64,000 nucleotides of DNA, taken from positions 3,086 through 67,085 of the IMG/VR virus record IMGVR_UViG_2974606035_000001. One strand, written 5' to 3'. The translations under genes and the position numbers were made by a program. The DNA comes from a virus (taxonomy: Duplodnaviria > Heunggongvirae > Uroviricota > Caudoviricetes > Demerecviridae). Below, one piece after another: positions 1 to 64,000 of this stretch. The notes under the pieces were generated by a model. It saw nothing but the letters and a program-made list of their open reading frames with translations. It was not told the DNA's origin and ran no database searches. The stretch's first letter is position 1; each line of letters begins with the position of its first letter.

Positions 1-1143
1 TCCATTGACTCCAGCACGCGCCCCGTGTCGATAAGATCATCCAGAACTTTATCACGTCCGGCTGCATACTGTTTCGCTAGAAATACACCAGAAGCGCGGT
101 TGTGATGGTTGCGCGATGTAAAATCATGCACGTCATGCACAAACTGATATTTTGGTTTAAGAATATCAAGCAAGCTATTTTCTCCGGCCCATGACGCAAC
201 GGCACAATCATCATCTAATTTTTCAGCGTGCACGTCGCCATACTGCAAGCCTAAAACGTGCCCCGATGTTTCATAACATCCTGCGGGGGTCGCGCAAATA
301 TTCAAATCATAAAACATTCCGCTTTCGTCCATCGTTTCAAGCTGGCGAACAAAAAATTCACCGTCTTCGTCGAACTCAACAATCAGCGCGCCGTAATTAT
401 GCAGCGCCTCAGCTTTTTGCCCTGCTTTCTGCTGAATGTAGTTTTTGAGCGTTGCCGTTCCGGTTGAATACATGCGGCGTACTACTTCACCTTTGAGAGC
501 TGGGACGCTTTCGGCGGTGATTTTAGCGTGACCAATTGCCAGACCTTCAATATTTAAAGCCGTTGCGGTTTCTGCGAATCCAGAAAGCGGATAATCTGCC
601 GTTGGTAGCACGTTAATCTCTGCCATGAAAGCGAAACGGCGGTTATTTAAAAACACGTTTTTGCCGCAGATATATTTGTCAAATGCGGAATCATATTTTA
701 CACCGTCTGCGCCTTCCCCATTCTGGAAGCCGTTTTTATTATAAATATACTTAGAAACGAGCAAATCAGCGCCACAATATTTAGCATATTGTTCAAGTGA
801 GGCCAAAAAGTTTTTATGCGGGAAAGTATTATTCTGAATCGATGTAATAATAAAGCGTTTGCCTTGTTTTACTTCCCACTGTTCCACAGTGCTAGAAACA
901 ACCCCAGCCGCTTCCGGGCGCTCGTCGTTTTTAATGGCTTTTGCTACTTTTGCCGCTTTCGGCTTAGCTGGTTTGTTTGCTTCTAACCAATCGCAGATAG
1001 CGGTGGAGTGTTTTGTAGTATCGTATACCGCTTTCGAAATATCGTCACAAACTTCCAGTTTAGTGGCGCGCAGACGTTTACCATAGAAATTAAAGTCAGC
1101 GGCCATTTTCAGGATAACGGTTTGTTTTTCTGCGGAAATAATC
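1..1143 (-). CDS. A1: Pre-early protein, C-terminal part of product has calcineurin-like metallophosphoesterase motifs (GDVH, DDD, NHH); 5' part of gene (start 1143), extends past window start; T5 A1-like
   Basis: Manual translation of minus strand from ATG at 1141-1143 (RBS GGAG upstream) stays open to position 1; no minus-strand stop-bounded ORFs in track; metallophosphatase motifs seen. Confidence 0.5.
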
Positions 1144-1235
1144 ATAGTAATAAAACTCCATTAAAGGGATAAGGTTAATAACGGCAATATTGCCAAATAT
1201 AACGCCTTGAACAATAGGCGTTATAATTTGCAACA

Positions 1236-1481
1236 TTAATTTAAGGGCATCAGGCTAGAACTAACACCACAAGCAACGGCGGCAATAAAACAAATCAGAC
1301 CTAACCGCTTTGCTAACTTAGATTTGCGCTTAAAATAATATGAATCTAAATCATTTTGAAAATAAGCGAACAATAATGAGGCCGCCATAATAAATAAGCC
1401 TAGAATTAAGGATTCAGTAGGGTAAAAGATCATTTTAATAACTCCAGTTAAAGGGCAATTATAGTGGGGAATAATCCCCAC
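1236..1481 (-). CDS. small membrane protein (81 aa)
   Basis: ORF track; hydrophobic segments; RBS-like GGGGA upstream. Confidence 0.4.
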   Translation of the reverse strand: MGIIPHYNCPLTGVIKMIFYPTESLILGLFIMAASLLFAYFQNDLDSYYFKRKSKLAKRLGLICFIAAVACGVSSSLMPLN

Positions 1482-1490
1482 TATTTAAAT

Positions 1491-1898
1491 TTATTCACCT
1501 GCGGCCTGTTTTACCTCATCGGCAACGCCTAACAATTGCGCCACGGCGTCCAGCGTTTCCAATTTTGCGCTTTCAAGGCTTGCCAGATCATCGGCGTCTT
1601 TAATAATGCCGGAATCGATGGCATGTTTTGCAATTACTCGCACGTAATGAGCTTTGCGGATTGAGCTGCCGCCGCCAACCTTGCGAGGCTTATCGCTTTT
1701 TTGATATGCTTTCGCGCTGGTCAATTTTGAGCGAACTGACACGGGAGAAGCCGCGCCCACTGCCTTTGCGATCTCTTTCAGGCCGTCGCTATTTGCGAAA
1801 TCTAAACCGTTTTCATTGATTAGTTGCTGATACATGGTAACAGCCTTCTGGGTGTTTTCTTCGTTCCAAGAAAATTTTGCGGTTTTTGCGTTAGTCAT
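1491..1898 (-). CDS. 135-aa pre-early protein, size and position consistent with T5 A2-like DNA-binding protein
   Basis: ORF track; immediately upstream of A1-like gene on same strand; 14.8 kDa. Confidence 0.4.
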   Translation of the reverse strand: MTNAKTAKFSWNEENTQKAVTMYQQLINENGLDFANSDGLKEIAKAVGAASPVSVRSKLTSAKAYQKSDKPRKVGGGSSIRKAHYVRVIAKHAIDSGIIKDADDLASLESAKLETLDAVAQLLGVADEVKQAAGE

Positions 1899-1999
1899 GG
1901 TAAAAACTCCTATTAGTTTAATTTAAGGGATTTAATGATTAACTTAATGTTAATCGTTATATGCCCCGAACTACTAGGGCATATAAAGTTAACACTAAA

Positions 2000-2251
2000 T
2001 TACATTACAGCTTCCCATTTTTCGTTGCGTTGAACAACCTTTACAACATCGCCTGATTTAACGCGAACGCTATAAATAGTTTTTCCGTTGTTACTGCGTT
2101 CTGTTTCAGCGTATACCGCGTCGATTGTATCGAACGGCATGAGCGCCGCGCCTTTAATACGTTCGGCTTTTCCGGTTAATTCATCCGTTTTAGTAACGAA
2201 AGGAATAAAAACGGATTGACCAACTTTCGGCGCAGTAATAACGTTTTTCAT
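2000..2251 (-). CDS. hypothetical protein (83 aa)
   Basis: ORF track; GGAG RBS upstream. Confidence 0.45.
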   Translation of the reverse strand: MKNVITAPKVGQSVFIPFVTKTDELTGKAERIKGAALMPFDTIDAVYAETERSNNGKTIYSVRVKSGDVVKVVQRNEKWEAVM

Positions 2252-2481
2252 AGTATAAACTCCAAGTTATTTGATGGATTGTTCCGCATTACCTGCTAGA
2301 AAATAACAGGTAATAAGAAAAAATCCGCTCGCCATTATAAAATCAATTTAAGGAACTCCACGCGGGCCGCTATATCCCAGTTAGGGGGCGGGGCACATTA
2401 TGGCAAGTACCGGCCGTCAAATTGTATCAAGTTATCGCTCTTATCGAACTGGGTACATCTTAAAGCCTATCGGCTAGGTTG

Positions 2482-2685
2482 TCAAACTATTTTTTGCAGT
2501 TTTTTATGATTTTCCTTCAGGTCAATCATAATATTTCGCCAGATCATTTCTAAACCTTGCTGGCGCCCTTTCTTGTACTGCGTGAATCTATATTTTACCG
2601 ATCTTTGCGCTACTGTCAATAAATTTTTTGTTTCGCTATCCAGTGCCTTGCTAGGTTTGCCAGTGATCAATAAAGTTTGTTTCAT
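2482..2685 (-). CDS. hypothetical basic protein (67 aa)
   Basis: ORF track; AAGGA RBS. Confidence 0.4.
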   Translation of the reverse strand: MKQTLLITGKPSKALDSETKNLLTVAQRSVKYRFTQYKKGRQQGLEMIWRNIMIDLKENHKKLQKIV

Positions 2686-3142
2686 ATCGTCGATTCCTTA
2701 TAATGAATAAGTTTACCGCCGATAGGCTTTAAGATATACCCAATTTTTAAAGAGCGCGGCGGTAAACTTTCCGCCGTGTAGTTCGTCATTGCCGCCCTAC
2801 GAGATAAATAATAACAAACAACGAAAAAGGCGCAACCTTATATTTGTAAAGAAATGTAAAGACAAACGCCACCGGACACCGTGCGGCGACCTGGGCGCAG
2901 CGCGTTAAAATTAAAAGAAACGGGCGCGCGAATACCACAAAACATAGCAGATAAGCAAGTAATTTTTTCATTTATATTTGCTTTGCCCTACTTGACAAAA
3001 TCCAAAAAGCTCGTGGCAGCGATAAACGACGTGGCCCCTTATGATTGGATGGCCAAAAACTTTATTGCGTTCTGGGGCGTTTTAGGCGCATTCTAGCCTT
3101 GTTGATAACTTATCCCCAAAAGCAAAAATGAAATTTTCCTAG

Positions 3143-3175
3143 TTATCCACTTGACTTTTATTTTCCAGTGGATAA
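3143..3175. promoter_or_regulatory. inverted pair of DnaA boxes (TTATCCAC ... GTGGATAA, 18-bp spacer)
   Basis: exact 8/9-mer match to DnaA box consensus TTATCCACA in both orientations. Confidence 0.5.
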
Positions 3176-3231
3176 CTACTTATTTTATAAAATAAATTAA
3201 TTGACTTTTATTTGTTAGTATGCATCGGAAA

Positions 3232-3312
3232 GATAGCAGACTATTAATCACTAGGATGATAATCATGCTGGTGGATTGTAACGACCTGAATTATTAGCAG
3301 ACTATTAATCAC
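3232..3312. repeat. two direct copies of AGCAGACTATTAATCAC
   Basis: seen directly at 3232-3248 and 3296-3312. Confidence 0.6.
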
Positions 3313-3387
3313 AGAAAAACTCATTAGCCAACTAACTATTTCATGATATATAATATACATATAAATTAATGAGAAATAATAATTATA

Positions 3388-3482
3388 TGAAATCATCACC
3401 AGTATAATAATAACTATAAGAAATCATCACCAGTATAATAATAACTATATGAAATCATCACCATTATAATAATAACAATAAG
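3388..3482. repeat. three tandem copies of ~32-bp unit (TAAGAAATCATCACCAGTATAATAATAACTA)
   Basis: direct reading; near-identical copies. Confidence 0.7.
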
Positions 3483-3519
3483 AAACTATCGGCATAAGTG
3501 AGAACCACTATCATTTAAG

Positions 3520-3540
3520 TTATCCACAACGTTATCCACA
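3520..3540 (+). promoter_or_regulatory. two direct DnaA boxes TTATCCACA separated by 3 bp
   Basis: exact consensus 9-mers at 3520-3528 and 3532-3540. Confidence 0.55.
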
Positions 3541-3590
3541 GCACAAAATAATTTGACACGATAGGCGGCGATATAAGGACTTTTACACAG

Positions 3591-3628
3591 GCTTATCCAC
3601 AGGTTATCCTACTGTATAAATATACAGG
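3591..3628. repeat. left arm of long inverted repeat: DnaA box + degenerate DnaA box + LexA-type box CTGTATAAATATACAG
   Basis: reverse complement recurs at 5341-5381; CTGT-N8-ACAG with AT-rich core. Confidence 0.6.
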
Positions 3629-3780
3629 GTAGAAAGGCAGTGTTAACAACTGCAATCAATTTTATGCGGCCTAAAACGCTTTCTAACGAGCTAAATGCGG
3701 TGGGGTAATATTAAAGTAAAGCCTTCACCCGTCGCCCTGGTGGCTTCGCCGTGTTTTGCTATTTTGTAAAGTTTTGTAAA

Positions 3781-3815
3781 GGCCGCCTTTTATGGTGGCC
3801 TTTTTTGTTATAATG
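3781..3815 (+). terminator. rho-independent terminator (AGGCCGCC-loop-GGTGGCCT + T6)
   Basis: 8-bp GC stem followed by TTTTTT on plus strand. Confidence 0.6.
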
Positions 3816-3870
3816 CCTTTACACCGTTTGAGGACGGTTGAAAATTTTCCCAAAAATTTGGAGGCTTAAA

Positions 3871-4101
3871 ATGGTTGCTTATTCTTCTTCTGATGCTCTT
3901 TTCACTGGTAAAGGCTGGGTATCAAATCGCTGGATTATTCAAGAAATGGTGCAAGAATACGGCATTGCTAAAACTTATAATACCATTCAGGCGCTTTATG
4001 ATAATGATCAGATTGATCAGCAAACGGCGGGCTTTTTGCTGGATACCCTGAAGGCGGAACACTGCACCAAAAAGCAAGCTGCAAAAATTATTTTAATGTA
4101 A
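3871..4101 (+). CDS. hypothetical protein (77 aa from internal ATG with GGAGG RBS)
   Basis: ORF track 3838-4101; RBS GGAGG 7 nt before ATG 3871. Confidence 0.45.
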   Translation: MVAYSSSDALFTGKGWVSNRWIIQEMVQEYGIAKTYNTIQALYDNDQIDQQTAGFLLDTLKAEHCTKKQAAKIILM

Positions 4102-4150
4102 GTAATAACGGGGGATATAATATCCCCCACTAACTAGGGGAGTATTACTA

Positions 4151-4333
4151 ATGGTTATTTTTCGAGCTATTTTGGCGGGTATCTTGGGTGCTATTTTAAC
4201 CCTTTTTGCTACCGCTTACGGTATTCAGGATTCCTATTGCGGTTTAGCAAACACAAAACCTATGGTTACTATTGGCGCGGGTATCGCTGTATTTTCTTAT
4301 CTGCTGGGCTGCATGAATAGTAAAGGAGAATAA
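4151..4333 (+). CDS. small membrane protein (60 aa)
   Basis: ORF track; hydrophobic. Confidence 0.4.
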   Translation: MVIFRAILAGILGAILTLFATAYGIQDSYCGLANTKPMVTIGAGIAVFSYLLGCMNSKGE

Positions 4334-4336
4334 AAA

Positions 4337-4549
4337 ATGATCCGCAACGTTTCGCTTGCACGTTCGAAAGGTTTTAAGCTGGTGGATGCTAACACGTTCG
4401 AGCGTCCTGATTGTAAAATCGAATATGTAGCACGTAACAAAAACGCTTTTCGTGTTACCGAGAAAAAATTTGATAAGCGCGGCAACGTGATCACTGAAAC
4501 GGTTAAATATTTTGCCACCTTTTACGCTGCATTTCGTGGGGTACTATGA
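4337..4549 (+). CDS. hypothetical protein (70 aa)
   Basis: ORF track; AAGGAG RBS. Confidence 0.45.
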   Translation: MIRNVSLARSKGFKLVDANTFERPDCKIEYVARNKNAFRVTEKKFDKRGNVITETVKYFATFYAAFRGVL

Positions 4550-4672
4550 AAAGCGTTATTGTTGTTCTCCTTGCAATGGCTGGCGGTTTTATCGCCACCT
4601 TATTTAAGAATGATCCCGTTTCGTTGGGTATCTTTATGCTTTTATCGGGCTATCTGATCGGGAGGTTGTCAA

Positions 4673-5017
4673 ATGGTTATTTATGAGGGCAATCGCTTTG
4701 TTGCTAATTGCCGCCCGGCATTGTTAGCAAACTATTTGAATCAGCTTTCACCAGCTTATAAGGGCGTTATTAATATTTACGAGGGTAAGGCACATTATAA
4801 AATTAATGCGGTCGTTGCCCGTGAACTAGCATTTCAATTTTTGACCTTTGCATCTTGTGATATTCAGGTCATGGGTGAAGCATTAATTGCAGAAAATGAA
4901 GAGGATTTTATTAATATTTTCCGCAAGGTATGCACTGAGCGCCTGATAATGAAAGGCGCGTATATTCAATCCACCGCTGATAGTATTGAAACAGCGTTTC
5001 GAAAGGTGGCGCAATGA
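4673..5017 (+). CDS. hypothetical protein (114 aa)
   Basis: ORF track; GGGAGG RBS. Confidence 0.5.
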   Translation: MVIYEGNRFVANCRPALLANYLNQLSPAYKGVINIYEGKAHYKINAVVARELAFQFLTFASCDIQVMGEALIAENEEDFINIFRKVCTERLIMKGAYIQSTADSIETAFRKVAQ

Positions 5018-5157
5018 GATTATATATTTTCGTTGGTAATGTTGAGGCAGCTAATGATTCCGCTGGTGGCGATAACGTTCGCCGCTATTGGCAGAAATAT
5101 ATTTACTAGGAGTAATAATCACGGGGCGCAACTATAGGGAAGTGCCCCCCCCCAATT

Positions 5158-5182
5158 CTCAAATGAGAATCATTCTCATTTG
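5158..5182. repeat. perfect palindrome AATGAGAATCATTCTCATT
   Basis: seen directly. Confidence 0.6.
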
Positions 5183-5340
5183 ACCGCGCCCGCGATGGTT
5201 AGCCTGCTAATGGTTAGGGTGTTACGTGTCGCCTTGTGTGATCGTTAGCTCGCTAACTAATTTTCAAGCCTCCTCCAATTTTGCCCTTGTTTTAGTCTAG
5301 GACGTTTTAACGCTATATTAGAACTATTCACTGCGTAGGA

Positions 5341-5381
5341 ATACTGTATAAATATACAGTAGGATAAGCTGTGGATAAGTC
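5341..5381. repeat. right arm of long inverted repeat: LexA-type box TACTGTATAAATATACAGTA + DnaA boxes (GGATAAG, TGTGGATAAG)
   Basis: reverse complement of 3591-3628. Confidence 0.6.
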
Positions 5382-5442
5382 TGTTAATAACGCCTCAAAA
5401 TGGCTAGGATTCTGTCAAGTCAAATCGTGCTGTTAATAAGTC

Positions 5443-5452
5443 TGTGGATAAC
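5443..5452 (-). promoter_or_regulatory. DnaA box (TGTGGATAAC)
   Basis: consensus match. Confidence 0.45.
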
Positions 5453-5479
5453 TTAAATAACAGTGTTTCTCACTTCCGT

Positions 5480-5690
5480 TCTTAAATGCGAATTATTATC
5501 ATTTGTATTCCCCTATCTAACTAATAATCATTTCACTTCCTGAATAATTTTCATTCCACTTTTTAAATAAGAATCATTCCACTTTTTAAATGATAATGAT
5601 TCTCATTTCACTTTCTAAATGCGAATCATTATCATTCTCATTCCGCTTTTTAAATGAGAATGATTCTTATTATCATTCGTATTTAGCGCA
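5480..5690. repeat. about 5 direct copies of ~20-bp unit TTTAAATG(N)GAATCATT..TCAT
   Basis: read directly: cttaaatgcgaattattatcat / tttaaataagaatcattcc / tttaaatgataatgattctcat / tctaaatgcgaatcattatcat / tttaaatgagaatgattcttat. Confidence 0.6.
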
Positions 5691-5718
5691 GGGCAATTGC
5701 CCTGCGCTTTTGTGCAAA
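5690..5718 (+). terminator. 22-bp perfect palindrome GCGCAGGGCAATTGCCCTGCGC followed by TTTTGTG
   Basis: hairpin + T-run on plus strand. Confidence 0.5.
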
Positions 5719-6447
5719 TCCGACATTGCTCCACGGGTGTTACGCGTGGGCGTGTATGTGCAAATCCGACAATTTTTGGTAGTGTGCAAATCCGACCCGA
5801 AAAATTTTTATAGTGTGCAAATCCGACAATGAATTTTCCCAAAAACTCCAGCAATCCGATGCTGCGCATCAATCCTGTGGAATTAGCTAGAATATGTGCA
5901 GATCCGACATGGGTTTATTTGTGCGAATCCTACAAGATTTTTGTGACTTCGATTGGAGGGTGTGTGATTGTGTGAGTTTGGGGAGAAGTTGAGAGATCGA
6001 GAGAAATTTGAGGGAACTGCGAGAGGGCCGCATGTTTGGTGCGGAGCACCTGATTTGCGGGGATTTTGGGGAAGAGTTGAGAAGATTTGGGTTAATTTGA
6101 GATAAGTGCAGATAAAGTAAAATTTTATTAGCTAAATAGGGCAAAATAGCTTGACAAGCGAAAATTCTTGTGGCTCTAAAAACTCAGGCAATCATGGGCC
6201 TTCGGCCCGAAATAATGCTGCCATTTTCAGGAGATTATATGCCCATGAAAACTTAGGCAATTGTGCAAATCCGACCAGTTTTTAAATTTATGTCAGTGTG
6301 CAAATCCGACAGTAATTTCTGGAAATGTGTTTTGGAAAAATGTCTCCTAGAAATAACCGCCCTCCCCATAACCGCCCTGTATAGGAAAACCGGCCTAGGA
6401 TATTTATAGCAGGAGAGAAACTGCCCTAGAACATGTGCAAATCCGAT
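5711..6447. repeat. array of ~9 dispersed direct copies of TGTGCAAATCCGAC(A/C) motif (5711, 5756, 5783, 5813, 5895, 5920 degenerate, 6262, 6297, 6434)
   Basis: seen directly; irregular spacing 25-340 bp; an extra copy lies inside CDS at 9046-9060. Confidence 0.7.
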
Positions 6448-6857
6448 TTAAAGTTTAGTGTAAACTCTAGAGTTAGTGTTCAACTATTCCTAGAAACTTA
6501 GGAGTCTAGAAGAAAGTGTTGTGCCATCCTAGCAGAAGAGCGGCAACCGGTGTATCATCTTGAACACAGATATTGCCTTTAAATATTTTTTAGTTATTTA
6601 AAAGTAAATATACCCCCCATTTCATGAGAGTTAGCCCCTCTAGGCGCGTGCGATTTGATACATCCTCCTAAGTCTCGGTGTGGAAGAACAATTGACGAGA
6701 ACCTGCGAACAGAACCGTCATCAAGTGTTTTCCTACGAGGAATGATGTAAATCTACGGCCTAGAGGTAAAAACAAGTTGATGTTTTTAATCTATGAGATT
6801 ATTATAACACATTATTCTCACGAATGTCAAGCAGATTTCGTTATTTTTAAATTTTCG

Positions 6858-7586
6858 TCATGAGTTTGGAGTTGGGTAAATTTTTATGCAACCTTGACTT
6901 AATAGATATTCTTCTGCCTCTATAGCTTTAATGTTGAATATCTCTTTTGCTCCATCGAATTTATAATGATTAGCAAATTTATTTTCAAAAAATTTATGTG
7001 CTTGGTGTTCTATTTTGTAGGCAAGTTCTTTCGATCCTTTCTTATATTGGTAGATACCAAATACCTCCATATCTTCGAAACCCGGCACACGCAGTTTATC
7101 ATACTCTAGATTCTTAAACCTTTGATGTGGCTCTCTAGAGACCCCAATCTTTGTCTTTAATTTTTTCCTAGACTGATCTTTATTAGAGAAGATATAGAGA
7201 TATGTGGGAAATTGAACATCTTCTTCTGCTTCCGGTTTCTCGATAGGTGTATTGAGATTGCTTTCTCTAGCACATTGTAAACAACCGTGCCCATCTAGGT
7301 GAGATCTAGCAGTTTGCATAAAGTATCCTTTATGCTTATAGCACCATATCTCTACTAACTGATTGGCTGTCTTATAATTAACTTTTTCATATCCATACTC
7401 TTCTTTCTGGACTTTTAAAGCTTTCCTAATAAAGATAAGGTTTAAGGCCTCTTGTTGGAAGTCGGGGTGAAGTTGCCTAATCTTCGTTATATTAGTAGAG
7501 CCATTTGACTTCAAAAAGTTTTTAAGAGGAAACCTCCGGGCTTCCTCGCGTAGCTTTTTATTAATTTCAGCACGTAAATCATCCAT
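6858..7586 (-). CDS. T5orf172/GIY-YIG-like domain protein (242 aa); C-terminal FDGAKEIFNI matches the T5orf172 protein at 47367-48230
   Basis: ORF track; YLYIF..KIGVS..R..E..FDGA.E.FNI motif; CxxC pair. Confidence 0.5.
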   Translation of the reverse strand: MDDLRAEINKKLREEARRFPLKNFLKSNGSTNITKIRQLHPDFQQEALNLIFIRKALKVQKEEYGYEKVNYKTANQLVEIWCYKHKGYFMQTARSHLDGHGCLQCARESNLNTPIEKPEAEEDVQFPTYLYIFSNKDQSRKKLKTKIGVSREPHQRFKNLEYDKLRVPGFEDMEVFGIYQYKKGSKELAYKIEHQAHKFFENKFANHYKFDGAKEIFNIKAIEAEEYLLSQGCIKIYPTPNS

Positions 7587-8304
7587 CTTTATTAACCTTT
7601 AGAATAACCCCTTTTGATGCCATGAAAAGGAATGTTGCTAAATAAGATGACTCGGAATTTAGAGCAGAATAATCCACACTTCCTCTAGGTCTGATGTCTT
7701 GTTTAGTATCAAGAATTGTTGATATATCAAATTTAACAGACTTTGCAACTTTTCTAGCTTGTTCAGGATCACGTAAAATTTCAAAGTGTGCAGCATCTAG
7801 AATAGGATTAGATGTTGTTGAGTCATCAACTATACTTAGATGAACCTGCGCAAGCGTAGATACGATTCCTAGCTTTAACTCAGATAGAGAAGAATAAGGT
7901 GGTTCTACTTTCTTTGTAAGTCTAGGAAGATGATCGTATTTACATTGCTTTTGAGGAATCATCAGAATATTTGGATAACATTCTAAACATGACTTTGCAT
8001 TTCCTTCTTTAAAATACGGGAGTTCTTTATCTGCAAATACATGGAATGAATCCGCTGAGAATCCTTTAATAGTAGGATCAACAGTTTGGATTAGACGACG
8101 TAAACTAATATAAGAAGGTGCTAGAGTAACTTCTTCTGCATCTTTATTATATTTAGGTTGCCCACTAGCATTAATGTACGCAGGATAGAACTCGGCACAA
8201 AATGCCACTGCATGTGCCTCTAGTTCATTAAGCTGAGAAACACATTTTCCATTACAAGCTCTAGCTAACTTAATAATCTCTGCTAAATTCTTTTTAATAC
8301 TCAT
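7579..8304 (-). CDS. hypothetical protein (241 aa)
   Basis: ORF track; 8-nt overlap with downstream gene. Confidence 0.5.
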   Translation of the reverse strand: MSIKKNLAEIIKLARACNGKCVSQLNELEAHAVAFCAEFYPAYINASGQPKYNKDAEEVTLAPSYISLRRLIQTVDPTIKGFSADSFHVFADKELPYFKEGNAKSCLECYPNILMIPQKQCKYDHLPRLTKKVEPPYSSLSELKLGIVSTLAQVHLSIVDDSTTSNPILDAAHFEILRDPEQARKVAKSVKFDISTILDTKQDIRPRGSVDYSALNSESSYLATFLFMASKGVILKVNKDG

Positions 8305-8789
8305 ATATCATCCGCCTGTCCACTAGCTGTTGCTGCTAATCTTCTTTCACGTTTCAAGATACCATTAATAATATCTTTTGCATCAGATTTATTTTTGGCT
8401 GTTTTCTTTATTAGATCAAATAAGACTCTCGGATTAGGAACCTCAAACTCTTCCTCTCCCAGACATATAGTATATTCTTTCAAATGTAATTGAGTATATT
8501 TAGTAAGTGGGAAAGACTCTAGTATTCCCGTACTATCAACAGGAATATGTTCTTTCATAGGAACCACTGCACATTTCTGTTCTTTTAAGAAATTTAGGAA
8601 TCCAATAGTTTGGACATCTTCTGAATCATAAGAAACTTTTCTGATAGCTTCAATAAGAGTAATAGCTTCAGAAGTTAGTACAGTTAGATAACGCCGTACA
8701 TTAGAACCATCAGTTATTTGTAGAAAGTAAACCGACGAGTCCTCCGTCGGTTCAAACAGTATATTAGCGAATTTAAATGCTTCTCTCAT
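8301..8789 (-). CDS. hypothetical protein (162 aa)
   Basis: ORF track; ATGA overlap. Confidence 0.5.
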   Translation of the reverse strand: MREAFKFANILFEPTEDSSVYFLQITDGSNVRRYLTVLTSEAITLIEAIRKVSYDSEDVQTIGFLNFLKEQKCAVVPMKEHIPVDSTGILESFPLTKYTQLHLKEYTICLGEEEFEVPNPRVLFDLIKKTAKNKSDAKDIINGILKRERRLAATASGQADDI

Positions 8790-9394
8790 TAATTACCTCT
8801 CTTATCTTCATTAATGACAGCTCCTAACGCCTCCATAATAGCATCCTCTAAACTTCCATGTTTACTAGGATTATTAAAATGAGTAGTACAAACAGAACTC
8901 CTAGAAACTCCAGCATCCGCAGGTGCTACGCTTCGCATATCAGACTCAAAAGCTTCTTGAGTATGTTTCAACTGTACAGAAGGGCCATAATCTTCCACAA
9001 ACTTATATGACTGCGTACTACTTACTACACCACCACAAGGAACATTGTGCAAATCCGATGATTTATTTAGCATTGCGATTGGTCCGGACGGCCATGAATC
9101 TCGAATAGTTACTGGAGCACTAGGACGATTTACCTCAGTCTTCACGAGTTTGTAACCAGCGTCGATTAATGCGTTAATTAGATTATCAGCTGGGATGCGA
9201 GCCTTACCAAAAATCTCACGAGCGTTGTTGAGCCTACCTTCAAAACCTTTACATGCTCTAATATTAGTGTGTGCAAAGGTTAGCTTCATAGATTTGAACT
9301 GTACAGTGGCAGTTAAATCTTTAAAGCTATAATCCCACGTATTCAGTTCATGGTCTGGTACTACTTGAATAGATTGTTGTGTATTAAAAGTCAT
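8789..9394 (-). CDS. hypothetical protein (201 aa); contains a TGTGCAAATCCGATG repeat copy
   Basis: ORF track. Confidence 0.5.
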   Translation of the reverse strand: MTFNTQQSIQVVPDHELNTWDYSFKDLTATVQFKSMKLTFAHTNIRACKGFEGRLNNAREIFGKARIPADNLINALIDAGYKLVKTEVNRPSAPVTIRDSWPSGPIAMLNKSSDLHNVPCGGVVSSTQSYKFVEDYGPSVQLKHTQEAFESDMRSVAPADAGVSRSSVCTTHFNNPSKHGSLEDAIMEALGAVINEDKRGN

Positions 9395-9579
9395 TATTTA
9401 TTCTCCAGTTTGTCTAACAGTTTATGGGCTGCGATGTTATATTGTTTAAGTTCACGATTAAGGATTTGGTTCTTACACTTTAGCTCTAGATTCTTATTAT
9501 TAAGAATGTTGCAGATTAGTAGAAGTGCTAGTATTAATAATAAAGAACCTACGAGCATTAAAAGAAAAAGAGTTTCCAT
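9394..9579 (-). CDS. small membrane protein (61 aa)
   Basis: ORF track; N-terminal TM. Confidence 0.4.
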   Translation of the reverse strand: METLFLLMLVGSLLLILALLLICNILNNKNLELKCKNQILNRELKQYNIAAHKLLDKLENK

Positions 9580-9812
9580 TATTTAATTCCCATGTAACGT
9601 TTGAGATATACGATGAAGTCTTCCGCTGTATGCTCTACGCTACCTTGAGCTACGAATAGCTTGAGAGCTTCACGTTGTAGGTTAAGCCTAGCCTTTTCAC
9701 CACGTAGTTTTCTGTTATCATCTATAATCCTATTAAGATCACGGGTCTTTTTAACAGATATGCTGATTGCAAATAATAGTGCTATTGCAAGAATAATTAA
9801 TACAATTTCCAC
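9579..9812 (-). CDS. small membrane protein (77 aa)
   Basis: ORF track; TM + basic. Confidence 0.45.
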   Translation of the reverse strand: MEIVLIILAIALLFAISISVKKTRDLNRIIDDNRKLRGEKARLNLQREALKLFVAQGSVEHTAEDFIVYLKRYMGIK

Positions 9813-9837
9813 TATAGTCTCTTTTTATATGTACTCA

Positions 9838-9880
9838 AAAGGCCAGAACAATTAAGTCCTGGCCTCTAGAATTAATGAAG
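9838..9880 (-). terminator. rho-independent terminator (AGGCCAG stem + TTTT on minus)
   Basis: GGCCAGAACAATTAAGTCCTGGCC hairpin. Confidence 0.5.
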
Positions 9881-10309
9881 TTGTTTACCACTTCTTAAAA
9901 TAGTGGCCGTTTCCATAAGATTTAACGTTGTATCACGCTTTTTGATTTGTTTGTCCAGTTCATCGGTACGTTTGCCAATGTAAGCGTTAATAGCCATATT
10001 CATAGCTGAGGCGAGATCTTCTTTGGTTATCTCTTCATCATCTAAAGCTAATTTAGCTAAAGAATCGAAAGTACTAGAAAGTCCTATAAGATCAGAAGCT
10101 TCCCCAGCCAAAATAGGGTTAACATTATCTATTGTTACTTCCAACATAGAGTTAACAATATCTTCTCCGTCTACTAAACCAGATTCAATATTACTCTCCC
10201 ATTCCTTCATCTGCTCCAGCAATGGATTTTTCTTTTCTGTCATGGTAAAGGTTTCCTGTGTCTGTTGGTAAGAAGGACGATTGAGCTTTAGGTGGATGTT
10301 GTTTAGCAA
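9872..10309 (-). CDS. acidic hypothetical protein (145 aa; true start maybe 10243)
   Basis: ORF track. Confidence 0.45.
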   Translation of the reverse strand: MLNNIHLKLNRPSYQQTQETFTMTEKKNPLLEQMKEWESNIESGLVDGEDIVNSMLEVTIDNVNPILAGEASDLIGLSSTFDSLAKLALDDEEITKEDLASAMNMAINAYIGKRTDELDKQIKKRDTTLNLMETATILRSGKQLH

Positions 10310-10652
10310 TCCAGTTAAGAATCAGCACACGACTAGGAACAATATCGGTATTATACCAGAAATCATAAACCCACTGACGAGCATCCTCAAACTTACCAAA
10401 TTTATACGCTTTCTTAAATAATTCAAACCCAAAACAATCCGGTGTAAAGTCTACTTCACGATATTGAACTACTTTAGAACCAGTTAGGTCTTGGATCGCT
10501 GCATTAATTTCTGTATGCGAGAATTTTGTTTCATGAAACTTATTAAAGAATCGGTAGTTGAAGCGTCCGTTCGTTTCGACAAATAACTGGATAAAGAGAT
10601 CGTTAAATTGGTTATCAAACCAGTAATTCTGTAGTTGTTGTAGTGCTGTCAT
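10191..10652 (-). CDS. hypothetical protein (153 aa), aromatic-rich
   Basis: ORF track. Confidence 0.5.
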   Translation of the reverse strand: MTALQQLQNYWFDNQFNDLFIQLFVETNGRFNYRFFNKFHETKFSHTEINAAIQDLTGSKVVQYREVDFTPDCFGFELFKKAYKFGKFEDARQWVYDFWYNTDIVPSRVLILNWIAKQHPPKAQSSFLPTDTGNLYHDRKEKSIAGADEGMGE

Positions 10653-10849
10653 TTACGAACTCCGTTAATTGCCACGAGGATGCCTTCGTACATAAAAGGA
10701 AGTAGTTCAGAAGTGTAGAAGATATTTTCCGTTATTCCTAGATGTCGAAAAAGTATATTAAATAATGCTGTTAGAAATACAATCTGAGGCAGTAATACAA
10801 AATACTCAGTTACAATCTTTGGTGCCTGATAAACAAGACGTTTTATCAT
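10649..10849 (-). CDS. small membrane protein (66 aa)
   Basis: ORF track. Confidence 0.4.
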   Translation of the reverse strand: MIKRLVYQAPKIVTEYFVLLPQIVFLTALFNILFRHLGITENIFYTSELLPFMYEGILVAINGVRK

Positions 10850-10948
10850 TGTTTTTAAGTCTCCTTATTACTTTGGCCTGCTCCACGATAATAAAAACTG
10901 CAAGCACTAATAGTGCTATTAGCCCCGCAGTAATTGGTACTAAATCAA

Positions 10949-11275
10949 TCATGGGAGACGCCATACGTAATTAGCTGTCTGTAGAGTCTTAGCGGTATCA
11001 TCATGGTACATTACTACAGACTTTGGTGAATAGCTATCAGCTAGTTCTTTACGAATCATTTCACACTCTTCACCAGTATCAATATTTTTAACTATCACTT
11101 TCATATTAAGTGGTGTTAATACAGAAAGTGGTTTCCAAGAGTCCTCAATCTCAATTCCTACCTTTTTCTCGATTAACGTGAGAACTTCTAATGTATCATC
11201 TGGAATACTAATATTATTATTCACAAACTGTAGTATCTCATGTAAGGTATTTAATTCATTAAAATTAAGCTTCAT
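10949..11275 (-). CDS. hypothetical protein (108 aa)
   Basis: ORF track. Confidence 0.5.
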   Translation of the reverse strand: MKLNFNELNTLHEILQFVNNNISIPDDTLEVLTLIEKKVGIEIEDSWKPLSVLTPLNMKVIVKNIDTGEECEMIRKELADSYSPKSVVMYHDDTAKTLQTANYVWRLP

Positions 11276-11510
11276 CTTTAAGAATATCCTCTACCATATC
11301 ACAAGACTGTTGCAATTCATCAGCAATACGTTTAATATCGGTTTTTGTTACTTTACCAACTAACATCACCAGTAACATAGAAAAGATAATAAGTGGAACT
11401 GGAATAACAAATAAACCTACCTTAACAACATTCTTTGGCGTCCATGTGTGGTATTTAGTAATCAGTACACCAACCACAATTAGATAAAACGCTAGAATAA
11501 ACATCATCAT
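11265..11510 (-). CDS. membrane protein (81 aa)
   Basis: ORF track; two TM. Confidence 0.45.
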   Translation of the reverse strand: MMMFILAFYLIVVGVLITKYHTWTPKNVVKVGLFVIPVPLIIFSMLLVMLVGKVTKTDIKRIADELQQSCDMVEDILKDEA

Positions 11511-11788
11511 TTTTTAATCTCCGTAATTATCTGTGCACGCATTACTTTATTAGGTAATTTTGTATTCCCAGCTATTGCTTCAATATTGTTTAACTTTTCT
11601 TTAAGAATATCTGAGCGTCTTTGGGCTAGTTCAATATCTTGTTCTTGTTCTATTAAGCGACAGTGGAGTCCACTATTAGTAATAAGCATACTCTCCATAT
11701 TTTTTCGCATGCTTACAATACCAATAACCCCACCAATTGCTGCTAGTGTCATAAGCACTAGCAATCCAATGAGAATTTCAGTTAACAT
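11507..11788 (-). CDS. membrane/coiled-coil protein (93 aa)
   Basis: ORF track. Confidence 0.45.
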   Translation of the reverse strand: MLTEILIGLLVLMTLAAIGGVIGIVSMRKNMESMLITNSGLHCRLIEQEQDIELAQRRSDILKEKLNNIEAIAGNTKLPNKVMRAQIITEIKK

Positions 11789-11949
11789 TAAATACCTCTA
11801 CATTTTTCGTTATCCGGGACTAATTTACACATTTCTACTTTCAGTTCTTTTGCTGAGTTTTCTAGTTTAGAAACTTTATTGTGAATAAGTCCCAAAAATA
11901 TCACCTGGAAAACTAGCATTATTGCTACTAATGCTAGTTTATTCTCCAT
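11788..11949 (-). CDS. small membrane protein (~54 aa, below ORF-track cutoff)
   Basis: manual translation MENKLALVAIMLVFQVIFLGLIHNK...; stop overlaps next start. Confidence 0.35.
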   Translation of the reverse strand: MENKLALVAIMLVFQVIFLGLIHNKVSKLENSAKELKVEMCKLVPDNEKCRGI

Positions 11950-12245
11950 TATTTCTTACCTTTCAGTTGCTTAACTTCACGCTCAAAGCTAGCTGCTCGA
12001 CGTTCTGCCACTGCTTGATGCTCCTTAGCAAAGCGTGCCTCTTGTTTTGCTAAGTTAAAGGCCATAGCGTTCTTGTTAAGAGAATCATACATCTTCTTCA
12101 ACGCCGGAATAGACATTTTCATCAGTTGCCCCTCAAATCCTTGCATGTCGAGGAGAATTGCTAATACATTGGCCATTTCAGTCTTAGTAAGGTTAGAGGC
12201 GTCGAAGTCTTTAGTCATGTTTTCCATTAGAATTTCCTCTCTCAT
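11949..12245 (-). CDS. hypothetical protein (98 aa), coiled-coil
   Basis: ORF track; promoter+leader consensus upstream. Confidence 0.5.
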   Translation of the reverse strand: MREEILMENMTKDFDASNLTKTEMANVLAILLDMQGFEGQLMKMSIPALKKMYDSLNKNAMAFNLAKQEARFAKEHQAVAERRAASFEREVKQLKGKK

Positions 12246-12292
12246 TAATTTATGAACTTATTATACAGAATTTTAAGGCTTAAAGCAACTGA
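12246..12292 (-). promoter_or_regulatory. early promoter (TTGCTT-17-TATAAT) with conserved AT-rich leader
   Basis: rc reads TTGCTTTAAGCCTTAAAATTCTGTATAATAAGTTCATAAATTAATGAGAG ATG. Confidence 0.6.
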
Positions 12293-12305
12293 ATTTTTTA
12301 ATTAC

Positions 12306-12734
12306 TTACCAATCGTTAACAACGCCGGAGAACTCAGAAGCAAAAACTTTTTCAAATTTCTCTGCAATTTCAGGATGATCTTTGCAGATCAGCTCAATAC
12401 AGGCTTCTGGAGTCATTCCTTCATCTTCAGGATCACCATAGTATTTGTCCCAAAGATCATCAGGAATGATGCGTTCAGCTAGATCCTGGAAATAAACTGC
12501 CTGGTAACGTGGTGCTTCTTCAGCAAAGAGTTCTTCAATCTCTTCGTCTGCCTCACCTCTGTAATCTGCCATTAATAGGGCATCAGTTGCGTAACATTCC
12601 CAGACCATCAAACGTTCAGAGATAGGGTTAGACTTATCCTGAACGTAAGACTGGAACAAGGTTTGGAAAGTTGCCTTAACTTGTTCAAACTTATCTGCTG
12701 CTGCGAAAACTAGAGCTTTATCAACTTTGTTCAT
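12306..12734 (-). CDS. acidic hypothetical protein (142 aa)
   Basis: ORF track; promoter consensus at 12755-12796. Confidence 0.55.
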   Translation of the reverse strand: MNKVDKALVFAAADKFEQVKATFQTLFQSYVQDKSNPISERLMVWECYATDALLMADYRGEADEEIEELFAEEAPRYQAVYFQDLAERIIPDDLWDKYYGDPEDEGMTPEACIELICKDHPEIAEKFEKVFASEFSGVVNDW

Positions 12735-12901
12735 TTTGATTCCTTCTCATCAATTTATAAAATAATTATACAGAAACTTAAGCATTTTAGCAAATAAAAC
12801 TTTTAATTAAAATGCCTAATCCTGTACCAATAGCAATACAAATGATTATAAGTATTGCTATCGCTTGTATGATTCGTTTAATAATAGCCTCAGCTATATA
12901 C

Positions 12902-13423
12902 TTAGACATTTAACATCCAGCTAGTTTTATCGTGCGAAGTGTACTTACCGCTCATGATGTCTTCCAGGCGTACTGGAGATTTTGCATACTCGACACAAAC
13001 GTTAATATAACGAGGGTCTCCCATTAACTCAAAGTGAGTATGCCCATGTAAGTTCTTTTTACCTCTCAGCTCCCCGGGGTGTATTGGGGCATGGGAAAGC
13101 CAGAAGTTTTTATACTTAACTAGGGATTGTACGTTATCTACAATCCCTATTAAGTCTTTGAAAGATAATCCTTCTCGTTCTAAGTCGTGGTTTCCCAAAA
13201 CTAATGTAGTTCTAACATTGCTGAAGAGTTTTTCAAACTTCTCTAAACCATTTCTAGATACAAATGCGTCTCCTAAAATATAGAATACTGTACGCTTATC
13301 TTTCATGGATGTAATAGTATCCATAATAAATTCGTCATGCTCTTCCATAGTAGAAAAGATTGGTCTGAATTTAGTAATATTTGCATGTCCTAAGTGGAGA
13401 TCACTCCAAAAGAAAACTTTCAT
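12902..13423 (-). CDS. calcineurin-like metallophosphoesterase (173 aa)
   Basis: DLHLGH, GD..., GNHD motifs. Confidence 0.7.
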   Translation of the reverse strand: MKVFFWSDLHLGHANITKFRPIFSTMEEHDEFIMDTITSMKDKRTVFYILGDAFVSRNGLEKFEKLFSNVRTTLVLGNHDLEREGLSFKDLIGIVDNVQSLVKYKNFWLSHAPIHPGELRGKKNLHGHTHFELMGDPRYINVCVEYAKSPVRLEDIMSGKYTSHDKTSWMLNV

Positions 13424-14298
13424 TAAAGAATCCTCTGTACACCGCAGCTATTATTTTTGTCTGTAGTAAATGTGGTGATTTTGCCCGTTTCATCATTAAC
13501 CTGCGCAACCGTCAACTGCCCATTGAAAACACCGCCAGTATCAAGATAAACACGATTTTTATGGAGTATTGGGTAAGGAACCCCAGTGTGTCCGTGGAAC
13601 ACAAAATCTACCCCCTTAACTTCTGGCACTTCTACCATGTATTTTTCTTTAAATCCTGCGTAACGCTGGAAATATGGGTGTTCCTCGCCATTTTTGGACA
13701 AGTAGAAGCCTATTTCTTGGATTACATCTCGATCCCATAAATATGGTTCAACATGGTATTCCGGATGGTCATGTGGGTCTTCCTTAGCTGCTTCTACTTG
13801 CGCAATAAGACTATCCCATACTGGGGTTTCTACTTCATTACCGCATTCTTTGTACGTAAAAAGTACACCACCGTGAACAACACCAAATTTCTTACCACGA
13901 TGTCTAACAGTTAGGAATACTGGCATTTTTTCAGCCATATCTTCGGCAATACTTTTAATGGTGTCTGCATCTAGTTCATTCATAGCCCACATACCACCAT
14001 TATACATCCAATTAGCCCAATCTCCTGCAATCATAAATTGATCATGATTACCACGGACACTGATAAAACGTGGATTATACAGGAATTTGGCTAAAACTTG
14101 TAGGTTTTGTGTGCCTCGGTCAATTAAGTCGCCAACACATACTACGCAATCTTTTTTGCTATTATACCCAGCTAATTTTAACGCATCTTCTAGCAAATCA
14201 TTGCATCCATGAATATCACCAACGAAAAACAAGTTGGCATCATCCGGCACTACTAGAGTTTTATGTACATTAAATTCTTTTTTCATAATTATTCCCAA
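13423..14298 (-). CDS. Ser/Thr protein phosphatase (PPP family, 291 aa)
   Basis: GDIHG, GDLIDRG, GNHD motifs. Confidence 0.75.
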   Translation of the reverse strand: MGIIMKKEFNVHKTLVVPDDANLFFVGDIHGCNDLLEDALKLAGYNSKKDCVVCVGDLIDRGTQNLQVLAKFLYNPRFISVRGNHDQFMIAGDWANWMYNGGMWAMNELDADTIKSIAEDMAEKMPVFLTVRHRGKKFGVVHGGVLFTYKECGNEVETPVWDSLIAQVEAAKEDPHDHPEYHVEPYLWDRDVIQEIGFYLSKNGEEHPYFQRYAGFKEKYMVEVPEVKGVDFVFHGHTGVPYPILHKNRVYLDTGGVFNGQLTVAQVNDETGKITTFTTDKNNSCGVQRIL

Positions 14299-14534
14299 AT
14301 AACAGTTAAAATAGTTGTGCCATAATCATTAGATAGTTGGAGAGTATAACCCTCTTTATATAGGGCTTTTATAGCTTCATAACTAATTTCATCACGATTA
14401 AACTGTACAAAAGAACCCCCAATCCCCACAGAAGAAACTATTCTCTTTTTAACATACTTATATGGTTTCTTTCTGCTATTAAGGAGTGCAGCTCTATTTA
14501 TTCTGGCTAAACGTTTTGCTTGTTCCGCTAACAT
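14289..14534 (-). CDS. hypothetical protein (81 aa)
   Basis: ORF track; promoter consensus at 14555-14592. Confidence 0.45.
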   Translation of the reverse strand: MLAEQAKRLARINRAALLNSRKKPYKYVKKRIVSSVGIGGSFVQFNRDEISYEAIKALYKEGYTLQLSNDYGTTILTVIWE

Positions 14535-14596
14535 TTAATCCTCCGGTCAATTTATATAAATATTATACCAAAATTTTTAGCAAAAAGCAAGTAAAA

Positions 14597-14635
14597 TAAA
14601 AGCCTGATCAGCTAAGATCAGGCTTTGTTTATTAG
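14597..14635. terminator. bidirectional hairpin terminator AGCCTGATC..GATCAGGCT flanked by T-runs
   Basis: seen directly. Confidence 0.55.
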
Positions 14636-14922
14636 TCCTCTGGGTTATCATCCAGGAAATTTTTAATAGCTTCGTGCATAGTTTCTTTACGAAGCTGACG
14701 TCCAATCAGAATATGATTAGCTTCTACTCTACCATTAGGTAAGCGATCTGCCAGAACTACTACAGGAACTTGGCGCACACCGAATTTCTGCATTAATTCT
14801 GTATTATCAGTCTCTTTATGGATTTCCAAATTATAGTCATTGACTACTTTATCAAATACTGGCTCGAAAAGAGCACAAGGACGACACGTGGAACCTTTTA
14901 ATAGATATACTAATTTACTCAT
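14632..14922 (-). CDS. thioredoxin/glutaredoxin-like protein (CRPC active site)
   Basis: CxxC near N-terminus after beta strand, 96 aa. Confidence 0.55.
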   Translation of the reverse strand: MSKLVYLLKGSTCRPCALFEPVFDKVVNDYNLEIHKETDNTELMQKFGVRQVPVVVLADRLPNGRVEANHILIGRQLRKETMHEAIKNFLDDNPED

Positions 14923-15346
14923 AGTTATTAATGGCCTCTAAGAAGTTTTTCATAGTTTTTACTGTTGCGGTGCTCAGATCAAGATTTACACCCAAACACT
15001 CGGTTAATGCTTCCTGATAAGGAGCCTTTAATCTGCCTTCCGGGACTTCTACCTTCTTATATTCTTTATTTTTGACCTTTTTAATCATAGTCTCTAGTAC
15101 AAGAAGTGGTAATTTAGCACCCTCAATATCAGTACCCAAAAGTTCAGTTAAAATTTTATTAAGATCAAGACGAGTTAACTTTTTGCCCTTAGACATAGAT
15201 GCACCTACCTTTGTATCAATAGATTTTTCCGCTTTCTTTTCGAGCTTTTTGTACTCAGGAGAGTCATGATCACGGAGTGCAATGTTTAGCTCGTAATGTG
15301 GTATACGAAAATGTTCCGCCATTTGAGTATAGAAACGATCAGACAT
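14915..15346 (-). CDS. hypothetical protein (143 aa)
   Basis: ORF track. Confidence 0.5.
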   Translation of the reverse strand: MSDRFYTQMAEHFRIPHYELNIALRDHDSPEYKKLEKKAEKSIDTKVGASMSKGKKLTRLDLNKILTELLGTDIEGAKLPLLVLETMIKKVKNKEYKKVEVPEGRLKAPYQEALTECLGVNLDLSTATVKTMKNFLEAINNYE

Positions 15347-15421
15347 AATATATACCTCTCTTAACTAATTTATGTATATATTATATAATAACTAGGGCTA
15401 AAAGTCAACTACTTTTTTATC

Positions 15422-15838
15422 TTAATCTACTGCATGTATAAATCTTTTCCTAACTAGATACATAGTTATTGGGTAAATTGAGTACATAAGTATCGGGGAG
15501 AAAAGGGTGAAATACGCTGTAACTCCCCCAGCTAACATCAAAGGTATTAATGCTAGAATAAGGGCCATAAGTATCATGCCGAATGAAACAGCCAAAGCTA
15601 TGGATATAGGATTCTCTAGTTCCATCCATAACCAACAATATTTCGTATCTCTATGGCAATTGCATTTACAAACGCCGAATGAACCCATAATTATATACTC
15701 TAGTCCGTGAATAACCTTTATTAATAAGCTATTTCGGGTAGTTAATGCAAGGATAGTAAAAACTATCATTAAAACGAATACTACTAGACTTATTTTCCAG
15801 ATACCTAGCAGCATCATAGTGAATAGTTCTGCAAACAT
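15422..15838 (-). CDS. polytopic membrane protein (138 aa)
   Basis: ORF track; 4 hydrophobic segments. Confidence 0.5.
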   Translation of the reverse strand: MFAELFTMMLLGIWKISLVVFVLMIVFTILALTTRNSLLIKVIHGLEYIIMGSFGVCKCNCHRDTKYCWLWMELENPISIALAVSFGMILMALILALIPLMLAGGVTAYFTLFSPILMYSIYPITMYLVRKRFIHAVD

Positions 15839-15915
15839 GGCTTTCTCCTATCTTTAAAAATTATTAAAGCCCCCTTTGCCTAAAAAGGCGGGAGTATTCC
15901 CGCCTAAGTTATTAA

Positions 15916-16329
15916 TTAAACTAGTTCGACATGACCGCCATCATAGGTACCACGTTTTATTTCATCGTGATAATCTCCCGAAGCATTCCAATCAGCACCA
16001 AAACGAAGTTTAATGCCTAGTTCTTTACCTGCTTGTTCAAAAGCCTTTTTAACTGCCCAAAATGCTTCTAAGTCATTCCAATCAATCTTGCCATTAATGT
16101 ATGGAGCAAAATCAAGAGCATCCCCAGTAATATGCTTACTTTTACTAGGATCTTTTAAAAATGAAGTACCATTAGCAATATTCTGGGCACTTTGTGCTAC
16201 TGTACGAATACCCTGTACGATCGTGAAATCATATGGAGATAATTCTAAAGCTCTACGAGCTACTTTTTGTAACTCTGGCTTAACGGTAGCTAATTGTTTT
16301 TCGCTATTTTTACCAAATTTAAAACTCAT
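15916..16329 (-). CDS. lys: endolysin, L-alanyl-D-glutamate peptidase (M15 family, 137 aa) as in T5 Lys
   Basis: recognisable T5-type endolysin sequence; H..D..H zinc-ligand arrangement; adjacent to holin. Confidence 0.75.
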   Translation of the reverse strand: MSFKFGKNSEKQLATVKPELQKVARRALELSPYDFTIVQGIRTVAQSAQNIANGTSFLKDPSKSKHITGDALDFAPYINGKIDWNDLEAFWAVKKAFEQAGKELGIKLRFGADWNASGDYHDEIKRGTYDGGHVELV

Positions 16330-16982
16330 ATTGATCTACCTAAATATCTCTGTTGTGGTGAACAGAGCTTTGTTAAATACTCGTTAAATTTCTCAGAATC
16401 GGCTGCATCTACAGGATTATCTTTCCAAGCAATACCAATATACCCAGCATAGATATTGTTTAGATTGAAATATGGACAAGTGTATATGTAATTAAAAGTA
16501 ACGTTCTTAAACGCAGGTATATTTAACCCCATGTATTTATTTACTTTTACACTTAAATCCGATGCGTAGTTAAAGCCTTCTAAGTGACGTCTATATAGCT
16601 CAGACGTCTTATTTACCGCTTTATCAGCCAAGTCAGCCCTATCTAATTGCGCATTGCTTTCCCATGCAATAATGTTAGAATAATCATTAACGGCATCGGG
16701 TTTATACTTGACGACAAAAACAGCGTCCGCACCCGTTTGAGAAAAAAGTACCATGCTCTTTTCTCTAGCTACGTTAGGAAAATTACTTATCCTTTGATTT
16801 TGAACATCCTGTAGAACCGCAGACGTGGAGAAAGTCTTTAAGAATGACATCACCTCACTAGTATTACTAACAAATAAGAAAATAATGACAGCAACTAAGA
16901 TAGTTAGCAGACGTTTAAGAAGCGATGCTGGATCTTTCGCTTCTTGGAGCAGTACCGTTAATAATTGTAAGAACTTTTCCAA
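16326..16982 (-). CDS. hol: holin (218 aa, N-terminal TM, T5 holin-like)
   Basis: TM segment + position upstream overlapping endolysin. Confidence 0.55.
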   Translation of the reverse strand: MEKFLQLLTVLLQEAKDPASLLKRLLTILVAVIIFLFVSNTSEVMSFLKTFSTSAVLQDVQNQRISNFPNVAREKSMVLFSQTGADAVFVVKYKPDAVNDYSNIIAWESNAQLDRADLADKAVNKTSELYRRHLEGFNYASDLSVKVNKYMGLNIPAFKNVTFNYIYTCPYFNLNNIYAGYIGIAWKDNPVDAADSEKFNEYLTKLCSPQQRYLGRSI

Positions 16983-17097
16983 TTGTAACCTCCTCTAACC
17001 AGTACCATTATACTAATTTTGGAGGAAAATTACAATGTGTTTTTAAAGATCACTTCTGGAGCATAAAATTTTGTCGTTGTCAAGAAGAATTTTAGAT

Positions 17098-17140
17098 AAA
17101 AGAAAAGCCAGGGTCGTTAAACCCTGGCTTAAAACTACTT
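17098..17140 (-). terminator. rho-independent terminator (AGCCAGGG stem + TTTTCTTTT on minus)
   Basis: seen directly. Confidence 0.55.
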
Positions 17141-17738
17141 ACTCTTCGTTATACTCCTCGGATTGAGGTAACTGGGCTTTATTATATTGCTCAGATCGAT
17201 ATTTCGCCAAGATTTCAATACGCTTATGGATTTCTTTGCTATCTAGATAGATATTTTTGTTGTCTTTTACCATCTCGTCGATTTCGTCTATTGAGAAGAA
17301 CGGATAGTAGACATCTAGCATCATATCTTCTACGAACTTGTTGTAAGATTCATAGGCTTTCTTGATTTCTTGACCCTTCTCACAGAATCCGCCAGAGAAC
17401 GTGTGTCCCATTAGCGTAGCATGTGGATGTACTACCCACCCATGACAGGATAGGAAAATCGTACAGTAAGCAGAAGCACTAGGACCAACCAGATGCCCTA
17501 TAACTGTTCCACGGCAGTTAGCAATTAAGTTAGATAACTGTGCAGCAGTATCAACATAACCACCTGGGCCATTAATCATCAGATTAATTTCGTCGTCCTC
17601 ATTTGCTTGCATAAGTACCATTGATAAATCACGGTATTCACCCGGCGGGCCTAATTCTTCATCAAAGAAAAAGGTATACTCATTAGATTGGCGAATGGAG
17701 TGAAACAGGTTAGTCTTTGCTTCTTTTTTATTAGTCAT
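17139..17738 (-). CDS. ClpP-like serine protease family protein (199 aa)
   Basis: INGPGG..D, GPSASA..., H..H pattern reminiscent of ClpP/SppA fold. Confidence 0.5.
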   Translation of the reverse strand: MTNKKEAKTNLFHSIRQSNEYTFFFDEELGPPGEYRDLSMVLMQANEDDEINLMINGPGGYVDTAAQLSNLIANCRGTVIGHLVGPSASAYCTIFLSCHGWVVHPHATLMGHTFSGGFCEKGQEIKKAYESYNKFVEDMMLDVYYPFFSIDEIDEMVKDNKNIYLDSKEIHKRIEILAKYRSEQYNKAQLPQSEEYNEE

Positions 17739-17750
17739 AGCGATCCTTGA

Positions 17751-18503
17751 TTATCCAACTAGTGGTTCTAGCTCTAAGTCACAGAAGTTATACACTTCTA
17801 GTTTAAGGTTAGTGATACCATCGAATTTATTAACTAATTCGTGAGTAATATATTTTGCAGGAATACCACTTTCAGATGGATGATCTGATTTAATAGTGAA
17901 CTTCTGCTCAGCGGGTACTACATTTACTATCAAAGAATCCATATCTAAATGGTTTGTTTCTCTGAGTAGCTCTCCTTCATTGGGGAATCTAACATCTGTT
18001 ATTACGGCGACGTCTGGGTCGTCTTTAGCGATGGATTGCTCCAGAATTATGAGCCAAATGCGTTCATGCACCAGCTGCCTTCCTAGCTCTGTTCCTACGA
18101 GCTGTAACATTTTTCTCGGAGAAATAAATAAGCTATAAAGACCGTCTTCTTTATTCTCTGAGATAAGTTGTTGAGGATTAAGATACTTTTCCTCAAAAAT
18201 AGGCCAAACGTACGAGAAGTCTTCAAACTTATCGATACCGTACTTAAACCACACATCTCTGGCTCGCTCCAATTGAGATTGTGTTACTGTAAACCATTGG
18301 TCAACCTCTTTTCCCCTGCGCCCTCCTAGAAACTCTGGAGTTACACCGAGGATTACGGATGCAAGTTCATAAACGGGCTTAGCAAAACTGTACCGACGGG
18401 TTAAACACGTTGGATACGTGTCATTACACCAATCGATAATTAATTTTGCAACGGTATCTTTTCCTGCACCTGCTTCGCCATGTAAACCAACTAATACTGA
18501 CAT
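17751..18503 (-). CDS. dnk: deoxynucleoside monophosphate kinase (250 aa)
   Basis: P-loop GEAGAGKDT at N-terminus; size equals T5 dNMP kinase. Confidence 0.6.
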   Translation of the reverse strand: MSVLVGLHGEAGAGKDTVAKLIIDWCNDTYPTCLTRRYSFAKPVYELASVILGVTPEFLGGRRGKEVDQWFTVTQSQLERARDVWFKYGIDKFEDFSYVWPIFEEKYLNPQQLISENKEDGLYSLFISPRKMLQLVGTELGRQLVHERIWLIILEQSIAKDDPDVAVITDVRFPNEGELLRETNHLDMDSLIVNVVPAEQKFTIKSDHPSESGIPAKYITHELVNKFDGITNLKLEVYNFCDLELEPLVG

Positions 18504-18856
18504 TAATCTTTCCTATTGTTAATTGGTGGATAGTAAACTAAGCAACGTTTTTCTTGTAAATCTTGGCGATAGAAGCAAACCATACCAGTCAGTCGTGAAA
18601 TATATGAATATTCTGCCTCACGGCATTTTGCCAACATATTCCAATCTTTATATGGTACAACAACTACTACGCCATCTTCCCCATTTGTAGCTAATTTCTT
18701 TTCAAACTTAAAGTCAAAGCTACAAGGTTGAAGTCCTTTAGGCCAGTCTACATGAGCTTGTTTTAACTCATGAGATGGCTCTGGTTTTATCTCTTCTGCA
18801 CAGCCTGTGATTGTGATTGCGGCTGCGAGCAGTATTCCACACTTCCAGAAAGACAT
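18503..18856 (-). CDS. lipoprotein (lipobox ITGC), candidate o-spanin
   Basis: signal peptide + Cys; overlaps upstream TM/coiled-coil gene by 70 nt. Confidence 0.45.
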   Translation of the reverse strand: MSFWKCGILLAAAITITGCAEEIKPEPSHELKQAHVDWPKGLQPCSFDFKFEKKLATNGEDGVVVVVPYKDWNMLAKCREAEYSYISRLTGMVCFYRQDLQEKRCLVYYPPINNRKD

Positions 18857-19230
18857 GCTAATCTCTCCTCAAATTCTTTACTCTGCTTTTTAGCAATTAA
18901 TGTTACCAATCCAGGCTTTGCAGCTATAATATCTTGGCGACTAAGTGCTTTATCAAGCTGCTTAATCTTTTTGTCTAGATCTGCTTGCGAAATATTATTC
19001 ATTGTGAAATACTGATTCATTCGAGTCTCCCGAAGTTCGCTTTCAGCTTTCACCTTATTAAGGGAAGTCTCTAGAGAAGAGATCTTTTTAGTCGCTACTG
19101 CAAGATCTCCCGCTAAAGTCTCCACTTTATCTACTAAGTGATAAGCACCGAACCCGATGCCTATCGCTAGACCTGCTCCCAGGATATACCACTTACCTTG
19201 CCACAAGGAACTAATAAAGTTTTTTATCAT
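18787..19230 (-). CDS. N-terminal TM + coiled-coil protein, candidate i-spanin (Rz-like)
   Basis: architecture; overlapping lipoprotein gene. Confidence 0.45.
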   Translation of the reverse strand: MIKNFISSLWQGKWYILGAGLAIGIGFGAYHLVDKVETLAGDLAVATKKISSLETSLNKVKAESELRETRMNQYFTMNNISQADLDKKIKQLDKALSRQDIIAAKPGLVTLIAKKQSKEFEERLACLSGSVEYCSQPQSQSQAVQKR

Positions 19231-19907
19231 CTTTTCATATTCCTAAAAGAAGTAACAGTATCAAATCCATGTGCAGCTAAGCGATCCTTATCTGAAATCG
19301 TAATAGTATTTGGTTCTCCAGTTCCAAGCACCCCCCAGATATATTGCTCAACCCTCTGGTGTAATCGGTATAAGTTGCTTTCAACTTCCTGCCACGGAAT
19401 ACCTGATAGATGTAGGCGTGGGTTAGTTATAGCCTTGAAATACTTATTACTATCTTTATCATTTGGAACTACTGAGTCTAGAACTGCTAAGGGTACTCTT
19501 AACTCAGCTAAGGCTTCTTCGGCTTTAGAGGTAACTTCCTCTTGCCAGGATAGGATAGATTCTTTTGGCTTCCCCCTATTTATATCTAGCAGAGAAAACC
19601 CCGTTGACCATCCATTCTCTTTCAGAACTTCTAATGCTTTGTCTAGGTTGAAAGTTTTTACTTGAGTATCCAATACATCAATATGGTACATCCAGTAAAT
19701 CTCTCCTGCTAGGAAAAACGGTAGAATTTTAAAGTAGCCGTTCTTTTCACCAACACGAGCAATTATACGTTCTTGCATAATCATGTAGTTGCCATCATCG
19801 GGAGCCTTTATTGTTAACTCTTCAGTTTTACGTTCCCACACACGATCAGGGTCGAACAAACTGTTCTGCAAATCATACACATCGGCGAACTTAGAAATAA
19901 TCCTCAT
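19227..19907 (-). CDS. hypothetical protein (226 aa)
   Basis: ORF track; promoter consensus 19938-19967. Confidence 0.55.
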   Translation of the reverse strand: MRIISKFADVYDLQNSLFDPDRVWERKTEELTIKAPDDGNYMIMQERIIARVGEKNGYFKILPFFLAGEIYWMYHIDVLDTQVKTFNLDKALEVLKENGWSTGFSLLDINRGKPKESILSWQEEVTSKAEEALAELRVPLAVLDSVVPNDKDSNKYFKAITNPRLHLSGIPWQEVESNLYRLHQRVEQYIWGVLGTGEPNTITISDKDRLAAHGFDTVTSFRNMKR

Positions 19908-19984
19908 ATTTAATCCTCTTGCCTCAATCTATAAACATATTATACAAAAGTTTGGGCATCTAAGCAACTAAAATTTTATTATAA

Positions 19985-20020
19985 AAATAGCCCAGTCGCA
20001 AAAGTGCAGGCTGGGCTTTG
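19985..20020 (-). terminator. hairpin AGCCCAG..CTGGGCT + T-run
   Basis: seen directly. Confidence 0.45.
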
Positions 20021-20061
20021 TCATTATTTGCTTTTGCTAGTAAGTTGATTTAGTATCAATC

Positions 20062-20442
20062 TTATGTAATATTAGTTTCTCTAGCTTTGCGTAGTACCCC
20101 TGCATTTCTCCACAATTTGATATCGGCAACTGTTTCTTTATATGGAGCAATGGTAGAACCAATTGGGCCAGCAACTAATAGTCCAAAGAACCCTACAATA
20201 CGCATGTAGAACAAACATTCTTTGGCTGTCATTTTCTCTACTGCCTTTTTCTGCTTTTCATCCTTAAATTCATGTTCCTGATCATCAATACGTAGATATT
20301 TAACAAACCATTCAGCAGAGTATTCGTCCAAATGTCTAATAATAGCTATTGCGTACCCAGCACCTATTAAAAACCAAGTTGTAACAAGGATTAGTAATGT
20401 AGTCATATCATCTCCAGTTATGGCTAGCAGCCACCTCACCAC
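20062..20442 (-). CDS. membrane protein (126 aa)
   Basis: ORF track. Confidence 0.5.
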   Translation of the reverse strand: MVRWLLAITGDDMTTLLILVTTWFLIGAGYAIAIIRHLDEYSAEWFVKYLRIDDQEHEFKDEKQKKAVEKMTAKECLFYMRIVGFFGLLVAGPIGSTIAPYKETVADIKLWRNAGVLRKARETNIT

Positions 20443-20516
20443 TTACCGCACTAAGGGGCACGACTCCCTTATCCGTAACAGTTGCAGGTGACGCAACTCG
20501 GTCCTACGCGAGTTCT

Positions 20517-20801
20517 TTACTCCCCAAAGTATTTAGCTTTGAGTTGTTTCATCTTGCGGGTTTTACGATAGAATCCGTAGAGAGCTACTGGCCCTAATAA
20601 TGTGTCAATTATAATAAACATCACTAGGGCGATCTTGTATCCCTTTTCCGCACCAAAGAAGATTAAGGTATCTGGAGAAGTTCGCCACAGATGCTCTAAT
20701 AATACAGCCTTGTTTTTCGAGAAGAACACATCGTCAACACAGCTGTAAATCGCAACCACAGATCCAATGACGAACCAAAGAGCAAATGGAGAGATAATCA
20801 T
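20517..20801 (-). CDS. membrane protein (94 aa)
   Basis: ORF track. Confidence 0.5.
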   Translation of the reverse strand: MIISPFALWFVIGSVVAIYSCVDDVFFSKNKAVLLEHLWRTSPDTLIFFGAEKGYKIALVMFIIIDTLLGPVALYGFYRKTRKMKQLKAKYFGE

Positions 20802-21136
20802 TTCAGATCCTTTTCATTAATTAGAATATTAGTAAACAGTGGAGTAAATCCTAGACTCATAGTGGGTCCAAAGGTTTTCATAGCTACCCATAACTGCATG
20901 GTAATCATCCCATCTTTAATCTCTGGATCTTTATACTCCTCGATACGTTTTTTGGCAAAGGCAACTACATCTGGAATACTACCGTTCTTTACAACATGAT
21001 CATGCCAAAACTGAGCGTTTTCACTTCGTAGGAATGTTAAAACATCCTTAGTTGCTGGAATCTGCACTGTGCTATTGATGTTTAGTCTTTTCATGTTCTT
21101 TTCCATGTTACTCTTCTCCTTCAAAGTCGCAATCAT
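20798..21136 (-). CDS. hypothetical protein (112 aa)
   Basis: ORF track. Confidence 0.5.
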   Translation of the reverse strand: MIATLKEKSNMEKNMKRLNINSTVQIPATKDVLTFLRSENAQFWHDHVVKNGSIPDVVAFAKKRIEEYKDPEIKDGMITMQLWVAMKTFGPTMSLGFTPLFTNILINEKDLK

Positions 21137-21470
21137 AACGACAAGTAAAAGAACTGGAGCTATTAGTACGTTGAGTAGTTATTTCACCATGTTTACTAAT
21201 AGTAACGGCTGGAGTAGAGAAGTTTTTATTAGTATATATTTCTACTTTACCATTACGTTCCTTAACATCACGAACTTTACCATACTCGGTAATAATGCCA
21301 TTCTGTTGAACTTTAACATTACCATTTTTCATAGAAACTTTGGTAGATGCCAGAGAACCGAAACTAACTGTGGAGATCATCAGTGCAATAATAAACTTAT
21401 TCATCTTCATCCTCCCCACTACAATCACGACATACATCATAATCGTTGAAAGAACGTTCGTGAGCTTCAC
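21108..21470 (-). CDS. secreted protein with signal peptide (120 aa)
   Basis: MKMNKFIIALMISTVSFGSLAS. Confidence 0.5.
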   Translation of the reverse strand: MKLTNVLSTIMMYVVIVVGRMKMNKFIIALMISTVSFGSLASTKVSMKNGNVKVQQNGIITEYGKVRDVKERNGKVEIYTNKNFSTPAVTISKHGEITTQRTNSSSSFTCRYDCDFEGEE

Positions 21471-21678
21471 ACCACCAAGAACAAGAATCGCAGAGGAACA
21501 TTTCGGTTTTCTCCAGTGCTTGACCTAAAAGATCATCAGCTTCCTCAGCAGTAATCTTCAATCCGCACACATCTGCCACACGTTCTTTAATTAAACGACC
21601 TGCTTCGTGGTAAGACATACAGGTTCCAGCAACATCATGCTCAAGAACATGAACAGCACAGTCTAGACGAGTTTTCAT
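21397..21678 (-). CDS. Cys-rich acidic protein (93 aa)
   Basis: ORF track; promoter consensus 21700-21738. Confidence 0.5.
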   Translation of the reverse strand: MKTRLDCAVHVLEHDVAGTCMSYHEAGRLIKERVADVCGLKITAEEADDLLGQALEKTEMFLCDSCSWWCEAHERSFNDYDVCRDCSGEDEDE

Positions 21679-21754
21679 TTCAAACCTCTCTCATCAATTT
21701 ATAAACATATTATAGCAAGAAAAGAGAGGTTTAGCAAATGAATTATTTCAGAAT

Positions 21755-22102
21755 TTAGTCATAGCACCACCATAACCCACGCTTACGCATGTCATGATCG
21801 CGATTATAATCATAATTTTCTGGATCTTTCATCACGCGGTGGAGTTCTTGGCGATTCCCTTGACGAACCATTTTATTAGAGTGCCACTTAACATTCTTAC
21901 TAATAGAATTCCAGTTATAACCATCCTTTTTCTCATTACGAATGGTTGCTTCCTTCATTTCTTTTTTGATGTCATCCCAGGATTTGGCATAAATAACACG
22001 AATCCAGTAGCCATTTTCTTTGAGGAAAGAATATTCTTGGGAGAATTGTTCTTTAGACTTCCACCACTGATCACCAGATTGTCTACGATAAGTACGGCTC
22101 AT
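21755..22102 (-). CDS. hypothetical Trp/Lys-rich protein (115 aa)
   Basis: ORF track. Confidence 0.5.
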   Translation of the reverse strand: MSRTYRRQSGDQWWKSKEQFSQEYSFLKENGYWIRVIYAKSWDDIKKEMKEATIRNEKKDGYNWNSISKNVKWHSNKMVRQGNRQELHRVMKDPENYDYNRDHDMRKRGLWWCYD

Positions 22103-22181
22103 ATTACCTCCATTAAGTCTTTTAAATTAACCTAATGTGGATGAATTTTATTATACATATATTATGTACCTCTATACAGAA

Positions 22182-22218
22182 AAACCCCAGACTACTTATT
22201 CAATAGCTGGGGTTTGTT
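22182..22218. terminator. bidirectional terminator CCCCAG..CTGGGG
   Basis: seen directly. Confidence 0.55.
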
Positions 22219-22223
22219 ATTAA

Positions 22224-22538
22224 TTACAGATCGGGGCGTTCATCTTCGGAATAGCCTGAGCTGATTCCTTCTCCGAATCCTACAAAGCCATCAAATTCAT
22301 CATTTGAGATGCCCATAATCATTGCTTCCATTTTTCTAATCTCCGAAATTTTCATGCCTGCTTTACTATTCTTATAGTATTTGCGAGGGTTCCCACACAT
22401 CCAACAAGAACAGATGCAAGGGGTAGTAGTGATAATACCTAACCGCTTAGGGCTTTCTTCATGTGGGAAGACTGTCCAATACTTCCTGCGGTTGTTCTTC
22501 ACACGTTGCCGGTGATGGCGTCTTAATGCTCGATCCAC
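22224..22538 (-). CDS. Zn-ribbon-like protein (CICSCWMC, 104 aa)
   Basis: ORF track. Confidence 0.5.
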   Translation of the reverse strand: MDRALRRHHRQRVKNNRRKYWTVFPHEESPKRLGIITTTPCICSCWMCGNPRKYYKNSKAGMKISEIRKMEAMIMGISNDEFDGFVGFGEGISSGYSEDERPDL

Positions 22539-22619
22539 ACATTTCTCCTAAAACTTGGGAGATAAATGGAGTTTGCTCGACTACCTCACGTAGTTCGGAG
22601 AAATCGTACCCAAACCCCA

Positions 22620-22988
22620 TTACATCGCCTGAGTAAATGTACGACTAATAACGTCGTTCTGTTGTTCACGCGTCAGTGCATTAAAACGTACAGCGTATCC
22701 TGAAACACGGATAGTTAATTGAGGGTATTTTTCAGGATGTTTCTGTGCATCCAAAAGCTGATCACGACTTAACACATTGACATTTAGGTGTTGACCACCT
22801 TCAATTTGAGGGGCGACTTCCACTTTGACTTCACGGAAGGCTTCGGGATCGAATTGTGGTGTGATACCTTCTAGATCTTCAACTAGAACTTTCTGTTTAA
22901 GTTCACCGTTGTCGGAGTATAGCTGAATAATCTGATTTTCATGAACAAGGTTAATTACGCCAGATTTAATATTTTGATACGCTTTCAT
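22620..22988 (-). CDS. autonomous glycyl-radical cofactor protein (GrcA/YfiD-like), RVSGYAV motif
   Basis: C-terminal glycyl radical signature RVSGY; 122 aa. Confidence 0.65.
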
Positions 22989-23010
22989 TAGATCTCCCCG
23001 ATGTTAGAAT

Positions 23011-23084
23011 TTGGTAGTTAGTAGCGGATTTGAACCACTGTAGTCGCTCCGTATGAAGGAGGTGCATTCAACCATTCTGCCAAC
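23011..23084 (-). tRNA. tRNA, anticodon CAU (Met or Ile2), tentative fold
   Basis: encoded CCA, T-arm GTGG/TTCAAAT/CCGC, loop TTCATAC. Confidence 0.35.
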
Positions 23085-23097
23085 CCAGCAGAACCCG

Positions 23098-23307
23098 TTA
23101 TTTCAACGGGATTTCTTTTTCAATAACAGGGGACTTGTCAGTCATAACTGTCATTGCCATTTGTTGTAGAAATTCAAAGGTGAAGGCTACACGTTCTTCA
23201 CCAATCTCTATTTCTACGCGTTTCTTTTGTTTGTCGATCTTAACTTTTAGGTTATCAGCCATTAGAGAGTACAGTACTGGTAGTTGGAAATACTGCAGAT
23301 GAAGCAA
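23098..23307 (-). CDS. hypothetical protein (69 aa)
   Basis: ORF track. Confidence 0.4.
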   Translation of the reverse strand: MLHLQYFQLPVLYSLMADNLKVKIDKQKKRVEIEIGEERVAFTFEFLQQMAMTVMTDKSPVIEKEIPLK

Positions 23308-23506
23308 CAGTGTTTAAATGCTTTCTCCAGTCTAGGTTAAATTGTTTTCGAAACTCTTCATAAGGTTCTTCTGGATAAAAGCTAAAACCTCCTTTCTCAT
23401 CGTTCAGGATAACAGAGCCGTCAGTTTGTTCGTATGCTCGGTATGTTTCTCCAATAACAATAACTCGTTTATCGGTACTTTTATTACGAAACTCAAAAAC
23501 GTGCAT
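23255..23506 (-). CDS. hypothetical protein (83 aa)
   Basis: ORF track. Confidence 0.45.
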   Translation of the reverse strand: MHVFEFRNKSTDKRVIVIGETYRAYEQTDGSVILNDEKGGFSFYPEEPYEEFRKQFNLDWRKHLNTVASSAVFPTTSTVLSNG

Positions 23507-23522
23507 AATGTTTCCTTAAAGT

Positions 23523-23598
23523 TGGAGCGGCTAGAGGGAATCGAACCCTACTCAGCGAGGCTTGGAAGGCCTGCGACACAACCCGTGTGCTTAACCGC
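23523..23598 (-). tRNA. tRNA-Gly (UCC), 76 nt incl. CCA
   Basis: hand-folded: acceptor with one GU, T-loop TTCGATT, anticodon loop CTTCCAA. Confidence 0.5.
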
Positions 23599-23606
23599 TT
23601 ATTGTT

Positions 23607-23684
23607 TGGCAGGGGATATTGGATTTGAACCAATGATCTCGACTTCAAAGGCCGAAGCTTTAGGCCAGGCTAAGCTAATCCCCA
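23607..23684 (-). tRNA. tRNA-Gln (UUG)
   Basis: hand-folded; U1-U72 mismatch; loop CTTTGAA. Confidence 0.5.
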
Positions 23685-23690
23685 ACTATT

Positions 23691-23766
23691 TGGCAGAAGG
23701 TAGTGGGTTCGAACCACTGATCAGGGTTTCAGAGACCCCAGCCTTAACCGACTTGGCTAACCTTCT
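23691..23766 (-). tRNA. tRNA-Gln (CUG)
   Basis: perfect 7-bp acceptor AGAAGGT/ACCTTCT; loop CTCTGAA. Confidence 0.5.
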
Positions 23767-24325
23767 TCTTAATACTTTTTGGATCTTTACCTGTTAAGGA
23801 TTTATAACGTTTACGTAGTCCATTATCAGACAGTCCCAGCTCTTTTGATGCTTTAACCCACGAATAATTTATTACCCAATATTCTATTTGCTCTGCTGTA
23901 ATAGCAGGGTTATTTTTAGGTTTACAATCAAAACAAGTTTTAGCTGAAGAACTTATTTGTTTACTACAATAAGGGCACTTGTTGCCCCCTACTATATGTC
24001 CTCTTTCAAGTGTAGTTTTTACTCTGTGATCTTCCTTGGTCATGACAACTAGGTTATCCAGGGCAAAGTTCAATTTATTCCTATCTTTGTGATCCACCTC
24101 CAGTTCAGATTCTAGCGAAGGTAAATCTTTAAATACTCTAGCCAATAATCTATGCAGTACAACAGAAACATTCTTACCCCGTTCATAGAACGTTACAAAC
24201 GGGTATCCTGCACTGCCTAAATGATGTGTAAGTAATTTATTACTCTTGGTAGAGTAAACCTCTCCATATGGAGAGATTAAGTATTTGGGATACTCCGGAA
24301 TTACTCTGAAATTCTCTAATTTCAT
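23744..24325 (-). CDS. HNH homing endonuclease (193 aa)
   Basis: EVDHKDRNKLNFALDNL..H motif; Zn ribbon CPYC..CFDC. Confidence 0.65.
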   Translation of the reverse strand: MKLENFRVIPEYPKYLISPYGEVYSTKSNKLLTHHLGSAGYPFVTFYERGKNVSVVLHRLLARVFKDLPSLESELEVDHKDRNKLNFALDNLVVMTKEDHRVKTTLERGHIVGGNKCPYCSKQISSSAKTCFDCKPKNNPAITAEQIEYWVINYSWVKASKELGLSDNGLRKRYKSLTGKDPKSIKKKVSQVG

Positions 24326-24326
24326 C

Positions 24327-24527
24327 TTACTCTACAGGAACCGTGGCGATTGGCTCAGATTCTTCCAAACGTTTGCCTTCATGATCTACTCGAATAACTC
24401 CGCATCCCTCGCAAATCACAACAGCACCGTAGCCTTCTTTAACTTCAGCTTCTGTAATCAAACCAGAAAGATCACCAGTATCTCTGCCCCACATATCAAT
24501 GGAGCATTGTTTGCAGAAATCAGCCAT
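24327..24527 (-). CDS. small Zn-ribbon protein (66 aa)
   Basis: CKQC...CEGC. Confidence 0.4.
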   Translation of the reverse strand: MADFCKQCSIDMWGRDTGDLSGLITEAEVKEGYGAVVICEGCGVIRVDHEGKRLEESEPIATVPVE

Positions 24528-24552
24528 ATTTTATTTCCTATTTAAGTTAATT

Positions 24553-24629
24553 TGGGGTGGCTAGTGGAATTCGAATCCACATAGGCCTGATTCACAATCA
24601 GGATCATTAACCAATTATGATATAGCCAC
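24553..24629 (-). tRNA. tRNA-His (GUG), 77 nt with extra 5' G
   Basis: perfect acceptor GTGGCTA/TAGCCAC; anticodon loop TTGTGAA. Confidence 0.6.
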
Positions 24630-25193
24630 AATTGAAAACTCGCAGGGTTAGCGAAACCATCCTCAATTAGCATGTTCTAGAATACTAATCAAGTTATCTC
24701 CTATTGCACGCAGCTCAAGACGAGTACGAATTTTCAATTGTGGCGGCTCTCAGAAACTCTTCTCCTCTAGCCTTAGCAGCTTACTCCCGAACGCATGTCG
24801 GGTAAGTCTTACTAAGAGCATCAAGTAGCACCGTTACACTTTGAGCCATAGATGTATCAAGAAGCAGAAGGACTTGAACCTTCACGAGATAGACCATTTA
24901 TCTCAGCCGCTTTATGAGGTATGTTGTAGGGAGTGGATGTTCCCTATAAACCTTTTAGGCAGCCCCGTCTACCGATTCCGGCATACTTCAAGAATTTTTA
25001 TAACCCAGCAGAAGCCTCATTCAAAGCATCAACGATAGCCTGCTGTTGAGTCCATCCTCTACCAGTAGAATTAACATGTGGAAGATATACTTCCCAATAA
25101 CCGTCTTCTAGTAGGGTTATTTGAGCACTAAACTCTGTGCCATCAGTTAGTGTAACCTTCACAGTTTTCGTTAAAGACATATATTACCTTATA

Positions 25194-25283
25194 AGTTGGC
25201 AGAAGATAATGGAGTCGAACCATCACCGTATCGCTACAGCGGGCTGGTTTTCAAGACCAGTTACGTACCACTACGTCCTATCT
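25194..25283 (-). tRNA. tRNA-Ser (UGA), class II long variable arm
   Basis: acceptor AGAAGAT/ATCTTCT; loop CTTGAAA. Confidence 0.55.
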
Positions 25284-25299
25284 TCTAGTATTTATTATA

Positions 25300-25647
25300 C
25301 TAATAGTCGCTCGTACTAGTGAAGTTTTCTACTTTTCCACAAATTTTACAAGTCCTACGATGGTAGTAGGTAATTTTTACTTTAGACCAACCATCGTGAT
25401 CATTACCTAGGTTTTCTGTTACTCCCCAAGTATGAGAACACTCATTTTCAATTTGCTTAGTAAGAGCGTTATAGCGAGTATAAAACTCCTCCTGAGCAAT
25501 AGCAAACTCTTTCTGTAGTTTATCACGAGCAATAATAGCACGTTCCAGATATGTTAAATCTGGCATTCCAGCTTTTTCAGCAGCATCTATAATCTTATCT
25601 TCATCTAAAGATGCTAAAAACTCTAGAGCTTTATCTTTTGCTAACAT
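25300..25647 (-). CDS. Zn-finger protein (115 aa)
   Basis: CSHTW..CKICG. Confidence 0.5.
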   Translation of the reverse strand: MLAKDKALEFLASLDEDKIIDAAEKAGMPDLTYLERAIIARDKLQKEFAIAQEEFYTRYNALTKQIENECSHTWGVTENLGNDHDGWSKVKITYYHRRTCKICGKVENFTSTSDY

Positions 25648-25663
25648 TATTACCTCAAGTGTT

Positions 25664-25754
25664 TGGCAGAAGAGGAGAGATTTGAACTCTCAAGCCGTTT
25701 TACCAGTCAACCACTTTCCAAGCGGTTTTCGTCGCCAATTCGATTTGCTCTTCC
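25664..25754 (-). tRNA. tRNA-Ser (GGA), class II
   Basis: T-arm GAGAG/TTCAAAT/CTCTC; loop TTGGAAA. Confidence 0.5.
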
Positions 25755-25760
25755 GTTGTT

Positions 25761-25845
25761 TGGTGGGTTAGGAGAGACTCGAACTCTCACGCACTTAAGC
25801 AAGGGCTTCTAAGACCCTCGTGGCTACCAATTACACCACTAACCC
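25761..25845 (-). tRNA. tRNA-Leu (UAG), class II
   Basis: perfect acceptor GGGTTAG/CTAACCC; loop CTTAGAA. Confidence 0.55.
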
Positions 25846-26060
25846 CAAATTCTTTAGTTTACTAAGGCTATTAGCTCGGCGTAACTACAGCACCTTCGCT
25901 TCGAGCGGAAGGAACCGCGTCATCTCGCAAACCCGATACACTATTCAGTTGCCGCTGAATCTAGTGGACTAATCTAGAACTTCTCCCGAATCGTAGGGAT
26001 CGTGCTTTTTGGCAGCCAGTCCTAGGTCGAGCTAATACCTTAGTGAACTATGATGAGGAT

Positions 26061-26113
26061 TTCTCCTCATCAATTTATATAAATATTATAACAAGAAATT
26101 AAGCATCAAGCAA
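26061..26113 (-). promoter_or_regulatory. early promoter (TTGCTT-17-TATAAT + leader) with no ORF downstream; likely drives tRNA operon 25194-25845
   Basis: consensus copy located inside 3' end of 122-aa ORF, pointing into tRNA genes. Confidence 0.5.
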
Positions 26114-26474
26114 GTACATTTTTAGCGATTTCTTGCAGTTCCTTTACATCACGAACGTAAAGGTAATCAGAGCTTCCAGAGTGCATACTTTGCATAACTA
26201 CACCTTCATCTGGTGCATTATCCTTCAGAGTAATTCCTAACCAGAACTCGGCAAAACTAGGTGTTATCTCACCTTGACTTGCCTTGAATACATCATATTC
26301 TGTAAGTTCTTGACCAGTAGATAATCCCAAATAGACAGAACTAAGATCTATCTCTTTATGAGACTCATAAAACTCCGTTAGATCTTTCTCCATATCCCAA
26401 CCATGCTGTAACGCGAACTCCATTGCCACATGACTGAAATAACCTTGAATCTTGCTTGATAATTGCATTTGCAA
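26106..26474 (-). CDS. hypothetical acidic protein (122 aa)
   Basis: ORF track. Confidence 0.5.
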   Translation of the reverse strand: MQMQLSSKIQGYFSHVAMEFALQHGWDMEKDLTEFYESHKEIDLSSVYLGLSTGQELTEYDVFKASQGEITPSFAEFWLGITLKDNAPDEGVVMQSMHSGSSDYLYVRDVKELQEIAKNVLA

Positions 26475-26493
26475 TTCCTTATTTTGAGTTAAT

Positions 26494-26567
26494 TGGTACT
26501 CGGTGATAGAATCGAACTATCGCAACCGCCGTGTAAAGACGGGGTTCTCCCATTAAACTAACCGAGC
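26494..26567 (-). tRNA. tRNA-Val (UAC)
   Basis: loop TTTACAC; T-arm GATAG/TTCGATT/CTATC. Confidence 0.5.
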
Positions 26568-26571
26568 AATT

Positions 26572-26650
26572 TGGTAGATCGCCTGGGACTCGAACCCAGA
26601 ACCTTCCGATTAAAAGTCGGATGCTACTAAACCTATTGAGCTAGCGATCT
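26572..26650 (-). tRNA. tRNA-Lys (UUU)
   Basis: perfect acceptor AGATCGC/GCGATCT; loop CTTTTAA. Confidence 0.55.
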
Positions 26651-26839
26651 ATTAGTAACCATTATACACTTCTTTAATAGAGTGGACTTTTAAGTAAGGG
26701 TGATTAGTACTAAACTCTACCATTACTTCATCCCAATTTTTACCATAATGAGCGAGTAAGGATTTTGGTGTATTCTTACCTAAACGTTTGTCACTTACTA
26801 CTAATCGAAATACTTTCATTTCGAAATCCTCTATTAAAA

Positions 26840-26915
26840 TGGTAGCGGGTTCCAGTACTGCCCTGGACTTACTTAGCTTATGAGACTAAGAAGAACTCTA
26901 TGCCTCCCACCCGCA
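26840..26915 (-). tRNA. tRNA anticodon CAU (Met/Ile2) with atypical T-loop
   Basis: loop CTCATAA; T-loop GGCAGTA unusual. Confidence 0.35.
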
Positions 26916-26921
26916 ATTGTT

Positions 26922-26997
26922 TGGTCAGTGCGGCAGGACTCGAACCTGCGACCCGAAGCATCCAAGGCTCCCACGCTACCAACTGCGCTACGCACTG
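26922..26997 (-). tRNA. tRNA-Pro (UGG)
   Basis: perfect acceptor CAGTGCG/CGCACTG; loop CTTGGAT. Confidence 0.55.
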
Positions 26998-27457
26998 TTA
27001 ATTTTGTTAATTTTGTTAACTCACTTTATAAAATATATTATACAGAGAATTAAACATAATAGCAAATAAATTTTTAATAAATTTACTTATTGTGTAGGCC
27101 ACCTGGAGGCTACCAACCACACGGCTGACAAAGAAGTTTGCGAGACTTCTCTTAACTGCCAGAATAGACCCGCCGATCTATCGGAACCTACATAATAAGT
27201 AAACTTTATAGTGTCATTCTAGACAGGACTCGAACCTGTTATCACTTGTGCGGACTTACGAGAACCATTCTTTCACTCGAATCGAACGAGCTTCTGCCCT
27301 CGCCAAGCTGGTTTCCCCATCAACCACGCTAGAATGTTTGATTGTTTTCAGTGCAAGAGTCCGAGTCTTGGACACGACCGCTTCGCAAGTACATAGGCAG
27401 CTTATCATGAGTCGGCACTTCCGAATTGCTAGCTCCGTGTTCTGCACTGAGATTTTG

Positions 27458-27805
27458 TTAATTTAATAGTAAAGTACGATCTACTTCACCATTAATTGTT
27501 CGGCATTCTTCTGGAATTGCTGGTGTAGTCTTATATTCCCACCATTCAGAACCATCATATTCACCACGTTCTAACCAAGTTCCATCGGCAAACCATACAT
27601 TACCATAAAGTAGTTGTCCACCATAACCAGAATCATACTCAAAGTCTAGGTTATTAAGAAAATCCACAATATCTTCTTCTGTATACCCCAGAGGTAATAC
27701 CCAAACTTTTTTGTCCCCATAATACCCGAATTCTATTTTAATACACTTAACTTCAGAATTAGTATTTTTTAAGGCAAGTAACAACTCTTCTTTAGCATTA
27801 CGCAT
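27458..27805 (-). CDS. hypothetical protein (115 aa), Trp/Tyr-rich
   Basis: ORF track. Confidence 0.5.
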   Translation of the reverse strand: MRNAKEELLLALKNTNSEVKCIKIEFGYYGDKKVWVLPLGYTEEDIVDFLNNLDFEYDSGYGGQLLYGNVWFADGTWLERGEYDGSEWWEYKTTPAIPEECRTINGEVDRTLLLN

Positions 27806-27831
27806 AGTATATTTCTCGTGCTAGTTTAATT

Positions 27832-27908
27832 TGGCGCGACCGATGGGATTTGAACCCACATTCCCTCCCGTGACAGGGGAGTACCATTACCAAGCCAGCC
27901 CCGGTCGC
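27832..27908 (-). tRNA. tRNA-Asp (GUC)
   Basis: perfect acceptor GCGACCG/CGGTCGC; loop CTGTCAC. Confidence 0.6.
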
Positions 27909-27917
27909 ATAATTCAT

Positions 27918-28103
27918 TTACTCAGCTTTGAGTTTTTCAATAGCTGCATTAAGTTCCTTAAGAAACTCTTTTCGTACATTAAGACGGTTGAGACTTACTA
28001 GTATATCATGTTTAAGTTCTTCGATGTATTTCTTCTCAACTTCAATATTGTTGATAGTGCTATCACGATGAACTTCTAGCTGCGCAATTACATTCTTGGA
28101 CAT
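27918..28103 (-). CDS. small coiled-coil protein (61 aa)
   Basis: ORF track. Confidence 0.4.
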   Translation of the reverse strand: MSKNVIAQLEVHRDSTINNIEVEKKYIEELKHDILVSLNRLNVRKEFLKELNAAIEKLKAE

Positions 28104-28120
28104 GCTTGTTTCCTCAGTTA

Positions 28121-28318
28121 TTAATGAAAACGGTATCTGTGGCTGAATTCGATATCAGCTTTTGCATCTGGAGCCATGCCAGCTTCAACACATTTAGCTT
28201 TAACTTCCGGCAGAAGTTCTACATCGTAGAAATAAAGCCATTCAATCTCACCTTCCCAGCCTTCCCAGGATTTACAGATCGCACTTTCAATACCAGTTGC
28301 TATAACACGATTTTGCAT
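28121..28318 (-). CDS. small acidic protein (65 aa)
   Basis: ORF track; promoter consensus 28349-28378. Confidence 0.4.
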   Translation of the reverse strand: MQNRVIATGIESAICKSWEGWEGEIEWLYFYDVELLPEVKAKCVEAGMAPDAKADIEFSHRYRFH

Positions 28319-28408
28319 TCGTTAACTCCTTCATCAATTTATATAACTATTATATCAGAAATTTAAAGCAAAAGGCAAGTACATTTTTAAAAATTCTGTT
28401 TGGAGGAG

Positions 28409-28615
28409 CTAAACTCCAGATTCTTCAGCCAAGTCTAGACTAATAAGAGATATAGCCATAATTGCTGCTCCATGTTCTTTTTCTCCAGTCTCTTTAGCTA
28501 GAGTTATAATATCAAGAAATTGCTTATGAAAATCCGCAACCTCTTGAGTTATACCTGCCTCAGCAATCATGCCTTTAAGCATGAAACGTTGTGCAGTGAT
28601 TTCAGGATTAGCCAT
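28409..28615 (-). CDS. small protein (68 aa)
   Basis: ORF track. Confidence 0.4.
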   Translation of the reverse strand: MANPEITAQRFMLKGMIAEAGITQEVADFHKQFLDIITLAKETGEKEHGAAIMAISLISLDLAEESGV

Positions 28616-28790
28616 CTTGTTTCTCCAGTTTCATCTTTAATAGTCTACAAATAAAATCAATGTCTTCATCCGTGCCTAGATCTCTATCTTCAAGAGTTGC
28701 CTTGAAGTTTTTAGTTAATTCCATGAGGATAACTTCTCTAGAACGACGTGTTGGCGGAGGTGGATGTCTATACATCTTATTTCCTTAATT

Positions 28791-28865
28791 TGGTGGGTCG
28801 GAGGAGAATCTAACTCCTACTCATTAGCTTATGAGGCCACCGCTTTAACTTTAAGCTACCGACCC
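28791..28865 (-). tRNA. tRNA anticodon CAU (Met/fMet-like loop CUCAUAA)
   Basis: perfect acceptor GGGTCGG/CCGACCC. Confidence 0.5.
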
Positions 28866-28871
28866 TATGTT

Positions 28872-28965
28872 TGGAGGAAGATGCCAGACTCGAACTGGCA
28901 CACCGTGTTTCCACAGTTACTGGCTGTTTAGCAAACAGCTCCCTTACCTTTAGGGTTAATCTTCC
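28872..28965 (-). tRNA. tRNA-Ser (GCU), class II, 94 nt
   Basis: perfect acceptor GGAAGAT/ATCTTCC; loop TTGCTAA. Confidence 0.5.
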
Positions 28966-28980
28966 GAATTTATAAAATAT

Positions 28981-29009
28981 ATTATATTAGAAATTTAGCT
29001 TCATAGCAA
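28981..29009 (-). promoter_or_regulatory. early promoter copy directed into tRNA genes 28791-28965
   Basis: TAGCAA(rc TTGCTA)-17-ATTATA(rc TATAAT). Confidence 0.5.
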
Positions 29010-29505
29010 GAAAATTTTTCAAGTTTTCGGTAGACATCTCATCTACATCTACAGGGGAAACAAAGCCGTTTAATTTTCTAGCAAATTTTTCACCCGCAGG
29101 ATCGTTGTCTCCGACAGCTACCAATTTAAAAGGTAATAATTTCAGTTGCTTTAATAACGCTTTTCCTGGAGAAGAACCTAACATTGCCAGGGCTGGATAA
29201 CCAGCGTTATGTAACGCAACTGCCTTAAATACAGATTCAGCGATCAATACTACTTTTTCAGCTCCATTGAGAGTTTCTAGTCCCCATACACACTGTGTAT
29301 TAGAATAGGTAAAATATTTAGCCTCAGAGGGGCACTTACCATGACCTTTTGGAGCAGAAGGATTATACGTCTGATAGCCTCTCAACATCCCAGAGAAGTC
29401 ATACAACGGGACTGTTAGCCACCCTTCTGGACTTAACCAGCAATGATATTTATCTATATCAAATCCCCTAGATAAGAGGTGCTGTGTTAGCTCATCAACA
29501 TTCAT
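28987..29505 (-). CDS. Toprim-domain protein (DnaG-like catalytic core, ~173 aa from ATG 29505)
   Basis: VVLIAESVFKA...VAVGDNDPAGEKFARK; promoter+leader consensus 29512-29565 fixes start. Confidence 0.5.
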   Translation of the reverse strand: MNVDELTQHLLSRGFDIDKYHCWLSPEGWLTVPLYDFSGMLRGYQTYNPSAPKGHGKCPSEAKYFTYSNTQCVWGLETLNGAEKVVLIAESVFKAVALHNAGYPALAMLGSSPGKALLKQLKLLPFKLVAVGDNDPAGEKFARKLNGFVSPVDVDEMSTENLKNFLAMKLNF

Positions 29506-29682
29506 ATTTGGTTCCTCTCTCAAATTTATAGATATATTATACAGAGAATTTATCATTCGAGCAATCAAATTTTTTAACTTTTTAGAGGAAAATCGTAGGG
29601 CACTTAAGGGTAGCAGATAAGTGGTGAGGACCAAAATTTGTGACCCCACTAAAAATCCGGGGGCAATTTTTAAAGACCCCTT

Positions 29683-29715
29683 GACATTTTCGCTGGGGTA
29701 GTGTAAAGTATATGT
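29683..29715 (+). promoter_or_regulatory. sigma70-like promoter TTGACA-17-TAAAGT for plus-strand island
   Basis: ttgacattttcgctggggtagtgtaaagt. Confidence 0.4.
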
Positions 29716-29772
29716 TATGGATGAGTGATCAAAGAGACACACATTTTCTATATACTAGGAGGTGTCAAAAAA

Positions 29773-30759
29773 ATGACAGAAGAAGTAGCTAAGAGTCCTG
29801 AGACCGTCGCTAGCGTTGCAGCAGAACTGCACCGTCACGAGGAATCAGATAAGAAAAAGTGGGAGAAGGTCAGAGCCTACGAAGAAAAACATCGTGAACA
29901 TGATGATGAAGAAGATGACGATGATGAACATTGTCATAAATATGGAAAACATAAAATGCAAGAACCAGTAAACGTATTCACTAGTGGCTTCCCTGGCCTA
30001 CTGGGTGGTTACCCAGCAAACGCAGGTGCTTTCGGTGGTGAAGGTATGGGACTATTCGGAGCTATCCTAATCGGTGCTCTATTAACAGGCGGATTCGGTG
30101 GTTTCGGTGGATTCGGTGGACGTGGTGTAGTTGGTGATGGTACCGCAGTTGATGCAGTACTTCAGAACCAAGATACCGCTAGTATTCTAGCAGCTATTAA
30201 CACTACTCGTACAGAAGCTAATCAGGGTACTGGAGCTGTTTTAAGCGCAGTTAACAATGGTTTTAGCCAGACATCCCAAAACCAGAGCCGTGATACTCAG
30301 TCTGTACTAACTACGATCTATGGTACGGGTGCTAATCTGTCTAATCAAATCTGCCAGGAAACTCGCAACGTTATTCAGGGTCAGTTCGATCTTTCTCGCC
30401 AGATTGATCAATCTTTCGCAGCTAATCAGATAGCTCGTGCACAGGATAAGTTTGATTCTGCACAGATCGCTTTCCAGCAGACTTTACAAACTAATAACCA
30501 GTTTACCGCTGTTCAGGCTCAGATGTGTGCTAACCAGAACTCTCTGGAACGCCAGATCGCTGAATGTTGCTGTGAACTTCAGACTGCGATCGCTGGTGTA
30601 ACTACTGCGCGTATCCAGGATGAGTTAGATGCATGTCGCCTACGTGAAGCAATCGCTGCGGGTAATGGTGCTAACGGTCAGGTAATTAATCAAATCGCTG
30701 TAAGTCTTGGTGCTATCACTCAGACTCTGGCTGGTCTGCAGGCTAAACTGCCGGCTTAA
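29773..30759 (+). CDS. low-complexity protein: acidic/His-rich N-term, GGFGGFGGFGG Gly-Phe repeats, long Q/N/S/T-rich predicted helical tail (329 aa)
   Basis: ORF track 29725-30759; RBS TAGGAGGTG before ATG 29773; GC-rich codon usage unlike neighbours. Confidence 0.55.
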   Translation: MTEEVAKSPETVASVAAELHRHEESDKKKWEKVRAYEEKHREHDDEEDDDDEHCHKYGKHKMQEPVNVFTSGFPGLLGGYPANAGAFGGEGMGLFGAILIGALLTGGFGGFGGFGGRGVVGDGTAVDAVLQNQDTASILAAINTTRTEANQGTGAVLSAVNNGFSQTSQNQSRDTQSVLTTIYGTGANLSNQICQETRNVIQGQFDLSRQIDQSFAANQIARAQDKFDSAQIAFQQTLQTNNQFTAVQAQMCANQNSLERQIAECCCELQTAIAGVTTARIQDELDACRLREAIAAGNGANGQVINQIAVSLGAITQTLAGLQAKLPA

Positions 30760-30780
30760 TATTAAGGGGAGGAGCCCATT

Positions 30781-31197
30781 ATGAGTAAATATGGTTTTGT
30801 AAATAACGGACTTAATCAAAGTATGGGCTCCCAGCAGCCCATTCCGGGTCTGGATAACCCCTACTTACAACAGTTGCAACAGCGTTTAGCAGAAGCGCAA
30901 CAGATGCAGCAACAACTCCAGCAAAATCCTGGAAGTGTGAGTCCTATGCAAATGATGCAGCAAATGAGCGGGCAGTCGCAAATGCCTCAACAAATGCAGC
31001 AACAGGTGCCTCAGCAGCAAGTTCAGCAACAAACCCAACAACCGCAGGTTTCTGCGGAAGGACAGGCAGTACTAGCCCTTTTCGAAGACTTCGCAAAGAC
31101 AGAGGATGGGAAACAGCTTGTATCACTTATGGGTAAGTTTAATAGCTTCTGCCAAAGCCAAATTGCAAAAGCTCAAAATAGCGGTAATAACTCCTAA
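30781..31197 (+). CDS. Gln-rich (prion-like) protein, 138 aa
   Basis: ORF track; GGAGG RBS; >30% Q in central region. Confidence 0.5.
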   Translation: MSKYGFVNNGLNQSMGSQQPIPGLDNPYLQQLQQRLAEAQQMQQQLQQNPGSVSPMQMMQQMSGQSQMPQQMQQQVPQQQVQQQTQQPQVSAEGQAVLALFEDFAKTEDGKQLVSLMGKFNSFCQSQIAKAQNSGNNS

Positions 31198-31206
31198 GGA
31201 GGAATT

Positions 31207-31401
31207 ATGTGTTGCAGAAAATCTGTTTCGTGCTGCCCAATGCCTGTAGCACGTTGTTGCTCTCCAGCAATGTTTACGCAAATACCGGCGTTCAATCCGT
31301 TTGCCTTTAAGCCTACTCTTATCCTGCCCCCTAGAGTAGATTTTCAGTCAAGATTGGCCTCCCGTATGGGTGGTTGCTGTACACCGAGAGTATGGTTCTA
31401 A
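31207..31401 (+). CDS. Cys-rich small protein (64 aa; CC, CC, CC, CC pairs)
   Basis: ORF track; AAGGAGG RBS; followed by terminator. Confidence 0.45.
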   Translation: MCCRKSVSCCPMPVARCCSPAMFTQIPAFNPFAFKPTLILPPRVDFQSRLASRMGGCCTPRVWF

Positions 31402-31410
31402 ACCAAAAAC

Positions 31411-31447
31411 AAAAGCCCCTGCCGAAAGGTAAGGGGCTTTTTCTTTT
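31411..31447 (+). terminator. rho-independent terminator AAGCCCCT..AGGGGCTT + TTTCTTTT
   Basis: seen directly. Confidence 0.65.
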
Positions 31448-31461
31448 GCCTTAAATACAGA

Positions 31462-31497
31462 AAAGCCCGCGCTCTCGGAGGAAACGCGGGCTTGGTT
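31462..31497 (-). terminator. rho-independent terminator AGCCCGCG..CGCGGGCT + TTTTCTG (minus)
   Basis: seen directly. Confidence 0.6.
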
Positions 31498-31516
31498 CAA
31501 AGATTACGTGTAACTA

Positions 31517-32464
31517 TTACTTATTACGCATATCCATAATCATTTGGCCATCATAGCCAGTGCCAACTACAGTCTGAGGTACACCACCTTGATACTTCTG
31601 AGCACGAATCATTTCAACTTCCAGTTGCTTCCAGCGAATCATCTCAGGAGTAATGGTACGTTGTAATGCGGCGTTAGCTTCAGCTTCTTTCTTAGCTGCG
31701 TACAGTTTAGCATCTGCGTCACGTTCATTAGCAATAGCTTGGTTGTTGCGAGCTTCACGGTCTGCTTCTGCTTGTTTAACCTTCTGCTGTGCTTCTTGCT
31801 CAACGCGGGCCAGTTCAGCTTTAGCAGCATTAACTTGCTCTTCACGAACTTTGGTATTCTGTACCTGTTCCATGATTACTGGCGGCAAGGTAATATCCTG
31901 AAGGAATACCTGCTTAACTGTGTAACCATATGGGCGCGCATATTCTTCAACTTCCTGTTGAATTGCAGTTTGCAATTGAGCCTGAATTTTAGCATCAAAC
32001 AAATCTTGTGCTTTAGGTACAGACTTACCAAACTCACGAATAGTAGACAGTAATTTTTCAGTTACATACTTGTCTAGTGCCTGATCCTGAGTACCTGCGT
32101 TAATACGGTTAATCGGTGCCTTAGAACCATCAAATTGCAACATAACAGTCAGGTCAACAGTGGATTTAAACTTATCCTGACTAGGAACCTGAAGTTTATC
32201 TAATTTTACAGCAATATCTTTTGTACTAAAAGTATCGAAAGATGCAAACGGGTTTACAAGATGGAAACCCGGCAATACTGGATTAGGATCTACTTTACCC
32301 AGGAATGTTTGAGTTTTAACCGTACCATCAGAAACAATAGTATATGAATTAAAGGCTAGAATCAAGCCTGCTAAACCAACTACAGCACCAATACCCCAAC
32401 GTTTAATAGTACGAATTACTTTCTGCTCAGAAGTCAGTTCTTTCATATTTTTAGTATTAAACAT
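31517..32464 (-). CDS. SPFH/band-7 (prohibitin/HflKC-like) membrane protein, 315 aa
   Basis: N-terminal TM, SPFH-like core, long Ala/Glu/Gln coiled-coil tail. Confidence 0.55.
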   Translation of the reverse strand: MFNTKNMKELTSEQKVIRTIKRWGIGAVVGLAGLILAFNSYTIVSDGTVKTQTFLGKVDPNPVLPGFHLVNPFASFDTFSTKDIAVKLDKLQVPSQDKFKSTVDLTVMLQFDGSKAPINRINAGTQDQALDKYVTEKLLSTIREFGKSVPKAQDLFDAKIQAQLQTAIQQEVEEYARPYGYTVKQVFLQDITLPPVIMEQVQNTKVREEQVNAAKAELARVEQEAQQKVKQAEADREARNNQAIANERDADAKLYAAKKEAEANAALQRTITPEMIRWKQLEVEMIRAQKYQGGVPQTVVGTGYDGQMIMDMRNK

Positions 32465-32498
32465 ATATTTCCTTTGTTTTAGTTACAGTTAATAAAAT

Positions 32499-32573
32499 TG
32501 GCCGAGGTGACAGGATTCGAACCTGCATAAAGGAATTTAGAAGACTCCTGCCTCTCCCTTAGACTACACCCCG
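32499..32573 (-). tRNA. tRNA-Arg (UCU)
   Basis: T-arm CAGG/TTCGAAT/CCTG; loop CTTCTAA. Confidence 0.5.
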
Positions 32574-33223
32574 TTTAAGTATTTTTAAGAACTCTCGTAA
32601 AAACTCTTAAAAATACAGACGATACCGGGAGAGTCATAAGTCTCACTCATTAAGTATTTCAAGACAAAATACAGTAACGTCTATTATTTTCCAGTTTAAG
32701 TCAGGGTGACTTAGTGGTTATGTCCTGCGGTATATTGAGGACTCGGTTAGGCTTGGGGTCATGACTTCCCACCTTTTGCTGCTACTCAACAGGAGTTATC
32801 GCGAATTACCTGTGCTATTGTGCACCATTAGTGACATCTCTCATGTCAGCATTTCCCACTTTGTGGATAGCTTGAAAAACTACTCCGATATGGAGAAAGA
32901 ACTTCACTATCCTAGAATACCTTCTAAAGTTCTTCTTTAGCCTGGACATAGTTAAATCGTAATAAAACTATTCAGCAGACTGGTTGGTTAGTCTGGAACC
33001 AACTACCGCGTGGTTTAGGCAGTGCGCAACTAACCTCGGAAGCTTTTACGTTAAAAGCACCAGTTATCCAGTTCTTACCGACCGTAGGATTCGAACCTAC
33101 ATCTTCCACCAGTTACGGCTTGATAATACCAATTATACTAGGACGGCAGTGTTACTACATAAGTGATTTCCACACCCCACTATTTATAAATTAGATAGAA
33201 ATTACTCTCTAATTTATAAATAT

Positions 33224-33252
33224 ATTATACAGAATTTAAAGGCATTTAGCAA
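33224..33252 (-). promoter_or_regulatory. early promoter copy with no ORF downstream (points into 32.6-33.2 kb tRNA-like region)
   Basis: TAGCAA-17-ATTATA on plus = TTGCTA-17-TATAAT on minus. Confidence 0.5.
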
Positions 33253-33260
33253 ATAAATTT

Positions 33261-33704
33261 TTAATTAAATTCGCCAGCAATCTGAGCAGCAGTACCGCCA
33301 TCATAACGCCCAGGAAATTCTTCCTTAATCGCTTTCATCAGCATACCTTTTGTAATTCCAGGGTTTAGCTTAACTAATTCTGCAAAGTATTTACGAATCT
33401 CAGTATCAGATAACTGAGGGGGCAGATACTCCTGCAACCACTTATTTAGAATGTACTCATACTGAGCAGACTGCAAGCTATAACTATCAAGATTTTGACC
33501 ATGAAGTTTAGCTTTCATCTGGTTAATGCTTTTTAGCTGAGCTTTGAGATAAGACACAAATTGTTCAGAAGTGATGAAATCTTTATCAATACGCTGAAGA
33601 TCCCCGATTATGGTCTGATAGCTTTTAGCGACTTCTTTATCAGAACCATTAAACTTAGAATCCTGCAAAGCTCTACGCAAAACATCTAAAATATTCTCTT
33701 CCAT
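33261..33704 (-). CDS. hypothetical protein (147 aa)
   Basis: ORF track; start overlaps stop of upstream small ORF (TAATG). Confidence 0.5.
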   Translation of the reverse strand: MEENILDVLRRALQDSKFNGSDKEVAKSYQTIIGDLQRIDKDFITSEQFVSYLKAQLKSINQMKAKLHGQNLDSYSLQSAQYEYILNKWLQEYLPPQLSDTEIRKYFAELVKLNPGITKGMLMKAIKEEFPGRYDGGTAAQIAGEFN

Positions 33705-33874
33705 TATTTCATTCCTAACGCCTGGTTAAAAGATTGTTCTGTCATAACTGCTGAGACTTTGGCGAAATCAAACTTTTTAGGGTTCGTAGTGATTTCAGCA
33801 ATGTTAGAAGTTTTAACAGTTTTCGTAGTACGAATACCGCGAGTGTTAACACCAATAACAATCAAGTTCTTCAT
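33704..33874 (-). CDS. small protein (56 aa, below track cutoff)
   Basis: manual translation MKNLIVIGVNTRGIRTTKTVK...; RBS GAGAGGA and promoter consensus 33906-33934. Confidence 0.45.
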   Translation of the reverse strand: MKNLIVIGVNTRGIRTTKTVKTSNIAEITTNPKKFDFAKVSAVMTEQSFNQALGMK

Positions 33875-33942
33875 ATTTCGCTTCCTCTCATTAATTTATG
33901 AAAGTATTATACAGAAATTTAAGTATTTAAGCAAATAAATTT

Positions 33943-34410
33943 TTAAGTTTTAGTGACAACAGGTTTATAAAATGTATGTCCCTTAATCTTAGTTGTTTTC
34001 TTAAATTTCTTTGTCCAGTAAGGTTTATCTTTACCACTATGGAAGTATAGCGCTCCATGTGTAGGATCTTGTGGTAAATCAACGTAGTATATCACTCTAG
34101 CTAAATTCTTAGCGGTTTGCCAAGCCTCATCAGTTTTATCAACTTTTGGTCTCTTAGATACCCAAGAGAACTGGTTAGACTGATATACTACTTTACAGTA
34201 GGAATCTGGGAATTTACCGGAGTTTACACGGTTTTTAGTAACATGTGCAATCGCCGTCATTCCCTTTATGCCCTCACCACGACTTTCGAAATAGATATTT
34301 TTAGCAATGCAATCTATTTCTTTTGCATCGTGCGATGCCTGACTACTAAAGCTGAAGGTAAGGGCAGCTACTAAAAGCAAAGCTGCCTTCATTCTTTTTA
34401 CTCCTGCCAA
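33943..34410 (-). CDS. secreted cell-wall hydrolase, SleB/CwlJ-like (Hydrolase_2) with signal peptide
   Basis: NIYFESRGE..GM.AIAHV..NR..FP.S.C.VV.Q..QFS motif. Confidence 0.55.
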   Translation of the reverse strand: MAGVKRMKAALLLVAALTFSFSSQASHDAKEIDCIAKNIYFESRGEGIKGMTAIAHVTKNRVNSGKFPDSYCKVVYQSNQFSWVSKRPKVDKTDEAWQTAKNLARVIYYVDLPQDPTHGALYFHSGKDKPYWTKKFKKTTKIKGHTFYKPVVTKT

Positions 34411-34715
34411 TCATATTCAATGCGATTGGGGTTTTCTTTGTACCCTAAGTCAAGCAAATCATTACGCATATGTTGCTTAGCTACGGGATTCGAGGTTACT
34501 AGTACCACTTTCTTTGGTCTCTGCCCAAATTCTAAGAGTAAACGAAGAATTTGATAACCTTCCATACCATCTACAGCCAGATCGTTATCACAATAAACAA
34601 AGTGCCCAGTAGTATCAGTTCCCTTCAGAAACTCAATAGCGGCTTCTGGGGTTCGAATGATAATGTCCATTCCGTGAAGATTACGCACATCATCAATCAA
34701 AATATGAAAAGTCAT
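34398..34715 (-). CDS. stand-alone CheY-like receiver (REC) domain-like protein (105 aa)
   Basis: ILIDD (acidic pair), CDNDLAVDGMEGY (phospho-Asp position), VVLVTSNP (Thr), AK (Lys) in canonical order. Confidence 0.45.
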   Translation of the reverse strand: MTFHILIDDVRNLHGMDIIIRTPEAAIEFLKGTDTTGHFVYCDNDLAVDGMEGYQILRLLLEFGQRPKKVVLVTSNPVAKQHMRNDLLDLGYKENPNRIEYDWQE

Positions 34716-34745
34716 AATAGCCTCGTTTCATCAATTTAAAAATAT

Positions 34746-34774
34746 ATTATACATATAATTTAGTAGATTAGCAA
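34746..34774 (-). promoter_or_regulatory. early promoter copy (TTGCTA-17-TATAAT)
   Basis: consensus. Confidence 0.55.
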
Positions 34775-35157
34775 ATACGTTTTTAAATTGTGAAACTAGT
34801 AAACCGATAAACAGCCTAGAGGCGCCACTGGCCATATCTTATGAGCCATGTACCTTTGATCTAGGGTTTGAATCATCAACGAATACTTTGCATCTTTTAG
34901 CTTTAGAAGTTTAGAAGTTTGAGTTCTTTAAACTTTTCAGCTTTCATACTTAAATGTTGATCTTTGAAGTTGTGTCGGTAATATCAACGACGCTTTGTTC
35001 TTACGTGTCAGCTTAAAAGGCTGGTGTAATAAACATAATCTCCAATAGATTATACTTTATAGTATGGTCAGCGGTCTTATTTAACCTCGTATTTCAACCG
35101 CTGCTGCGAGGTAAGATGCTTGGGCTTTCGTCTACCGATTTACTAGCTTTTAAATTA

Positions 35158-35796
35158 TTACTCTACTTCAATGAAGGTAGAGGCGTTAGACTCGGACAGA
35201 ACAAAGTCAACGTTTGTTGCAAAGTCCTGGTATTCCTCGTCATGCTGCTTAATCAGCTTTTCCAGTTCCAGCGGATCGATCAAGAATGGAGTATTCTTGA
35301 GTTCCAGCAGATTGAGCTGCATTTTAACTTCATCTTCGGAAGTTTTCTTATCACGGGTAGCCATGCTATCCTGCAAACGCTCATATTTAGCATCAAACTG
35401 TGCTTTCTGCGTATTAAACTTAACCGTGGCGGCATGGAACTGCTTACGCATGTTAGCCAGCAGTTGGGCTTTAAGTTCCATAGAACGCTTAGCTTCAATT
35501 GCTTCCGCAACAGTCATTTTACGAGAACCAATCTCAACGATTGTTTCCGCATTGCTTTTAATCAGAGCAGCTTTGATACGATCACGCTGGGACATCATAT
35601 CCAGCAGAGACTGGAAATCAGTCTTAATACGAGTAGACAGATCAGCTACTTCGATTGCAGCGCCAACTACAACCTGGTTTTTATCCTTACCTTCACCAAC
35701 AGCGATCAGAAGCTGCTGTTCAGTAGCTTTACGGATTTTAGCTTCCAGAGATTTGATAGTTGCCAGAGCGCGAGTTTTAGAAATACGAGTAGTCAT
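35158..35796 (-). CDS. coiled-coil protein (212 aa), host-like high-GC codon usage
   Basis: ORF track; overlapping plus-strand ORFs judged spurious. Confidence 0.55.
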   Translation of the reverse strand: MTTRISKTRALATIKSLEAKIRKATEQQLLIAVGEGKDKNQVVVGAAIEVADLSTRIKTDFQSLLDMMSQRDRIKAALIKSNAETIVEIGSRKMTVAEAIEAKRSMELKAQLLANMRKQFHAATVKFNTQKAQFDAKYERLQDSMATRDKKTSEDEVKMQLNLLELKNTPFLIDPLELEKLIKQHDEEYQDFATNVDFVLSESNASTFIEVE

Positions 35797-35849
35797 TATT
35801 TGCTTCCTTATATGAAGTTTGAGATTTGAATTTGTTTAAAGTTGGTCTA

Positions 35850-36032
35850 TTACAGACCAATTGCCAGCAGAGTGCGTAGAACAGTATCGTTACTGTTATC
35901 AATTTTAGGATTAGCACGATTTAGCAGGTCAAAGATTTTCTGGATACCTGATTGACGTTCAGCCATACGACGGATACCCAGATTACGAGTAGCTTTCTTA
36001 CCATTTTTACGAACATTTTTAGATACTGGCAT
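35850..36032 (-). CDS. small basic protein (60 aa)
   Basis: ORF track; promoter consensus 36073-36101. Confidence 0.45.
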   Translation of the reverse strand: MPVSKNVRKNGKKATRNLGIRRMAERQSGIQKIFDLLNRANPKIDNSNDTVLRTLLAIGL

Positions 36033-36102
36033 ATTTGTTTTCCTTTTATTGTTTTCTCAAATTTATGAATATATTATACAGAATTTTGGAGCCGGAAGCA
36101 AA

Positions 36103-36804
36103 TCAAATTTTCATTTTTTCGATCATAGCTGCAACACAATAGCTCTCAACTAAGGCATCGAATGCTGGGTCGTGCTTAACCGGATAGATCCCATAACGAA
36201 TAGTGTCCATCTTCTCCATTTTAGCTATTGCCCAGCTAATACCTTCGGTCTCTAGAGCTTTATAACTATAACCAGCTTGCATCCAGAGATTACGAAGAGA
36301 TCGAACATTACCCAAGTTCCAGAATTTCCACGGAACTACCTCTTCATTGGTTCCAGCATGGAACGTGTTTGCAGAGTAGATAGTCATATCAAACTCTGGG
36401 CCATTGCCATAGTACAAAGCATTTTCGCCTAGAGCCAACTCCATAATATTTTGAGCCATAGAGTAGGCAGCATAGTTAGAGCCGAGTTTATTAGTGCAAT
36501 GATGTTTACCATTTTGGAAGGCAATCAGTTTTGGATTACGTTCCTTCATAGCTTCCATAATGTGGATAGCAGACGGGCTATTTTTAGCTTGATCCATCCA
36601 GAATGCTAGAGTAGATGCTGTAACTTTGGCACCAGAATTAAGTTGATCTTGTACATCTAAAGTAACAAATACTAGATCAGGGTCTTTGTCAATTCCGTGC
36701 ATAGCCACAAAAGCGAAAGAAGGCATTGCGATATGAGTAGTACCACAATCTCCTGGAGTTCCTAGAGATTCAATATCTAGCATACCAAATGGTTTTACTT
36801 TCAT
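36103..36804 (-). CDS. DEDDh 3'-5' exonuclease (DnaQ/RNase T-like), 233 aa
   Basis: MLDIESLG (DxE), ...H(5)D near C-terminus. Confidence 0.55.
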   Translation of the reverse strand: MKVKPFGMLDIESLGTPGDCGTTHIAMPSFAFVAMHGIDKDPDLVFVTLDVQDQLNSGAKVTASTLAFWMDQAKNSPSAIHIMEAMKERNPKLIAFQNGKHHCTNKLGSNYAAYSMAQNIMELALGENALYYGNGPEFDMTIYSANTFHAGTNEEVVPWKFWNLGNVRSLRNLWMQAGYSYKALETEGISWAIAKMEKMDTIRYGIYPVKHDPAFDALVESYCVAAMIEKMKI

Positions 36805-36832
36805 AAGTTATCCTTTATTGTGTAGAAAACTA

Positions 36833-37054
36833 TTAAAGAGCTGTCTCTTTAATAGACTCCCACTTCTTGGGGTCTTTAAAACCAGGGAGCATATCCTCAC
36901 TGACATCCCAGTTCTCTTCCATATAGAGGTCATCTAAGTCTAACTCATCCACTGCTAAATCCATTATCTCATGACTAGAAAGTCGTGTATAATCCCTAGC
37001 TGACTTATGGGTGCTAGCACGGTTAAAATCATTCTTTGCTACAAAATTACGCAT
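36833..37054 (-). CDS. small acidic protein (73 aa)
   Basis: ORF track. Confidence 0.4.
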   Translation of the reverse strand: MRNFVAKNDFNRASTHKSARDYTRLSSHEIMDLAVDELDLDDLYMEENWDVSEDMLPGFKDPKKWESIKETAL

Positions 37055-37095
37055 AGTTTCTCCAAATAAGAGGGGCTTTCGCCCCTATTTATCTA

Positions 37096-37611
37096 TTACT
37101 TCGCTTTACGCTTGCGCGCTGGTTTAGCAGATTTACGAGCAGAATCACCCGTGAACTTAATGCCTACACCGTAGCACAGAGCACGAACATTATCTTTACT
37201 ATACTCTACGCCAAAGATATTTGGCTTAACAGAACCAAACTGTCCACGAGTATCACGCAATACATCTGCTGTTGGTTTACGCTTCTGGTTAACTGCCTTC
37301 TCATAGTCTTTCATAGACATACCATTACGAGAGAACAATTCAGCCCCAGCGTTGAAGCTCAGGGAAACTGGGACAGATTTGTGGCCGTAATTTTCTACAT
37401 ACATAACCATTTTGTAGGATTTACGGGTAGCATTTTTAGCTTTAGGCTTCTGACGAATCGGAGCCGGATTATTCAGTGCTTGCGCAGCCTGAGCATCGGT
37501 GGGATGCTTACGCAGGTGGCGTTCTAGACGAGCTTTGCGATTAGCCTCGGTCTTCGGGAAAGTTTTAACTGCCGGAGCTGCTTGAGTTTTTGCGTTTTTC
37601 TGCTTAGCCAT
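37096..37611 (-). CDS. basic protein with Lys/Ala-rich termini (171 aa), possible DNA-binding
   Basis: ORF track; promoter consensus 37650-37678. Confidence 0.5.
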   Translation of the reverse strand: MAKQKNAKTQAAPAVKTFPKTEANRKARLERHLRKHPTDAQAAQALNNPAPIRQKPKAKNATRKSYKMVMYVENYGHKSVPVSLSFNAGAELFSRNGMSMKDYEKAVNQKRKPTADVLRDTRGQFGSVKPNIFGVEYSKDNVRALCYGVGIKFTGDSARKSAKPARKRKAK

Positions 37612-37695
37612 TATTTGTTTTCCTTTTTGTTTATCAATTTATGAAGTATATTATACGAGAATTTGAAGAGTTTAGCAAATGAATTTTTTTAAAAA

Positions 37696-37974
37696 TTATC
37701 TACCAACCATCTTAGCTTGTTCGGCATCTGAGACATATTGATACGCTCCTTTATTATACGCTGGAGCAGTACACATTTTCTTACGCTCAATCTCTTCTTG
37801 AGCTTTTCTTTCGCGTTCAGCTAATTCTTCATCCAGATAAACTAAACGTTGTTCTGGAGGTGGTGGAAGACGTGTTTCTGGCTCACCAATATTAGCCTTT
37901 CTTATTTGACGAGGTGATTGTGCACGTTTTCTCAATGGTTTAAATCCTAGTGAATTTGAGTTATAAATACGCAT
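37696..37974 (-). CDS. hypothetical protein (92 aa)
   Basis: ORF track; promoter 38002-38030. Confidence 0.45.
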   Translation of the reverse strand: MRIYNSNSLGFKPLRKRAQSPRQIRKANIGEPETRLPPPPEQRLVYLDEELAERERKAQEEIERKKMCTAPAYNKGAYQYVSDAEQAKMVGR

Positions 37975-38050
37975 AAAGCCCTCCTCACTTTCAATACGAA
38001 TATTATACTAAATTAGGGGGCTTTAAGCAAGAAAATTTTTAATTTATTTA

Positions 38051-38539
38051 TTACATCTCGGCAAGTTCTTGCTCGGTAATAACTGTGTTACACAATGCAT
38101 CTACAGCTTCATTACCGCTAATACCAGAATGTCCTTTAACCTTAATAAAGGTAGGGTTAGTATTATGAAAGTTGATATACTGCTGCGTTAATTTAAATGC
38201 TTCCTGCCAAAGTTCTAGATTAAGAGGAACTTCACCATCTGCTTTCTTCCAGCCTTTCCTTTGCCAAGAAAACATCCAACTTTCCATGCCATTTTTGCAA
38301 TAAGCAGAGTCAGTATAGATAGCAATTGGTCTATTATCTTTTTTAACAGACCAACGTAGGGCTTCTACGATAGCTGTGAGTTCCATCTCATTATTTGTAG
38401 TTTTAGGATTATAACCAGATTTAGAACCTAAACGATCGTCGTTATCATCATAGACAATAAAACCCCAAGCACCTGGACCTGGGTTAGACTTACAAGCACC
38501 ATCTGTGTAAATGTGGAAAACCGACATTATACCTCCCAA
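38051..38539 (-). CDS. rnh: ribonuclease H (RnhA-like)
   Basis: YTDGAC..NPG...E..A..L...IYTDS...H motif order. Confidence 0.75.
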   Translation of the reverse strand: MGGIMSVFHIYTDGACKSNPGPGAWGFIVYDDNDDRLGSKSGYNPKTTNNEMELTAIVEALRWSVKKDNRPIAIYTDSAYCKNGMESWMFSWQRKGWKKADGEVPLNLELWQEAFKLTQQYINFHNTNPTFIKVKGHSGISGNEAVDALCNTVITEQELAEM

Positions 38540-38808
38540 TTAATTTTAAGACCCATGTCTACAAAGGCGGATTCTCGGTAGTATTGAGAGATATGATACC
38601 CCTTATCCGATAAGGTTTTTAGTACTGATTTAGCTGCTCCTGGCAGTTCTCTAGGATTATATAGCCACCTAGCGTAAGGATTATCTCGAATAATTACTTC
38701 TGTATTTCCAGACTTAGCAGCTTCCACAATCTTTTCTTCTATAAACTTTAGAAATGCAGGTACTTCTGTTAATCCTGCAAGTTCTTGAGCTTCTTTGGCT
38801 GAAATCAT
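38527..38808 (-). CDS. hypothetical protein (93 aa)
   Basis: ORF track; promoter 38834-38862. Confidence 0.45.
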   Translation of the reverse strand: MISAKEAQELAGLTEVPAFLKFIEEKIVEAAKSGNTEVIIRDNPYARWLYNPRELPGAAKSVLKTLSDKGYHISQYYRESAFVDMGLKINWEV

Positions 38809-39065
38809 TATATACCTCCAATTTATAAAATATATTATAATTAAATTTCACTAAATAAGCAAATGAAATTTAAATATAATAGCCCCCGAAGGGCTATTTA
38901 AATTATACAAACTCATACGTCGGGAACTTAGGTGAACGAACTCTATTACCTATAGTCGCTGTGGAACACCCCAATGCTCTAGCTGCTGCACTCATACTAA
39001 CGTATTCCACGCCATCCACACGTACTGCCTTCCCGTAGATAGCTGAGTTATACTATAGATGTAAA

Positions 39066-39899
39066 TCATGCTGCCATTTTACCAGTTAATTTAGGGTGAT
39101 GTTTATATTCTTCCAGGATAAAGTCTTTGGGTGTTAGGGCCAGAAGATCTTCTAAGGAAGAGAAGTTTGGTAGTACTAGTCTAGGTAGCTCCAGGGGTTC
39201 TCTAGTTACTTGCTCCTTTACTTGGTCTAGGTGATTTAAGTAAATATGAGTGTCCACAAGATGTCCTGTTACTGACCCAGGTTTCTTTCCTGTGAGTGCA
39301 GCTAAAATATGACAGAGTAAGGCATAGCTAGCTATATTAAATGGTAAGCCTAGAAATACATCACAACTAACCTGGTACCATGTTAAGTGTAGGTGTCCAT
39401 CTCTTTGGTTTACGGAGAACATTACGTGGCAGGGAGAAAGCACAACGTCGTCAAGTTTTGCAGGATTCCATGCTGAGACTACCATTTTTCTATTATGAAA
39501 AGTATCGGATTTGATATCCTCGATTAGTTTCATAATCTGGTCTGTACCGAAGAAGTCTCTCCAGTTTTTCCCATAAATATATCCCAGATAACCTTCAGTG
39601 TATCCTTTTTCGACTCCTTGTTTTTCATAATTAGGATGCCAGATAGTACGCTTCTCCCCTCTAGTCCCATGAGTATACTCTTCTAGATCATACAAGTTAG
39701 TAGATCCTGAGAGGAACCACAACAACTCCCCTACCACGGATTTCCACGCTAGTGCTTTTGTTGTTACTGCTGGAAACCCTTTAGTAAGGTCAAAAGAGAC
39801 AATATTATTTAGGGAAGAGATAGTACCTACACCTGTCCGGTCAGACACGTGAGTTCCCTCAGATAAAACTTTATTAATTAAATCAATATACTGTTTCAT
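39066..39899 (-). CDS. thyA: thymidylate synthase
   Basis: classic ThyA N-terminus and core. Confidence 0.8.
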   Translation of the reverse strand: MKQYIDLINKVLSEGTHVSDRTGVGTISSLNNIVSFDLTKGFPAVTTKALAWKSVVGELLWFLSGSTNLYDLEEYTHGTRGEKRTIWHPNYEKQGVEKGYTEGYLGYIYGKNWRDFFGTDQIMKLIEDIKSDTFHNRKMVVSAWNPAKLDDVVLSPCHVMFSVNQRDGHLHLTWYQVSCDVFLGLPFNIASYALLCHILAALTGKKPGSVTGHLVDTHIYLNHLDQVKEQVTREPLELPRLVLPNFSSLEDLLALTPKDFILEEYKHHPKLTGKMAA

Positions 39900-40432
39900 T
39901 AATAAGTAACCAATTCCTGTACAAATCGCAGGCTGTTATCACTGTTTGCGCCAGTTGCGTAAACTAAACGAGTAGATTCATAGTTGTAATCTAGAATCGT
40001 ATTATCCAGATGTACATCTGCCTCTAGTTTTTGATCACTAAAGATTGTGGATACGAAAGCACTTTCAATATGACCATGAATATACATTTCGTACAGTAAT
40101 GTTGCGCCCCCTAAAACCACTGTCTGTTGATCTTTTAAGAATGTAGGTAATGTATCCCCAATCTTTGAAATTGGGGTATAGATACCCTGTTTAATATCAT
40201 CAGGCAGAGGACGATCCGCACGAATAAAGAGGTCGGATTCTCCAATCATACGTTGCCGAACAACTTCTGGAAGAGCTAAATAAGTACCAGCACCAATGAT
40301 GATGTTATCTGGATTCAACACGTCCAGTTGAGAATAGAAAGCATCTAGTTCTTCTTTGAAGGAACCCCATGGAAGTTTACCGCGGAGGCCGAACTCCCCA
40401 TTCGGCCCAACTGCATACATTGCTGTAATCAT
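39899..40432 (-). CDS. frd: dihydrofolate reductase
   Basis: N-terminal DHFR-like sequence; placed between thyA and nrdB. Confidence 0.7.
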   Translation of the reverse strand: MITAMYAVGPNGEFGLRGKLPWGSFKEELDAFYSQLDVLNPDNIIIGAGTYLALPEVVRQRMIGESDLFIRADRPLPDDIKQGIYTPISKIGDTLPTFLKDQQTVVLGGATLLYEMYIHGHIESAFVSTIFSDQKLEADVHLDNTILDYNYESTRLVYATGANSDNSLRFVQELVTY

Positions 40433-41574
40433 AAGAAATCTCCAAATTCATTACCCAGATCTTTCAGAGTATCAGTAGAAGTCTCAGTTACCTGACCTAC
40501 ACGATATGCTGCACCAATCTGGATTTCTTGTGGAGCAGGCTGTAAAGAAGTGGTATCCAACCAGTTCATGATCCACGGAATAGGGTTTTTGGTGATTACT
40601 GGTAAATGACTAGGCCATTCTACACCGATGTGTATAAATGCATTACGCCCCACAAAGTACAGATATTCTTCTAGAAGTTCTGCATTCAAGCCAATCAGAC
40701 TACGACCTTTGAAGATGAAATGACCCCATTCAATTTCAGTTTTCAGAGTTTTCAGGAGCTGTGCTGGTGCTTTAGCTACTGCTTCATCTACCAGATCTTT
40801 GTCAAACTGCTGGAACATAATCTGGATGATTGCTTTAGACATCTGGGTGTGTAGAGCTTCATCTTTAGCGATTAATTGCAGATTTTTAGCAATACCTTGC
40901 AGAATATCGTTCTCTGCTAACGCAAAGGTACAAGCAAAGGATGCGTAAAACTGCATTGCTTCCAGACCGTAGATCGCAAAGTAAGCGTCTAATAGCTTAG
41001 CCTGAGTTTCACGTTTAACTTCAGGGAACTCAGTTTCTGGGTATGTATTGTCGCCACGATGATCGCGTACTGCGATGAAATACTGACCTAACTGGTACAG
41101 TTCATCGAATAGTTCAACAGAATCAGCGATACGTGCAAATGCTTCTTGGTTTTTGGTTACAGAATCAATAAATTCTGCTGGATCAGTCAGCACATTACGA
41201 ATAATATTGCTATAAGCACGACTATGCAGATCTTCGAAGTAGCTCCACTGTTTGAGCATACCTTCCAGTTCTGGACGACTTACAAGCGGCATAATAGCTG
41301 CTTCAGGGGCACGACTGATAAAGGAATCAGTTTGAGTTTGCCATGCTAAGTTCAGGAGTGTAATTTCCTGAATTTCTCGTGGGAGATTAGCCCATTGTTT
41401 CTTATCTGCTTCCAGACTGATTTCAGTTTCAGTCCAAAATTGAGAGCGTTGCAGAAGTGCCAGACGTTCTAGTTCTGGATGTGCTACACGTACATAATCT
41501 GCGATACCGAGAGAATCTCCCAGGAAAAGGTCAGCGTTAGTATGATCCCAATTCAGGTTTAGTAAAGTAGTCAT
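40429..41574 (-). CDS. nrdB: ribonucleotide reductase class Ia beta subunit
   Basis: ferritin-like iron-ligand E/H pattern; 381 aa. Confidence 0.8.
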   Translation of the reverse strand: MTTLLNLNWDHTNADLFLGDSLGIADYVRVAHPELERLALLQRSQFWTETEISLEADKKQWANLPREIQEITLLNLAWQTQTDSFISRAPEAAIMPLVSRPELEGMLKQWSYFEDLHSRAYSNIIRNVLTDPAEFIDSVTKNQEAFARIADSVELFDELYQLGQYFIAVRDHRGDNTYPETEFPEVKRETQAKLLDAYFAIYGLEAMQFYASFACTFALAENDILQGIAKNLQLIAKDEALHTQMSKAIIQIMFQQFDKDLVDEAVAKAPAQLLKTLKTEIEWGHFIFKGRSLIGLNAELLEEYLYFVGRNAFIHIGVEWPSHLPVITKNPIPWIMNWLDTTSLQPAPQEIQIGAAYRVGQVTETSTDTLKDLGNEFGDFL

Positions 41575-41680
41575 TGATTTTCCTCTTTCTCACTATTTCA
41601 GGAATATTATAGCAAATCTGGTAGCGATTAGCAAGTAAAATTTCAAAGAAAAAGGAGACCCGAAGATCTCCTTGTTTTTA

Positions 41681-44600
41681 TTAAATAGTACAACCACCGG
41701 ATGCACACCCAGCAGCAGCAGCTTCTTCACCTGCACCTCCACCATTTGCGGTATTGAAGTTAGCATAATACCAAGTTTTCCACCCATACTTAACAGCAGT
41801 CATGAAATCACGAACTACTACTGGGCCAGGAATGATTTCATTCTCAAACTTGGTGTAGTCATAGTACATATTCGTACTGATAGACTGACTGAAGAATTTC
41901 TGCATAGTTGCTACCCATTTGATCCACTCGATACGATCTACATCATAAGCCAGTTTATAGCTCATTAACGTTTCCCAATCGGTTGCACCTGGAGCAATTG
42001 CAATTACTTTATTTACTGCACTACCCTTGATAGATACAATCTTACGAGGCGGTTCAATAGAGTTAGTAACACCTAACAGAACAGAAGAACTTTCCCCTGG
42101 CATCTGAGCAGTCAGAACAGAGTTACGCATACCGTATTTCATAATATCTGCACGCAGAGATTCCCAATCCATTTCTAGACCTACGGATACCAACTCATCA
42201 ACAGTTTTCTTGTACGTGTCGATTACCAGAATTCCTTTAGATGGTTTAGTACGATCAAACCACTCACATGCACCCTGTTCCTTAGCCAGGCGTACAGAGG
42301 CTTTATGCAGGAAGTAAGACAGTTTTTCAGCCTCACGGTGGATCCAGTTACGAGCTTCAATACCTTCGTAAGCCAGACCTTCTGCTGCCATTGCACCTGC
42401 TGCGTTCATTAGGCCAATACCAACATTACGACGTTTCTTAGCCGTATATTCCATAGTTGGGAACGGATAATCCTGAATTTCAATAATTGTATCAACGAAT
42501 TTCAGAAGGATGTAGCAAGTTTTTTCCCACTCAGCCAGAGATTCCATACGCCCAAGTACAACACCACCTAAGTTACACAGAGATACTTCACCAATATCCT
42601 CCGGCTTCATTTGATCAAGCTGCTCTTTTGTCTTATACAGCTCTGTAATATGATGGAACGGGCGTGTAGGCTGAGTAATTTCTACACAGTTACCCGCTAA
42701 AATGCCATTAAATACCCCCAAGTTTAATTTAGGTTCTGTAAAGCAATAGGTATCACTAATACGACCAGTAAACTCAACGTTAGTTACAGTTACAAAACGG
42801 GTTGCATCTCTATTGGGGCGTGTTAGGTTTAAGAGTTTCTCTTTATCCAAAGATAGTCCTAAATCTTTAAGTTTCCAGAAGCCACTACTCCCCACAATAA
42901 GCCTACTAGTCTCCTTGCAGTGGTATAGTTTACTACTACCAGTACCATCTGGTAACTCGTAGTCACCTTCTTGGCGTCCTAAAATAATCTTGCTAGTAAT
43001 CCCCAATTCTAGTAACAAATCCTTCACTTTACTTAGAAAATCAGGCTCTGCCGAAGCAACCACAATACTGGGGGTTGTGCCATTTTTCTGTATGCAGCCA
43101 TCTGCATCTAAATATCCCTCTAACCATTTGATACGGCTATCAATAGTGTATTCTGGGCCAGGTACAAAATACTTCGGCATTAAATCAGACTTAACAATAT
43201 AGCTCAGTCTACCTGTGCTGTCCAGTAATCCACTTCCCTGAATCTCTGCATCAATTTTATCTACTAATGGTAGTTTGCCACCTTTTTCATAGAAGTACAG
43301 CTTAGGTTCTCCATGTCTTCCATAAGTTCCATCTCCAGTGAAGAAACCGTTAGTATAAGGAGATTTTAGTACCATATTTCCATGATCTACAATAGGATTA
43401 CTAAATTTAGGCATTTTCATACCTACTTGCAAGTCTACTGCTCGTACCTCTTCTAGCCCCTGTTTGAGGGAGGTACGACGATCCTCTCTGACATATTTGG
43501 GCTGGTGGTAGAACTTATGATAAAGAGTAGATTCAATAGTAGATCCATCAGAGAATGTGATTTTCATCAACTCCTGAGCTTCCCCAGTTTTAGCAGGGAT
43601 AACTGTTGACCATTCTTGCCCGTTCCAAATCTCTACTTCTTTACCAACTAAATCAATAATCTCTATGTTACCATTTTTGGTTAAAATTTTTGTTTCTGGA
43701 GCTACACAAAGGTTAGTCATACGGATCGGATCAAGGAAGTTACCGTGACGATTAGATTCCCCGATGTGATGAGCATACATACGTCCTGTTTCCATTCGGA
43801 TACGTAGCCAAGTATCTAGGATTTCTTTTGCAGAAACTTTAGGAGCTGCAGGAACTGTTTTTCCTTCGTGGTCGATCTTTGTAAGAGATGCCACACGTTT
43901 CTCCGCTGCCACGTAGATTTCTTCAAATTTAGCCTCGTCATCACTATAAAACGCTTCATGAACTTCTGGAGCATAGAAGTATGACATTAGCGTAATATCT
44001 TCGTTTTTAAGATAACGTTTTAACAAAAGATTGTTAAAGCTCAGAGAATAATCCATCTTATCGATTTTATTCTCATCTGTAGCACGTTGTTGCTTAACCT
44101 GCATCAGTTGAATGATTTCAGGGTCGAAGTATGGATAAGACACTGTAGCAGAACCACCACGACTATTACCACACACAGTAGTGTGACCATTACGACGTAC
44201 TACTAGTTTATTAGTCGGTACTTCTACGCAGTAGACTTTACCACTATACTCAATTTCAGTTTCTTTAATGCCTTCCGCAGTCATATCTACTTGGTCAAAA
44301 TAGACATAACAACGATTTTCAGTACTAGTATTTGAACGCACTCCTGCAATTGCTGCTAGAGCCTGCACCACATGTTGTTGCCCTGCGTGACTTGAGTATT
44401 CTCCAACATTTTCGGATTTCCAGTACCCATCCCACTCCATGATTTCTTTCAATGCTTCTTTCGCAGCATTAGATGTTAAATCCTTCTCTAGCAGGAAAGA
44501 TAAGTCTTTCGAGTAGTATAGCTGCTCATGCCCAATATGAATGGTAGTTACACCTTGTTCATTTAGTTTCTTAGAATATTTAAGACCTAAGTCATCTAAG

Positions 44601-45949
44601 ATACATACTAAACGATCTACCTTGCGTTGCTTTTTAAATCCGAAACGATACGCTCTACCTGTATTTGTTTCTACGATTGAACCATCAGCCTGCAATGCAA
44701 TACGGAAGCGGTCTAGCATGGTGATAGTATCAGTACCATTTGTTTTCTGCGCTGAACCAAAATCAAGTACATGGGTTCTTTTTGGTTGCCAATCTTCTGC
44801 TAATACTTTCTGATACCCAGGTTTACGTTGGATATGTTTATTGTCATAGGATACTTTACGATATACCATAGTATGGTTAGGGGTTACTAGAAGATCAATC
44901 CCTCTTTTCTCAAAACGTAACATTGTGCCCTTATAATCATACTCAAATACGTTAAGAGGTAGTACCCATTCTAGTCCTCTAGTATCCGTAATCTGGGCTA
45001 TTAGCTCGTCACCCTTAAGTTCTGAGAATAGCTTCCAACCTTTCTTAGTTAGGACTTCTGTATCCGCAGAGTAACACTGTTGAGTGTTTGCCTTTACTGA
45101 GCGGTCAATGTGTCGATAATATGGCAGTTTTCCGGAATGCGGGAATGCCCCATTTCGCACCGGATCAGCAATTGATCGGCTTTCAAGATGATACCCGATT
45201 CCCGCTCTGGCTGCGACCATTTTGAAGACGATGTGCTCGGCGGTGTCGATTGAATCCAACGTGTCAGTGGAATCCACGAGGCAGCAACTAGCAAATCCAC
45301 GGTCACTAGAGCGCAGACCAACCAGTGGCGGCGTAGGAACGTTGATTTTGTGGAGTGACATTGCGTTGTAGAGGTCGATTGCATCTAGAATTGTCCAGTT
45401 AGGTTGAGATAGCATCGCCATTGCCATACCCATGTAGGCAAACTGCGGAGTTTCATAAATTTCACCAGTGGCTATGTTACGACGGGAATACTTATCAAAG
45501 AACTGCTTCAGTCCACCACTAGTGAAAAGACGATCACGATCGTGATCGATAACCTGATTCAGAGCTTCAAATTGCTCATCGGTAATCCATGCACTCATGT
45601 CTTCCCAGGCACCTACGCTAACCATGTGGTCATGGAAGAAGCGCAGAGAAGGTGGTTCGAAAGAATCATAAAGGCGTTTACGCATTTGCGCAAGACGTAA
45701 TTCCTTTGCTGGCACGTCGTATGCTGGATTATCTTTGATAAGACTTTCAGCAGCTTTAATTAATGCATCCATCAGAGTGTCGGAATCTACAACCCCTTTA
45801 GGTAGAGTTTTTTGAGCAGCCATAGTAATGGCTGACCAACTTACATCAACTGTTTTGCAACCATACTCTGCCCAACCATTGAGTTTTTCAGGAGCAAAGT
45901 CTTCTACAGTACCGTCACGTTTAATTACTTTTTCAATGCGATTGCTCAT
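41681..45949 (-). CDS. nrdA: ribonucleotide reductase class Ia alpha subunit interrupted by two inteins (start chosen at MSNRIEK, AAGGAAA RBS)
   Basis: ATP-cone N-terminus, NLC..E active-site motif split by Cys..Asn/Cys insertion; ~1420 aa vs ~760 expected. Confidence 0.75.
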   Translation of the reverse strand: MSNRIEKVIKRDGTVEDFAPEKLNGWAEYGCKTVDVSWSAITMAAQKTLPKGVVDSDTLMDALIKAAESLIKDNPAYDVPAKELRLAQMRKRLYDSFEPPSLRFFHDHMVSVGAWEDMSAWITDEQFEALNQVIDHDRDRLFTSGGLKQFFDKYSRRNIATGEIYETPQFAYMGMAMAMLSQPNWTILDAIDLYNAMSLHKINVPTPPLVGLRSSDRGFASCCLVDSTDTLDSIDTAEHIVFKMVAARAGIGYHLESRSIADPVRNGAFPHSGKLPYYRHIDRSVKANTQQCYSADTEVLTKKGWKLFSELKGDELIAQITDTRGLEWVLPLNVFEYDYKGTMLRFEKRGIDLLVTPNHTMVYRKVSYDNKHIQRKPGYQKVLAEDWQPKRTHVLDFGSAQKTNGTDTITMLDRFRIALQADGSIVETNTGRAYRFGFKKQRKVDRLVCILDDLGLKYSKKLNEQGVTTIHIGHEQLYYSKDLSFLLEKDLTSNAAKEALKEIMEWDGYWKSENVGEYSSHAGQQHVVQALAAIAGVRSNTSTENRCYVYFDQVDMTAEGIKETEIEYSGKVYCVEVPTNKLVVRRNGHTTVCGNSRGGSATVSYPYFDPEIIQLMQVKQQRATDENKIDKMDYSLSFNNLLLKRYLKNEDITLMSYFYAPEVHEAFYSDDEAKFEEIYVAAEKRVASLTKIDHEGKTVPAAPKVSAKEILDTWLRIRMETGRMYAHHIGESNRHGNFLDPIRMTNLCVAPETKILTKNGNIEIIDLVGKEVEIWNGQEWSTVIPAKTGEAQELMKITFSDGSTIESTLYHKFYHQPKYVREDRRTSLKQGLEEVRAVDLQVGMKMPKFSNPIVDHGNMVLKSPYTNGFFTGDGTYGRHGEPKLYFYEKGGKLPLVDKIDAEIQGSGLLDSTGRLSYIVKSDLMPKYFVPGPEYTIDSRIKWLEGYLDADGCIQKNGTTPSIVVASAEPDFLSKVKDLLLELGITSKIILGRQEGDYELPDGTGSSKLYHCKETSRLIVGSSGFWKLKDLGLSLDKEKLLNLTRPNRDATRFVTVTNVEFTGRISDTYCFTEPKLNLGVFNGILAGNCVEITQPTRPFHHITELYKTKEQLDQMKPEDIGEVSLCNLGGVVLGRMESLAEWEKTCYILLKFVDTIIEIQDYPFPTMEYTAKKRRNVGIGLMNAAGAMAAEGLAYEGIEARNWIHREAEKLSYFLHKASVRLAKEQGACEWFDRTKPSKGILVIDTYKKTVDELVSVGLEMDWESLRADIMKYGMRNSVLTAQMPGESSSVLLGVTNSIEPPRKIVSIKGSAVNKVIAIAPGATDWETLMSYKLAYDVDRIEWIKWVATMQKFFSQSISTNMYYDYTKFENEIIPGPVVVRDFMTAVKYGWKTWYYANFNTANGGGAGEEAAAAGCASGGCTI

Positions 45950-46091
45950 TTGGCTTTCCTTTTTATAGTTATCAGGATTTAAGGAATATTCTACATTATT
46001 ATTGGTCATTAGGCAAATAAAATTTTCTGATAGAAAAGGCCCGAGTATTTTCATACCCAGGCCCTGTATATTACCAGTCTAGCTTTTTAGC

Positions 46092-46313
46092 TTATTCAAT
46101 TACTTTAGCTCTAGCTACTTCTTTTAATAGAATATCTATGGAGGTGCTCAGCTCGTTATAATTGAATGGTTTATTTGGATTTGAGGTTACAATTTTCCAC
46201 GCTAGGGTTGTCTTAGGGCTTTCTTCCCCTTCCTTACGTGTAATTATATTAGCAGCACTCAGTGAGGTACGATGTACTTTAGTTTTACGGCTCAGATGAA
46301 CAACGTTTCCCAT
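46092..46313 (-). CDS. hypothetical protein (~73 aa from MGNVVHL)
   Basis: ORF track 46092-46382 trimmed to avoid PhoH overlap. Confidence 0.35.
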   Translation of the reverse strand: MGNVVHLSRKTKVHRTSLSAANIITRKEGEESPKTTLAWKIVTSNPNKPFNYNELSTSIDILLKEVARAKVIE

Positions 46314-46314
46314 A

Positions 46315-47076
46315 TTACACCTTCCCCATGTCTTTAAAAATGTCATAAAATGCTTTAGACTCAACAGAACGAACGTTATCAATCAATTCGATCATTGAGA
46401 ATGGGGCATTTTCGTATTTCTCATAGACTTCCATAAGGAGTGCTAGACCTGAGTCACCTTTAATGTCTTTCTGAGCTATATCTCCGCAGATAATTAAACG
46501 GCAGTCTTGCCCTACACGAGTTAGGAGACAAATCATTGCCTCAACGGAAATATTCTGAGCTTCATCGACAATTACATAGGAGTTGTTGAAAGTTCTGCCA
46601 CGAGCATGTTCTACTGCCAAAAATTTAATTTTCTGACGTTCGACATATCCCTTATAGGCATGATCGCCGATGGCCCATTTCATACCATCAGCTATTGGCT
46701 CTAACCAAGGCTCTAGCTTTTCCGCTAGATCACCAGGAAGCATACCAAGAGACTTACCTAGAGGTTCATTAGGACGTACGAGGATCACTTGCTCAATATC
46801 TGAGTGAATGTCTACGAGTTCCTGAGCTGCAAGAACAGACGGAATAAAGGTTTTACCTGTACCTGGCTCACCAATACCCACAGTCACTGTGTTGTTCTTG
46901 ATCATATTGATATATGATTTTTGCTCGCGGTTTTTACCTACTAGGGATTTAGCAACTGGGTTAGCGTAATCATTAGAAAAATCAGCCTGAATTACGTTAT
47001 TCTCATACTTGTTGCCACGCTTTCTTGAACCATTGCGGTTCTCTCTTTTTTGACGTGCTTTTCCCATAAATAACAC
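46315..47076 (-). CDS. phoH: PhoH-like ATPase
   Basis: Walker A GEPGTGKT, PhoH-like core. Confidence 0.75.
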   Translation of the reverse strand: MLFMGKARQKRENRNGSRKRGNKYENNVIQADFSNDYANPVAKSLVGKNREQKSYINMIKNNTVTVGIGEPGTGKTFIPSVLAAQELVDIHSDIEQVILVRPNEPLGKSLGMLPGDLAEKLEPWLEPIADGMKWAIGDHAYKGYVERQKIKFLAVEHARGRTFNNSYVIVDEAQNISVEAMICLLTRVGQDCRLIICGDIAQKDIKGDSGLALLMEVYEKYENAPFSMIELIDNVRSVESKAFYDIFKDMGKV

Positions 47077-47143
47077 TCCTATAGTGTACTTCGCTTCTAA
47101 CAGAGGATCAACAAAAAGATCTTGTTTATCAACTTACAAATAT

Positions 47144-47172
47144 ATTATACCAGTATATACAGTAAAAAGCAA
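47144..47172 (-). promoter_or_regulatory. early promoter copy for phoH
   Basis: AAGCAA-17-ATTATA on plus. Confidence 0.5.
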
Positions 47173-47309
47173 CTACAATTTTAAATAAGCCTATGATATT
47201 GCATTTAAATAAAAAATTTGCTTGCTTATAAAGGTAGAAGTATGATACTAGATAATCATTTATTTATATGTGAAATATTACAGTATTAGATGGCTAAAGA
47301 AAATTTTAA

Positions 47310-47338
47310 TTGACATAGTGGATAATGTTTAGTATAAT
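47310..47338 (+). promoter_or_regulatory. consensus sigma70 promoter TTGACA-17-TATAAT
   Basis: ttgacatagtggataatgtttagtataat. Confidence 0.6.
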
Positions 47339-47366
47339 AGGTGTAAAAATTCTGTGGAGAAGAGGA

Positions 47367-48230
47367 ATGCCGAAAAAATTAACTCAAGAAGAAGTAGATA
47401 AATGCCTAGCCGAACGTGGTTTTACTATGGTGGATAAGCCATATCAAAATTCTAGGTATAAGCATACGTATCAGTGTGAATATGGTCATCAATGGACAGC
47501 TAAATTTGACGCTATTAGGAATGGAAAGACCAATTGTCCTACTTGCTCTATTAATAGCCGTAAACTAGATATTGATAAAATTAATACTGTATTACAGGAC
47601 AGGGGTATTACATTGTTGGATGGCTATAAAAATAGTGCCGATATAAATACTAGATTTAGGTGTGTTTGTGGTCATGAGTGGACTACTACACTTAATAGTA
47701 TAATTAATAGAGGTAGCGGCTGCCCATCTTGTGCTATTAATAAGCAGAAACTTAGTGTTAATATTATAAATGATCGTCTTACCGCCAGAAATATCAGAAT
47801 AGTGGGAGAATATAGTAATGCGAATACTAAGACAGCCTTTCTATGTGGTGCAGGGCATAGGTGGGAAGCTACTCCAGGATCTGTATTAAGAGGGAACGGT
47901 TGTCCTTACTGTAATTATAGGGATTTAGAAAGTACTAAGATATATGTTATGCATAGCCCCTCACACGGAGTTAAAATAGGTAGATCTAATAATCCAGATC
48001 GTAGACTTTTACACATTAGATCTAGTAGCCACCTTATTGATTTGGAAATAATTAAAGTATTTGAAATTGGAGAATATAGTAGTGCAGTTAGAATCGAAAA
48101 ATTAGCCCATAACTACTTTAAAGAACAGAATTGCCAGTACAAAGATTTTGATGGCGCTACGGAATTCTTCAATATTGAACCAAAAGTAGCTATAAAGTTT
48201 ATCGAGGAAATAATCAATGACAGAGAATGA
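47367..48230 (+). CDS. T5orf172 (GIY-YIG-like) domain protein with three CxxC repeat modules (288 aa)
   Basis: three GH.W...CP.C repeats; KIGRS...R...E...FDGATEFFNI C-terminal domain; GGAGAAGAGG RBS. Confidence 0.55.
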   Translation: MPKKLTQEEVDKCLAERGFTMVDKPYQNSRYKHTYQCEYGHQWTAKFDAIRNGKTNCPTCSINSRKLDIDKINTVLQDRGITLLDGYKNSADINTRFRCVCGHEWTTTLNSIINRGSGCPSCAINKQKLSVNIINDRLTARNIRIVGEYSNANTKTAFLCGAGHRWEATPGSVLRGNGCPYCNYRDLESTKIYVMHSPSHGVKIGRSNNPDRRLLHIRSSSHLIDLEIIKVFEIGEYSSAVRIEKLAHNYFKEQNCQYKDFDGATEFFNIEPKVAIKFIEEIINDRE

Positions 48231-50043
48231 ATTAATTGAGAATTGCAAAGGCCTGCTCACTCTGACTGCTGATAAGGACTTACAGCATAATAATGCTAAT
48301 AAGCCTAGTGAGATGTTCCATACTCAAAGAGACTTATTAGCAGGAGAAATCAACAAGTATTTAGTAGCACAAGAATTACCTAAGCATCTATTAGACGCCC
48401 ATAATCTAGGTAAAATACACATCCATGATATGGATTACAGAGCGCAGGGGTACACTAACTGTTGCTTAGTAGACCTAGGTGGTATGTTGAAAAATGGTAC
48501 TAAAATTGGTAATGCGAATATTGAAACCCCTAAATCCATAACTACTGCATGTGCGATTACTGCTCAGATTATTGCTCAAGTATCTGGCGCTCAGTATGGA
48601 GGTACTTCCATTGATCGTATTGATGAAGTTCTAGCTCCGTATGTTAGGAAGTCCTACAATAAACACCTGGGGCGTGGTCTACGTTGGCTCAAGGATGAAA
48701 GAAAAGCTGCTGTATATGCTACTGAACTTACTGAAAAAGAATGTTATGATGCATTCCAGGCTTTAGAGTATGAGACTAATTCGTTATTTAACTCTAACGG
48801 ACAGACTCCTTTTGTTACTCTGGGCTTTGGGTTGGGGCAAGAGTGGGAGGAACGGATGATTCAAAAGGCCATTCTTCAAAATCGTATTAAAGGTTTGGGG
48901 GCTGCTGAATCAACCCCTATCTTCCCCAAATTAGTATTCTCAATTAAAGAAGGATTAAACAAAAATCCAGGGGACCCTAACTATGATATAAAACAGCTAG
49001 CACTTGAATGTTCCGCTACACGTATGTATCCAGATTATTTAAGCTATGAGAAGGTTGTGGCTGTTACTGGAGATTTTAAAGCCCCTATGGGTTGTCGTAG
49101 TTTTTTATCCGCTATCCCTTCTGGAGAAATTGCAGGGCGTAATAACCTGGGTGTGGTTTCTATTAATTTACCTATGGTTGCTGCTGAGGCAGACGGAGTT
49201 TTTGAAGATTTCTGGGATATTCTGGATAAGTATGTAGATGAGGCTTTTGAAGCACATGATTTTTTCCTGGATAGGTTGAAGAAAGTAAAAGCTAAACAAG
49301 CCCCCATTCTATACATGCACGGCGGTTTTGGTGTACGTTTGGATGCAGAGGAATACGTCTGGCCTATTTTTGAGGGTAGATCTTCTGTATCTCTCGGATA
49401 TATTGGGGTATATGAGATGTGCCAAATAATGTTTGGATTACCACAAACTCATAGGGATTGTATTGAATTTACGGAGGAAGTTCTCACTCACTTAAAAAAT
49501 CGTTGTGAAATTAAGGCTAGTGAGACTAATCTTGGGTTTAGTTTGTATGCTACTCCTAGTGAGTCTCTATGTAATCGCTTTAATAAGTTACTAGAGCATA
49601 GATTCCCAGAATACTCCTGGCTAACTGATAAAGGGTATCTTACTAATAGCCATCATTTAGACGTAAGGGAAAAAGTAGCCCCAGATATTAAATTTGAGTA
49701 TGAGGCTCATTTTACTAAAATAGCTAATGGTGGTAATATCTCTTTTGTAGAGTTGCCACAGATGAAAAAATTCCCTAAAGCTCTTGAATATGTAGTAGAT
49801 AAAGGATTGGAATGCAGCCACTATATTGGTGTTAACATACCTATTGATGAGTGCTTTAACTGTGGATATATGGGTGAGTCTATTGCCTCTGAACGTGGTT
49901 TTGTATGCCCTAGTTGTGGATCTGAAGATATAGAAGTTACACGTAGGGTTTGTGGGTATCTTGGGTCTCCCGGCAGTAGACCCTTCAATTCTGGGAAACA
50001 AAAAGAAGTACTTGGTAGAGTAAAGCACTTAAATCTTAAATAA
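48217..50043 (+). CDS. nrdD: anaerobic ribonucleoside-triphosphate reductase
   Basis: C-terminal Zn ribbon CFNC..CPSC and glycyl radical RVCGYLG. Confidence 0.8.
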   Translation: MTENELIENCKGLLTLTADKDLQHNNANKPSEMFHTQRDLLAGEINKYLVAQELPKHLLDAHNLGKIHIHDMDYRAQGYTNCCLVDLGGMLKNGTKIGNANIETPKSITTACAITAQIIAQVSGAQYGGTSIDRIDEVLAPYVRKSYNKHLGRGLRWLKDERKAAVYATELTEKECYDAFQALEYETNSLFNSNGQTPFVTLGFGLGQEWEERMIQKAILQNRIKGLGAAESTPIFPKLVFSIKEGLNKNPGDPNYDIKQLALECSATRMYPDYLSYEKVVAVTGDFKAPMGCRSFLSAIPSGEIAGRNNLGVVSINLPMVAAEADGVFEDFWDILDKYVDEAFEAHDFFLDRLKKVKAKQAPILYMHGGFGVRLDAEEYVWPIFEGRSSVSLGYIGVYEMCQIMFGLPQTHRDCIEFTEEVLTHLKNRCEIKASETNLGFSLYATPSESLCNRFNKLLEHRFPEYSWLTDKGYLTNSHHLDVREKVAPDIKFEYEAHFTKIANGGNISFVELPQMKKFPKALEYVVDKGLECSHYIGVNIPIDECFNCGYMGESIASERGFVCPSCGSEDIEVTRRVCGYLGSPGSRPFNSGKQKEVLGRVKHLNLK

Positions 50044-50047
50044 GCTA

Positions 50048-50092
50048 ATCAGCCGGGTTGCTAGTCGACCTGGCTTTTATTTTATTTGCTTT
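50048..50092 (+). terminator. rho-independent terminator after nrdD
   Basis: AGCCGGGT..ACCTGGCT + TTTATTTT. Confidence 0.55.
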
Positions 50093-50142
50093 CAGCCAAA
50101 AATTTATATATAATAGATTTATAAATTTGAGAGGAGAAAGCT
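50086..50142 (+). promoter_or_regulatory. early promoter TTGCTT-17-TATAAT + leader AAATTTGAGAGGAG
   Basis: exact consensus. Confidence 0.65.
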
Positions 50143-50424
50143 ATGAGCGAGTTGCTTCCTAAAGTAGATGTCTCCCATCTTGGAGAGCCTAGTGAAGAAC
50201 GTAAGGCTCTAGATTGGTTGGGTGGATTTGATTATCGTCGTGTTGTTGCAACATGGAATGATAAGAAGGTTAAGAAGTTTCGGGTACACTATGTAGGTAA
50301 AGACAAGTGGCTCTGGATCGACTATGAAGAATCGAAGGGGTCTACTAAGGCTGTGAAAATTTATCGTATGTACGGGTATTATTATGCTCACTGTGATAAG
50401 AATGAATTTACAGTACAGAACTAA
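50143..50424 (+). CDS. hypothetical protein (93 aa)
   Basis: ORF track. Confidence 0.5.
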   Translation: MSELLPKVDVSHLGEPSEERKALDWLGGFDYRRVVATWNDKKVKKFRVHYVGKDKWLWIDYEESKGSTKAVKIYRMYGYYYAHCDKNEFTVQN

Positions 50425-50433
50425 GGAACAAGA

Positions 50434-50637
50434 ATGAAAAACGTAAAACATCTTAAATATCGCTTAATTTACAACGGACGTATGGAAACGGAAGACCTGG
50501 CCAAATTAGCTATTAACTCTAATGAGGTTACAGTGCGTGCGCTGGCAATTGAAAAGTTGCGTGCCTCTTATGAAAATCGTGTTATGGAACTAGAGGAGAA
50601 ACTTTATGGCATTCTCGAAGCCGATGCTACCAGATAA
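50434..50637 (+). CDS. hypothetical protein (67 aa)
   Basis: ORF track. Confidence 0.45.
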   Translation: MKNVKHLKYRLIYNGRMETEDLAKLAINSNEVTVRALAIEKLRASYENRVMELEEKLYGILEADATR

Positions 50638-50827
50638 GGGTTTAAACGCCGCTTTGGAAAACGCATTAATGCAGCACTGGGAAACTGGCTATAAGGATGG
50701 TGTTGAATCCTGCGCTACTATGCTAGAAGTTATTGCTAATACCTTAATGGAGAAAGGCAATAAAGAATTAGCTGAGCTATTAGACAGTATTGGGCAAAAC
50801 TTCAGAGAACAGGTGAAAAATGCGTAG
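50606..50827 (+). CDS. hypothetical protein (73 aa)
   Basis: ORF track. Confidence 0.45.
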   Translation: MAFSKPMLPDKGLNAALENALMQHWETGYKDGVESCATMLEVIANTLMEKGNKELAELLDSIGQNFREQVKNA

Positions 50828-51638
50828 ATTAATTATTATTAGCGGTGCAGGTTTGAGTGTTGAAAGTGGTGTACGAGCTTTTCGTACTGATACTGCTAGT
50901 GGTAAAGCATTGTGGGATGATTATGATCTAGAAGAAGTATGTAATATTCATGCCTTTCGTGGTAATTTTTATCATAAAACCCATATGTTTTACAACAAGC
51001 GTCGTGAAGAGCTAAAAACTGTTGAACCCAATCTTGCTCATTTGCGTATTGGTGAATGGTATAAACAATACCCTGGTCAAGTAGTAAACTTGACCACTAA
51101 CGTTGATGACCTTATTGAGCGTGCTGGCGTTCCACATAGTGACATTCTACACATTCACGGATATTTAAAAGAGGTTGTTGTAGCTGATAGCTACAATAGT
51201 AGCAACAAACGGATTATTGATGTAGGATACAATTCTATTGATCCAGATGATTATAAATGGGTTAAACCTAATGTAATCTTCTTTGGAGAGCATGCTTCTG
51301 CGTACGCAGAAATGTATAATGTTTTTGATGGTATTACCAGTCAAGATATGATTGTTGTGGTTGGTTGCTCTAATCAAGTAATTAACTTCTACTGGGAATT
51401 ATTTCCTGTTCTTAATAGGACTGCTGCGAAATTTATGGTTGTTAACTACTATGATAGTGCCCTGGCAGCAGAGCCGGGCTATCAAGGTATGACTCGTAGT
51501 GAGATGTACCAACTGGAGGAACGCGGTGTCCCTTACTGGAGTAAAGGTGCGGTAGATGCTTTCAGTGACCCTGATTTTATTGCTCGTGTAAAAGCTCATT
51601 TAGAGGGTAGACCTTATGTGTCGAGAAGCAAGAAATAA
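50820..51638 (+). CDS. Sir2-family (sirtuin-like) NAD-dependent deacylase/ADP-ribosyltransferase
   Basis: GAGLSVESGVRAFR, NVDDLIERAG, HIHG motifs. Confidence 0.6.
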   Translation: MRRLIIISGAGLSVESGVRAFRTDTASGKALWDDYDLEEVCNIHAFRGNFYHKTHMFYNKRREELKTVEPNLAHLRIGEWYKQYPGQVVNLTTNVDDLIERAGVPHSDILHIHGYLKEVVVADSYNSSNKRIIDVGYNSIDPDDYKWVKPNVIFFGEHASAYAEMYNVFDGITSQDMIVVVGCSNQVINFYWELFPVLNRTAAKFMVVNYYDSALAAEPGYQGMTRSEMYQLEERGVPYWSKGAVDAFSDPDFIARVKAHLEGRPYVSRSKK

Positions 51639-51801
51639 TGAATGGGATATTTTTATAACTGAGTCTGGCACTTGGTGTTATAGGTTTGCCTATAGATTTC
51701 CTAATGTAAAAGAAAGATTAGGCAACACATATAAAATTATCTATACTACGGATAATACATGGTTATCATCTGGAGAAGAGGAGAAACAGGTATGTCCATA
51801 G
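51616..51801 (+). CDS. small protein (61 aa)
   Basis: ORF track. Confidence 0.35.
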   Translation: MCREARNNEWDIFITESGTWCYRFAYRFPNVKERLGNTYKIIYTTDNTWLSSGEEEKQVCP

Positions 51802-51974
51802 TTAAATCTGTATATACACATCCCGATGATATATTTGTATGGGCAGATGGTAGTTGGTGCTATCGATGTGAGTTATGGGAAATGGACTATAAATCCGATG
51901 ACTATGGTGTTATATACGTCGATACGGTTGAGTATGATACGTTCTTAGAAAGGAACAAAAATGGAAATAAGTAA
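51759..51974 (+). CDS. small acidic protein (71 aa)
   Basis: ORF track. Confidence 0.4.
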   Translation: MVIIWRRGETGMSIVKSVYTHPDDIFVWADGSWCYRCELWEMDYKSDDYGVIYVDTVEYDTFLERNKNGNK

Positions 51975-52467
51975 TACTCCAGTTATTTTTCTAGACATTG
52001 ATGGGGTGCTCAATTCGAGCATCTCCCACCATCATGCGCCTGATGATGAAAAGATTTTCTTTGGAAGTGACTGGGTTTTCAAACCACTTCTCAAGGCTTT
52101 TCAGGACTTTATTCGTCCTTCCCCAATAATGATTGTTGGGGTATCATCTTGGTTCTCTGTTAGAAATGAGATGGAGAACGTTCAGATTATGACCGGATTA
52201 GGTCTTATCGATCGTTTTCTTGGTACAACGGATTTTACGGGGGGTGGGTTATCTAGGGGTAATTCTGTTCTTCGCTTCGTTGAAAAGCATAAACTCAAAC
52301 ATTGGTGTGTTCTGGATGACGCTGGTGCTATGATGTACCAGTATCCAACGGTTATAGTCAATGGTAGAACTGGAATAAATCTTCAAGATTTAATGGCTGT
52401 TAGCTATATGCTAGAATTTAGTCCAGATCTTGAAATGTGTAAAGCCCTACAACAATTTAAGGTGTAA
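51961..52467 (+). CDS. HAD-superfamily phosphatase-like protein
   Basis: FLDIDGVL motif I; VLDDAG late motif. Confidence 0.5.
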   Translation: MEISNTPVIFLDIDGVLNSSISHHHAPDDEKIFFGSDWVFKPLLKAFQDFIRPSPIMIVGVSSWFSVRNEMENVQIMTGLGLIDRFLGTTDFTGGGLSRGNSVLRFVEKHKLKHWCVLDDAGAMMYQYPTVIVNGRTGINLQDLMAVSYMLEFSPDLEMCKALQQFKV

Positions 52468-52469
52468 AT

Positions 52470-52898
52470 ATGTTCAATAATGTATTCTCTAAAGAAGCTA
52501 ACCCAATTTTGGTTAACTTTTGGCGTACTCTACCGGCTAGCCTGTATAATGAGGCTATTAACTCCTTGAAAATATGGTGTGAGAATAACGAAATCTCCTT
52601 TGCTTTTAAAGATGATATTGATGAGGCCCCCTGTATTGGTTTAATTGTGCAGGTAGAGGATGGTCTTGAAGAGATTGTTGGCTGGAAAGAGTTAGACGAA
52701 ATGGGCTTAGTTTTTGCGTTAAATTATAAGCTGTTTATGCCTGCTAAGCATCGCCTTGTTGTTAACTATAAAACTAGTGAATCTCCTGGTTTTCAGGTTA
52801 ATGAACGTTACGGTTGGTCTTACTCACCGGAAGAAGTAAATGATGGGATTCAGAAACTTCGACGTTTCGGGTATATGATCCCGGGTTTAACTGCTTAA
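52470..52898 (+). CDS. hypothetical protein, paralog A (142 aa)
   Basis: shares D.PC(I/V)G...W.EL.(E/A)MGL(V/I).ALN...P.....GY(M/V)(I/V)PGL with next ORF. Confidence 0.55.
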   Translation: MFNNVFSKEANPILVNFWRTLPASLYNEAINSLKIWCENNEISFAFKDDIDEAPCIGLIVQVEDGLEEIVGWKELDEMGLVFALNYKLFMPAKHRLVVNYKTSESPGFQVNERYGWSYSPEEVNDGIQKLRRFGYMIPGLTA

Positions 52899-52907
52899 GG
52901 GGTCATA

Positions 52908-53303
52908 ATGGAACAAGTATATTGGCGTCAGATTGACCCTAGTTTGGTGAGACGTGCGGAGAAGCTGCTACAACGTTGGTTGGGGGTAAGACAAGCCTCC
53001 TTCACTTTTCCGGAGCAGCAAATAGATGATCCCTGTGTTGGTGTTTTCCTATCTGGCTACGCTGGGGAATGGGAATGGGAATTGGATTGGAATGAGTTGT
53101 CTGCTATGGGTTTAATTGTTGCCCTAAACTTCTCTATATTCCATCCACGTGGTTTGGCCATATGTCGTGTGTCTGATGACGGTTGTTCGCCCCATCTTTT
53201 ACAGGTGGAAGATGATACTTGGGAGTACACTCCGGATATTCTTAAAGAAGCTAAAAAACAATTAAACCGTGTTGGGATCTATGTTCCGGGATTAAATGAC
53301 TAA
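52908..53303 (+). CDS. hypothetical protein, paralog B (131 aa)
   Basis: tandem duplicate of previous. Confidence 0.55.
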   Translation: MEQVYWRQIDPSLVRRAEKLLQRWLGVRQASFTFPEQQIDDPCVGVFLSGYAGEWEWELDWNELSAMGLIVALNFSIFHPRGLAICRVSDDGCSPHLLQVEDDTWEYTPDILKEAKKQLNRVGIYVPGLND

Positions 53304-53396
53304 TGATTTTTATTAGCTGAACTCTGATTACCGAGTCATTTTGGCTCGGTTTTCACTGTGTTCAAAGACACTGATAGCATTCTCTTTAAAAATCTA

Positions 53397-53430
53397 CTTG
53401 CATGATGCTCAAAATCTTGCTATAATATTT
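53397..53430 (+). promoter_or_regulatory. early-type promoter (TTGCAT-18-TATAAT) heading ~0.6-kb ORF-free region
   Basis: cttgcatgatgctcaaaatcttgctataat. Confidence 0.5.
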
Positions 53431-54022
53431 ATATTGAATTGAGAGACATTAGTAAAAATTGATTTTGCTAATTTTTCTTAGTGAAGCTGACAAGGGATTT
53501 ACGGCGAGAGGAATCGATGACCTGTAAATAGCTGCATAAGGTACGTTGCTAGAGCTTTACGAAAAAGTTTTTTCTTGTTTACAATCCGCGATACGGAACA
53601 GTTAGGCTGCCCCATTAAGGGTTGTTTTAACTGTTACGTGTTAGTTTTTAAACAAATAATTAATAGAATACTTAGCGATCTACATCCCGTAGGAACCCTG
53701 GTAAGGCCTCGAAGCAACCTAGTGTGAGGTGGTTGTGAAGTGAGACGGGAAGAGTGAAAAACTCTGAGAAGTGATGACGTAAGGTATACTACATCTAGTA
53801 TGAGCTAGTACATGAAGCATTAGGTGAGCAAATCTGGCTTAGCGGCCATCCTCAAGGATTTGTGCGGTATAGTGAAGCGGCAGTGTAGCGTGAAAGGGGA
53901 AGTTGCCACCCCCCTTCAGTATTTGCGATTAATTTGTTGAGAAATTGACAGTAACAGTTGTTCTATTCTTTCTGAATAGTCCTAAAGAAAACTTATTTCA
54001 TTTCCAACACAGGAGTATTGTT

Positions 54023-56809
54023 GTGTTCTCAATCCTACAAGGTCATGCAGGATTTCATCGCGATTTAGCCACAGGCATTTGGCGAGAAGTTAAAGCAGAA
54101 GACTATCTTTTTGCTAAAAGATTTTCCTCAAAGCATCCTGAAGGTAAACCAGCTTCAATGCCCTTCAAGTTTGATGTAATTGATGAAGTTGATCCTCAAA
54201 CCCTAGTAGAAATGCTCCCTCTTATGAGACGTTTAACGTCTGACCCTCATATCGTTGCGGTACGAGGTCGATGTCTTGCACCTAAAAATAATGTGCGGCG
54301 TAAGAAGGGCAACTTTAATGTATCTAATCCAAGTCATATAATTGCAATGGATGTGGATGGTATTGTAGATACAGGTGGTTGTAACAAGTTTGATCTTGTT
54401 GGCATGGCTCGACATATTATTAGAATGTTAAATAGTATTAGTGAGGATATGTTTCCTCTTGATGCAGGGTTTATTGCTCATGCATCGTCTTCGGCTGGGC
54501 TAAAACCAGGTATCCGAATGCACTTAATACTAGAATCTAATGTTAAAGTAACTCAGGGTCAAATCAAATTCTTATTTACATCTATCAATGAAAGTAGTAG
54601 ACAAAAGTATGGCTTTGATATTGCCGACTTAGCTTATTACTCTTCCGTACAGCTCCATTATTTTGCAGATCCGTTATTTACCGATGGTATAGTAGATCCG
54701 TTTAAGGCGGAGGGTGCTTCACGTCTGGTATTTGTTAAGGGTTCTAAAGTAAATTTACCTAATAATCTGGTTGACTATGAAACAACTAGAGGTGAGTTTA
54801 AGGAGGAGTTCTACTCTTTACTCGATCAAATTAAAGGTAAAAAAGCTGCCTCCGATAAAGTAGAGGAAACTATCAGCGAACTAGAAGAAGCTGAGGATGG
54901 AGTGTATCTACGTATCATACCTAAACTCTATCACAGAGCGTTAGAGGATGGTGTTGATTTTGCATGGCTTGAAAAAGAAATCCGTCCAGCCTTATCAGAA
55001 TATATTGCAACTAAAGATAATAGTCGTAATATTCAAGATTACTTTAATAACGGTCGTAAACAGGCTCTGAAAGCGTTTGTTAATAATTCTAAACGCGATA
55101 TACCTGATGTTTTAAAAGGTATTCCACTTAAAAAGCTAGAAACTAATTCTCTAGAAACTGATAATTTCTTGAAATTAAATACTGTGCCACCAGAAGGTTA
55201 TATGACTTTTGTAAAAGCAAGTCTAGGTACAGGTAAAACTACGGCGGTTGTGCGTTGGTTAGATTCAGGAGTTATTAAAGGTAATTTCTTAGCAATTACC
55301 AATACTCGAGCACTGGTATCTTCAAATGCTAAGAAATTTAGTGCAGGACAATATGATAAGTCTGTAGATATGCTTAATTTTAAGCGTGGTGCTATTGACC
55401 GTATGTCCACAACTATCCACTCTTTGCATAAGTTCAAGAGTTTTATTGGTCAAATCGATGCAATCTTTATCGATGAATGTGATGCTGTAATGAATGACCT
55501 ATTATTCGCCCCGGTTGTTAAACAACGTCGTGAATGTATTCAGGTTCTTCGGGATATTCTTGCAACTGCAAAAATCATTATATTATCTGATGGGGATATT
55601 AGTGCAGAAACAATTGAAGCATATGGTTCCTTGATTGAGTTCGATAAACCGGTTGCATTTTATAATCATCACCGTAAAATGCTATCAAAAGCTCATGCTT
55701 ATGAGTTCCCTGATGAATCCAGTATTTGGGTTGCACTTCAGACTTCTCTAGAGATGGGGGAGAAATCTATCCTAGTATCTGACTGTGGACCGGATGAGCT
55801 GAATGAGAAGGGTATGGCATTACGTCGTAATACGGGTGCGTTAGTTAAGGAAATCCACTCAAACTCTACATCTGATGTGGATATTAGACGTATTCTGGAT
55901 TACACAACTAATGAGCTAATTGATCAACAAATTGATTGCTTATTATGTAGTCCATCCGTAACGAGTGGTGTTGACTTCAACTATTTTGATAACGTATTCG
56001 TTATCACTAGAACTAGTAACCAAGCGCCAAACATGCGTTTCCAAGCAATCAGGCGCGACCGTGGTGCTCAGAACATTTATTATTTTATTGATAAATCTAC
56101 GAGTGGGTTCTCCGCAGGTTCTGAACAATATAACATTGATGAAGGTTGGCTGGAGTTAGCACAGCAATTATACGCACGTCGTAGGGAGCTGGAGTCTAGG
56201 AACTATACTAGTACTTTACGTTATTACTTGCTTGATCAGGGTGCAACTATTGATATTTTCAGTGAAAGCTGGGGAACTATCGAAGGTGCAGGTAAAGAGT
56301 ATACAGAAGAGCGAATCAAAGCCATTTTGTACTCAACTCCTGATTATTGTGCCCCCCGCCATGCAGATGCGTATGAAGCTAAACTACTTCTTGTTCGCTA
56401 CTACCATCTTGAGTCTATTAAAGATGTAACAGTTGAGCATGTTGAACAATATATCAAGGATAAACCGAATGATCGAGCGGCATTCTTCCATAAGATGCAC
56501 GAGATGTTCTGGGAGGATATTAAGAAGTGTTCAAATGTTACTATCAAACCGTTCATAGAAGCTCTGAAAGGTAAGAAGAAAGATTTCTTCCTTAAAACAG
56601 GTCAGAGTGCTAACCCAAAATATGCAAGAATGTATCTTGGTATGATGGGTATTGGTAAAGATATGAACACGGAGAATATTGTAGACTGGTACAGAACCTA
56701 TTGTAAAATCGAGTGTATGCCAATTCCATATAAGTTTATGACTGATGAGGAGAAACATATGCATGATGAAGCAATGGCAGAGCTAGGTGCTAGAAATGAC
56801 AGTGAATAA
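54023..56809 (+). CDS. P-loop/SF2-type helicase-like protein, T5 replication-origin-binding-protein-like (start GTG 54023 after AGGAG)
   Basis: Walker A SLGTGKTT, Walker B IFIDECD; ~929 aa; ORF track 53945 start uses TTG. Confidence 0.55.
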   Translation: MFSILQGHAGFHRDLATGIWREVKAEDYLFAKRFSSKHPEGKPASMPFKFDVIDEVDPQTLVEMLPLMRRLTSDPHIVAVRGRCLAPKNNVRRKKGNFNVSNPSHIIAMDVDGIVDTGGCNKFDLVGMARHIIRMLNSISEDMFPLDAGFIAHASSSAGLKPGIRMHLILESNVKVTQGQIKFLFTSINESSRQKYGFDIADLAYYSSVQLHYFADPLFTDGIVDPFKAEGASRLVFVKGSKVNLPNNLVDYETTRGEFKEEFYSLLDQIKGKKAASDKVEETISELEEAEDGVYLRIIPKLYHRALEDGVDFAWLEKEIRPALSEYIATKDNSRNIQDYFNNGRKQALKAFVNNSKRDIPDVLKGIPLKKLETNSLETDNFLKLNTVPPEGYMTFVKASLGTGKTTAVVRWLDSGVIKGNFLAITNTRALVSSNAKKFSAGQYDKSVDMLNFKRGAIDRMSTTIHSLHKFKSFIGQIDAIFIDECDAVMNDLLFAPVVKQRRECIQVLRDILATAKIIILSDGDISAETIEAYGSLIEFDKPVAFYNHHRKMLSKAHAYEFPDESSIWVALQTSLEMGEKSILVSDCGPDELNEKGMALRRNTGALVKEIHSNSTSDVDIRRILDYTTNELIDQQIDCLLCSPSVTSGVDFNYFDNVFVITRTSNQAPNMRFQAIRRDRGAQNIYYFIDKSTSGFSAGSEQYNIDEGWLELAQQLYARRRELESRNYTSTLRYYLLDQGATIDIFSESWGTIEGAGKEYTEERIKAILYSTPDYCAPRHADAYEAKLLLVRYYHLESIKDVTVEHVEQYIKDKPNDRAAFFHKMHEMFWEDIKKCSNVTIKPFIEALKGKKKDFFLKTGQSANPKYARMYLGMMGIGKDMNTENIVDWYRTYCKIECMPIPYKFMTDEEKHMHDEAMAELGARNDSE

Positions 56810-57047
56810 TAAAAAATGGAAAACAAGGAAGTTCCCAGTAAAAGAACGTAAAGTTCCTGTTTATGACACTTCGGAAAAGCTATGTAGGGTGGTTCCTGCT
56901 AGACTAGCATCCATAAATGGCATAGGAGCATGGTTGCTAAAGCAGAGAAAGCAAAGTGTATCATTACGTATATCTTTTGAGTTAGATCAAATTTATAGAG
57001 AATTGGGAGAATTGATTAAAGAAAATGATAACACAGGAAGAGGTTAG
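56787..57047 (+). CDS. hypothetical protein (86 aa)
   Basis: ORF track. Confidence 0.4.
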   Translation: MLEMTVNNKKWKTRKFPVKERKVPVYDTSEKLCRVVPARLASINGIGAWLLKQRKQSVSLRISFELDQIYRELGELIKENDNTGRG

Positions 57048-57483
57048 AGAGGCTTTTGAGTACGATCCTGAAACAGGACATCTTAAATGGAAGAAAACAA
57101 GGCAGAAGAGTCTAGTAGGTAAGTTTGCTGGTGGTAAGCATAAGGGATATATAAGAATAGGGTTTAAGCGTAGGCACTGGGGAGAGCACCAGCTGGTATT
57201 CTTATATCACAAGGGATACATACCAGAAGAGATAGACCACAAAAACAGGATTAAAGATTGCAACTTTATAGAGAATCTAGAAGACTCCAATAGATCTAAA
57301 CAAATGCACAATATTAATGTACGTAAAGACAATAAGTTGGGCGAGCCTAATATCTACATGAGGGGAGATAAATATTGTGTGCTAATGCAGAAAGGATCTA
57401 TTCGTAAGTACCAGCAGTGCAATACTCTAGAAGAGGCTAAAAAAGTTAGGGCTAATTTTAAGTCCGAACTCTACCCAAATTAA
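57025..57483 (+). CDS. HNH homing endonuclease (HNH_3-like)
   Basis: IDHKNRIKDCNFIENLE...N motif. Confidence 0.6.
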   Translation: MITQEEVREAFEYDPETGHLKWKKTRQKSLVGKFAGGKHKGYIRIGFKRRHWGEHQLVFLYHKGYIPEEIDHKNRIKDCNFIENLEDSNRSKQMHNINVRKDNKLGEPNIYMRGDKYCVLMQKGSIRKYQQCNTLEEAKKVRANFKSELYPN

Positions 57484-57491
57484 AAATTTAT

Positions 57492-57551
57492 TTGCTTTCA
57501 GGAAAATTTTTCTGTATAATAGATTCATAAATTTGAGAGAGGAGTTTAAAT
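57492..57551 (+). promoter_or_regulatory. early promoter TTGCTT-17-TATAAT + leader
   Basis: exact consensus. Confidence 0.65.
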
Positions 57552-58256
57552 ATGGCTGGTTCTCGCAGAAAGAAACATATCCATGAAATCCCGGATGAAG
57601 TCTTTAAAAAGGTTATAGAGCATCTGGAGAACGGTGGTACTAAGAAAGCAGCATGTGAAATGCTCGGCGTATCATCCAATCCAACTATGGAAAGGATGAT
57701 TGAAGAATGGCAAGACCGCCAGATTCAAGTTGCCGAAATGAAGAAAAAGAAACGTGGCACACTTATTGAAGGCATTGAGTTAGCTAACGTTATTGAGCAG
57801 TATTTATCTGGTGATTCTTTTGAAGAAATTGCCGATCGTAATTACCGCTCTGTAGCAATGGTTAAATCTGTTCTGGAACGATATGGTGCTCTGCTTCGTT
57901 TGAATGATATTGTAGATCCATTGAATCCTCCAATTATTCCTGATGATGCTGTAGCAGAAGAATTTGCAGTTGGTGAGCTTGTTTGGGTTCCTGGATACCA
58001 GTGTATCGGTGAAATCAAAAAAGCAATGGATAATCCTGTTGGTTGCTACCGTGTATGGCTTCTATCAGAAGGCAAACAACAGAACGTTCATTATATGAAT
58101 TACGAGCTGGCTTCTGTTAAACATCTGGAAAAGTTAGGGGTAGACGTAAAATCTCTAGGATATAAGTGGACTCGTGAAGAAGTAATTTCGTTGATTAACG
58201 AAGCTGTTAAGGCTGCCCTGAAACTTGATAAAGAAAAAGGAAAACGCCGTGAGTAA
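57552..58256 (+). CDS. HTH DNA-binding protein (234 aa), possibly D5-like
   Basis: N-terminal HTH-like segment; size near T5 D5. Confidence 0.4.
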   Translation: MAGSRRKKHIHEIPDEVFKKVIEHLENGGTKKAACEMLGVSSNPTMERMIEEWQDRQIQVAEMKKKKRGTLIEGIELANVIEQYLSGDSFEEIADRNYRSVAMVKSVLERYGALLRLNDIVDPLNPPIIPDDAVAEEFAVGELVWVPGYQCIGEIKKAMDNPVGCYRVWLLSEGKQQNVHYMNYELASVKHLEKLGVDVKSLGYKWTREEVISLINEAVKAALKLDKEKGKRRE

Positions 58257-58497
58257 ACTAACAGATTTACTAAAAGACGGTGAAACAAAAACCGTGTATC
58301 GTAGAAGCTGGGATAATGACAATAATGGCTTAGTGTTACTAACTTTAGACGCTGACTCAGATGTAGCTACCCAACATACCTGGGTAGCTGGTAATTATCC
58401 CTATAGTGAGGTTGTTACGTTAACAGTATGCGAAGCTATTGCCGACGATTGGGAGATTGCCAGCATTGATGATATGCTCGCTGTTGGCCTGGTGTAG
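58225..58497 (+). CDS. hypothetical protein (90 aa)
   Basis: ORF track. Confidence 0.45.
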   Translation: MIKKKENAVSKLTDLLKDGETKTVYRRSWDNDNNGLVLLTLDADSDVATQHTWVAGNYPYSEVVTLTVCEAIADDWEIASIDDMLAVGLV

Positions 58498-58517
58498 CAA
58501 TTACTGAAAAATTTCAG

Positions 58518-58546
58518 TTGCTTAATCCTATTATTCTTGATATAAT
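58518..58546 (+). promoter_or_regulatory. early promoter TTGCTT-17-TATAAT
   Basis: consensus. Confidence 0.6.
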
Positions 58547-58603
58547 ATTCTCATAGTTTGAAAGAACTATTCTGTTTAATTCTTAATTAAGGAAATATAA
58601 AAT

Positions 58604-59014
58604 ATGACTACTCCAACTCAGTGGACTGATGAACTGTTCGAAAAAATGTCTTCCGAATACGTTGCTCGTATGGAGCAATTCCCAGAGGATGAACGTCCGG
58701 GTGTTAGCATGGAAATTGTTAGCGAAATTGCCCAGGAAAATGGTGTAACTCCGAACGGTTTTCGTATGAAGCTAACTAAAGCAGGTGTATATATCAAGAA
58801 AGCTGCTGGCTCTGCTTCTAAATCTAGCGCATCTACTGGAGAAAAGGCTTCTGGTGGTTCTCGTACTTCCAAAGCCCAAGCTCATGCCGATCTTCGCTCA
58901 GCATTCTCTGATGCTGGCCTAGCACCAGATTTTCTGGATGATGCAATTATCGACAAATTGACCGGTAAAGCGGCTGCTCATCTGGCAGAAGCAATCCGAG
59001 CTATCACTAAGTAA
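58604..59014 (+). CDS. hypothetical protein (136 aa), Ala/Ser-rich C-terminal half
   Basis: ORF track. Confidence 0.5.
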   Translation: MTTPTQWTDELFEKMSSEYVARMEQFPEDERPGVSMEIVSEIAQENGVTPNGFRMKLTKAGVYIKKAAGSASKSSASTGEKASGGSRTSKAQAHADLRSAFSDAGLAPDFLDDAIIDKLTGKAAAHLAEAIRAITK

Positions 59015-59050
59015 TTTTTAGATAAATCCACCAACAAAAGGAACACAGTT

Positions 59051-59347
59051 ATGACCAAAGCTGAAATTATCGCACAATGTGAAAAATTCGGTGAGTTTTA
59101 TCTTCATTACGAGAAACTTCGTCAGAAAGGAACCACGTACCTTCAGGGTACGATGGAATTTGATCCAGCCCAAGATAAATATCTAGCTGAGCGTATTAAA
59201 CGTGAACGTATTCGTAAAGCGAAAGATGATGAGATCCTTGTCTTCTCTCGTACTAATGATAGCTTCCGTTTTATTCCTGTCGAGAAAGTCCGTCGTGTGA
59301 CTAGCCTCCAATCAGAGTTAGATCGTGCTTCTCCAGTAGGCCGATAA
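59051..59347 (+). CDS. hypothetical protein (98 aa)
   Basis: ORF track. Confidence 0.5.
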   Translation: MTKAEIIAQCEKFGEFYLHYEKLRQKGTTYLQGTMEFDPAQDKYLAERIKRERIRKAKDDEILVFSRTNDSFRFIPVEKVRRVTSLQSELDRASPVGR

Positions 59348-59348
59348 G

Positions 59349-59385
59349 AAACCAATTAGCCCCTATATGGGGCTTTTTGTGTATT
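59349..59385 (+). terminator. rho-independent terminator AGCCCC..GGGGCT + TTTTGTG
   Basis: seen directly. Confidence 0.6.
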
Positions 59386-59397
59386 TGGGATATGTAA

Positions 59398-59706
59398 ATG
59401 AGCGAGCAGGTAAATCAAAACTATGAAGGACACGTTGATGACCAGTCCATCATACTTTGGGAGAAGGAGGGAGAACAAGTAAGATTAACAGTATCTGAAT
59501 TTCGTGGGAATCTATACATGGGTATTCGTTACTGGCTTCTTGATATTAATGATGAATGGTTTCCAACGAAATCTGGCTTCTCTTTTCCTTACACCCTAGA
59601 AACAACATCACAGCTTTTCTATGCGTTTACACAGATTCTTAGCGAATCTGAGGTTTTACATGAAGTACAGAAACGAGCTGAAGAACTCAAAGCCAAGAAT
59701 GCCTAG
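59398..59706 (+). CDS. hypothetical protein (102 aa)
   Basis: ORF track. Confidence 0.5.
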   Translation: MSEQVNQNYEGHVDDQSIILWEKEGEQVRLTVSEFRGNLYMGIRYWLLDINDEWFPTKSGFSFPYTLETTSQLFYAFTQILSESEVLHEVQKRAEELKAKNA

Positions 59707-59733
59707 TTCTTGGCTTTTTCTTTATAAATGTAT

Positions 59734-59773
59734 TTGCTTTCAACTCAGTTTTGTTATATAATATTTATATAAA
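59734..59773 (+). promoter_or_regulatory. early promoter TTGCTT-17-TATAAT + leader
   Basis: consensus. Confidence 0.6.
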
Positions 59774-59980
59774 TTGATAAGAGGATCAATTATGAAAGTA
59801 ACACTTCCAAAAATTCAAGCAAAGTTAAACCTGGTATCGAATGCTAGAAATAACTATCTAGATAACTTTGGTGGAATCAACGATAAAGCGTACAAAGATG
59901 CGTGGTTGAAAGAAGCGCAAGAGTTAGCCGATCTCGTTGCTCAGTATAATAAAGAACTACAGGTAGAAATGAATGACTAA
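59774..59980 (+). CDS. hypothetical protein (68 aa)
   Basis: ORF track. Confidence 0.45.
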   Translation: MIRGSIMKVTLPKIQAKLNLVSNARNNYLDNFGGINDKAYKDAWLKEAQELADLVAQYNKELQVEMND

Positions 59981-60944
59981 TGTAAAAGACTTTATTAAAC
60001 GTTGTCAAGAGGCATATTACCAGGGAATGTCTTTAATCTCTGACGAAGAATATGATCGTCTGATTAAAAGATTTCCATTAGAAGAAGAGATCGGGCCTAA
60101 GGGTGATATTCCACATCTGTATCGTATGTATTCTTTACAGAAAGTTTATTATAATCGTGGAGATAAACCTCCATTTAACCCATTAGGTCAGGTAGAAACT
60201 GATAAGTTAGATGGTTGTGCAATCTCTCTGTTATATATTAATGGCGAATTTGTTCAAGCACTAACTCGTGGTAATGGTATTCTAGGGAATGATGTCACAA
60301 GCAACGTAAGATTGCTGAACATCCCTAAAAAGATTTCCCAAAAAGTACCCACTCAAATCACTGGTGAAGTTCTAATTACAAAAGAAGTAGAAAATAAACG
60401 TAACTTTGCCTCTGGTGCTATTAACCTCAAAGATAGTGATGATTTTGTACAACGTATCGGAGAAGGTGGTTTAATCTTCGTTGCATATGGTATCCAGTGT
60501 TCTGCTGAATCTGTAGGTATTACAGAAGCATATTTAAGAGATATGCTTTGGCTAGAGAATGAGAACTTCTTAACAGTTGTTAATGTGCGTTCCTTCTTTA
60601 AATGGATTCCAACTGATGGTAAAGTTGTTCGTATTAATGACAACAACAAATTCTTCCGAGAAGGCTGGACTAATAAATTCCCTCGTGGAGCATTCGCTAT
60701 TAAAGAGGATGAAGAAGGCGAAATTACAACTCTTACTAAAGTTGAATGGGCAACAGGAGCATCCGGTAAAGTAACTCCAGTGGGATATTTTACACCTGTT
60801 ACTATTGAGGATGCAGTTATTACAAAGGCTACTCTTAATAATGTAGACTATATTACATCATTAGATTTAGAGATCGGATGTCAGATTAGGGTAGTACGTG
60901 CAGGGGGTGTGATACCAAAGATTGTGGAAAGAATTTATGAATAG
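59973..60944 (+). CDS. ligA: NAD-dependent DNA ligase, N-terminal fragment (adenylation + OB domains)
   Basis: KLDG adenylation motif (TDKLDGCAIS); truncated before Zn finger. Confidence 0.7.
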   Translation: MTNVKDFIKRCQEAYYQGMSLISDEEYDRLIKRFPLEEEIGPKGDIPHLYRMYSLQKVYYNRGDKPPFNPLGQVETDKLDGCAISLLYINGEFVQALTRGNGILGNDVTSNVRLLNIPKKISQKVPTQITGEVLITKEVENKRNFASGAINLKDSDDFVQRIGEGGLIFVAYGIQCSAESVGITEAYLRDMLWLENENFLTVVNVRSFFKWIPTDGKVVRINDNNKFFREGWTNKFPRGAFAIKEDEEGEITTLTKVEWATGASGKVTPVGYFTPVTIEDAVITKATLNNVDYITSLDLEIGCQIRVVRAGGVIPKIVERIYE

Positions 60945-61578
60945 TGGAATTTACTTACTGAAAGTAAAAGAGTATAAATACGTTGGCTATTCTAGAAATA
61001 TTGATAGAAGGTTTAAGGAGCATACGTATACTTATGTTACTAACTTAGACCATATAGACTCCCATATTCCAAGAAACTTACTAGGTGGGCAGGTTCAGAA
61101 GTCAGATATAAGCATAGAGATTCTGGAGTATATTTCTCCAGAAGAGAATACTGATGTATTTTTACGGGCAGAAGATTTGTGGATACAGAAGATTTGTCCG
61201 GAGCTAAATACAAACTCTCCTTTATCTAACTTAGCCGAAGCAGTAGAGTACTGTATTTTAAATCCATTTGAAACGTATAAATCAGTGGCCTCAAAGTTCA
61301 ATATTACATCTAAAATGCTAGAGCATGTTGCCACCGGAGGGTATAACACCTTGGAGTGTATTTTATTAAAAAGTACTTTAGAACTATTTCGTAGCAAGAA
61401 ATATAAAGAATTAGTATTAGTACATGAAAACGGGGCTAGATTTGTAGCCACGTCTTACTCTGAACTACACAGATTATCTGGGCTAGATAGACACAGAATA
61501 TCTGACCTGCATAAGGGTAAATACCCCTCCTTTAAAGGGTGGGCCCTTTTAACCCCCTCCACCATATCGGAATTATAA
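60922..61578 (+). CDS. GIY-YIG homing endonuclease inserted in ligase gene
   Basis: GIYLLKV...YVGYSRNIDRRFKEH. Confidence 0.65.
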   Translation: MWKEFMNSGIYLLKVKEYKYVGYSRNIDRRFKEHTYTYVTNLDHIDSHIPRNLLGGQVQKSDISIEILEYISPEENTDVFLRAEDLWIQKICPELNTNSPLSNLAEAVEYCILNPFETYKSVASKFNITSKMLEHVATGGYNTLECILLKSTLELFRSKKYKELVLVHENGARFVATSYSELHRLSGLDRHRISDLHKGKYPSFKGWALLTPSTISEL

Positions 61579-61678
61579 AGTGGTTATTGACATTTTCGCC
61601 GCTTAGGTATATACTATTATCATTCAGTTGAGGGATAGAAAGTTATGGCGAGGGTAGGCAAAGTTAGTTAAAATTGTA

Positions 61679-61735
61679 GTTGCTAAATGCTTAAATACTT
61701 GCTATAATATTTATATAAATTGATAAGGAAGAAAT
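61679..61735 (+). promoter_or_regulatory. early promoter + leader upstream of ligase C-fragment
   Basis: TTGCTA-18-TATAAT ATTTATATAAATTGATAAGGAAG. Confidence 0.55.
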
Positions 61736-62518
61736 TTGATGAAAATCGAAATTCCAACACAATGTCCCTCTTGTGGTTCTAAGCTAGATCTTGTCAACGG
61801 ACAATTATTCTGTCGGAATAAGTCCAACTGTCCAGCGCAATCAAGTAAGTTAATTGAGAACTTCTGTACAAAAATGAAGTTAAAGGGCTTTGGTCCAAAA
61901 ACTATTGAGAAGCTGGAACTGACGAAGATTTCAGAACTATTTTACCTAACCGAAGAAGATTTGGTTAGAGCCGTGGGTAGCAAGGTTGCCGCTAAGTTAA
62001 TTAGCGAATTAAATACTAAAGTTCACGGAGACATTGACTTTGGTTCAGTTCTCGGTTCTTTAGGAATCCCTCTAATTGGAGAGGTTGCAGCAAAGAAATT
62101 ATCCCAAAATTGCACTAGCTTCCACGATGTGAAGGCTGACGGCAAGGCTGGAGAAAACTACAAAGCCTGGCTAAATTCCCCACAAGGCAAGGATGTTATC
62201 GAACTACCGTGGAAATTCTCAACTGGTATTAAGGGTGCGAAAGCTAATATTATCATTACGGATGAATTAGTTGCCCAGCCAAATGGAATCGCGGTATGTA
62301 TTACCGGATCTTTGCAAGACTTTGCAAATAGAACGGATGCAACAAACTATTTAGAAGGTCTAGGATATACGGTTAAGAAATCCGTTACCAAAGACGTCAA
62401 ATACCTGATCTGTGAGGATGAATCAAAACGTTCTTCCTCATCTTATAAGAAAGCCGAAACGAATGGGATAGAAATCCTGTCGATTAAAGAACTATTGGAG
62501 AAAAATAATAATGTCTAA
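61736..62518 (+). CDS. ligB: NAD-dependent DNA ligase, C-terminal fragment (Zn finger, HhH, BRCT)
   Basis: CPSCGS..C..C Zn ribbon, HhH-like GIPLIGEVAAKKL, BRCT-like tail. Confidence 0.65.
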   Translation: MMKIEIPTQCPSCGSKLDLVNGQLFCRNKSNCPAQSSKLIENFCTKMKLKGFGPKTIEKLELTKISELFYLTEEDLVRAVGSKVAAKLISELNTKVHGDIDFGSVLGSLGIPLIGEVAAKKLSQNCTSFHDVKADGKAGENYKAWLNSPQGKDVIELPWKFSTGIKGAKANIIITDELVAQPNGIAVCITGSLQDFANRTDATNYLEGLGYTVKKSVTKDVKYLICEDESKRSSSSYKKAETNGIEILSIKELLEKNNNV

Positions 62519-63278
62519 ACTGAACTGGAACGTAGAAGGTGTAACCGAGTCTCTGAAAGCAAAAGCCACTGCTCTGGGTGTTGCTGTAATCTCTCAAGAA
62601 CAAGTAGCTGCTATCGCTGCTGAACTGGCTGCTGAAACTGGCAAAGATGTTACTGCTCGCTCTGTTGGCTCTAAACTGCGTAAAGAAGGTTTTGAAGTAC
62701 AGAAAGCTAACGAAGTGCAGAAATCTCCGTGGACTCCTGAGCAGGAAGCTGAACTGGTTGATTTCCTGAACGCTCATGCTGGTCAGTATACCTATGCTGA
62801 AATCGCTGCTGCTGTAGCTGGTGGTCAGTTCGGTGCTAAGCAGGTACAGGGTAAGATCCTGAGTCTGGAAATGACCGCTTCTGTTAAACCAACTGAAAAA
62901 GCTGCCGCTGTTCGTTCCTTCACTCCGGATGAAGAAACTGATTTTGTTAATCAGGTTGTTGCTGGTGCTACTATTGAAGCTATCGCTGCTCACTTCGGCC
63001 GCAATATTAAGCAGATCCGTGGTAAAGCTCTGAGTCTGCTTCGTGAAGGTCGTATCGCTGCTATGCCGGTACAGGAAACCTCAAGTGCTAAAACTCGTGA
63101 AGATCTGTTAGAAGGTCTGGATCTGGTTAACATGACTGTTGCTGAGATCGCTGAGAAAACTGGTAAGTCTGAGCGCGGTGTTAAATCTATGCTGTCTCGT
63201 CGTGGTCTGGTTGCTAAGGACTATGATGGTGCCGCTAAGCGTGCTAAACTGGATGCAAAAGCTGCGGCTGCTGAATAA
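62511..63278 (+). CDS. Ala-rich protein with three HTH-like repeats, host-optimal codons (255 aa); candidate abundant DNA-binding protein
   Basis: repeat modules ..EIAAAV.., ..IEAIAAHFGRNIKQIRGKALSL.., ..VAEIAEKTGKSERGVKSMLSRRG.. Confidence 0.5.
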   Translation: MSKLNWNVEGVTESLKAKATALGVAVISQEQVAAIAAELAAETGKDVTARSVGSKLRKEGFEVQKANEVQKSPWTPEQEAELVDFLNAHAGQYTYAEIAAAVAGGQFGAKQVQGKILSLEMTASVKPTEKAAAVRSFTPDEETDFVNQVVAGATIEAIAAHFGRNIKQIRGKALSLLREGRIAAMPVQETSSAKTREDLLEGLDLVNMTVAEIAEKTGKSERGVKSMLSRRGLVAKDYDGAAKRAKLDAKAAAAE

Positions 63279-63292
63279 TCTGGTAAATTAAA

Positions 63293-63330
63293 CCTAAGGG
63301 GAGGGGGCTATGCTCCTTCCCCTTTTTGCA
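63293..63330 (+). terminator. rho-independent terminator GGGGAGGGGG..CCTTCCCC + TTTTT
   Basis: seen directly. Confidence 0.6.
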
Positions 63331-63360
63331 TTTAGAAGGCACGAAAGCGTGCAAAGGAGA

Positions 63361-64000
63361 ATGACCTTGTTTAACGTGCAAGCTGTAGTGTTGAAGATGC
63401 TTCTAGCTTCCGAACAGAAGCAAATAGCATTGGAAACATTCTCAAAACTGCATAAAGATCATTTTAATGACGCTTTCTCCTCAATTTACCAAGCCGTCCA
63501 GAATTATTATAAAAAATATAACACAATGCCATCCATTGACGCACTGATGCTTGAGTCTAATAGGAACGCCCGCCTTTCTCAAGCTCTAGTCGTCTTAGCT
63601 AACACTCAAATTCCAGAAGTGAGCATGGAACAGGCACTTGAAGTCCTAGAGGCTGAATATACACAGGATTTATTCCTGAAGCTTCTAGAAACAGACGTGC
63701 TTCAAGATTTAACAATGCTGGATCAGGGAGAAATTCTCAACCGAGTTGCCTCCCTTCACTTAAAATTAGAAGAGAAAGTAACGAATACTGGAAAAGTATT
63801 CAACGCAGATAACATGCGTATTTTCCAGAGAGAAGAAGATACCAAACTGAACCTAATCGCTCTTGGTATTTGTAATGAGTTCGACGCTCAAATTGGTTTA
63901 GCTCGCACAGAAACGTTACTGCTTGGTGGTTGGCGTGGTACTGGTAAATCCATTATCTGTTCAAACATACAGGTTCAGCAATATTTGAATGGGGATATTG
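63361..64000 (+). CDS. DnaB-like replicative helicase, 5' part (runs off window)
   Basis: N-terminal DnaB-like domain then Walker A GGWRGTGKS. Confidence 0.6.
   Translation, partial: MTLFNVQAVVLKMLLASEQKQIALETFSKLHKDHFNDAFSSIYQAVQNYYKKYNTMPSIDALMLESNRNARLSQALVVLANTQIPEVSMEQALEVLEAEYTQDLFLKLLETDVLQDLTMLDQGEILNRVASLHLKLEEKVTNTGKVFNADNMRIFQREEDTKLNLIALGICNEFDAQIGLARTETLLLGGWRGTGKSIICSNIQVQQYLNGDI

What the first reader, a model, noticed from the sequence alone, without database searches (positions are those of the whole stretch)
29683..31447. Compositionally foreign plus-strand island in the tRNA cluster encoding three low-complexity proteins (Gly/Phe-repeat + polar tail; poly-Gln; Cys-pair-rich)
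Three co-oriented genes run against the local minus-strand flow and have tight RBSs. They have their own TTGACA-type promoter and a strong terminator. GC content and codon usage are visibly higher than in neighbours. Products are a 329-aa protein with a His/Asp/Glu-rich head, a GGFGGFGGFGG segment and a long Q/N/S/T-rich helical region, a 138-aa protein that is more than 30% Gln, and a 64-aa peptide with four CC pairs. None resembles a known phage enzyme. FG/Gly repeats plus prion-like Q-rich and Cys-rich partners suggest a condensate/matrix-forming or envelope-targeting module, or a bacteriocin/RiPP-like peptide with helper proteins. The gene convergent with the island encodes an SPFH/prohibitin membrane scaffold (31517-32464). 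This could be a novel phage-encoded membrane-associated assembly.
Basis: partly seen in the sequence, partly recalled or inferred. Interest (0 to 1): 0.8.

Follow-up and report, generated by a model that had tools for sequence, protein, structure and literature searches.

The report
Mobile cysteine-motif accessory cassette in phages
A self-contained three-gene unit in this T5-like phage, dispensable in the laboratory and of unknown function, is a mobile cassette shared with unrelated phages and built around a probably membrane-anchored protein with an invariant triple-cysteine motif plus two small cysteine-bearing partners.

Summary
The window is Salmonella phage SP3, a T5-like phage. The island is real and equals T5 genes T5.077-T5.079, annotated since 2004 as promoter P12, three hypothetical ORFs and a bidirectional terminator. 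No function is known, and no Pfam, NCBIfam, PADLOC or PDB relative was found.

New here: the trio P1-P2-P3 is a horizontally mobile cassette. It keeps the same order, with a terminator after P3 wherever I checked, in T5-likes, Pseudomonas phage KPP23, an N4-like phage, two lambdoid phages (between Q and the lysis genes) and one further backbone. Outside T5-likes it also has a divergent small zinc-ribbon gene.

The conserved features are cysteines: the P1 motif QIAECCCELK, one Cys in P2, and an N-terminal Cys cluster plus one invariant internal CC pair in P3. P1 also has a glycine-rich hydrophobic segment. The poly-Gln tract and the SPFH neighbour are lineage-specific.

The cassette is dispensable: the viable T5 st0 deletion removes it, and CRISPRi-ART scores all three genes 'Not Fit'.

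Best reading: a moron-type accessory operon making a membrane-associated, cysteine- or metal-bridged complex with a conditional role, probably in phage-host or phage-phage conflict. The RiPP, condensate, spanin and SPFH-partner readings are not supported. The function remains inferred.

The parts
29681..29709 (+). Sigma-70 promoter (TTGACA-17-TAAAGT), equivalent to T5 / phage 5 early promoter P12
   Evidence: scan scores 10 of 12. It is annotated as P12 in AJ604531 and NC_005859 and as 'putative early promoter' in AY587007. It sits in the same position in the distant T5-likes L004 and L011.
29757..29762 (+). Shine-Dalgarno site AGGAGG for P1, 10 nt before the ATG
   Evidence: Annotated as an RBS in AJ604531.
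29773..30759 (+). P1 (328 aa; T5.077 homolog, PHROG 8119). Charged His/Asp/Glu head (nt 29773-30027), glycine-rich hydrophobic segment with GGFGGFGGFGG (30028-30147), polar helix-predicted domain (30148-30756)
30565..30573 (+). Codons for the invariant Cys265-Cys266-Cys267 of the family signature (R/K)Q(I/L)A(E/D)CCCE(L/I)(K/Q)
   Evidence: Invariant in alignment A2. Present in 75 of 101 non-redundant family representatives.
30781..31197 (+). P2 (138 aa; T5.078 homolog, PHROG 7894). N-terminal helix, disordered Gln/Pro-rich linker, and a C-terminal helical hairpin with invariant Cys124
31207..31401 (+). P3 (64 aa; T5.079 homolog). Pro/Phe-rich peptide that starts Met-Cys-Cys and has four CC pairs
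   Evidence: Present directly after P2 in all ten loci examined.
31411..31447 (+). Intrinsic terminator of the cassette (hairpin plus U-run)
   Evidence: -22.8 kcal/mol, z = -4.4. Annotated as an 'efficient bidirectional rho-independent terminator' in T5. An equivalent terminator follows P3 in L013 (scan); in L012 and L035 a hairpin followed by a T-run after P3 is visible in the printed sequences (read by eye).
31462..31493 (-). Terminator of the convergent SPFH gene. It marks the cassette boundary and is not part of the cassette
   Evidence: 12-bp stem with 7 GC pairs.

Best explanation
The island is an autonomous, horizontally mobile accessory ('moron'-type) operon. It is transcribed by host RNA polymerase from its own early promoter and ended by its own terminator.

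It encodes three proteins that most likely assemble into one membrane-associated complex held together through their conserved cysteines:
- P1 is the anchor. It has a marginally hydrophobic glycine-rich segment followed by a low-charge polar helical domain carrying the invariant ECCCE motif.
- P2 is an adaptor: a helix, a flexible linker, and a helical hairpin with an invariant Cys.
- P3 is a short peptide whose N-terminal Cys cluster and one internal CC pair are conserved.

The bridging chemistry is most likely metal-thiolate, helped by the His-rich heads. It would be disulfide if the domain faces the periplasm.

The complex is not needed for lytic growth in laboratory hosts. I infer a conditional role at the cell envelope in phage-host or phage-phage conflict, such as exclusion of competitors or counter-defence.

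Shown: autonomy, mobility, co-inheritance of the three genes, the conserved motifs, dispensability, and the absence of known homologs.

Inferred: membrane insertion and topology, physical interaction, metal binding, and the biological role.
For: Autonomy:
- Promoter, three RBSs and a terminator are present.
- The orientation is opposite to the flanking genes in T5-likes, the N4-like locus and both lambdoids; in KPP23 and L036 genes on one flank share the cassette's strand.

Mobility and co-inheritance:
- The order P1-P2-P3 is the same in ten loci.
- These cover T5-likes, Pseudomonas phage KPP23, an N4-like contig (virion RNA polymerase upstream), two lambdoid contigs (between Q/NinG and holin-lysozyme-Rz) and a further backbone.
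- P1 identity across these is 36-59%.
- A terminator or terminator-like hairpin follows P3 wherever it was checked.
- The cassette's GC tracks each backbone.
- It is absent from Klebsiella, Proteus, Vibrio and Aeromonas T5-likes: 388 cassette records against 907 core-gene records.
- No relatives were found in 185,579 bacterial and archaeal genomes.

Cysteine theme:
- P1 has invariant C252 and C265-267, and CCC occurs in 75 of 101 family representatives.
- P2 Cys124 is invariant.
- P3 has an invariant CC pair and an MCC-type start.

Metal theme:
- 22 of 130 family members, from nine or more lineages, have heads with at least 8% His.
- In Edwardsiella phage eiAU a separate His-rich protein is encoded directly after the family member.

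Membrane:
- The Gly-rich segment has a mean Kyte-Doolittle score of 1.4-2.0.
- It is flanked by an acidic residue on the N side and Arg on the C side.

Dispensability:
- The viable T5 st0 deletion spans T5.076-T5.081.
- CRISPRi-ART scores T5.077, T5.078 and T5.079 as 'Not Fit' (PMC11879866 supplements).

Accessory, conflict-type neighbourhood:
- T5.076 is an anti-retron gene, and phage tRNAs counter defences.
- In lambdoids the slot is the classical Q-S moron site.
Against: - No experiment addresses expression of P3, interaction, localisation or metal content.
- The hydrophobic segment is only marginal for a transmembrane helix. Most CCC-motif family members (62 of 75) lack it under my strict criterion, so membrane anchoring is not a family-wide property.
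- AlphaFold gives a low-confidence P1 model (pLDDT 46.8).
- The polar domain shows no heptad periodicity.
- Compartment is unresolved. The low-charge Q/N/S/T-rich composition resembles extracytoplasmic proteins, while P2 and P3 have no signal peptides.
- PADLOC has no match.
- The nine tRNA-region fragments of phage SP15 gave retron rescue only from F6 and F8, and I could not establish whether the cassette was in a tested fragment.
- The conflict role rests on genomic context alone.
Confidence: 0.4

Rival explanations
1. Metal handling is itself the function. The His-rich head, the CCC domain and the CC-pair peptide would buffer, sequester or deliver a metal such as Zn, Cu or Ni during infection, and would not merely use metal as structural glue.
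For: His-rich heads recur in independent lineages. A separate His-rich protein sits next to the eiAU family member. Cysteines are invariant in all three proteins. A Cys6 zinc-ribbon gene accompanies the cassette outside T5-likes.
Against: The KPP23 head has no His-rich tract, yet the cassette is intact there. P3 is only 12.5% Cys and is rich in aromatic residues, unlike metallothioneins, and has no Pfam metal-domain match. No transporter or metallochaperone domain is present.
Confidence: 0.12
2. A lysis or membrane-fusion accessory, resembling a spanin or a viral fusion protein. A glycine-rich fusion-peptide-like segment plus long helices plus a Cys cluster would act on the envelope at the end of infection.
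For: The architecture superficially recalls the Rz i-spanin (TM segment, helical periplasmic domain, Cys) and class I fusion proteins. In both lambdoids, and in crAss-like cr4_1, the gene lies near lysis genes.
Against: KPP23 has its own two-component spanin (PMC6139136), and L013 and L035 have Rz. hhalign of P1 against that Rz gives a probability of 0.2%. P2 and P3 have no lipobox or signal peptide. The unit is driven by an early sigma-70 promoter in T5 and lies antisense to late transcription in the lambdoids. There is no heptad periodicity and no second membrane anchor. Knockdown has no fitness effect.
Confidence: 0.08
3. A condensate or matrix-forming module driven by prion-like Gln-rich and Gly/Phe-rich low-complexity regions.
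For: In T5-likes, P2 is 27.5% Gln overall and 45% in its linker, and P1 has GGFGGFGGFGG and a polar domain that is 38% Q/N/S/T.
Against: The Gln tract is not conserved. The linker varies in length and becomes Pro-rich in the N4-like, lambdoid and L036 versions, while the flanking helix and hairpin are conserved. The conserved determinants are specific motifs (CCC, TEDGKQL...FCQS), not bulk composition.
Confidence: 0.08
4. A virion-associated or ejected structural protein, as the 'spike' or 'fiber' labels given to crAss-like relatives would suggest.
For: Broad-family members in crAss-like phages and in eiAU sit in or next to late and tail gene blocks. Some are labelled 'spike protein/glycoprotein' or 'outer capsid protein/viral fiber'.
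Against: In T5 the unit has an early promoter and is deletable without loss of viability. The KPP23 record labels a nearby gene (ORF080) 'virion protein' but ORF074, its P1 homolog, only 'hypothetical protein'. The labels are unverified profile-type annotations.
Confidence: 0.06
5. A RiPP or bacteriocin locus in which P3 is the precursor peptide and P1 and P2 are helpers.
For: P3 is a short Cys-rich peptide with its own RBS.
Against: No modifying enzyme, protease, transporter or immunity gene co-travels in any of the ten loci. P1 and P2 have no enzyme-like domain. P3 has no leader/core organisation conserved across backbones.
Confidence: 0.04
6. A functional partner of the convergent SPFH/Band 7 membrane scaffold (T5.080).
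For: The two are adjacent and convergent in the Tequintavirus and Epseptimavirus loci examined, and both are probably membrane-associated.
Against: SPFH is absent next to the cassette in L004, L011, KPP23, L012, L013, L035 and L036. The two are separate transcription units, each with its own terminator.
Confidence: 0.05

Closest known systems
Phage 'morons': autonomous accessory transcription units of lambdoid phages, such as the lom/bor-type units and the Q-S slot that holds stx (from my own knowledge of the concept)
   Same: It has its own promoter and terminator. It is present or absent among related genomes, has a distinct orientation and base composition, is dispensable for lytic growth, and in two lambdoid phages sits exactly in the Q-to-lysis slot.
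   Different: It is a three-gene (four outside T5-likes) co-inherited module and not a single gene. It is carried mainly by virulent phages (T5-like, N4-like), and no host-benefit or exclusion phenotype is known.
Two-component spanins Rz/Rz1
   Same: A membrane-anchored protein with a long helical domain and functionally conserved cysteines, paired with a small Pro-rich Cys-containing partner.
   Different: There is no sequence or profile similarity. The small partner has no lipoprotein signal. The carrier phages keep their own spanins. The unit is under early, not late, control in T5. Knockdown shows no fitness effect.
Intermolecular metal clasps: the Rad50 zinc hook and the CD4/CD8-Lck zinc clasp (analogy recalled from my own knowledge, not tested)
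   Same: Short Cys motifs embedded in helical or disordered segments of different chains would jointly coordinate a metal to hold a complex together.
   Different: The motifs here are CCC and CC, not CxxC or CxC. No metal binding has been shown, and there is no homology.
Class I viral fusion proteins: a Gly-rich fusion peptide, helical repeats and a CX6CC loop (analogy recalled from my own knowledge)
   Same: The Gly-rich hydrophobic segment GMGLFGAILIGALL resembles fusion peptides, and it is followed by long helices and a Cys cluster.
   Different: There is no heptad periodicity, no second transmembrane anchor, no receptor-binding subunit, and the protein is not shown to be in virions.
Phage superinfection-exclusion membrane proteins, such as T5 Llp and T4 Imm/Sp (from my own knowledge)
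   Same: Early-expressed, non-essential, envelope-located accessory products.
   Different: There is no homology. Llp is a lipoprotein that blocks FhuA. The cassette occurs in phages of different hosts (enterobacteria and Pseudomonas), so any exclusion would probably have to act on a generic step. No exclusion phenotype has been tested.

Membership tests
Moron-type autonomous accessory unit | Own promoter and own terminator flanking the gene(s) | tested here: met
   The promoter is at 29681-29709 and equals annotated P12. The terminator folds at -22.8 kcal/mol, z = -4.4.
Moron-type autonomous accessory unit | Patchy presence among related phages, and occurrence in unrelated backbones | tested here: met
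   388 cassette records against 907 Demerecviridae core-gene records. Also found in KPP23, an N4-like phage, two lambdoids and L036.
Moron-type autonomous accessory unit | Dispensable for lytic growth | tested here: met
   The viable T5 st0 deletion removes it. CRISPRi-ART scores all three genes 'Not Fit'.
Two-component spanin (Rz/Rz1) | An outer-membrane lipoprotein partner with a signal peptide and lipobox | tested here: not met
   P2 and P3 start MSKYGF... and MCCRKS..., with no hydrophobic signal sequence or lipobox.
Two-component spanin (Rz/Rz1) | Homology to i-spanin families, or being the phage's only spanin candidate | tested here: not met
   hhalign against the Rz of L013 gives probability 0.2%. 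KPP23, L013 and L035 carry their own spanins.
RiPP / bacteriocin gene cluster | A precursor peptide accompanied by a modifying enzyme and/or a dedicated transporter or immunity gene | tested here: not met
   P1 and P2 contain no enzyme or transporter domain. None co-travels in the ten loci.
Metallothionein-like peptide (P3) | Very high Cys content in CxC/CC clusters, few aromatic residues, and a match to a known metallothionein family | tested here: not met
   P3 has 8 Cys in 64 residues (12.5%) and is rich in Phe and Pro. It has no Pfam match.
Prion-like / condensate-forming Q-rich protein (P2) | The Q/N-rich low-complexity tract is the conserved functional element | tested here: not met
   The linker is variable and becomes Pro-rich outside T5-likes, while the flanking structured elements are conserved.
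SPFH-associated operon (SPFH plus a partner membrane protein) | Conserved co-occurrence with the SPFH gene | tested here: not met
   SPFH is adjacent only in the Tequintavirus/Epseptimavirus loci examined, and is absent from the seven other loci.
Known anti-phage defence systems (PADLOC models) | A match to any defence-system protein model | tested here: not met
   No hits at E <= 1.
Canonical coiled-coil protein (P1 C-terminal domain) | Significant 3.5-residue hydrophobic periodicity | tested here: not met
   Power at periods 3.5-3.67 does not exceed shuffles (fraction of shuffles at or above the observed value 0.51).
Bitopic inner-membrane protein (P1) | A hydrophobic helix long enough to span the membrane, and experimentally defined topology | tested here: inconclusive
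   A 17-residue window has mean Kyte-Doolittle 1.9 but is Gly-rich. The charge pattern weakly favours N-out/C-in. No dedicated topology predictor or experiment was available.

The most novel reading that the evidence does not exclude
P1, P2 and P3, plus the divergent zinc-ribbon gene outside T5-likes, constitute a previously unrecognised kind of phage accessory system. It would be a virus-restricted 'ECCCE-motif' protein superfamily whose membrane-anchored members assemble, through metal- or disulfide-bridged cysteine clusters, with two dedicated small partners. That complex would carry out a new envelope-level function, for example a receptor-independent block to competing phages or neutralisation of a membrane-based host defence. 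The system spreads horizontally between virulent and temperate phages of different hosts.
Probability: 0.25. Interest if true: 0.75.

Novelty: new variant of a known kind. Interest (0 to 1): 0.5.

Why it matters
T5 is a model phage, yet these three genes have stayed 'hypothetical' for twenty years. Three points turn an anonymous island into a defined, testable module:
- They form a co-inherited cassette that has moved between at least five phage backbone types.
- The cassette is defined by a sharp cysteine signature shared with about a hundred uncharacterised viral protein clusters, including crAss-like gut phages.
- It is dispensable in laboratory hosts.

The cassette sits in the same accessory region that supplies T5's anti-retron gene and defence-evading tRNAs. 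A conditional role in phage-host or phage-phage conflict is therefore a concrete hypothesis that a clean deletion and an expression plasmid could test.

The work also corrects annotations. These are the 'cAMP-dependent protein kinase' label on P2, the wrong reading frames for two KPP23 ORFs, and the many genomes that omit P3.

Tried and rejected
- **Family libraries.** Pfam, NCBIfam, PADLOC and PHROGs on all three products gave only PHROGs of unknown function.
- **Solved structures.** Sequence and profile searches for P1 and P2 found nothing.
- **P1 structure.** AlphaFold2 gave pLDDT 46.8, too poor for a fold search.
- **P2 structure.** The model has a confident C-terminal hairpin, but Foldseek against PDB and BFVD returned only the KPP23 homolog.
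- **Spanin idea.** Rejected.
- **Coiled-coil idea.** No heptad periodicity.
- **Prophage or bacterial origin.** No relatives in GTDB species genomes through the two patterns used.
- **More backbones.** IMG/VR (two scans) and JGI metagenomes returned only T5-likes.
- **Literature.** Nothing under T5.077-079, and nothing specific on the tRNA-region ORFs.
- **T5 papers.** The mutagenesis and DNA-degradation papers do not treat these genes.
- **Virion proteomics.** The AKFV33 study is too shallow to be informative.
- **Rfam.** Only tRNAs and sub-threshold terminator-like hits.
- **Zinc-ribbon gene.** No counterpart in the T5-like window.
- **Distant family members.** Source names are all unnamed metagenomic proteins.
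- **P3 codon bias.** Within T5-likes the counts are 12:7:5 (third:second:first position). This is only a trend and not significant alone. The case for P3 rests on cross-backbone conservation.
Full report
**Identity of the window and check of the observation**

The segment 29600-31500 is 100% identical to Salmonella phage SP3 (MG387042), a T5-like phage, and matches 388 phage records. The three + strand ORFs are P1 29773-30759 (328 aa), P2 30781-31197 (138 aa) and P3 31207-31401 (64 aa). They lie among - strand genes and tRNAs. Each has a strong Shine-Dalgarno site.

The unit has a TTGACA-17-TAAAGT promoter at 29681-29709. It ends in a hairpin with a U-run at 31411-31447 (-22.8 kcal/mol, z = -4.4).

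The same unit was annotated in 2004 in the phage 5, BF23 and T5 tRNA-region records. There it appears as promoter P12, ORFs of 327, 138 and 64 aa, and a bidirectional terminator. In T5 the genes are T5.077, T5.078 and T5.079. The convergent gene 31517-32464 is SPFH/Band_7 (E = 2e-17).

- P1 is 328 aa.
- P2 is 27.5% Gln.
- The GC excess is real: 46.5% against 39.1%, the highest 1.6-kb stretch of the window.
- However, P1's GC3 (0.331) equals the genome mean (0.335 +/- 0.063). Only P2 and P3 are modestly higher.
- In five other loci from four backbone types the cassette's GC follows that of the carrier phage.
- The island is therefore compositionally distinct mainly because of its amino-acid content. 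It is not recently foreign.

**No known family**

Pfam, NCBIfam and PADLOC give nothing for P1, P2 or P3. PHROGs places P1 in phrog_8119 and P2 in phrog_7894, both of unknown function, and has no family for P3. Sequence and profile searches against all PDB chains find nothing for P1 or P2.

The 'cAMP-dependent protein kinase catalytic subunit' label seen on some P2 homologs is carried by the T5 record AY587007 (gene 'kapc'). It has no support from Pfam.

No paper in the searchable library discusses T5.077-079.

**The trio is a mobile cassette**

P1 homologs at 36-43% identity occur on other contigs. A tblastn search also found Pseudomonas phage KPP23, at 59.5% identity over the C-terminal half of P1.

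Reading the loci shows the same three genes, in the same order, in ten loci:
- Tequintavirus (the window and T5) and Epseptimavirus (Stitch).
- Two distant T5-like contigs, L004 and L011.
- KPP23 (L008).
- An N4-like contig with a virion RNA polymerase upstream (L012).
- Two lambdoid contigs, where the cassette lies between the Q antiterminator/NinG genes and holin-lysozyme-Rz (L013, L035).
- A further backbone, L036.

A terminator follows P3 in L013, and the printed sequences of L012 and L035 show a hairpin and T-run after P3. In T5-likes, the N4-like locus and both lambdoids the unit is antiparallel to the flanking genes; in KPP23 and L036 one flank is co-oriented.

Gene callers often missed P3, and the KPP23 record annotates the overlapping wrong frame. 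A 49-91-aa ORF beginning MCC, MCGCC or MSCNCGC nevertheless follows P2 in all ten loci. One internal CC pair is invariant, and CCPMPVxRCC is shared between T5-likes and a lambdoid.

Within T5-likes, P3's variable sites lean to third codon positions (12:7:5) and include synonymous Cys codon changes. That count is only a trend. The cross-backbone conservation is the real evidence that P3 is a gene.

**Distribution**

A core replication protein of the window matches 907 Demerecviridae records, about 440 of them at 80% identity or more. The cassette DNA matches 388 records, almost all Escherichia or Salmonella phages. It is essentially absent from Klebsiella, Proteus, Vibrio and Aeromonas T5-likes.

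Other scans:
- A pattern scan of 185,579 bacterial and archaeal species genomes found no relative.
- IMG/VR and JGI metagenome scans returned only T5-likes.
- The non-T5 carriers are therefore rare in curated collections.

**A fourth gene outside T5-likes**

In all five non-T5 loci a 48-67-aa ORF lies upstream of P1 on the opposite strand, its start 82-109 nt from the P1 start codon. It has six invariant cysteines (CxxCG-x5-CxxCG ... C-x-P-x-C) and a basic RxRK tail. It gives only sub-threshold zinc-ribbon and NinG N-terminal matches.

It looks like a small nucleic-acid-binding regulator, which is an inference. The two lambdoid loci share a palindrome (GGTGCTAA-TAC-TTAGCACC) in the intervening leader.

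T5-likes have no counterpart. They keep a conserved strong sigma-70 promoter instead, even in L004 and L011.

**What is conserved in the proteins**

P1 has these parts:
- A variable charged head, often His-rich (up to 15 His in Epseptimavirus-type versions).
- A short (E/T)PVNVF motif.
- A Gly-rich hydrophobic segment (GMGLFGAILIGALLTGGFGGFGGFGG).
- A 200-residue domain that AlphaFold predicts as long helices, at low confidence (pLDDT 46.8).

That domain is extreme in composition. It has 13% charged residues (genome ORFs 24.5 +/- 4%, minimum 15%) and 38% Q/N/S/T (genome maximum 30%). It has no heptad periodicity.

Invariant across backbones are C252 and C265-C267.

An exhaustive profile search of 1.84 billion representatives found 101 clusters at E < 1e-3. 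Of these, 75 carry CCC in the context (R/K)Q(I/L)A(E/D)CCCE(L/I)(K/Q)xxI, and 13 of the 75 also have the Gly-rich segment under a strict criterion.

Family members occur in several contexts:
- crAss-like phages, some labelled 'spike' or 'fiber', lying between lysis and tail genes in cr4_1.
- Edwardsiella phage eiAU, after the tail genes.
- Next to a Pox_A32-type ATPase.

The family appears to be restricted to viruses.

P2 is predicted as a helix (residues 27-48), a disordered linker, and a confident helical hairpin (92-134, pLDDT 80-88). Across backbones the helix, the hairpin (TEDGKQLV..GKFN.FCQS) and Cys124 are conserved. The linker varies in length and is Gln-rich only in T5-likes and Pro-rich elsewhere.

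**Dispensability**

The classical viable mutant T5 st0 (AY692264, 113,238 bp against 121,750 bp) carries a deletion from T5p066 to T5p079. That removes T5.076, the cassette, the SPFH gene, tRNA-Arg and RNAX.

The genome-wide CRISPRi-ART screen of T5 lists T5.077, T5.078 and T5.079 as 'unknown function' and 'Not Fit' (PMC11879866, supplementary files 8 and 16).

The same table annotates the divergent neighbour T5.076 as anti-retron. Spontaneous 8-kb deletions of the tRNA-rich region make T5-like phages sensitive to retrons (PMC11555353). I could not establish whether the cassette was inside a tested fragment.

**Interpretation**

Shown:
- An autonomous, mobile, co-inherited and dispensable operon.
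- Conserved determinants that are cysteine motifs, plus a hydrophobic Gly-rich segment in P1.

Inferred:
- The three proteins form one complex. Co-inheritance supports this, as does the fact that the co-conserved parts are the P1 C-terminal half and the P2 hairpin, while the P1 head is not conserved in KPP23.
- The complex is membrane-associated.
- Cysteines bridge it, through metal or disulfides.

The metal version gains some support from two observations. His-rich heads occur in at least nine independent lineages. In eiAU a separate His-rich protein is encoded directly after the family member, a gene-fusion-type link.

Compartment is unresolved:
- Local charges (acidic before the segment, Arg after it) and the lack of signal peptides on P2 and P3 favour a cytoplasmic C-domain.
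- The low-charge polar composition is more typical of extracytoplasmic proteins.

The biological role is inferred from context only. The contexts are the accessory, anti-defence region in T5, the Q-S moron slot in lambdoids, patchy distribution, early promoter control and lack of a laboratory phenotype. Together they point to a conditional function in conflict with hosts or with other phages.

**Rivals**

- Spanin or fusion role: rejected on homology, missing lipoprotein, presence of the phages' own spanins, timing and lack of fitness effect.
- RiPP or bacteriocin: no enzymes or transporters co-travel.
- Condensate: the Gln tract is not conserved.
- SPFH partnership: the neighbour is lineage-specific.
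- Virion protein: early control and deletability in T5 argue against it, although crAss-like and eiAU relatives do sit by late genes.
- Metal handling as the function itself remains possible.

**Novelty and score**

The ORFs themselves are long annotated. I found no prior description of three things:
- The cassette's mobility across phage families.
- The ECCCE-motif superfamily.
- The obligatory P2 and P3 partners and the zinc-ribbon companion.

I file it as a new variant of a known kind, namely a moron-type accessory operon. There is a 0.25 chance that it represents a new kind of envelope-level phage system. Interest is 0.5: a well-defined, testable unknown in a model phage, with no surprising mechanism yet demonstrated.

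Noticed in passing
L008 5265-5411 (-), L012 4755-4910 (-), L013 4715-4918 (-), L035 5743-5916 (-), L036 5758-5913 (-): A conserved 48-67-aa Cys6 zinc-ribbon protein with a basic tail is divergently transcribed from P1 in every non-T5 backbone. It is absent from T5-likes. It may be the cassette's regulator.
   Followed up: partly
L008 (KPP23, AB910392) 6936-7118 (+) and 5265-5411 (-): KPP23's annotated ORF072 and ORF075 are in the wrong reading frames. The conserved genes there are the MCC peptide and the zinc-ribbon ORF. In Pseudomonas phage RSP the P3 locus is labelled 'alpha/beta hydrolase like protein'.
   Followed up: yes
window 30781-31197, and P2 homologs: The label 'cAMP-dependent protein kinase catalytic subunit' (gene 'kapc' in AY587007) recurs on P2 homologs in several T5-like genomes. 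Pfam finds no kinase domain, so it looks like a poly-Gln artefact. The same record splits P1 into ORF072 and ORF073.
   Followed up: yes
window 31462-31493 (GCGC at about 31469-31472): The second terminator hairpin contains the GCGC core of T5's nick consensus. The T5 records place 'major single-stranded nick 3 (32.6%)' at the equivalent spot, just past the cassette.
   Followed up: no
window 32574-33260, with a tRNA-like hit at 33076-33147 (-): This ORF-poor stretch corresponds to T5 'RNAX', a stable RNA of unknown function. Rfam finds a tRNA-like element there (35.5 bits) that ARAGORN did not report.
   Followed up: no
window 28987-29505 (-): The divergent Toprim-domain neighbour is the homolog of T5.076 and SP15 ORF75. 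It is reported to let T5-like phages evade retrons Eco2 and Eco7, by an unknown mechanism.
   Followed up: partly
L004 6573-8206 (-): In a distant T5-like phage the SPFH position is taken by a 190-aa protein with an N-terminal hydrophobic segment and a 353-aa multi-pass membrane protein. Different membrane proteins therefore occupy the slot convergent with the cassette.
   Followed up: no
L065 (Edwardsiella phage eiAU) 4774-5139 (+): P858_09, directly after the CCC-family member P858_08, is a strikingly His-rich 121-aa protein.
   Followed up: partly
L013 and L035, about 40-60 nt upstream of P1: The two lambdoid loci share a leader containing the palindrome GGTGCTAA-TAC-TTAGCACC, a candidate operator or RNA stem.
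   Followed up: no
L005 8088-8555, L037 1796-2281: Two broad-family members (P0031, P0087) both lie three genes upstream of a DUF7841 gene. This suggests conserved synteny in crAss-like phages.
   Followed up: no
L015 5563-6348: This family member's gene does not translate to its protein under genetic code 11 and is broken into short ORFs. The contig may use a reassigned stop codon.
   Followed up: no
L012 4278-4675; L035 10031-10107: tRNA genes also lie next to the cassette in the N4-like contig (Asn, Gln, Tyr) and about 3 kb away in one lambdoid (Arg-tct). None lies near it in KPP23, L013 or L036, so the association with tRNA islands is only partial.
   Followed up: partly
window 41681-46054 (-): A 1457-aa ORF, the largest in the window. 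I did not examine it.
   Followed up: no

What the first reader, a model, noticed from the sequence alone, without database searches (positions are those of the whole stretch)
34398..34715. Stand-alone receiver-domain-like protein in a lytic phage
The 105-aa product has the conserved residues of a two-component REC domain in canonical order and spacing (features entry 34398-34715 lists them). It has no output domain and no cognate kinase in the window. It could act as a phosphate sink or decoy for a host two-component or chemotaxis pathway, or be a REC-fold enzyme. Either would be an unusual host-takeover mechanism.
Basis: seen in the sequence. Interest (0 to 1): 0.65.

Follow-up and report, generated by a model that had tools for sequence, protein, structure and literature searches.

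The report
Known phage cREC receiver-like enzyme
This small T5-like phage protein does have a receiver-domain fold, but it belongs to the already described, still untested "cREC" family, predicted to be an enzyme that trims phosphate ends on damaged RNA, not a decoy for host signalling.

Summary
The window is Salmonella phage SP3, a T5-like virulent phage. The ORF is real: minus strand, 34398-34715, 105 aa, ortholog of T5.084, under purifying selection (dN/dS 0.13 against T5).

- **Family.** It matches Pfam PF20274 (cREC_REC) at 51.8 bits against a cut-off of 27. It does not match PF00072 at E<=1. Orthologs at 98% identity already carry the cREC name in UniRef.
- **Residues.** The DD pair, the beta3 Asp and the beta4 Thr are kept. 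The beta5 Lys is not conserved. Family-specific invariants are added: R11, D17, R21, a D-x-D motif and N76.
- **Context.** In other phages cREC sits inside RNA-repair operons (HAD_PNKP-cREC-Rnl1-kinase), next to Sir2-Nudix, or near RtcB. It is also enriched in or beside tRNA gene arrays: 12 of 37 lineages have at least 3 tRNA genes within 5 kb, and in comparable locus sets 8/33 against 1/120 control loci, as in this window.

Best reading: an Asp-based phosphoesterase acting on RNA or ADP-ribose phosphate ends. The decoy idea is disfavoured. The family is known but experimentally untested.

The parts
34398..34715 (-). cREC-family ORF, 105 aa plus stop. It is SP3 HOT55_gp080 and the ortholog of T5.084.
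   Evidence: ORF list and sequence. PF20274 at E 1.3e-13, 51.8 bits against a cut-off of 27, residues 4-87. PHROG 1479. 100% match to the SP3 record. T5.084. dN/dS 0.13.
34683..34694 (-). Codons for D8-D9-V10-R11: the acidic pair right after beta1 plus the family-invariant Arg.
   Evidence: D8 and D9 are 99% conserved and R11 94% in 143 family members. D8/D9 align to CheY D12/D13. Beta1 spans residues 4-7 in the model.
34653..34667 (-). Codons for D17 to R21 (D-I-I-I-R): beta2 flanked by family-specific D17 (87%) and R21 (99%).
   Evidence: Conservation table. Beta2 spans residues 18-20 in the model.
34581..34589 (-). Codons for D43-N44-D45 (GAT AAC GAT on the minus strand): the D-[H/N]-D motif right after beta3. 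D43 is the position equivalent to the receiver phospho-acceptor. D45 is an invariant Asp at the D+2 position.
   Evidence: Read directly from the sequence. D43 is 100% conserved, position 44 is H 63% or N 34%, D45 is 99%. D43 aligns to CheY D57.
34488..34496 (-). Codons for T74-S75-N76: the conserved T/S at the end of beta4 plus the family-invariant Asn.
   Evidence: T/S74 is 100% conserved and N76 99%. T74 aligns to CheY T87. Beta4 spans residues 69-72.
34721..34724 (-). Shine-Dalgarno GAGG, 5 nt upstream of the ATG.
   Evidence: Read from the sequence.
34746..34774 (-). Sigma-70-like promoter candidate, TTGCTA-17 nt-TATAAT (10 of 12 matches).
   Evidence: Consensus scan; the number of sites in the region is not above the shuffle expectation. 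The position corresponds to the promoter annotated just upstream of T5.084 in NC_005859.
33943..34392 (-). Downstream gene in the same transcription unit: SleB-like cell-wall hydrolase with a signal peptide. Its ATG is 5 nt after the cREC stop. It is a neighbour; no functional link is shown.
   Evidence: PF07486 at E 2.4e-25. RefSeq start. The same pairing is seen in T5 and in Erwinia phage KEY.
23607..33147 (-). Phage tRNA gene array (12 ARAGORN tRNAs plus weaker tRNA-like Rfam hits). It ends 1.3-1.8 kb downstream of cREC on the same strand. Context only.
   Evidence: Family-wide enrichment of cREC next to tRNA arrays.
50820..52467 (+). Sir2 (50820-51638) and Swiss-Army-Knife HAD RNA-repair phosphatase (51961-52467), 16 kb away. 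They are candidate partners in an NAD-dependent RNA-end pathway; this is inferred, not shown.
   Evidence: PF02146 at E 3.2e-24 and PF18143 at E 3.6e-20. This Sir2-HAD pair in T5-like phage SP15 is described in PMC9503650 section 3.7.3.

Best explanation
The gene encodes a stand-alone member of the cREC family (Pfam PF20274). This is a receiver fold cut down to beta1-loop-beta2-alpha2-beta3-alpha3-beta4-alpha4-beta5. It has lost the helices used for kinase docking and output signalling. It has kept and extended the acidic pocket.

**Shown here.** Family membership, the fold, the conserved residue set, early-gene placement with its own promoter-like site at the edge of the tRNA array, and the family's contexts.

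**Inferred.** The protein is a small Asp-based phosphoesterase.
- D8/D9 would hold a divalent metal.
- D43 would attack a phosphate.
- The invariant D45 at D+2 would act as general acid/base, as in the DxD motif of HAD phosphatases such as the T4 Pnkp phosphatase domain.
- R11 and R21 would replace the missing beta5 Lys in binding the phosphate.

The most likely substrates are the phosphate ends left on RNA by metal-independent RNases (2',3'-cyclic phosphate, or 3'- or 2'-phosphate on broken tRNAs). An alternative is the ADP-ribose 1''-2'' cyclic phosphate made when a 2'-phosphate is removed with NAD+. In a T5-like phage it would act early in infection to keep the tRNA pool usable. It may work together with the phage Sir2 and HAD_SAK phosphatase and a host ligase.
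For: - **Family.** PF20274 at 51.8 bits against a cut-off of 27. All 128 aligned relatives hit PF20274.
- **Invariant residues.** D8, D9, R11, D17, R21, D43, D45, G53, P67, T/S74 and N76 across 143 divergent members.
- **RNA-repair and NAD contexts in other phages.**
  - Ochrobactrum phage OC has overlapping genes HAD_PNKP - cREC - Rnl1 - AAA_33 kinase, with a metallophosphatase and a Macro protein nearby.
  - E. coli jumbo phage WPEC5 has Sir2 - Nudix - cREC.
  - Streptomyces phage Peebs has cREC inside a tRNA/tmRNA array, 2.6 kb from an Rnl1-type ligase.
  - Across 37 lineages the recurrent neighbours are a small metallophosphoesterase (5 lineages), RtcB (2), Sir2, Q_salvage and a SLOG domain.
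- **tRNA arrays.** 15 of 37 lineages have a tRNA within 5 kb and 12 of 37 have at least 3. In comparable locus sets the figures are 9/33 and 8/33 for cREC against 7/120 and 1/120 for thymidylate-synthase control loci; Fisher p = 0.0014 and 1.7e-5.
- **This window.** cREC lies 1.3-1.8 kb from the end of the tRNA array. Nearby are a YqeY/GatB-like protein, an Rv2179c-like exoribonuclease and an SPFH protein. Sir2 and HAD_SAK_2 are in the same genome.
- **Published prediction.** The same activity is predicted in PMC7824862 and PMC9503650.
- **Selective pressure.** T5-like phages are known targets of tRNA-cleaving defences (PMC11464382, PMC11555353).
Against: - No cREC protein has been tested biochemically in the literature I could search. 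PMC9503650 says so explicitly.
- In T5-like phages the gene is not adjacent to a ligase, a kinase or Sir2. Its direct neighbour is a secreted cell-wall hydrolase.
- No RNA ligase is annotated in the 43.7 kb I inspected.
- In my pooled sample of about 20 metagenomic loci no single partner dominated.
- Linkage to RtcB is awkward for a simple 'open the cyclic phosphate for an ATP-dependent ligase' role, because RtcB uses cyclic or 3'-phosphate ends directly (general knowledge).
- The one T5-relevant tRNA nuclease whose end chemistry I checked, PARIS AriB, leaves 3'-OH and 5'-phosphate, which need no such healing (PMC12409363).
- tRNA arrays lie in accessory-gene-rich regions, so part of the enrichment may be positional rather than functional.
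- The residue roles are inferred from sequence and secondary structure only. I could not measure distances in the model.
Confidence: 0.55

Rival explanations
1. Anti-defence enzyme that destroys nucleotide immune signals. It would hydrolyse cyclic ADP-ribose isomers, ADP-ribose cyclic phosphate or cyclic(-phosphate) oligonucleotides made by host systems such as Thoeris, CBASS or type III CRISPR. It would not repair RNA.
For: - The founding papers list cADPr as an alternative substrate and note Nudix fusions.
- I saw Sir2-Nudix-cREC in phage WPEC5.
- The pooled neighbours included a Tad3 Thoeris inhibitor, an HD_4 alarmone-type hydrolase and YAcAr SLOG domains.
- The gene is early and has its own promoter.
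Against: - The strongest operonic cases are RNA-repair operons.
- Enrichment in tRNA arrays points to RNA.
- Each signal-related neighbour occurred in only one or two lineages.
Confidence: 0.14
2. One reading: a phosphate sink or decoy that takes phosphoryl groups from host histidine kinases, HPt proteins or CheA, and so rewires host two-component signalling or chemotaxis.
For: The acidic pocket (D8, D9, D43) and T74 occupy the receiver positions. Autophosphorylation on D43 is therefore chemically conceivable. The fold is receiver-like.
Against: - Alpha1 and alpha5 are absent and the beta5 Lys is not conserved.
- PF00072 is not matched.
- The family is reported never to occur with histidine kinases. 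No kinase is annotated near it here or appeared in the loci I examined.
- The same signature occurs in phages of unrelated hosts. A decoy would be expected to track host-specific kinase interfaces.
- The invariant D+2 Asp and the extra Arg and Asn residues look catalytic.
Confidence: 0.03
3. Non-catalytic module: a small binding protein that uses the receiver-like pocket to bind a phosphorylated ligand, a tRNA end or a host protein. It would regulate or scaffold rather than catalyse.
For: The protein is very small (105 aa) and almost always stand-alone. It has no demonstrable activity. Many degenerate receivers act as binding modules (general knowledge).
Against: Pseudo-receivers usually lose the acidic pocket. 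Here eleven positions, including five acidic and two Arg residues, are 87-100% conserved across sequences only about 30-45% identical overall. That pattern is typical of an active site.
Confidence: 0.12
4. Mononucleotide phosphatase or nucleotidase that feeds phage nucleotide metabolism (HAD-like DxD chemistry on NMPs or dNMPs).
For: The D-x-D motif is present. Several loci carry thymidylate synthase, dCMP deaminase, DHFR or adenylosuccinate synthetase within a few kb, including this window.
Against: These neighbours are common in large phages and are not operonically coupled to cREC. The tightest couplings are to RNA ligase, PNK parts and Sir2-Nudix.
Confidence: 0.07
5. Metal-dependent ribonuclease that processes the phage's polycistronic tRNA precursors. 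The acidic cluster would act as a two-metal site.
For: Five conserved acidic residues. Frequent location inside tRNA arrays.
Against: The fold search gives receivers, not PIN, Toprim or RNase H-type nucleases, among the top hits. Operons with ligase plus kinase plus phosphatase fit an end-healing role better.
Confidence: 0.06

Closest known systems
cREC (cyclic-phosphate processing Receiver) domain family, Pfam PF20274, defined by Iyer et al. 2021 (PMC7824862) and 2022 (PMC9503650)
   Same: - HMM match well above threshold.
- Same conserved signature DD..R..D..R...D[HN]D[LM]G...G...P...[TS]xNP.
- Stand-alone protein of about 100 aa, phage-borne.
- Orthologs at 98% identity are already named this way in UniRef.
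   Different: - In T5-like phages the gene is not next to a ligase, Sir2 or Nudix as in the published neighbourhoods. It sits at the edge of the tRNA array, paired with a secreted SleB-like hydrolase.
- G47 of the family is Ala here, and position 44 is Asn rather than His.
Canonical two-component receiver domains (CheY, Spo0F; Pfam PF00072)
   Same: - Acidic pair after beta1, Asp after beta3, Thr after beta4 and an aromatic residue on beta5, all in equivalent positions.
   Different: - No alpha1 and no alpha5, and no conserved beta5 Lys.
- Extra invariant R11, D17, R21, D45 and N76.
- No PF00072 match for this protein.
- Never partnered with histidine kinases.
HAD-superfamily polynucleotide 3'-phosphatases (phosphatase domain of T4 Pnkp, PF25109; Swiss-Army-Knife HAD, PF18143)
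   Same: - Proposed chemistry: a D-x-D motif with a nucleophile Asp and an acid/base Asp two residues on, a conserved T/S, and a second acidic pair for Mg2+ (sequence; the HAD mechanism is from general knowledge).
- Occurs in the same operons.
   Different: - Not a HAD fold member. The D-x-D follows beta3, not beta1, there is no cap or flap, and the top structural hits are receivers.
- It co-occurs with a HAD_PNKP gene rather than replacing it in phage OC, so its activity is probably not identical.
2H phosphoesterases (LigT/CPDase type cyclic phosphodiesterases)
   Same: Predicted to do the same job: opening 2',3'-cyclic or ADP-ribose 1''-2'' cyclic phosphates in RNA-repair and NAD contexts.
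   Different: Unrelated fold and chemistry. The two H-x-T/S motifs are absent: the four His residues (H4, H14, H38, H82) are followed by IL, GM, FV and MR (read from the sequence).

Membership tests
cREC (Pfam PF20274) | Profile HMM match above the curated threshold | tested here: met
   51.8 bits against a cut-off of 27, E 1.3e-13, residues 4-87 of 105. All 128 aligned relatives match as well.
cREC (Pfam PF20274) | Conserved aspartates of the receiver pocket plus the family signature | tested here: met
   D8, D9, R11, D17, R21, D43, D45, G53, P67, T74 and N76 are all present in the query. Each is 87-100% conserved in 143 members.
cREC (Pfam PF20274) | Receiver-like Rossmannoid fold | tested here: met
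   [not shown]
cREC (Pfam PF20274) | Genomic association with RNA-repair or NAD/ADP-ribose-processing genes, and never with histidine kinases | tested here: inconclusive
   For the family this is met in phage OC, WPEC5, Peebs and several metagenomic loci. At this locus the partners are only in the same genome: Sir2 and HAD_SAK_2 lie 16 kb away and the tRNA array is adjacent. No kinase is annotated.
cREC (Pfam PF20274) | Cyclic-phosphate phosphodiesterase activity (the predicted function that names the family) | not testable with these tools
   No experiment was found in the searchable literature. PMC9503650 states that the domain is experimentally uncharacterized.
Two-component receiver domain (Pfam PF00072) | Profile HMM match | tested here: not met
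   No PF00072 hit at E<=1 for the query. Only 13 of 128 relatives give weak hits, best 8.8e-5.
Two-component receiver domain (Pfam PF00072) | Complete (beta-alpha)5 fold including alpha1 and alpha5 | tested here: not met
   The model has a 10-residue loop in place of alpha1 and ends after beta5. hhalign shows an 8-residue deletion at alpha1 and stops at CheY residue 111.
Two-component receiver domain (Pfam PF00072) | Acidic pair after beta1, phospho-acceptor Asp after beta3, T/S after beta4 | tested here: met
   D8/D9, D43 and T74 align to CheY D12/D13, D57 and T87. All are conserved.
Two-component receiver domain (Pfam PF00072) | Invariant Lys at the end of beta5 | tested here: not met
   CheY K109 aligns to N95, a variable column. 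K93 is K in 21% of the family and K/Q/T among close orthologs.
Two-component receiver domain (Pfam PF00072) | Phosphotransfer from a cognate histidine kinase or HPt protein | not testable with these tools
   This needs biochemistry. No kinase gene is annotated in the inspected part of the genome.
HAD phosphatase superfamily | HAD Rossmannoid fold with the DxD motif after the first strand, plus squiggle, flap and cap | tested here: not met
   [not shown]
2H phosphoesterase superfamily | Two H-x-T/S motifs | tested here: not met
   None of the four His residues is followed by x-T/S (sequence).

The most novel reading that the evidence does not exclude
cREC proteins are a distinct class of RNA-end phosphoesterase built on a stripped receiver fold. 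They would work through an aspartyl-phosphate intermediate and would be dedicated to maintaining phage (and host) tRNAs. This would explain why their genes are embedded in tRNA arrays in many unrelated phages. In T5-like phages this would be a third counter-measure to tRNA-targeting immunity, beside tRNA replacement and T4-style Pnkp/Rnl repair. T5.084 would be the tractable model for it.
Probability: 0.3. Interest if true: 0.6.

Novelty: already known. Interest (0 to 1): 0.3.

Why it matters
The family is widespread: 381 clusters at 50% identity, 3244 clusters at 90%, and about 500-560 phage records in the annotated phage collection. It is present in the classic model phage T5, yet no member has been tested.

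If the prediction holds, it shows a signalling fold re-used as an RNA-repair or nucleotide-processing enzyme. It would also add a component to how virulent phages keep translation running under tRNA-targeting defences.

The practical value of this check is mainly corrective. The protein should be annotated as cREC, not as a response regulator, and the decoy idea need not be pursued first. The tRNA-array linkage measured here gives a concrete first experiment.

Tried and rejected
- **PDB sequence searches.** Searching with the protein alone found nothing meaningful. A 128-sequence profile gave only non-significant receiver hits, E 0.03-0.4. There is therefore no solved cREC structure.
- **First homolog search.** The word-based search returned only T5-like orthologs. 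The exhaustive profile search and a second profile search were needed to see the family.
- **Locus retrieval.** The search for related loci with the broad alignment failed for lack of a conserved stretch. A narrower alignment gave only 5 loci in cellular genomes and 18 viral loci.
- **Structure library.** The afdb50 fold library was unavailable.
- **Contexts with no clue.** The jumbo-phage loci L002 and nt-1, the Microbacterium phage and DLP_6 show only unnamed small genes.
- **Pooled neighbours.** A Pfam scan of 148 neighbour proteins showed no dominant partner family. Clustering neighbours across lineages was more informative.
- **Literature.** Searches for experiments on cREC, T5.084 or KVP40.0304 found nothing. 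Burroughs and Aravind 2016 (NAR 44:8525) could not be read. Its link between SPFH/Band-7 proteins and tRNA-like RNAs is therefore cited from memory only.
- **Considered and rejected.** TIR, PIN or Toprim folds are not among the top structural hits. 2H membership fails because there are no HxT/S motifs. HAD membership fails because the fold and the motif position are wrong.
Full report
**What is there.** The window matches Salmonella phage SP3 at 100% identity (genus Tequintavirus, a T5-like virulent phage; record coordinate = window + 3085). The finding's coordinates hold a minus-strand ORF of 105 aa, ATG at 34715 and stop included at 34398. A GAGG Shine-Dalgarno sequence lies 5 nt upstream. 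A TTGCTA-17-TATAAT promoter-like site lies at 34774-34746. It coincides with the promoter annotated upstream of the T5 ortholog T5.084, which that record describes only as 'hypothetical protein, similar to KVP40.0304'. The gene is annotated as hypothetical in SP3 (HOT55_gp080). It is conserved in more than 440 T5-like phage records. Against T5 it differs by 11 synonymous and 6 non-synonymous changes, dN/dS 0.13. It is a real, selected gene.

**Family.** Pfam places it in PF20274, cREC_REC ('Cyclic-phosphate processing Receiver domain'), at 51.8 bits against a cut-off of 27. PF00072 (Response_reg) is not reported at E<=1. PHROGs gives family 1479, function unknown. UniRef already names orthologs at 98% identity 'Cyclic-phosphate processing Receiver domain-containing protein'. 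An exhaustive profile search finds 381 representatives at the 50% level. They are almost all stand-alone proteins of about 100 aa, with a few N-terminal extensions. A second profile search finds 3244 clusters at the 90% level, and all 120 listed carry PF20274. All 128 aligned members hit PF20274. Only 13 give weak PF00072 hits.

| This protein | CheY |
|---|---|
| D8/D9 | D12/D13 |
| D43 | D57 |
| T74 | T87 |
| Y92 | Y106 |

The same alignment shows an 8-residue deletion where alpha1 should be. It ends at CheY residue 111, so alpha5 is absent. CheY K109 falls on N95, a variable column.

**Conserved residues.** Across 143 divergent members the near-invariant positions are D8, D9, R11, D17, R21, D43, [H/N]44, D45, G47 (Ala here), G53, P67, T/S74, N76, G91 and Y92. 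K93 is Lys in only 21%. It varies (K/Q/T) even among close orthologs. It is not right about the Lys or the canonical spacing. The invariant Asp at D+2 makes a D-x-D motif. In HAD phosphatases such a motif supplies the nucleophile and the general acid/base (general knowledge). In ordinary receivers that position is variable. Together with two invariant Arg and one Asn, this looks like an enzyme active site rather than a switch. I could not measure distances in the model, so the pocket geometry is inferred from the positions of these residues at the C-terminal ends of the strands.

**What the literature says.** Iyer, Aravind and co-workers defined cRec as a divergent receiver that is never found with histidine kinases. 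They found it linked to NAD+/ADP-ribose-processing enzymes and RNA ligases. They predicted that it resolves 2',3'-cyclic phosphates on RNA or ADP-ribose 1''-2'' cyclic phosphate (PMC7824862 sections 3.4.8 and 3.4.9; PMC9503650 sections 3.4.5 and 3.7.3). They state that it is experimentally uncharacterized. I found no later experimental work. They also describe a Sir2 plus Swiss-Army-Knife HAD pair in the T5-like phage SP15. That pair is present in this window at 50820-51638 and 51961-52467, 16 kb from cREC.

**Independent context check.** In Ochrobactrum phage vB_OspM_OC, cREC sits between overlapping genes for the Pnkp phosphatase domain (HAD_PNKP) and Rnl1. An AAA_33 kinase and a metallophosphatase follow, and a Macro-type gene is 3 kb away. 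In E. coli jumbo phage WPEC5 the order is Sir2 - Nudix (Nudt16-like) - cREC. In Streptomyces phage Peebs it lies inside a tRNA/tmRNA array, 2.6 kb from an Rnl1-type ligase. A pooled Pfam scan of 148 neighbours from about 20 metagenomic loci showed no dominant partner. Clustering neighbours across 37 cREC lineages did show recurrent families: a small calcineurin-like phosphoesterase (5 lineages), RtcB (2), Sir2, queuosine-salvage protein (2), YAcAr SLOG (2) and DUF932 (3). This supports the published RNA-repair/NAD theme. It also shows that the family has no single obligate partner.

**tRNA arrays.** In this window cREC lies 1.3-1.8 kb beyond the last tRNA or tRNA-like gene of a 10-kb array on the same strand. 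Of 37 cREC lineages (60% identity clusters), 15 have a tRNA gene within 5 kb. Twelve have three or more, often on both sides of cREC. For a control I retrieved 120 thymidylate-synthase-motif loci from the same collection in the same way, with similar locus lengths. They gave 7/120 and 1/120, against 9/33 and 8/33 for the comparably retrieved cREC loci (Fisher p = 0.0014 and 1.7e-5). The sets are not phylogenetically corrected, and tRNA arrays sit in accessory-rich regions, so this is suggestive rather than proven. It does point to tRNA as the object of the activity. The papers I read did not emphasise it.

**Local neighbourhood.** All these genes are on the minus strand, listed from upstream to downstream:
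- an Rv2179c-like 3'-5' exoribonuclease (36103-36804);
- a 60-aa ORF;
- a 212-aa protein of PHROG 1491;
- a 442-nt gap holding the promoter;
- cREC;
- a SleB-like hydrolase with a signal peptide, 5 nt further on;
- DUF7616;
- a YqeY/GatB-like protein;
- the equivalent of T5 'RNAX';
- tRNA-Arg;
- an SPFH/Band-7 protein.

The order from the exonuclease gene to the YqeY-like gene and the tRNA genes beyond it is kept in the divergent Erwinia phage KEY.

**Most likely mechanism.** The following is inferred. The protein is a small metal-assisted Asp phosphoesterase. It is made early in infection. It heals phosphate-bearing RNA ends (2',3'-cyclic, 3'- or 2'-phosphate) on tRNAs cut by metal-independent host nucleases, or it clears the ADP-ribose cyclic phosphate by-product of NAD-dependent 2'-phosphate removal by the phage Sir2. 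T5-like phages are documented targets of tRNA-cleaving defences (PMC11464382, PMC11555353). PARIS AriB, however, leaves 3'-OH ends that need no such healing (PMC12409363). Points against the mechanism are: no biochemistry exists, no ligase or kinase is adjacent here, the pairing with a secreted hydrolase is odd, and the RtcB linkage is awkward for a pure cyclic-phosphate-opening role.

**Rivals.**
- A nucleotide-signal-degrading anti-defence enzyme. Single cases of Tad3, HD_4, SLOG and Nudix neighbours support it.
- A non-catalytic binder.
- A mononucleotidase.
- A tRNA-precursor nuclease.
This is the least likely, because the docking helices and the Lys are missing and the signature is the same across phages of unrelated hosts.

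**Verdict.** Of the two interpretations, the 'REC-fold enzyme' option is supported and the decoy option is not. The object is a member of an already named family, so it is not new. What remains open is the family's actual activity. The T5 ortholog and the tRNA-array linkage offer a direct test of that.

Noticed in passing
window 34398-34715 with 23607-33147; loci L002, L015, L028, L031, L032, L044, L046, L048, L061, L066, L070: cREC genes are enriched inside or beside phage tRNA gene arrays. 12 of 37 lineages have at least 3 tRNAs within 5 kb. In comparably retrieved locus sets the figures are 8/33 for cREC against 1/120 for thymidylate-synthase control loci. The two cREC papers I read did not emphasise this.
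   Followed up: yes
window 33943-34392 (-); L020 4578-4994; L032 3531-3989: A peptidoglycan-hydrolase-type gene lies directly next to cREC in three separate lineages. T5-like phages have a SleB-like gene with a signal peptide. IMG/VR contig L020 has a SleB-like gene without a signal peptide. Streptomyces phage Peebs has an NlpC/P60 gene with a signal peptide. No functional link is apparent, and it may be chance.
   Followed up: partly
window 32574-33260 (-): This non-coding stretch corresponds to T5 'RNAX', annotated as a stable RNA of unknown function. It holds a tRNA-like Rfam match at 33076-33147 (35.5 bits) that ARAGORN does not call. It is followed by tRNA-Arg(tct) and, 35 nt later, the SPFH/Band-7 gene (31517-32464). 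From memory, Burroughs and Aravind 2016 linked SPFH/Band-7 proteins with tRNA-like RNAs in RNA repair; I could not read that paper here.
   Followed up: partly
window 50820-53303 (+): Sir2 (PF02146), a Swiss-Army-Knife HAD RNA-repair phosphatase (PF18143) that RefSeq mislabels as a second 'Sir2', and two DUF7415 proteins lie in a row. This is the NAD-dependent RNA-end system described for phage SP15.
   Followed up: partly
window 41681-46054 (-): The ribonucleotide reductase large subunit is 1457 aa and carries a LAGLIDADG_3 domain at residues 976-1061. It therefore contains a homing-endonuclease intein that the annotated T5 nrdA gene, at 2436 bp, is too short to hold.
   Followed up: partly
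protein P0029 (273 aa); phage records OK272477 39673-39969 and OQ291035 39565-39861: In some T5-like phages the cREC reading frame is fused to, or called together with, an N-terminal HNH-endonuclease-like region and is annotated 'HNH endonuclease'. This could be a homing-endonuclease insertion or a gene-calling fusion.
   Followed up: no
window 36103-36804 (-) and 35158-35796 (-): Two annotations look doubtful. The gene labelled 'putative metallopeptidase' or 'exonuclease' matches the Rv2179c-like 3'-5' exoribonuclease domain (PF16473). The 212-aa 'tail fiber protein' (PHROG 1491) lies in the early region among RNA-related genes and has no significant Pfam match (only a marginal hit at E 0.087).
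   Followed up: no
window 23015-23089, 23526-23599 and 25667-25720 (-): Further weak tRNA-like Rfam matches (26-34 bits) lie inside the tRNA array and are not called by ARAGORN. They may be degenerate or unusual tRNA genes.
   Followed up: no

What the first reader, a model, noticed from the sequence alone, without database searches (positions are those of the whole stretch)
53330..54022. About 0.6-kb promoter-driven untranslated, GC-rich structured region upstream of the origin-binding-like helicase
A TTGCAT-18-TATAAT promoter at 53397-53430 is followed by about 590 bp without any RBS-led ORF. The region is locally GC-rich and rich in hairpins, for example GAAAGGGGAAGTTGCCACCCCCCTTCAG at 53890-53920 and GGGAAGAGTGAAAAACTCTGAGAAG. 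It ends at the GTG start of the 929-aa helicase. Candidates are a long regulatory 5'UTR or riboregulator, a structured ncRNA, or the replication origin recognised by the adjacent protein, whose transcription could provide origin activation.
Basis: seen in the sequence. Interest (0 to 1): 0.65.

Follow-up and report, generated by a model that had tools for sequence, protein, structure and literature searches.

The report
Large structured RNA before T5-type helicase
The 0.6-kb gap in front of the replication helicase gene of this T5-like phage encodes a previously undescribed, roughly 500-nucleotide folded RNA that is kept in shape across the whole phage family, so a classic model phage carries a large RNA of unknown function that can now be tested.

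Summary
The window is Salmonella phage SP3, a T5-like phage. An upstream terminator hairpin lies at 53330-53350. The GTG start of the UL9-like helicase (obp) is at 54023. Between them sit a conserved early promoter (TTGCAT-17-TGcTATAAT, 53398-53426) and about 590 nt with no conserved ORF.

I compared 44 distinct versions from T5-like phages of Salmonella, Escherichia, Klebsiella, Pectobacterium and Proteus. The spacer is a multi-domain structured RNA:
- a 5' hairpin
- a conserved junction
- a roughly 40-bp closing helix
- two three-way-junction domains
- an invariant CUUAGCGG motif

SP3 also carries an optional 97-nt extra domain. Lineages differ beyond alignability, yet the helices are kept by compensatory changes:
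- 13 of 25 pairs change on both sides in one domain.
- Partner-permutation tests give p=0.0014 or lower for 6 of 12 helices.
- For the motif helix, p=2.5e-5.

About 16% of pairs are G.U, so the + strand transcript is what folds. There is no Rfam match, no paper found, no iterons and no DnaA boxes.

Function is unknown. My best guess is a cis-linked leader RNA domain of the helicase transcript, possibly excised at its long helix. The rivals are a stand-alone ncRNA and an origin primer transcript.

The parts
53330..53355 (+). Intrinsic terminator of the upstream operon. The hairpin is ACCGAGUC/GGCUCGGU, followed by UUUUC. It marks the start of a separate transcription unit.
   Evidence: Sequence. 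The hairpin is conserved and is replaced by a different hairpin plus U-run in Sugarlandvirus. It is annotated as a predicted terminator in the BF23 record.
53398..53426 (+). Early sigma-70 promoter: -35 TTGCAT (53398-53403), a 17-nt spacer, and an extended -10 TGcTATAAT (53418-53426). An A-rich tract lies upstream. The inferred transcription start is about 53433.
   Evidence: The same layout occurs in all lineages. Where an upstream insertion replaced the promoter, the new promoter sits at the same distance and homology resumes at the first hairpin.
53440..53479 (+). P1, the 5'-terminal hairpin. UGAGAGACAUUAGUAAAA pairs with UUUUGCUAAUUUUUCUU.
   Evidence: Predicted in every lineage. In the strand-partner permutation test p=0.0028.
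53480..53576 (+). Optional 97-nt expansion domain, flanked by a UUUUUCUU direct repeat. The placement 53472-53568 is equivalent. Its own closing helix pairs 53481-53488 with 53553-53560. Inside are hairpin 53497-53504/53521-53529 and a second hairpin.
   Evidence: Absent from most T5-like phages. Present once, at this locus, in 51 phage records. A G-C to A-U exchange, with a G.U intermediate, occurs in the closing helix.
53577..53627 (+). Conserved junction J (..GAUACGGAACAGUUAGGCUGCCCCAU..). It includes the mini-hairpin CAGU-UAG-GCUG at 53599-53609.
   Evidence: It is the most conserved primary sequence in lineages A to F. The motif ATACRGAACRGTYMGGCYG finds 31 T5-like viral contigs plus 2 unrelated chance matches, always in this context. 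CAG/CUG becomes CGG/CCG in L080.
53628..53672 (+). 5' strand of the long closing ('leader-trailer') helix.
   Evidence: Pairs with 53918-53960: 39 pairs, 7 of them G.U. Permutation p=0.0014 for both halves. In RNAalifold on mini-constructs, 9 of 15 natural pairs show changes on both sides.
53680..53888 (+). Core domain closed by helix c (53680-53684 with 53884-53888). It holds three parts. First, three-way junction 1: helix d 53685-53690/53745-53750, hairpin d1 53697-53706, and stem d2 53709-53711/53741-53743 plus 53714-53719/53731-53736. Second, hairpin e 53751-53765 followed by the conserved GAGAAGUGA at 53766-53774. Third, three-way junction 2: helix i 53785-53791/53865-53871, hairpin j 53792-53797/53821-53826, and helix f 53828-53834/53857-53863.
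   Evidence: In one search, 94.3% of cells are paired, 13 of 25 pairs change on both sides, and 0 of 500 shuffles reach this. In one search, helices d, d2, j and f have p=0.0014, e 0.0028, c 0.008 and i 0.085. The covariance model hits 53675-53784 at 125.5 bits and nowhere else in the window.
53838..53845 (+). Invariant CUUAGCGG motif, enclosed by helix f.
   Evidence: Present in all 8 lineages, about 320-365 nt after the -10 element. The flanking helix has a different sequence in each lineage but is always complementary. The true partner ranks 1 of 8 in all 8 lineages, and the true assignment is the best of 40,320 permutations.
53894..53916 (+). Hairpin g (AAGGGG / CCCCUU) with the conserved loop AAGUUGCCACC.
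   Evidence: GGGG/CCCC becomes GUGG/CCAC within type A, AUAUGA/UCAUAU in T5 and GAGG/CCUC in Sugarlandvirus. The permutation test is not significant (p=0.11) because the G-rich and C-rich strands also pair well across lineages.
53918..53960 (+). 3' strand of the closing helix.
   Evidence: Type A (GUAACAGUU) and type B (GUAAUAGUU) change together with the 5' strand (AACUGUUAC and AACUAUUAC).
53963..53979 (+). Hairpin h (CUAUUC-UUUCU-GAAUAG). It lies between the folded domain and the A/U-rich, apparently open ribosome-binding region.
   Evidence: Nearly invariant in types A and B. Replaced by other complementary pairs elsewhere (CUAUC/GAUAG, CUUUCC/GGAAAG). Permutation p=0.0028. Whether it acts as an RNA hairpin or a DNA palindrome cannot be decided.
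54011..56809 (+). RBS AGGAG (54011-54015) and the obp gene (GTG 54023 to stop 56809). The product is a 928-aa UL9-like SF2 helicase, equal to the T5 protein studied as 'D2' by Wong et al. 2013.
   Evidence: Pfam Herpes_ori_bp matches residues 394-533, the same domain position as reported in PMC3632103.

Best explanation
The spacer encodes a new family of large structured RNA. The core is about 490 nt; in this phage it is about 590 nt because of an optional 97-nt domain.

Shown:
- A strong early sigma-70-type promoter sits at a fixed distance from obp, and the noncoding stretch follows it.
- The + strand sequence folds into a 5' hairpin and a conserved junction.
- A roughly 40-bp helix formed by the 5' and 3' flanks encloses two three-way-junction domains, an invariant CUUAGCGG motif and a conserved-loop hairpin.
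- This architecture is maintained by compensatory substitutions across T5-like phages of Enterobacterales.
- The RNA always lies directly upstream of, and co-oriented with, the UL9-like helicase gene obp.

Inferred:
- The RNA is made as the 5' part of the obp early transcript. It acts as a folded RNA tied to the replication module, not as a DNA site.
- The long flank-to-flank helix insulates the folded domain from the open ribosome-binding region. It is a plausible RNase III substrate, as in pre-rRNA. Cleavage would release a stable RNA of about 290-330 nt and a mature obp mRNA.
- The 5' hairpin would stabilise the transcript.

What the folded core binds or senses is not known.
For: Identity and locus:
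- The window is Salmonella phage SP3 (100% identity).
- The spacer is about 626 nt in most T5-like phages and 607-1257 nt overall, even at 56-73% obp identity.
- Proteus and Vibrio relatives also have a 700-820-nt gap upstream of obp.

Promoter anchoring:
- The distance from promoter to obp is 525-528 nt in all Tequintavirus and Epseptimavirus loci without the 97-nt insert, except two at 521 nt.
- This holds even where a different promoter was brought in by an upstream insertion.

Conserved structure with divergent sequence:
- The central 300 nt exists as alleles that cannot be aligned but have the same length.
- In the first three-way-junction domain, 94.3% of cells pair and 13 of 25 pairs change on both sides. 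No shuffle out of 500 reaches this, and slid controls give 35-51% paired.
- Pairing each lineage's 5' strand with its own 3' strand beats nearly all of the 720 reassignments among 6 lineages. For 6 helices p=0.0014, for 3 helices p=0.0028 and for 1 helix p=0.008.
- The helix around CUUAGCGG is the best of 40,320 assignments among 8 lineages.
- In the closing helix, 9 of 15 natural pairs have double changes.

Strand:
- The helices total -657 kcal/mol on the + strand against -469 on the - strand.
- 110 of 689 pairs are G.U.

Other points:
- The curated structure lies within 7 kcal/mol of the minimum free energy.
- No ORF is conserved.
- All extra DNA in longer spacers lies upstream of the promoter or is the 97-nt insert inside the RNA. 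No locus has an insertion between the RNA and obp.
- The RNA allele co-segregates with the obp N-terminus but not with the upstream gene.
Against: - No transcript data were available. The start site, the 3' end and any processing are inferred.
- Folding energy is only marginally better than shuffles (z = -1.69).
- No conserved pairing that sequesters the RBS or forms a terminator was found, so a classical on/off leader mechanism is not evident.
- The Proteus phages have a consensus promoter (TTGACA-18-TATAAT) between the RNA and obp. This would make the helicase mRNA independent of the RNA and favours a stand-alone role.
- A 490-nt multi-junction fold is far more elaborate than known translational operators.
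- The covariance model from type-A-like sequences does not recognise types B, C, Proteus or Vibrio. Homology across all lineages therefore rests on shared motifs, synteny and architecture.
- The cross-lineage alignment was my own structure-profile aligner plus hand curation.
Confidence: 0.55

Rival explanations
1. It is a stand-alone, trans-acting large ncRNA in the manner of ROOL or GOLLD-type ornate phage RNAs, or an RNA decoy against a host factor or defence system. In this reading it merely shares the early promoter region with obp. It is released by processing and acts on host or phage proteins. Its divergent alleles reflect an arms race.
For: - The fold is self-contained and closed by a long flank-to-flank helix.
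- It has optional expansion domains and swapped central alleles among phages that are otherwise about 90% identical.
- In Proteus phages a consensus promoter lies between the RNA and obp.
- Its size and multi-junction architecture resemble the large ornate RNAs found in phages, whose structures are described in PMC12286853 (listed).
Against: - Synteny with obp is strict in every lineage, and no insertion lies between the RNA and obp.
- No terminator follows the fold in types A and B.
- There is only one copy per genome.
- It matches no ROOL, GOLLD, OLE or raiA model.
Confidence: 0.25
2. It is an origin transcript. Like ColE1 RNA II or the T4 and T7 promoter-dependent origins, the folded RNA made from the early promoter forms or positions an RNA-DNA hybrid just downstream. 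That hybrid primes or opens the DNA for the adjacent origin-binding-type helicase.
For: - A transcript of about 0.5 kb is anchored to its promoter, with a fixed distance to a downstream point.
- The RNA is G-rich (GC skew +0.40).
- It lies next to the only UL9-like 'origin-binding' helicase gene.
- The RNA allele and the obp N-terminus are co-inherited.
- In T5, obp starts at about 59.5 kb of 121.75 kb, which is near the genome centre.
- From my memory of Bourguignon et al. 1976, first-round replication starts near the centre. This is a lead only; the paper could not be read.
Against: - There are no iterons, no DnaA boxes and no antisense promoter by consensus scan.
- The GC-skew minimum is at 46-47 kb, not here.
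- A strongly self-paired RNA disfavours hybrid formation within the folded part.
- Nothing was tested experimentally.
Confidence: 0.15
3. It has no RNA function. In this reading the spacer is decayed remnants of mobile genes or a DNA-level element such as protein-binding palindromes, and the apparent helices are by-products.
For: - T5-like intergenic regions often receive homing-endonuclease inserts, and such inserts occur right next to this region.
- The folding z-score is weak.
- Hairpin h could equally be a DNA palindrome.
Against: - Length is conserved despite sequence turnover.
- Compensatory changes occur in 10 of 12 helices.
- There is a strong strand asymmetry from G.U pairs.
- The 5' end is anchored to the promoter.
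- No ORF remnants are shared between lineages.
Confidence: 0.03

Closest known systems
Large ornate phage or bacterial RNAs of unknown function (ROOL, GOLLD, OLE, raiA)
   Same: It is several hundred nucleotides long, with many junctions. It is supported mainly by covariation, occurs in phage genomes that also carry tRNA clusters, and has no known function.
   Different: It matches none of their Rfam models. It is tied to one gene (obp) and to a promoter at a fixed distance, and it continues into an mRNA. Its range is restricted to one phage family. Whether it forms multimers is unknown.
ColE1-type RNA II pre-primer
   Same: It is a structured transcript of about 0.5 kb whose 5' end is fixed by its promoter. 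Sequence-divergent 'types' keep the same fold. It sits in a replication module.
   Different: No antisense promoter, origin motifs or hybrid-forming element was identified. It lies in a virulent phage with its own replisome. A helicase gene is translated from the same strand 60 nt downstream.
Pre-rRNA leader-trailer helices and other RNase III-excised RNAs (e.g. B. subtilis scRNA precursor; PMC6582327 and PMC1935012, abstracts listed)
   Same: A long helix formed by sequences flanking a structured RNA. Here it has 39 pairs, 32 of them nearly continuous.
   Different: Cleavage is not shown. The enclosed RNA is not a known stable RNA.
Structured leaders or translational operators of phage replication genes (e.g. 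the T4 gene 32 pseudoknot; candidate structured RNAs upstream of GP32 genes in PMC10690425)
   Same: It is a promoter-proximal folded RNA upstream of a replication gene, and its position is conserved.
   Different: It is about five to ten times larger. No RBS-sequestering pairing is conserved. The RBS region looks open.

Membership tests
Any Rfam 15 family (including ROOL, GOLLD, OLE, raiA, RNase P, tmRNA, 6S, group I/II introns, riboswitches) | Match to the family covariance model at or near its gathering score | tested here: not met
   The only matches in the window are tRNAs at 23-33 kb. A permissive scan of 53200-54100 gave only chance-level snoRNA/sRNA hits. Ten related loci gave no matches.
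Iteron or DnaA-box replication origin | Clustered direct repeats or DnaA boxes in the region | tested here: not met
   Only three short two-copy repeats were found. No TTWTNCACA site lies in 53300-54030; such sites cluster at 3.5 and 5.4 kb.
Iteron or DnaA-box replication origin | Compositional (GC-skew) inflection at the site | tested here: not met
   The minimum lies at about 46-47 kb, where transcription direction switches. This is a weak criterion in phages.
ColE1 RNA II-type primer transcript | Structured transcript of about 0.5 kb with a promoter at a fixed distance from a downstream point | tested here: met
   The distance is 525-528 nt in all Tequintavirus and Epseptimavirus loci without the 97-nt insert, except two at 521 nt.
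ColE1 RNA II-type primer transcript | Antisense regulatory RNA promoter within the 5' domain | tested here: not met
   The consensus scan found no minus-strand promoter-like site in 52500-54500. The test is weak.
ColE1 RNA II-type primer transcript | Persistent RNA-DNA hybrid processed to a primer at the origin | not testable with these tools
   Needs R-loop mapping or replication-start mapping.
Cis-regulatory leader (riboswitch or translational operator) | Located in the 5' region of, and co-oriented with, the same gene across relatives | tested here: met
Cis-regulatory leader (riboswitch or translational operator) | Conserved alternative pairing that hides the RBS or forms a terminator | tested here: not met
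   The predicted pairing of 53586-53595 with the RBS-start region in the window has no complementary counterpart in the DU_PP_V or Sugarlandvirus sequences (inspection). No U-tract terminator follows the fold.
RNase III-processed leader-trailer helix | At least 20 bp of near-continuous double-stranded RNA formed by the flanks of a structured RNA | tested here: met
   There are 39 pairs between 53628-53672 and 53918-53960. The helix covaries.
RNase III-processed leader-trailer helix | Cleavage within the helix in vivo | not testable with these tools
   Needs end-mapping in wild-type and rnc mutant hosts.
Protein-coding gene | ORF conserved in position and frame | tested here: not met

The most novel reading that the evidence does not exclude
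This is a new class of large ornate RNA that is a working partner of the UL9-like helicase at the start of T5-type DNA replication. It could act as an RNA that loads or positions the helicase, or that primes synthesis. That would be an RNA-specified origin in a virulent phage. In this reading the interchangeable RNA alleles act as specificity determinants matched to the helicase N-terminus.
Probability: 0.2. Interest if true: 0.9.

Novelty: new variant of a known kind. Interest (0 to 1): 0.75.

Why it matters
Well-supported bacterial or phage RNAs longer than 400 nt with unknown function are few, and several have turned out to have unexpected structures. This one sits in T5 and its relatives, which are easy to mutate and are widely used in defence-system and phage-therapy work. 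Its role can therefore be tested directly.

It also bears on an old open question, namely how and where T5 starts replication and how the 'origin-binding' helicase is controlled.

Practically, about 0.6 kb that genome annotations leave blank, or fill with spurious small ORFs, should be annotated as an RNA gene or leader. Its divergent alleles and optional domain are useful markers of recombination among T5-like phages.

Tried and rejected
- Rfam scans at gathering and permissive thresholds found nothing.
- A covariance model of the first junction domain, built from type-A-like sequences, did not detect types B or C, Proteus or Vibrio. It could not be used to align all lineages.
- MAFFT Q-INS-i was unavailable. 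I wrote a structure-profile aligner instead.
- MAFFT alignment of the CUUAGCGG domain put the stems out of register. The pair-counting tool could not be used there, so an anchor-based permutation test replaced it.
- The metagenome scan added only one new lineage.
- The junction motif in bacterial genomes gave 83 hits, against about 140 expected by chance by my own estimate. They come from unrelated taxa. I did not inspect these loci. The two non-T5-like hits in the viral-contig scan of the same motif were inspected and are unrelated high-GC sequence.
- There is no similarity in E. coli genomes.
- Vibrio leaders were either 99% or 44% identical in the pairs fetched, so covariation there is uninformative. 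Pairs within the L031/L032 and Proteus lineages were also uninformative.
- For the helicase N-terminal 390 aa, Pfam, PHROGs, PDB sequence search and a 5.8-billion-protein search gave nothing useful. A single-sequence AlphaFold model was unusable at pLDDT 34.
- Literature searches found no description of this RNA or of a mapped T5 origin. The 1976 origin paper is not held.
- A local alternative pairing of AACUGUU (53628-34) with AACAGUU (53597-603) was considered. I judged it secondary because type B changes covary with the distal partner.

Full report
**What the window is**

The stretch 53300-54030 is 100% identical to Salmonella phage SP3 (Tequintavirus, Demerecviridae). 529 phage records match at least part of it. 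The downstream gene runs from GTG 54023 to 56809 and encodes 928 aa. It is the 'replication origin binding protein'. It carries the herpesvirus UL9-type helicase domain at residues 394-533. This is the same layout as the T5 protein characterised as the bipolar helicase 'D2' (PMC3632103). GenBank puts the label 'D2 protein' on another ORF, so I call the gene obp.

**Checking the observation**

- The upstream ORF ends at 53303.
- A terminator hairpin follows at 53330-53350.
- Next comes a promoter: TTGCAT (53398-53403), a 17-nt spacer, and TGcTATAAT (53418-53426).
- The consensus scan missed the promoter because of its TTGC-type -35 element. The same promoter layout is present in every lineage.
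- From 53427 to 54022 there is no ORF longer than 50 aa. None is shared between lineages.
- GC rises to 0.48, with strong G excess, at 53700-53899.
They turn out to be parts of a larger fold.

**The spacer is conserved as a unit**

- In 31 viral contigs, and in records from the phage collection, the spacer between the upstream gene and obp is about 626 nt. It is 607 nt in Klebsiella Sugarlandvirus.
- It is longer only where extra DNA is inserted.
- Proteus and Vibrio relatives also have 700-820 nt of unannotated sequence, or sequence annotated only with small dubious ORFs, before obp.
- The promoter lies 525-528 nt before obp in all Tequintavirus and Epseptimavirus loci without the 97-nt insert, except two at 521 nt.
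- In phages where a 0.5-kb insertion with a 150-aa ORF sits upstream, a different promoter occupies the same position. Homology resumes exactly at the first hairpin.
- No locus has an insertion between the folded region and obp.

**Sequence diverges, structure stays**

The alignment shows nearly invariant blocks: the promoter, 53574-53640, GGCUUAGCGGCC and 53948-53992. These surround a central stretch of about 300 nt. That stretch exists as at least three alleles that cannot be aligned but have the same length:

| Allele | Found in |
|---|---|
| Type A | This window |
| Type B | T5, BF23 and Epseptimavirus |
| Type C | Sugarlandvirus |

Further lineages are:
- Pectobacterium phages DU_PP_V and My1
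- a metagenomic contig (L080)
- Proteus Novosibvirus
- the L031/L032 lineage

Separate folds of each lineage give the same architecture:
- a 5' hairpin, P1
- a conserved junction
- a very long helix formed by the 5' and 3' flanks
- inside that helix, helix c closing two three-way-junction domains, with a hairpin and the conserved GAGAAGUGA between them
- a hairpin with a conserved loop
- after the long helix, a small hairpin and an A/U-rich region that carries the RBS

**Covariation tests**

1. For the first junction domain, a MAFFT alignment of seven type-A-like sequences was scored with a structure I specified.
   - 94.3% of cells pair.
   - 13 of 25 pairs change on both sides.
   - No shuffle out of 500 reaches these values.
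   - Sliding the partners drops pairing to 35-51%.
2. For 12 helices, I took windows from a structure-profile alignment of six lineages. I then compared the duplex energy of each lineage's own strand pair with all 720 reassignments of partners.
   - The true assignment was the best possible (p=0.0014) for both halves of the closing helix and for d, d2, j and f.
   - P1, e and h gave p=0.0028.
   - Helix c gave p=0.008.
   - Helices i (0.085) and g (0.11) were not significant.
3. An alignment-free version was anchored on the invariant CUUAGCGG motif in eight lineages.
   - Every 5' flank prefers its own 3' flank.
   - The true assignment is the single best of 40,320.
   - Example strand pairs: GCAAAUC/GAUUUGU (this window), AUAGAAUC/GGUUCUAU (T5), GUGGU/ACCAC (L080), CACCU/AGGUG (L031) and CCACGUAU/AUAUCGUGG (Proteus).
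4. RNAalifold was run on mini-constructs of the closing helix. 9 of 15 natural pairs have double changes.
5. The curated structure of the window sequence lies within 7 kcal/mol of the minimum free energy. Its closing helix has 39 pairs between 53628-53672 and 53918-53960.

**Which strand, and RNA or DNA**

The same helices are much weaker on the complementary strand: -469 against -657 kcal/mol. 110 of 689 pairs are G.U. Together with the promoter anchoring, this points to the + strand transcript.

The region has:
- no iterons
- no DnaA boxes, which cluster at 3.5 and 5.4 kb
- no GC-skew inflection, since the minimum is at 46-47 kb, where transcription diverges

Folding energy by itself is weak evidence (z = -1.69 on the + strand and -1.67 on the - strand).

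**A window-specific feature**

SP3 and about 50 other records carry a 97-nt insertion after P1, flanked by a UUUUUCUU repeat. There is one copy per genome, always at this locus. It folds into its own small three-way junction. Its closing helix (53481-53488 with 53553-53560) shows a G-C to A-U exchange with a G.U intermediate. It behaves like an expansion segment of the RNA.

**Comparison with what is known**

- No Rfam 15 family matches in the window or in ten related loci.
- There is no similarity in E. coli genomes.
- The conserved junction motif finds 31 T5-like viral contigs plus 2 unrelated chance matches. In bacterial genomes it gives 83 hits, a number consistent with chance by my own estimate. 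I did not inspect those loci.
- I found no paper describing this RNA.

**How it probably works**

*Shown.* The spacer encodes a conserved folded + strand sequence. It sits at a fixed distance behind a conserved promoter, is always linked to obp, and has a self-contained core closed by a roughly 40-bp helix.

*Inferred.* It is the 5' part of the obp early transcript, and its function is exerted as RNA in connection with the replication module.
- The long flank-to-flank helix would insulate the fold from the open ribosome-binding region.
- That helix is a plausible RNase III site. Cleavage would release a stable RNA and a mature mRNA, as in pre-rRNA (PMC6582327).
- The RNA allele co-segregates with the obp N-terminus. 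Type A goes with 98-100% identity over the first 100 residues and type B with 79-91% (L013 is an exception at 86%). It does not co-segregate with the upstream gene, which is 90-95% identical in both types. This is compatible with functional matching or with simple linkage.

*Against a simple leader role.*
- No RBS-sequestering pairing is conserved.
- The fold is much larger than known operators.
- Proteus phages have a consensus promoter between the RNA and obp.

I therefore keep two serious rivals. One is a stand-alone ncRNA. The other is an origin transcript of the ColE1 RNA II type.

**Verdict**

The feature is real and strongly supported as a new family of large structured RNA in T5-like phages. 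Its mechanism remains open. It is directly testable in a model phage.

Noticed in passing
window 3520-3601 (+) and 5370-5451 (-): Clusters of consensus DnaA boxes (TTATCCACA). Some are in pairs 3 bp apart. They match the DnaA-box arrays of the T5 terminal-repeat or injection-stop region described in bioRxiv 10.1101/866236.
   Followed up: partly
window about 46000-47400: The cumulative GC-skew minimum coincides with a divergent transcription switch. The minus-strand ORF ends at 47076 and the plus-strand ORF starts at 47325. A published T5-like genome paper placed its 'origin' at the GC-skew minimum of its own genome (PMC5519627).
   Followed up: partly
window 50820-53303: The genes upstream of the RNA are a Sir2-like protein (50820-51638), a HAD domain of the 'Swiss Army Knife' RNA-repair type (51961-52467), and two paralogous DUF7415 ORFs (52470-52898 and 52908-53303, 30% identical).
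   Followed up: no
window 57025-57483: An HNH_3 homing-endonuclease-type ORF lies shortly after obp, overlapping the end of a small 86-aa ORF.
   Followed up: no
window 23000-33150, minus strand: tRNA cluster. ARAGORN finds 12 genes and Rfam 13, and the lists differ. Rfam alone finds 23015-23089 and 33076-33147. ARAGORN alone finds tRNA-Ser at 25197-25286.
   Followed up: no
L003 1505-2130 (also L009, L014, L021): An insertion of about 0.5 kb with a 150-aa ORF lies immediately upstream of the RNA. It brings a different promoter (TTGCAAGGGAGTATTATTTTATAGTATAAT) that replaces the resident one at the same distance from obp.
   Followed up: partly
L065 and L069 (Proteus phages), about 66 nt before obp: A consensus sigma-70 promoter (TTGACA-18-TATAAT) lies between the 764-nt leader and obp. 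A second CUUAGC-like motif (GCCUUAGCCG) lies near the 3' end of the leader.
   Followed up: partly
L072 (Vibrio phage VspSw_1), about 1550-1850: The spacer upstream of obp contains a tandem duplication of a hairpin-rich module of about 100 nt. The Vibrio spacers start with strong promoters but share no detectable sequence motif with the enterobacterial RNA.
   Followed up: no
window 54023-55192 (obp residues 1-390): The N-terminal 390 residues have no Pfam, PHROG-function or PDB match, and a single-sequence model failed. By eye they contain IIAMDVDG and SAGLKPGIRMH motifs that recall primase-polymerase catalytic motifs. This is a lead from memory only. Some GenBank records call the protein a primase.
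   Followed up: partly
window 10988, 34108, 53838 (+); 61989, 63232 (-): The 8-mer CTTAGCGG occurs 5 times in the window against 1.3 expected. Two of 100 shuffles reach 5.
   Followed up: no
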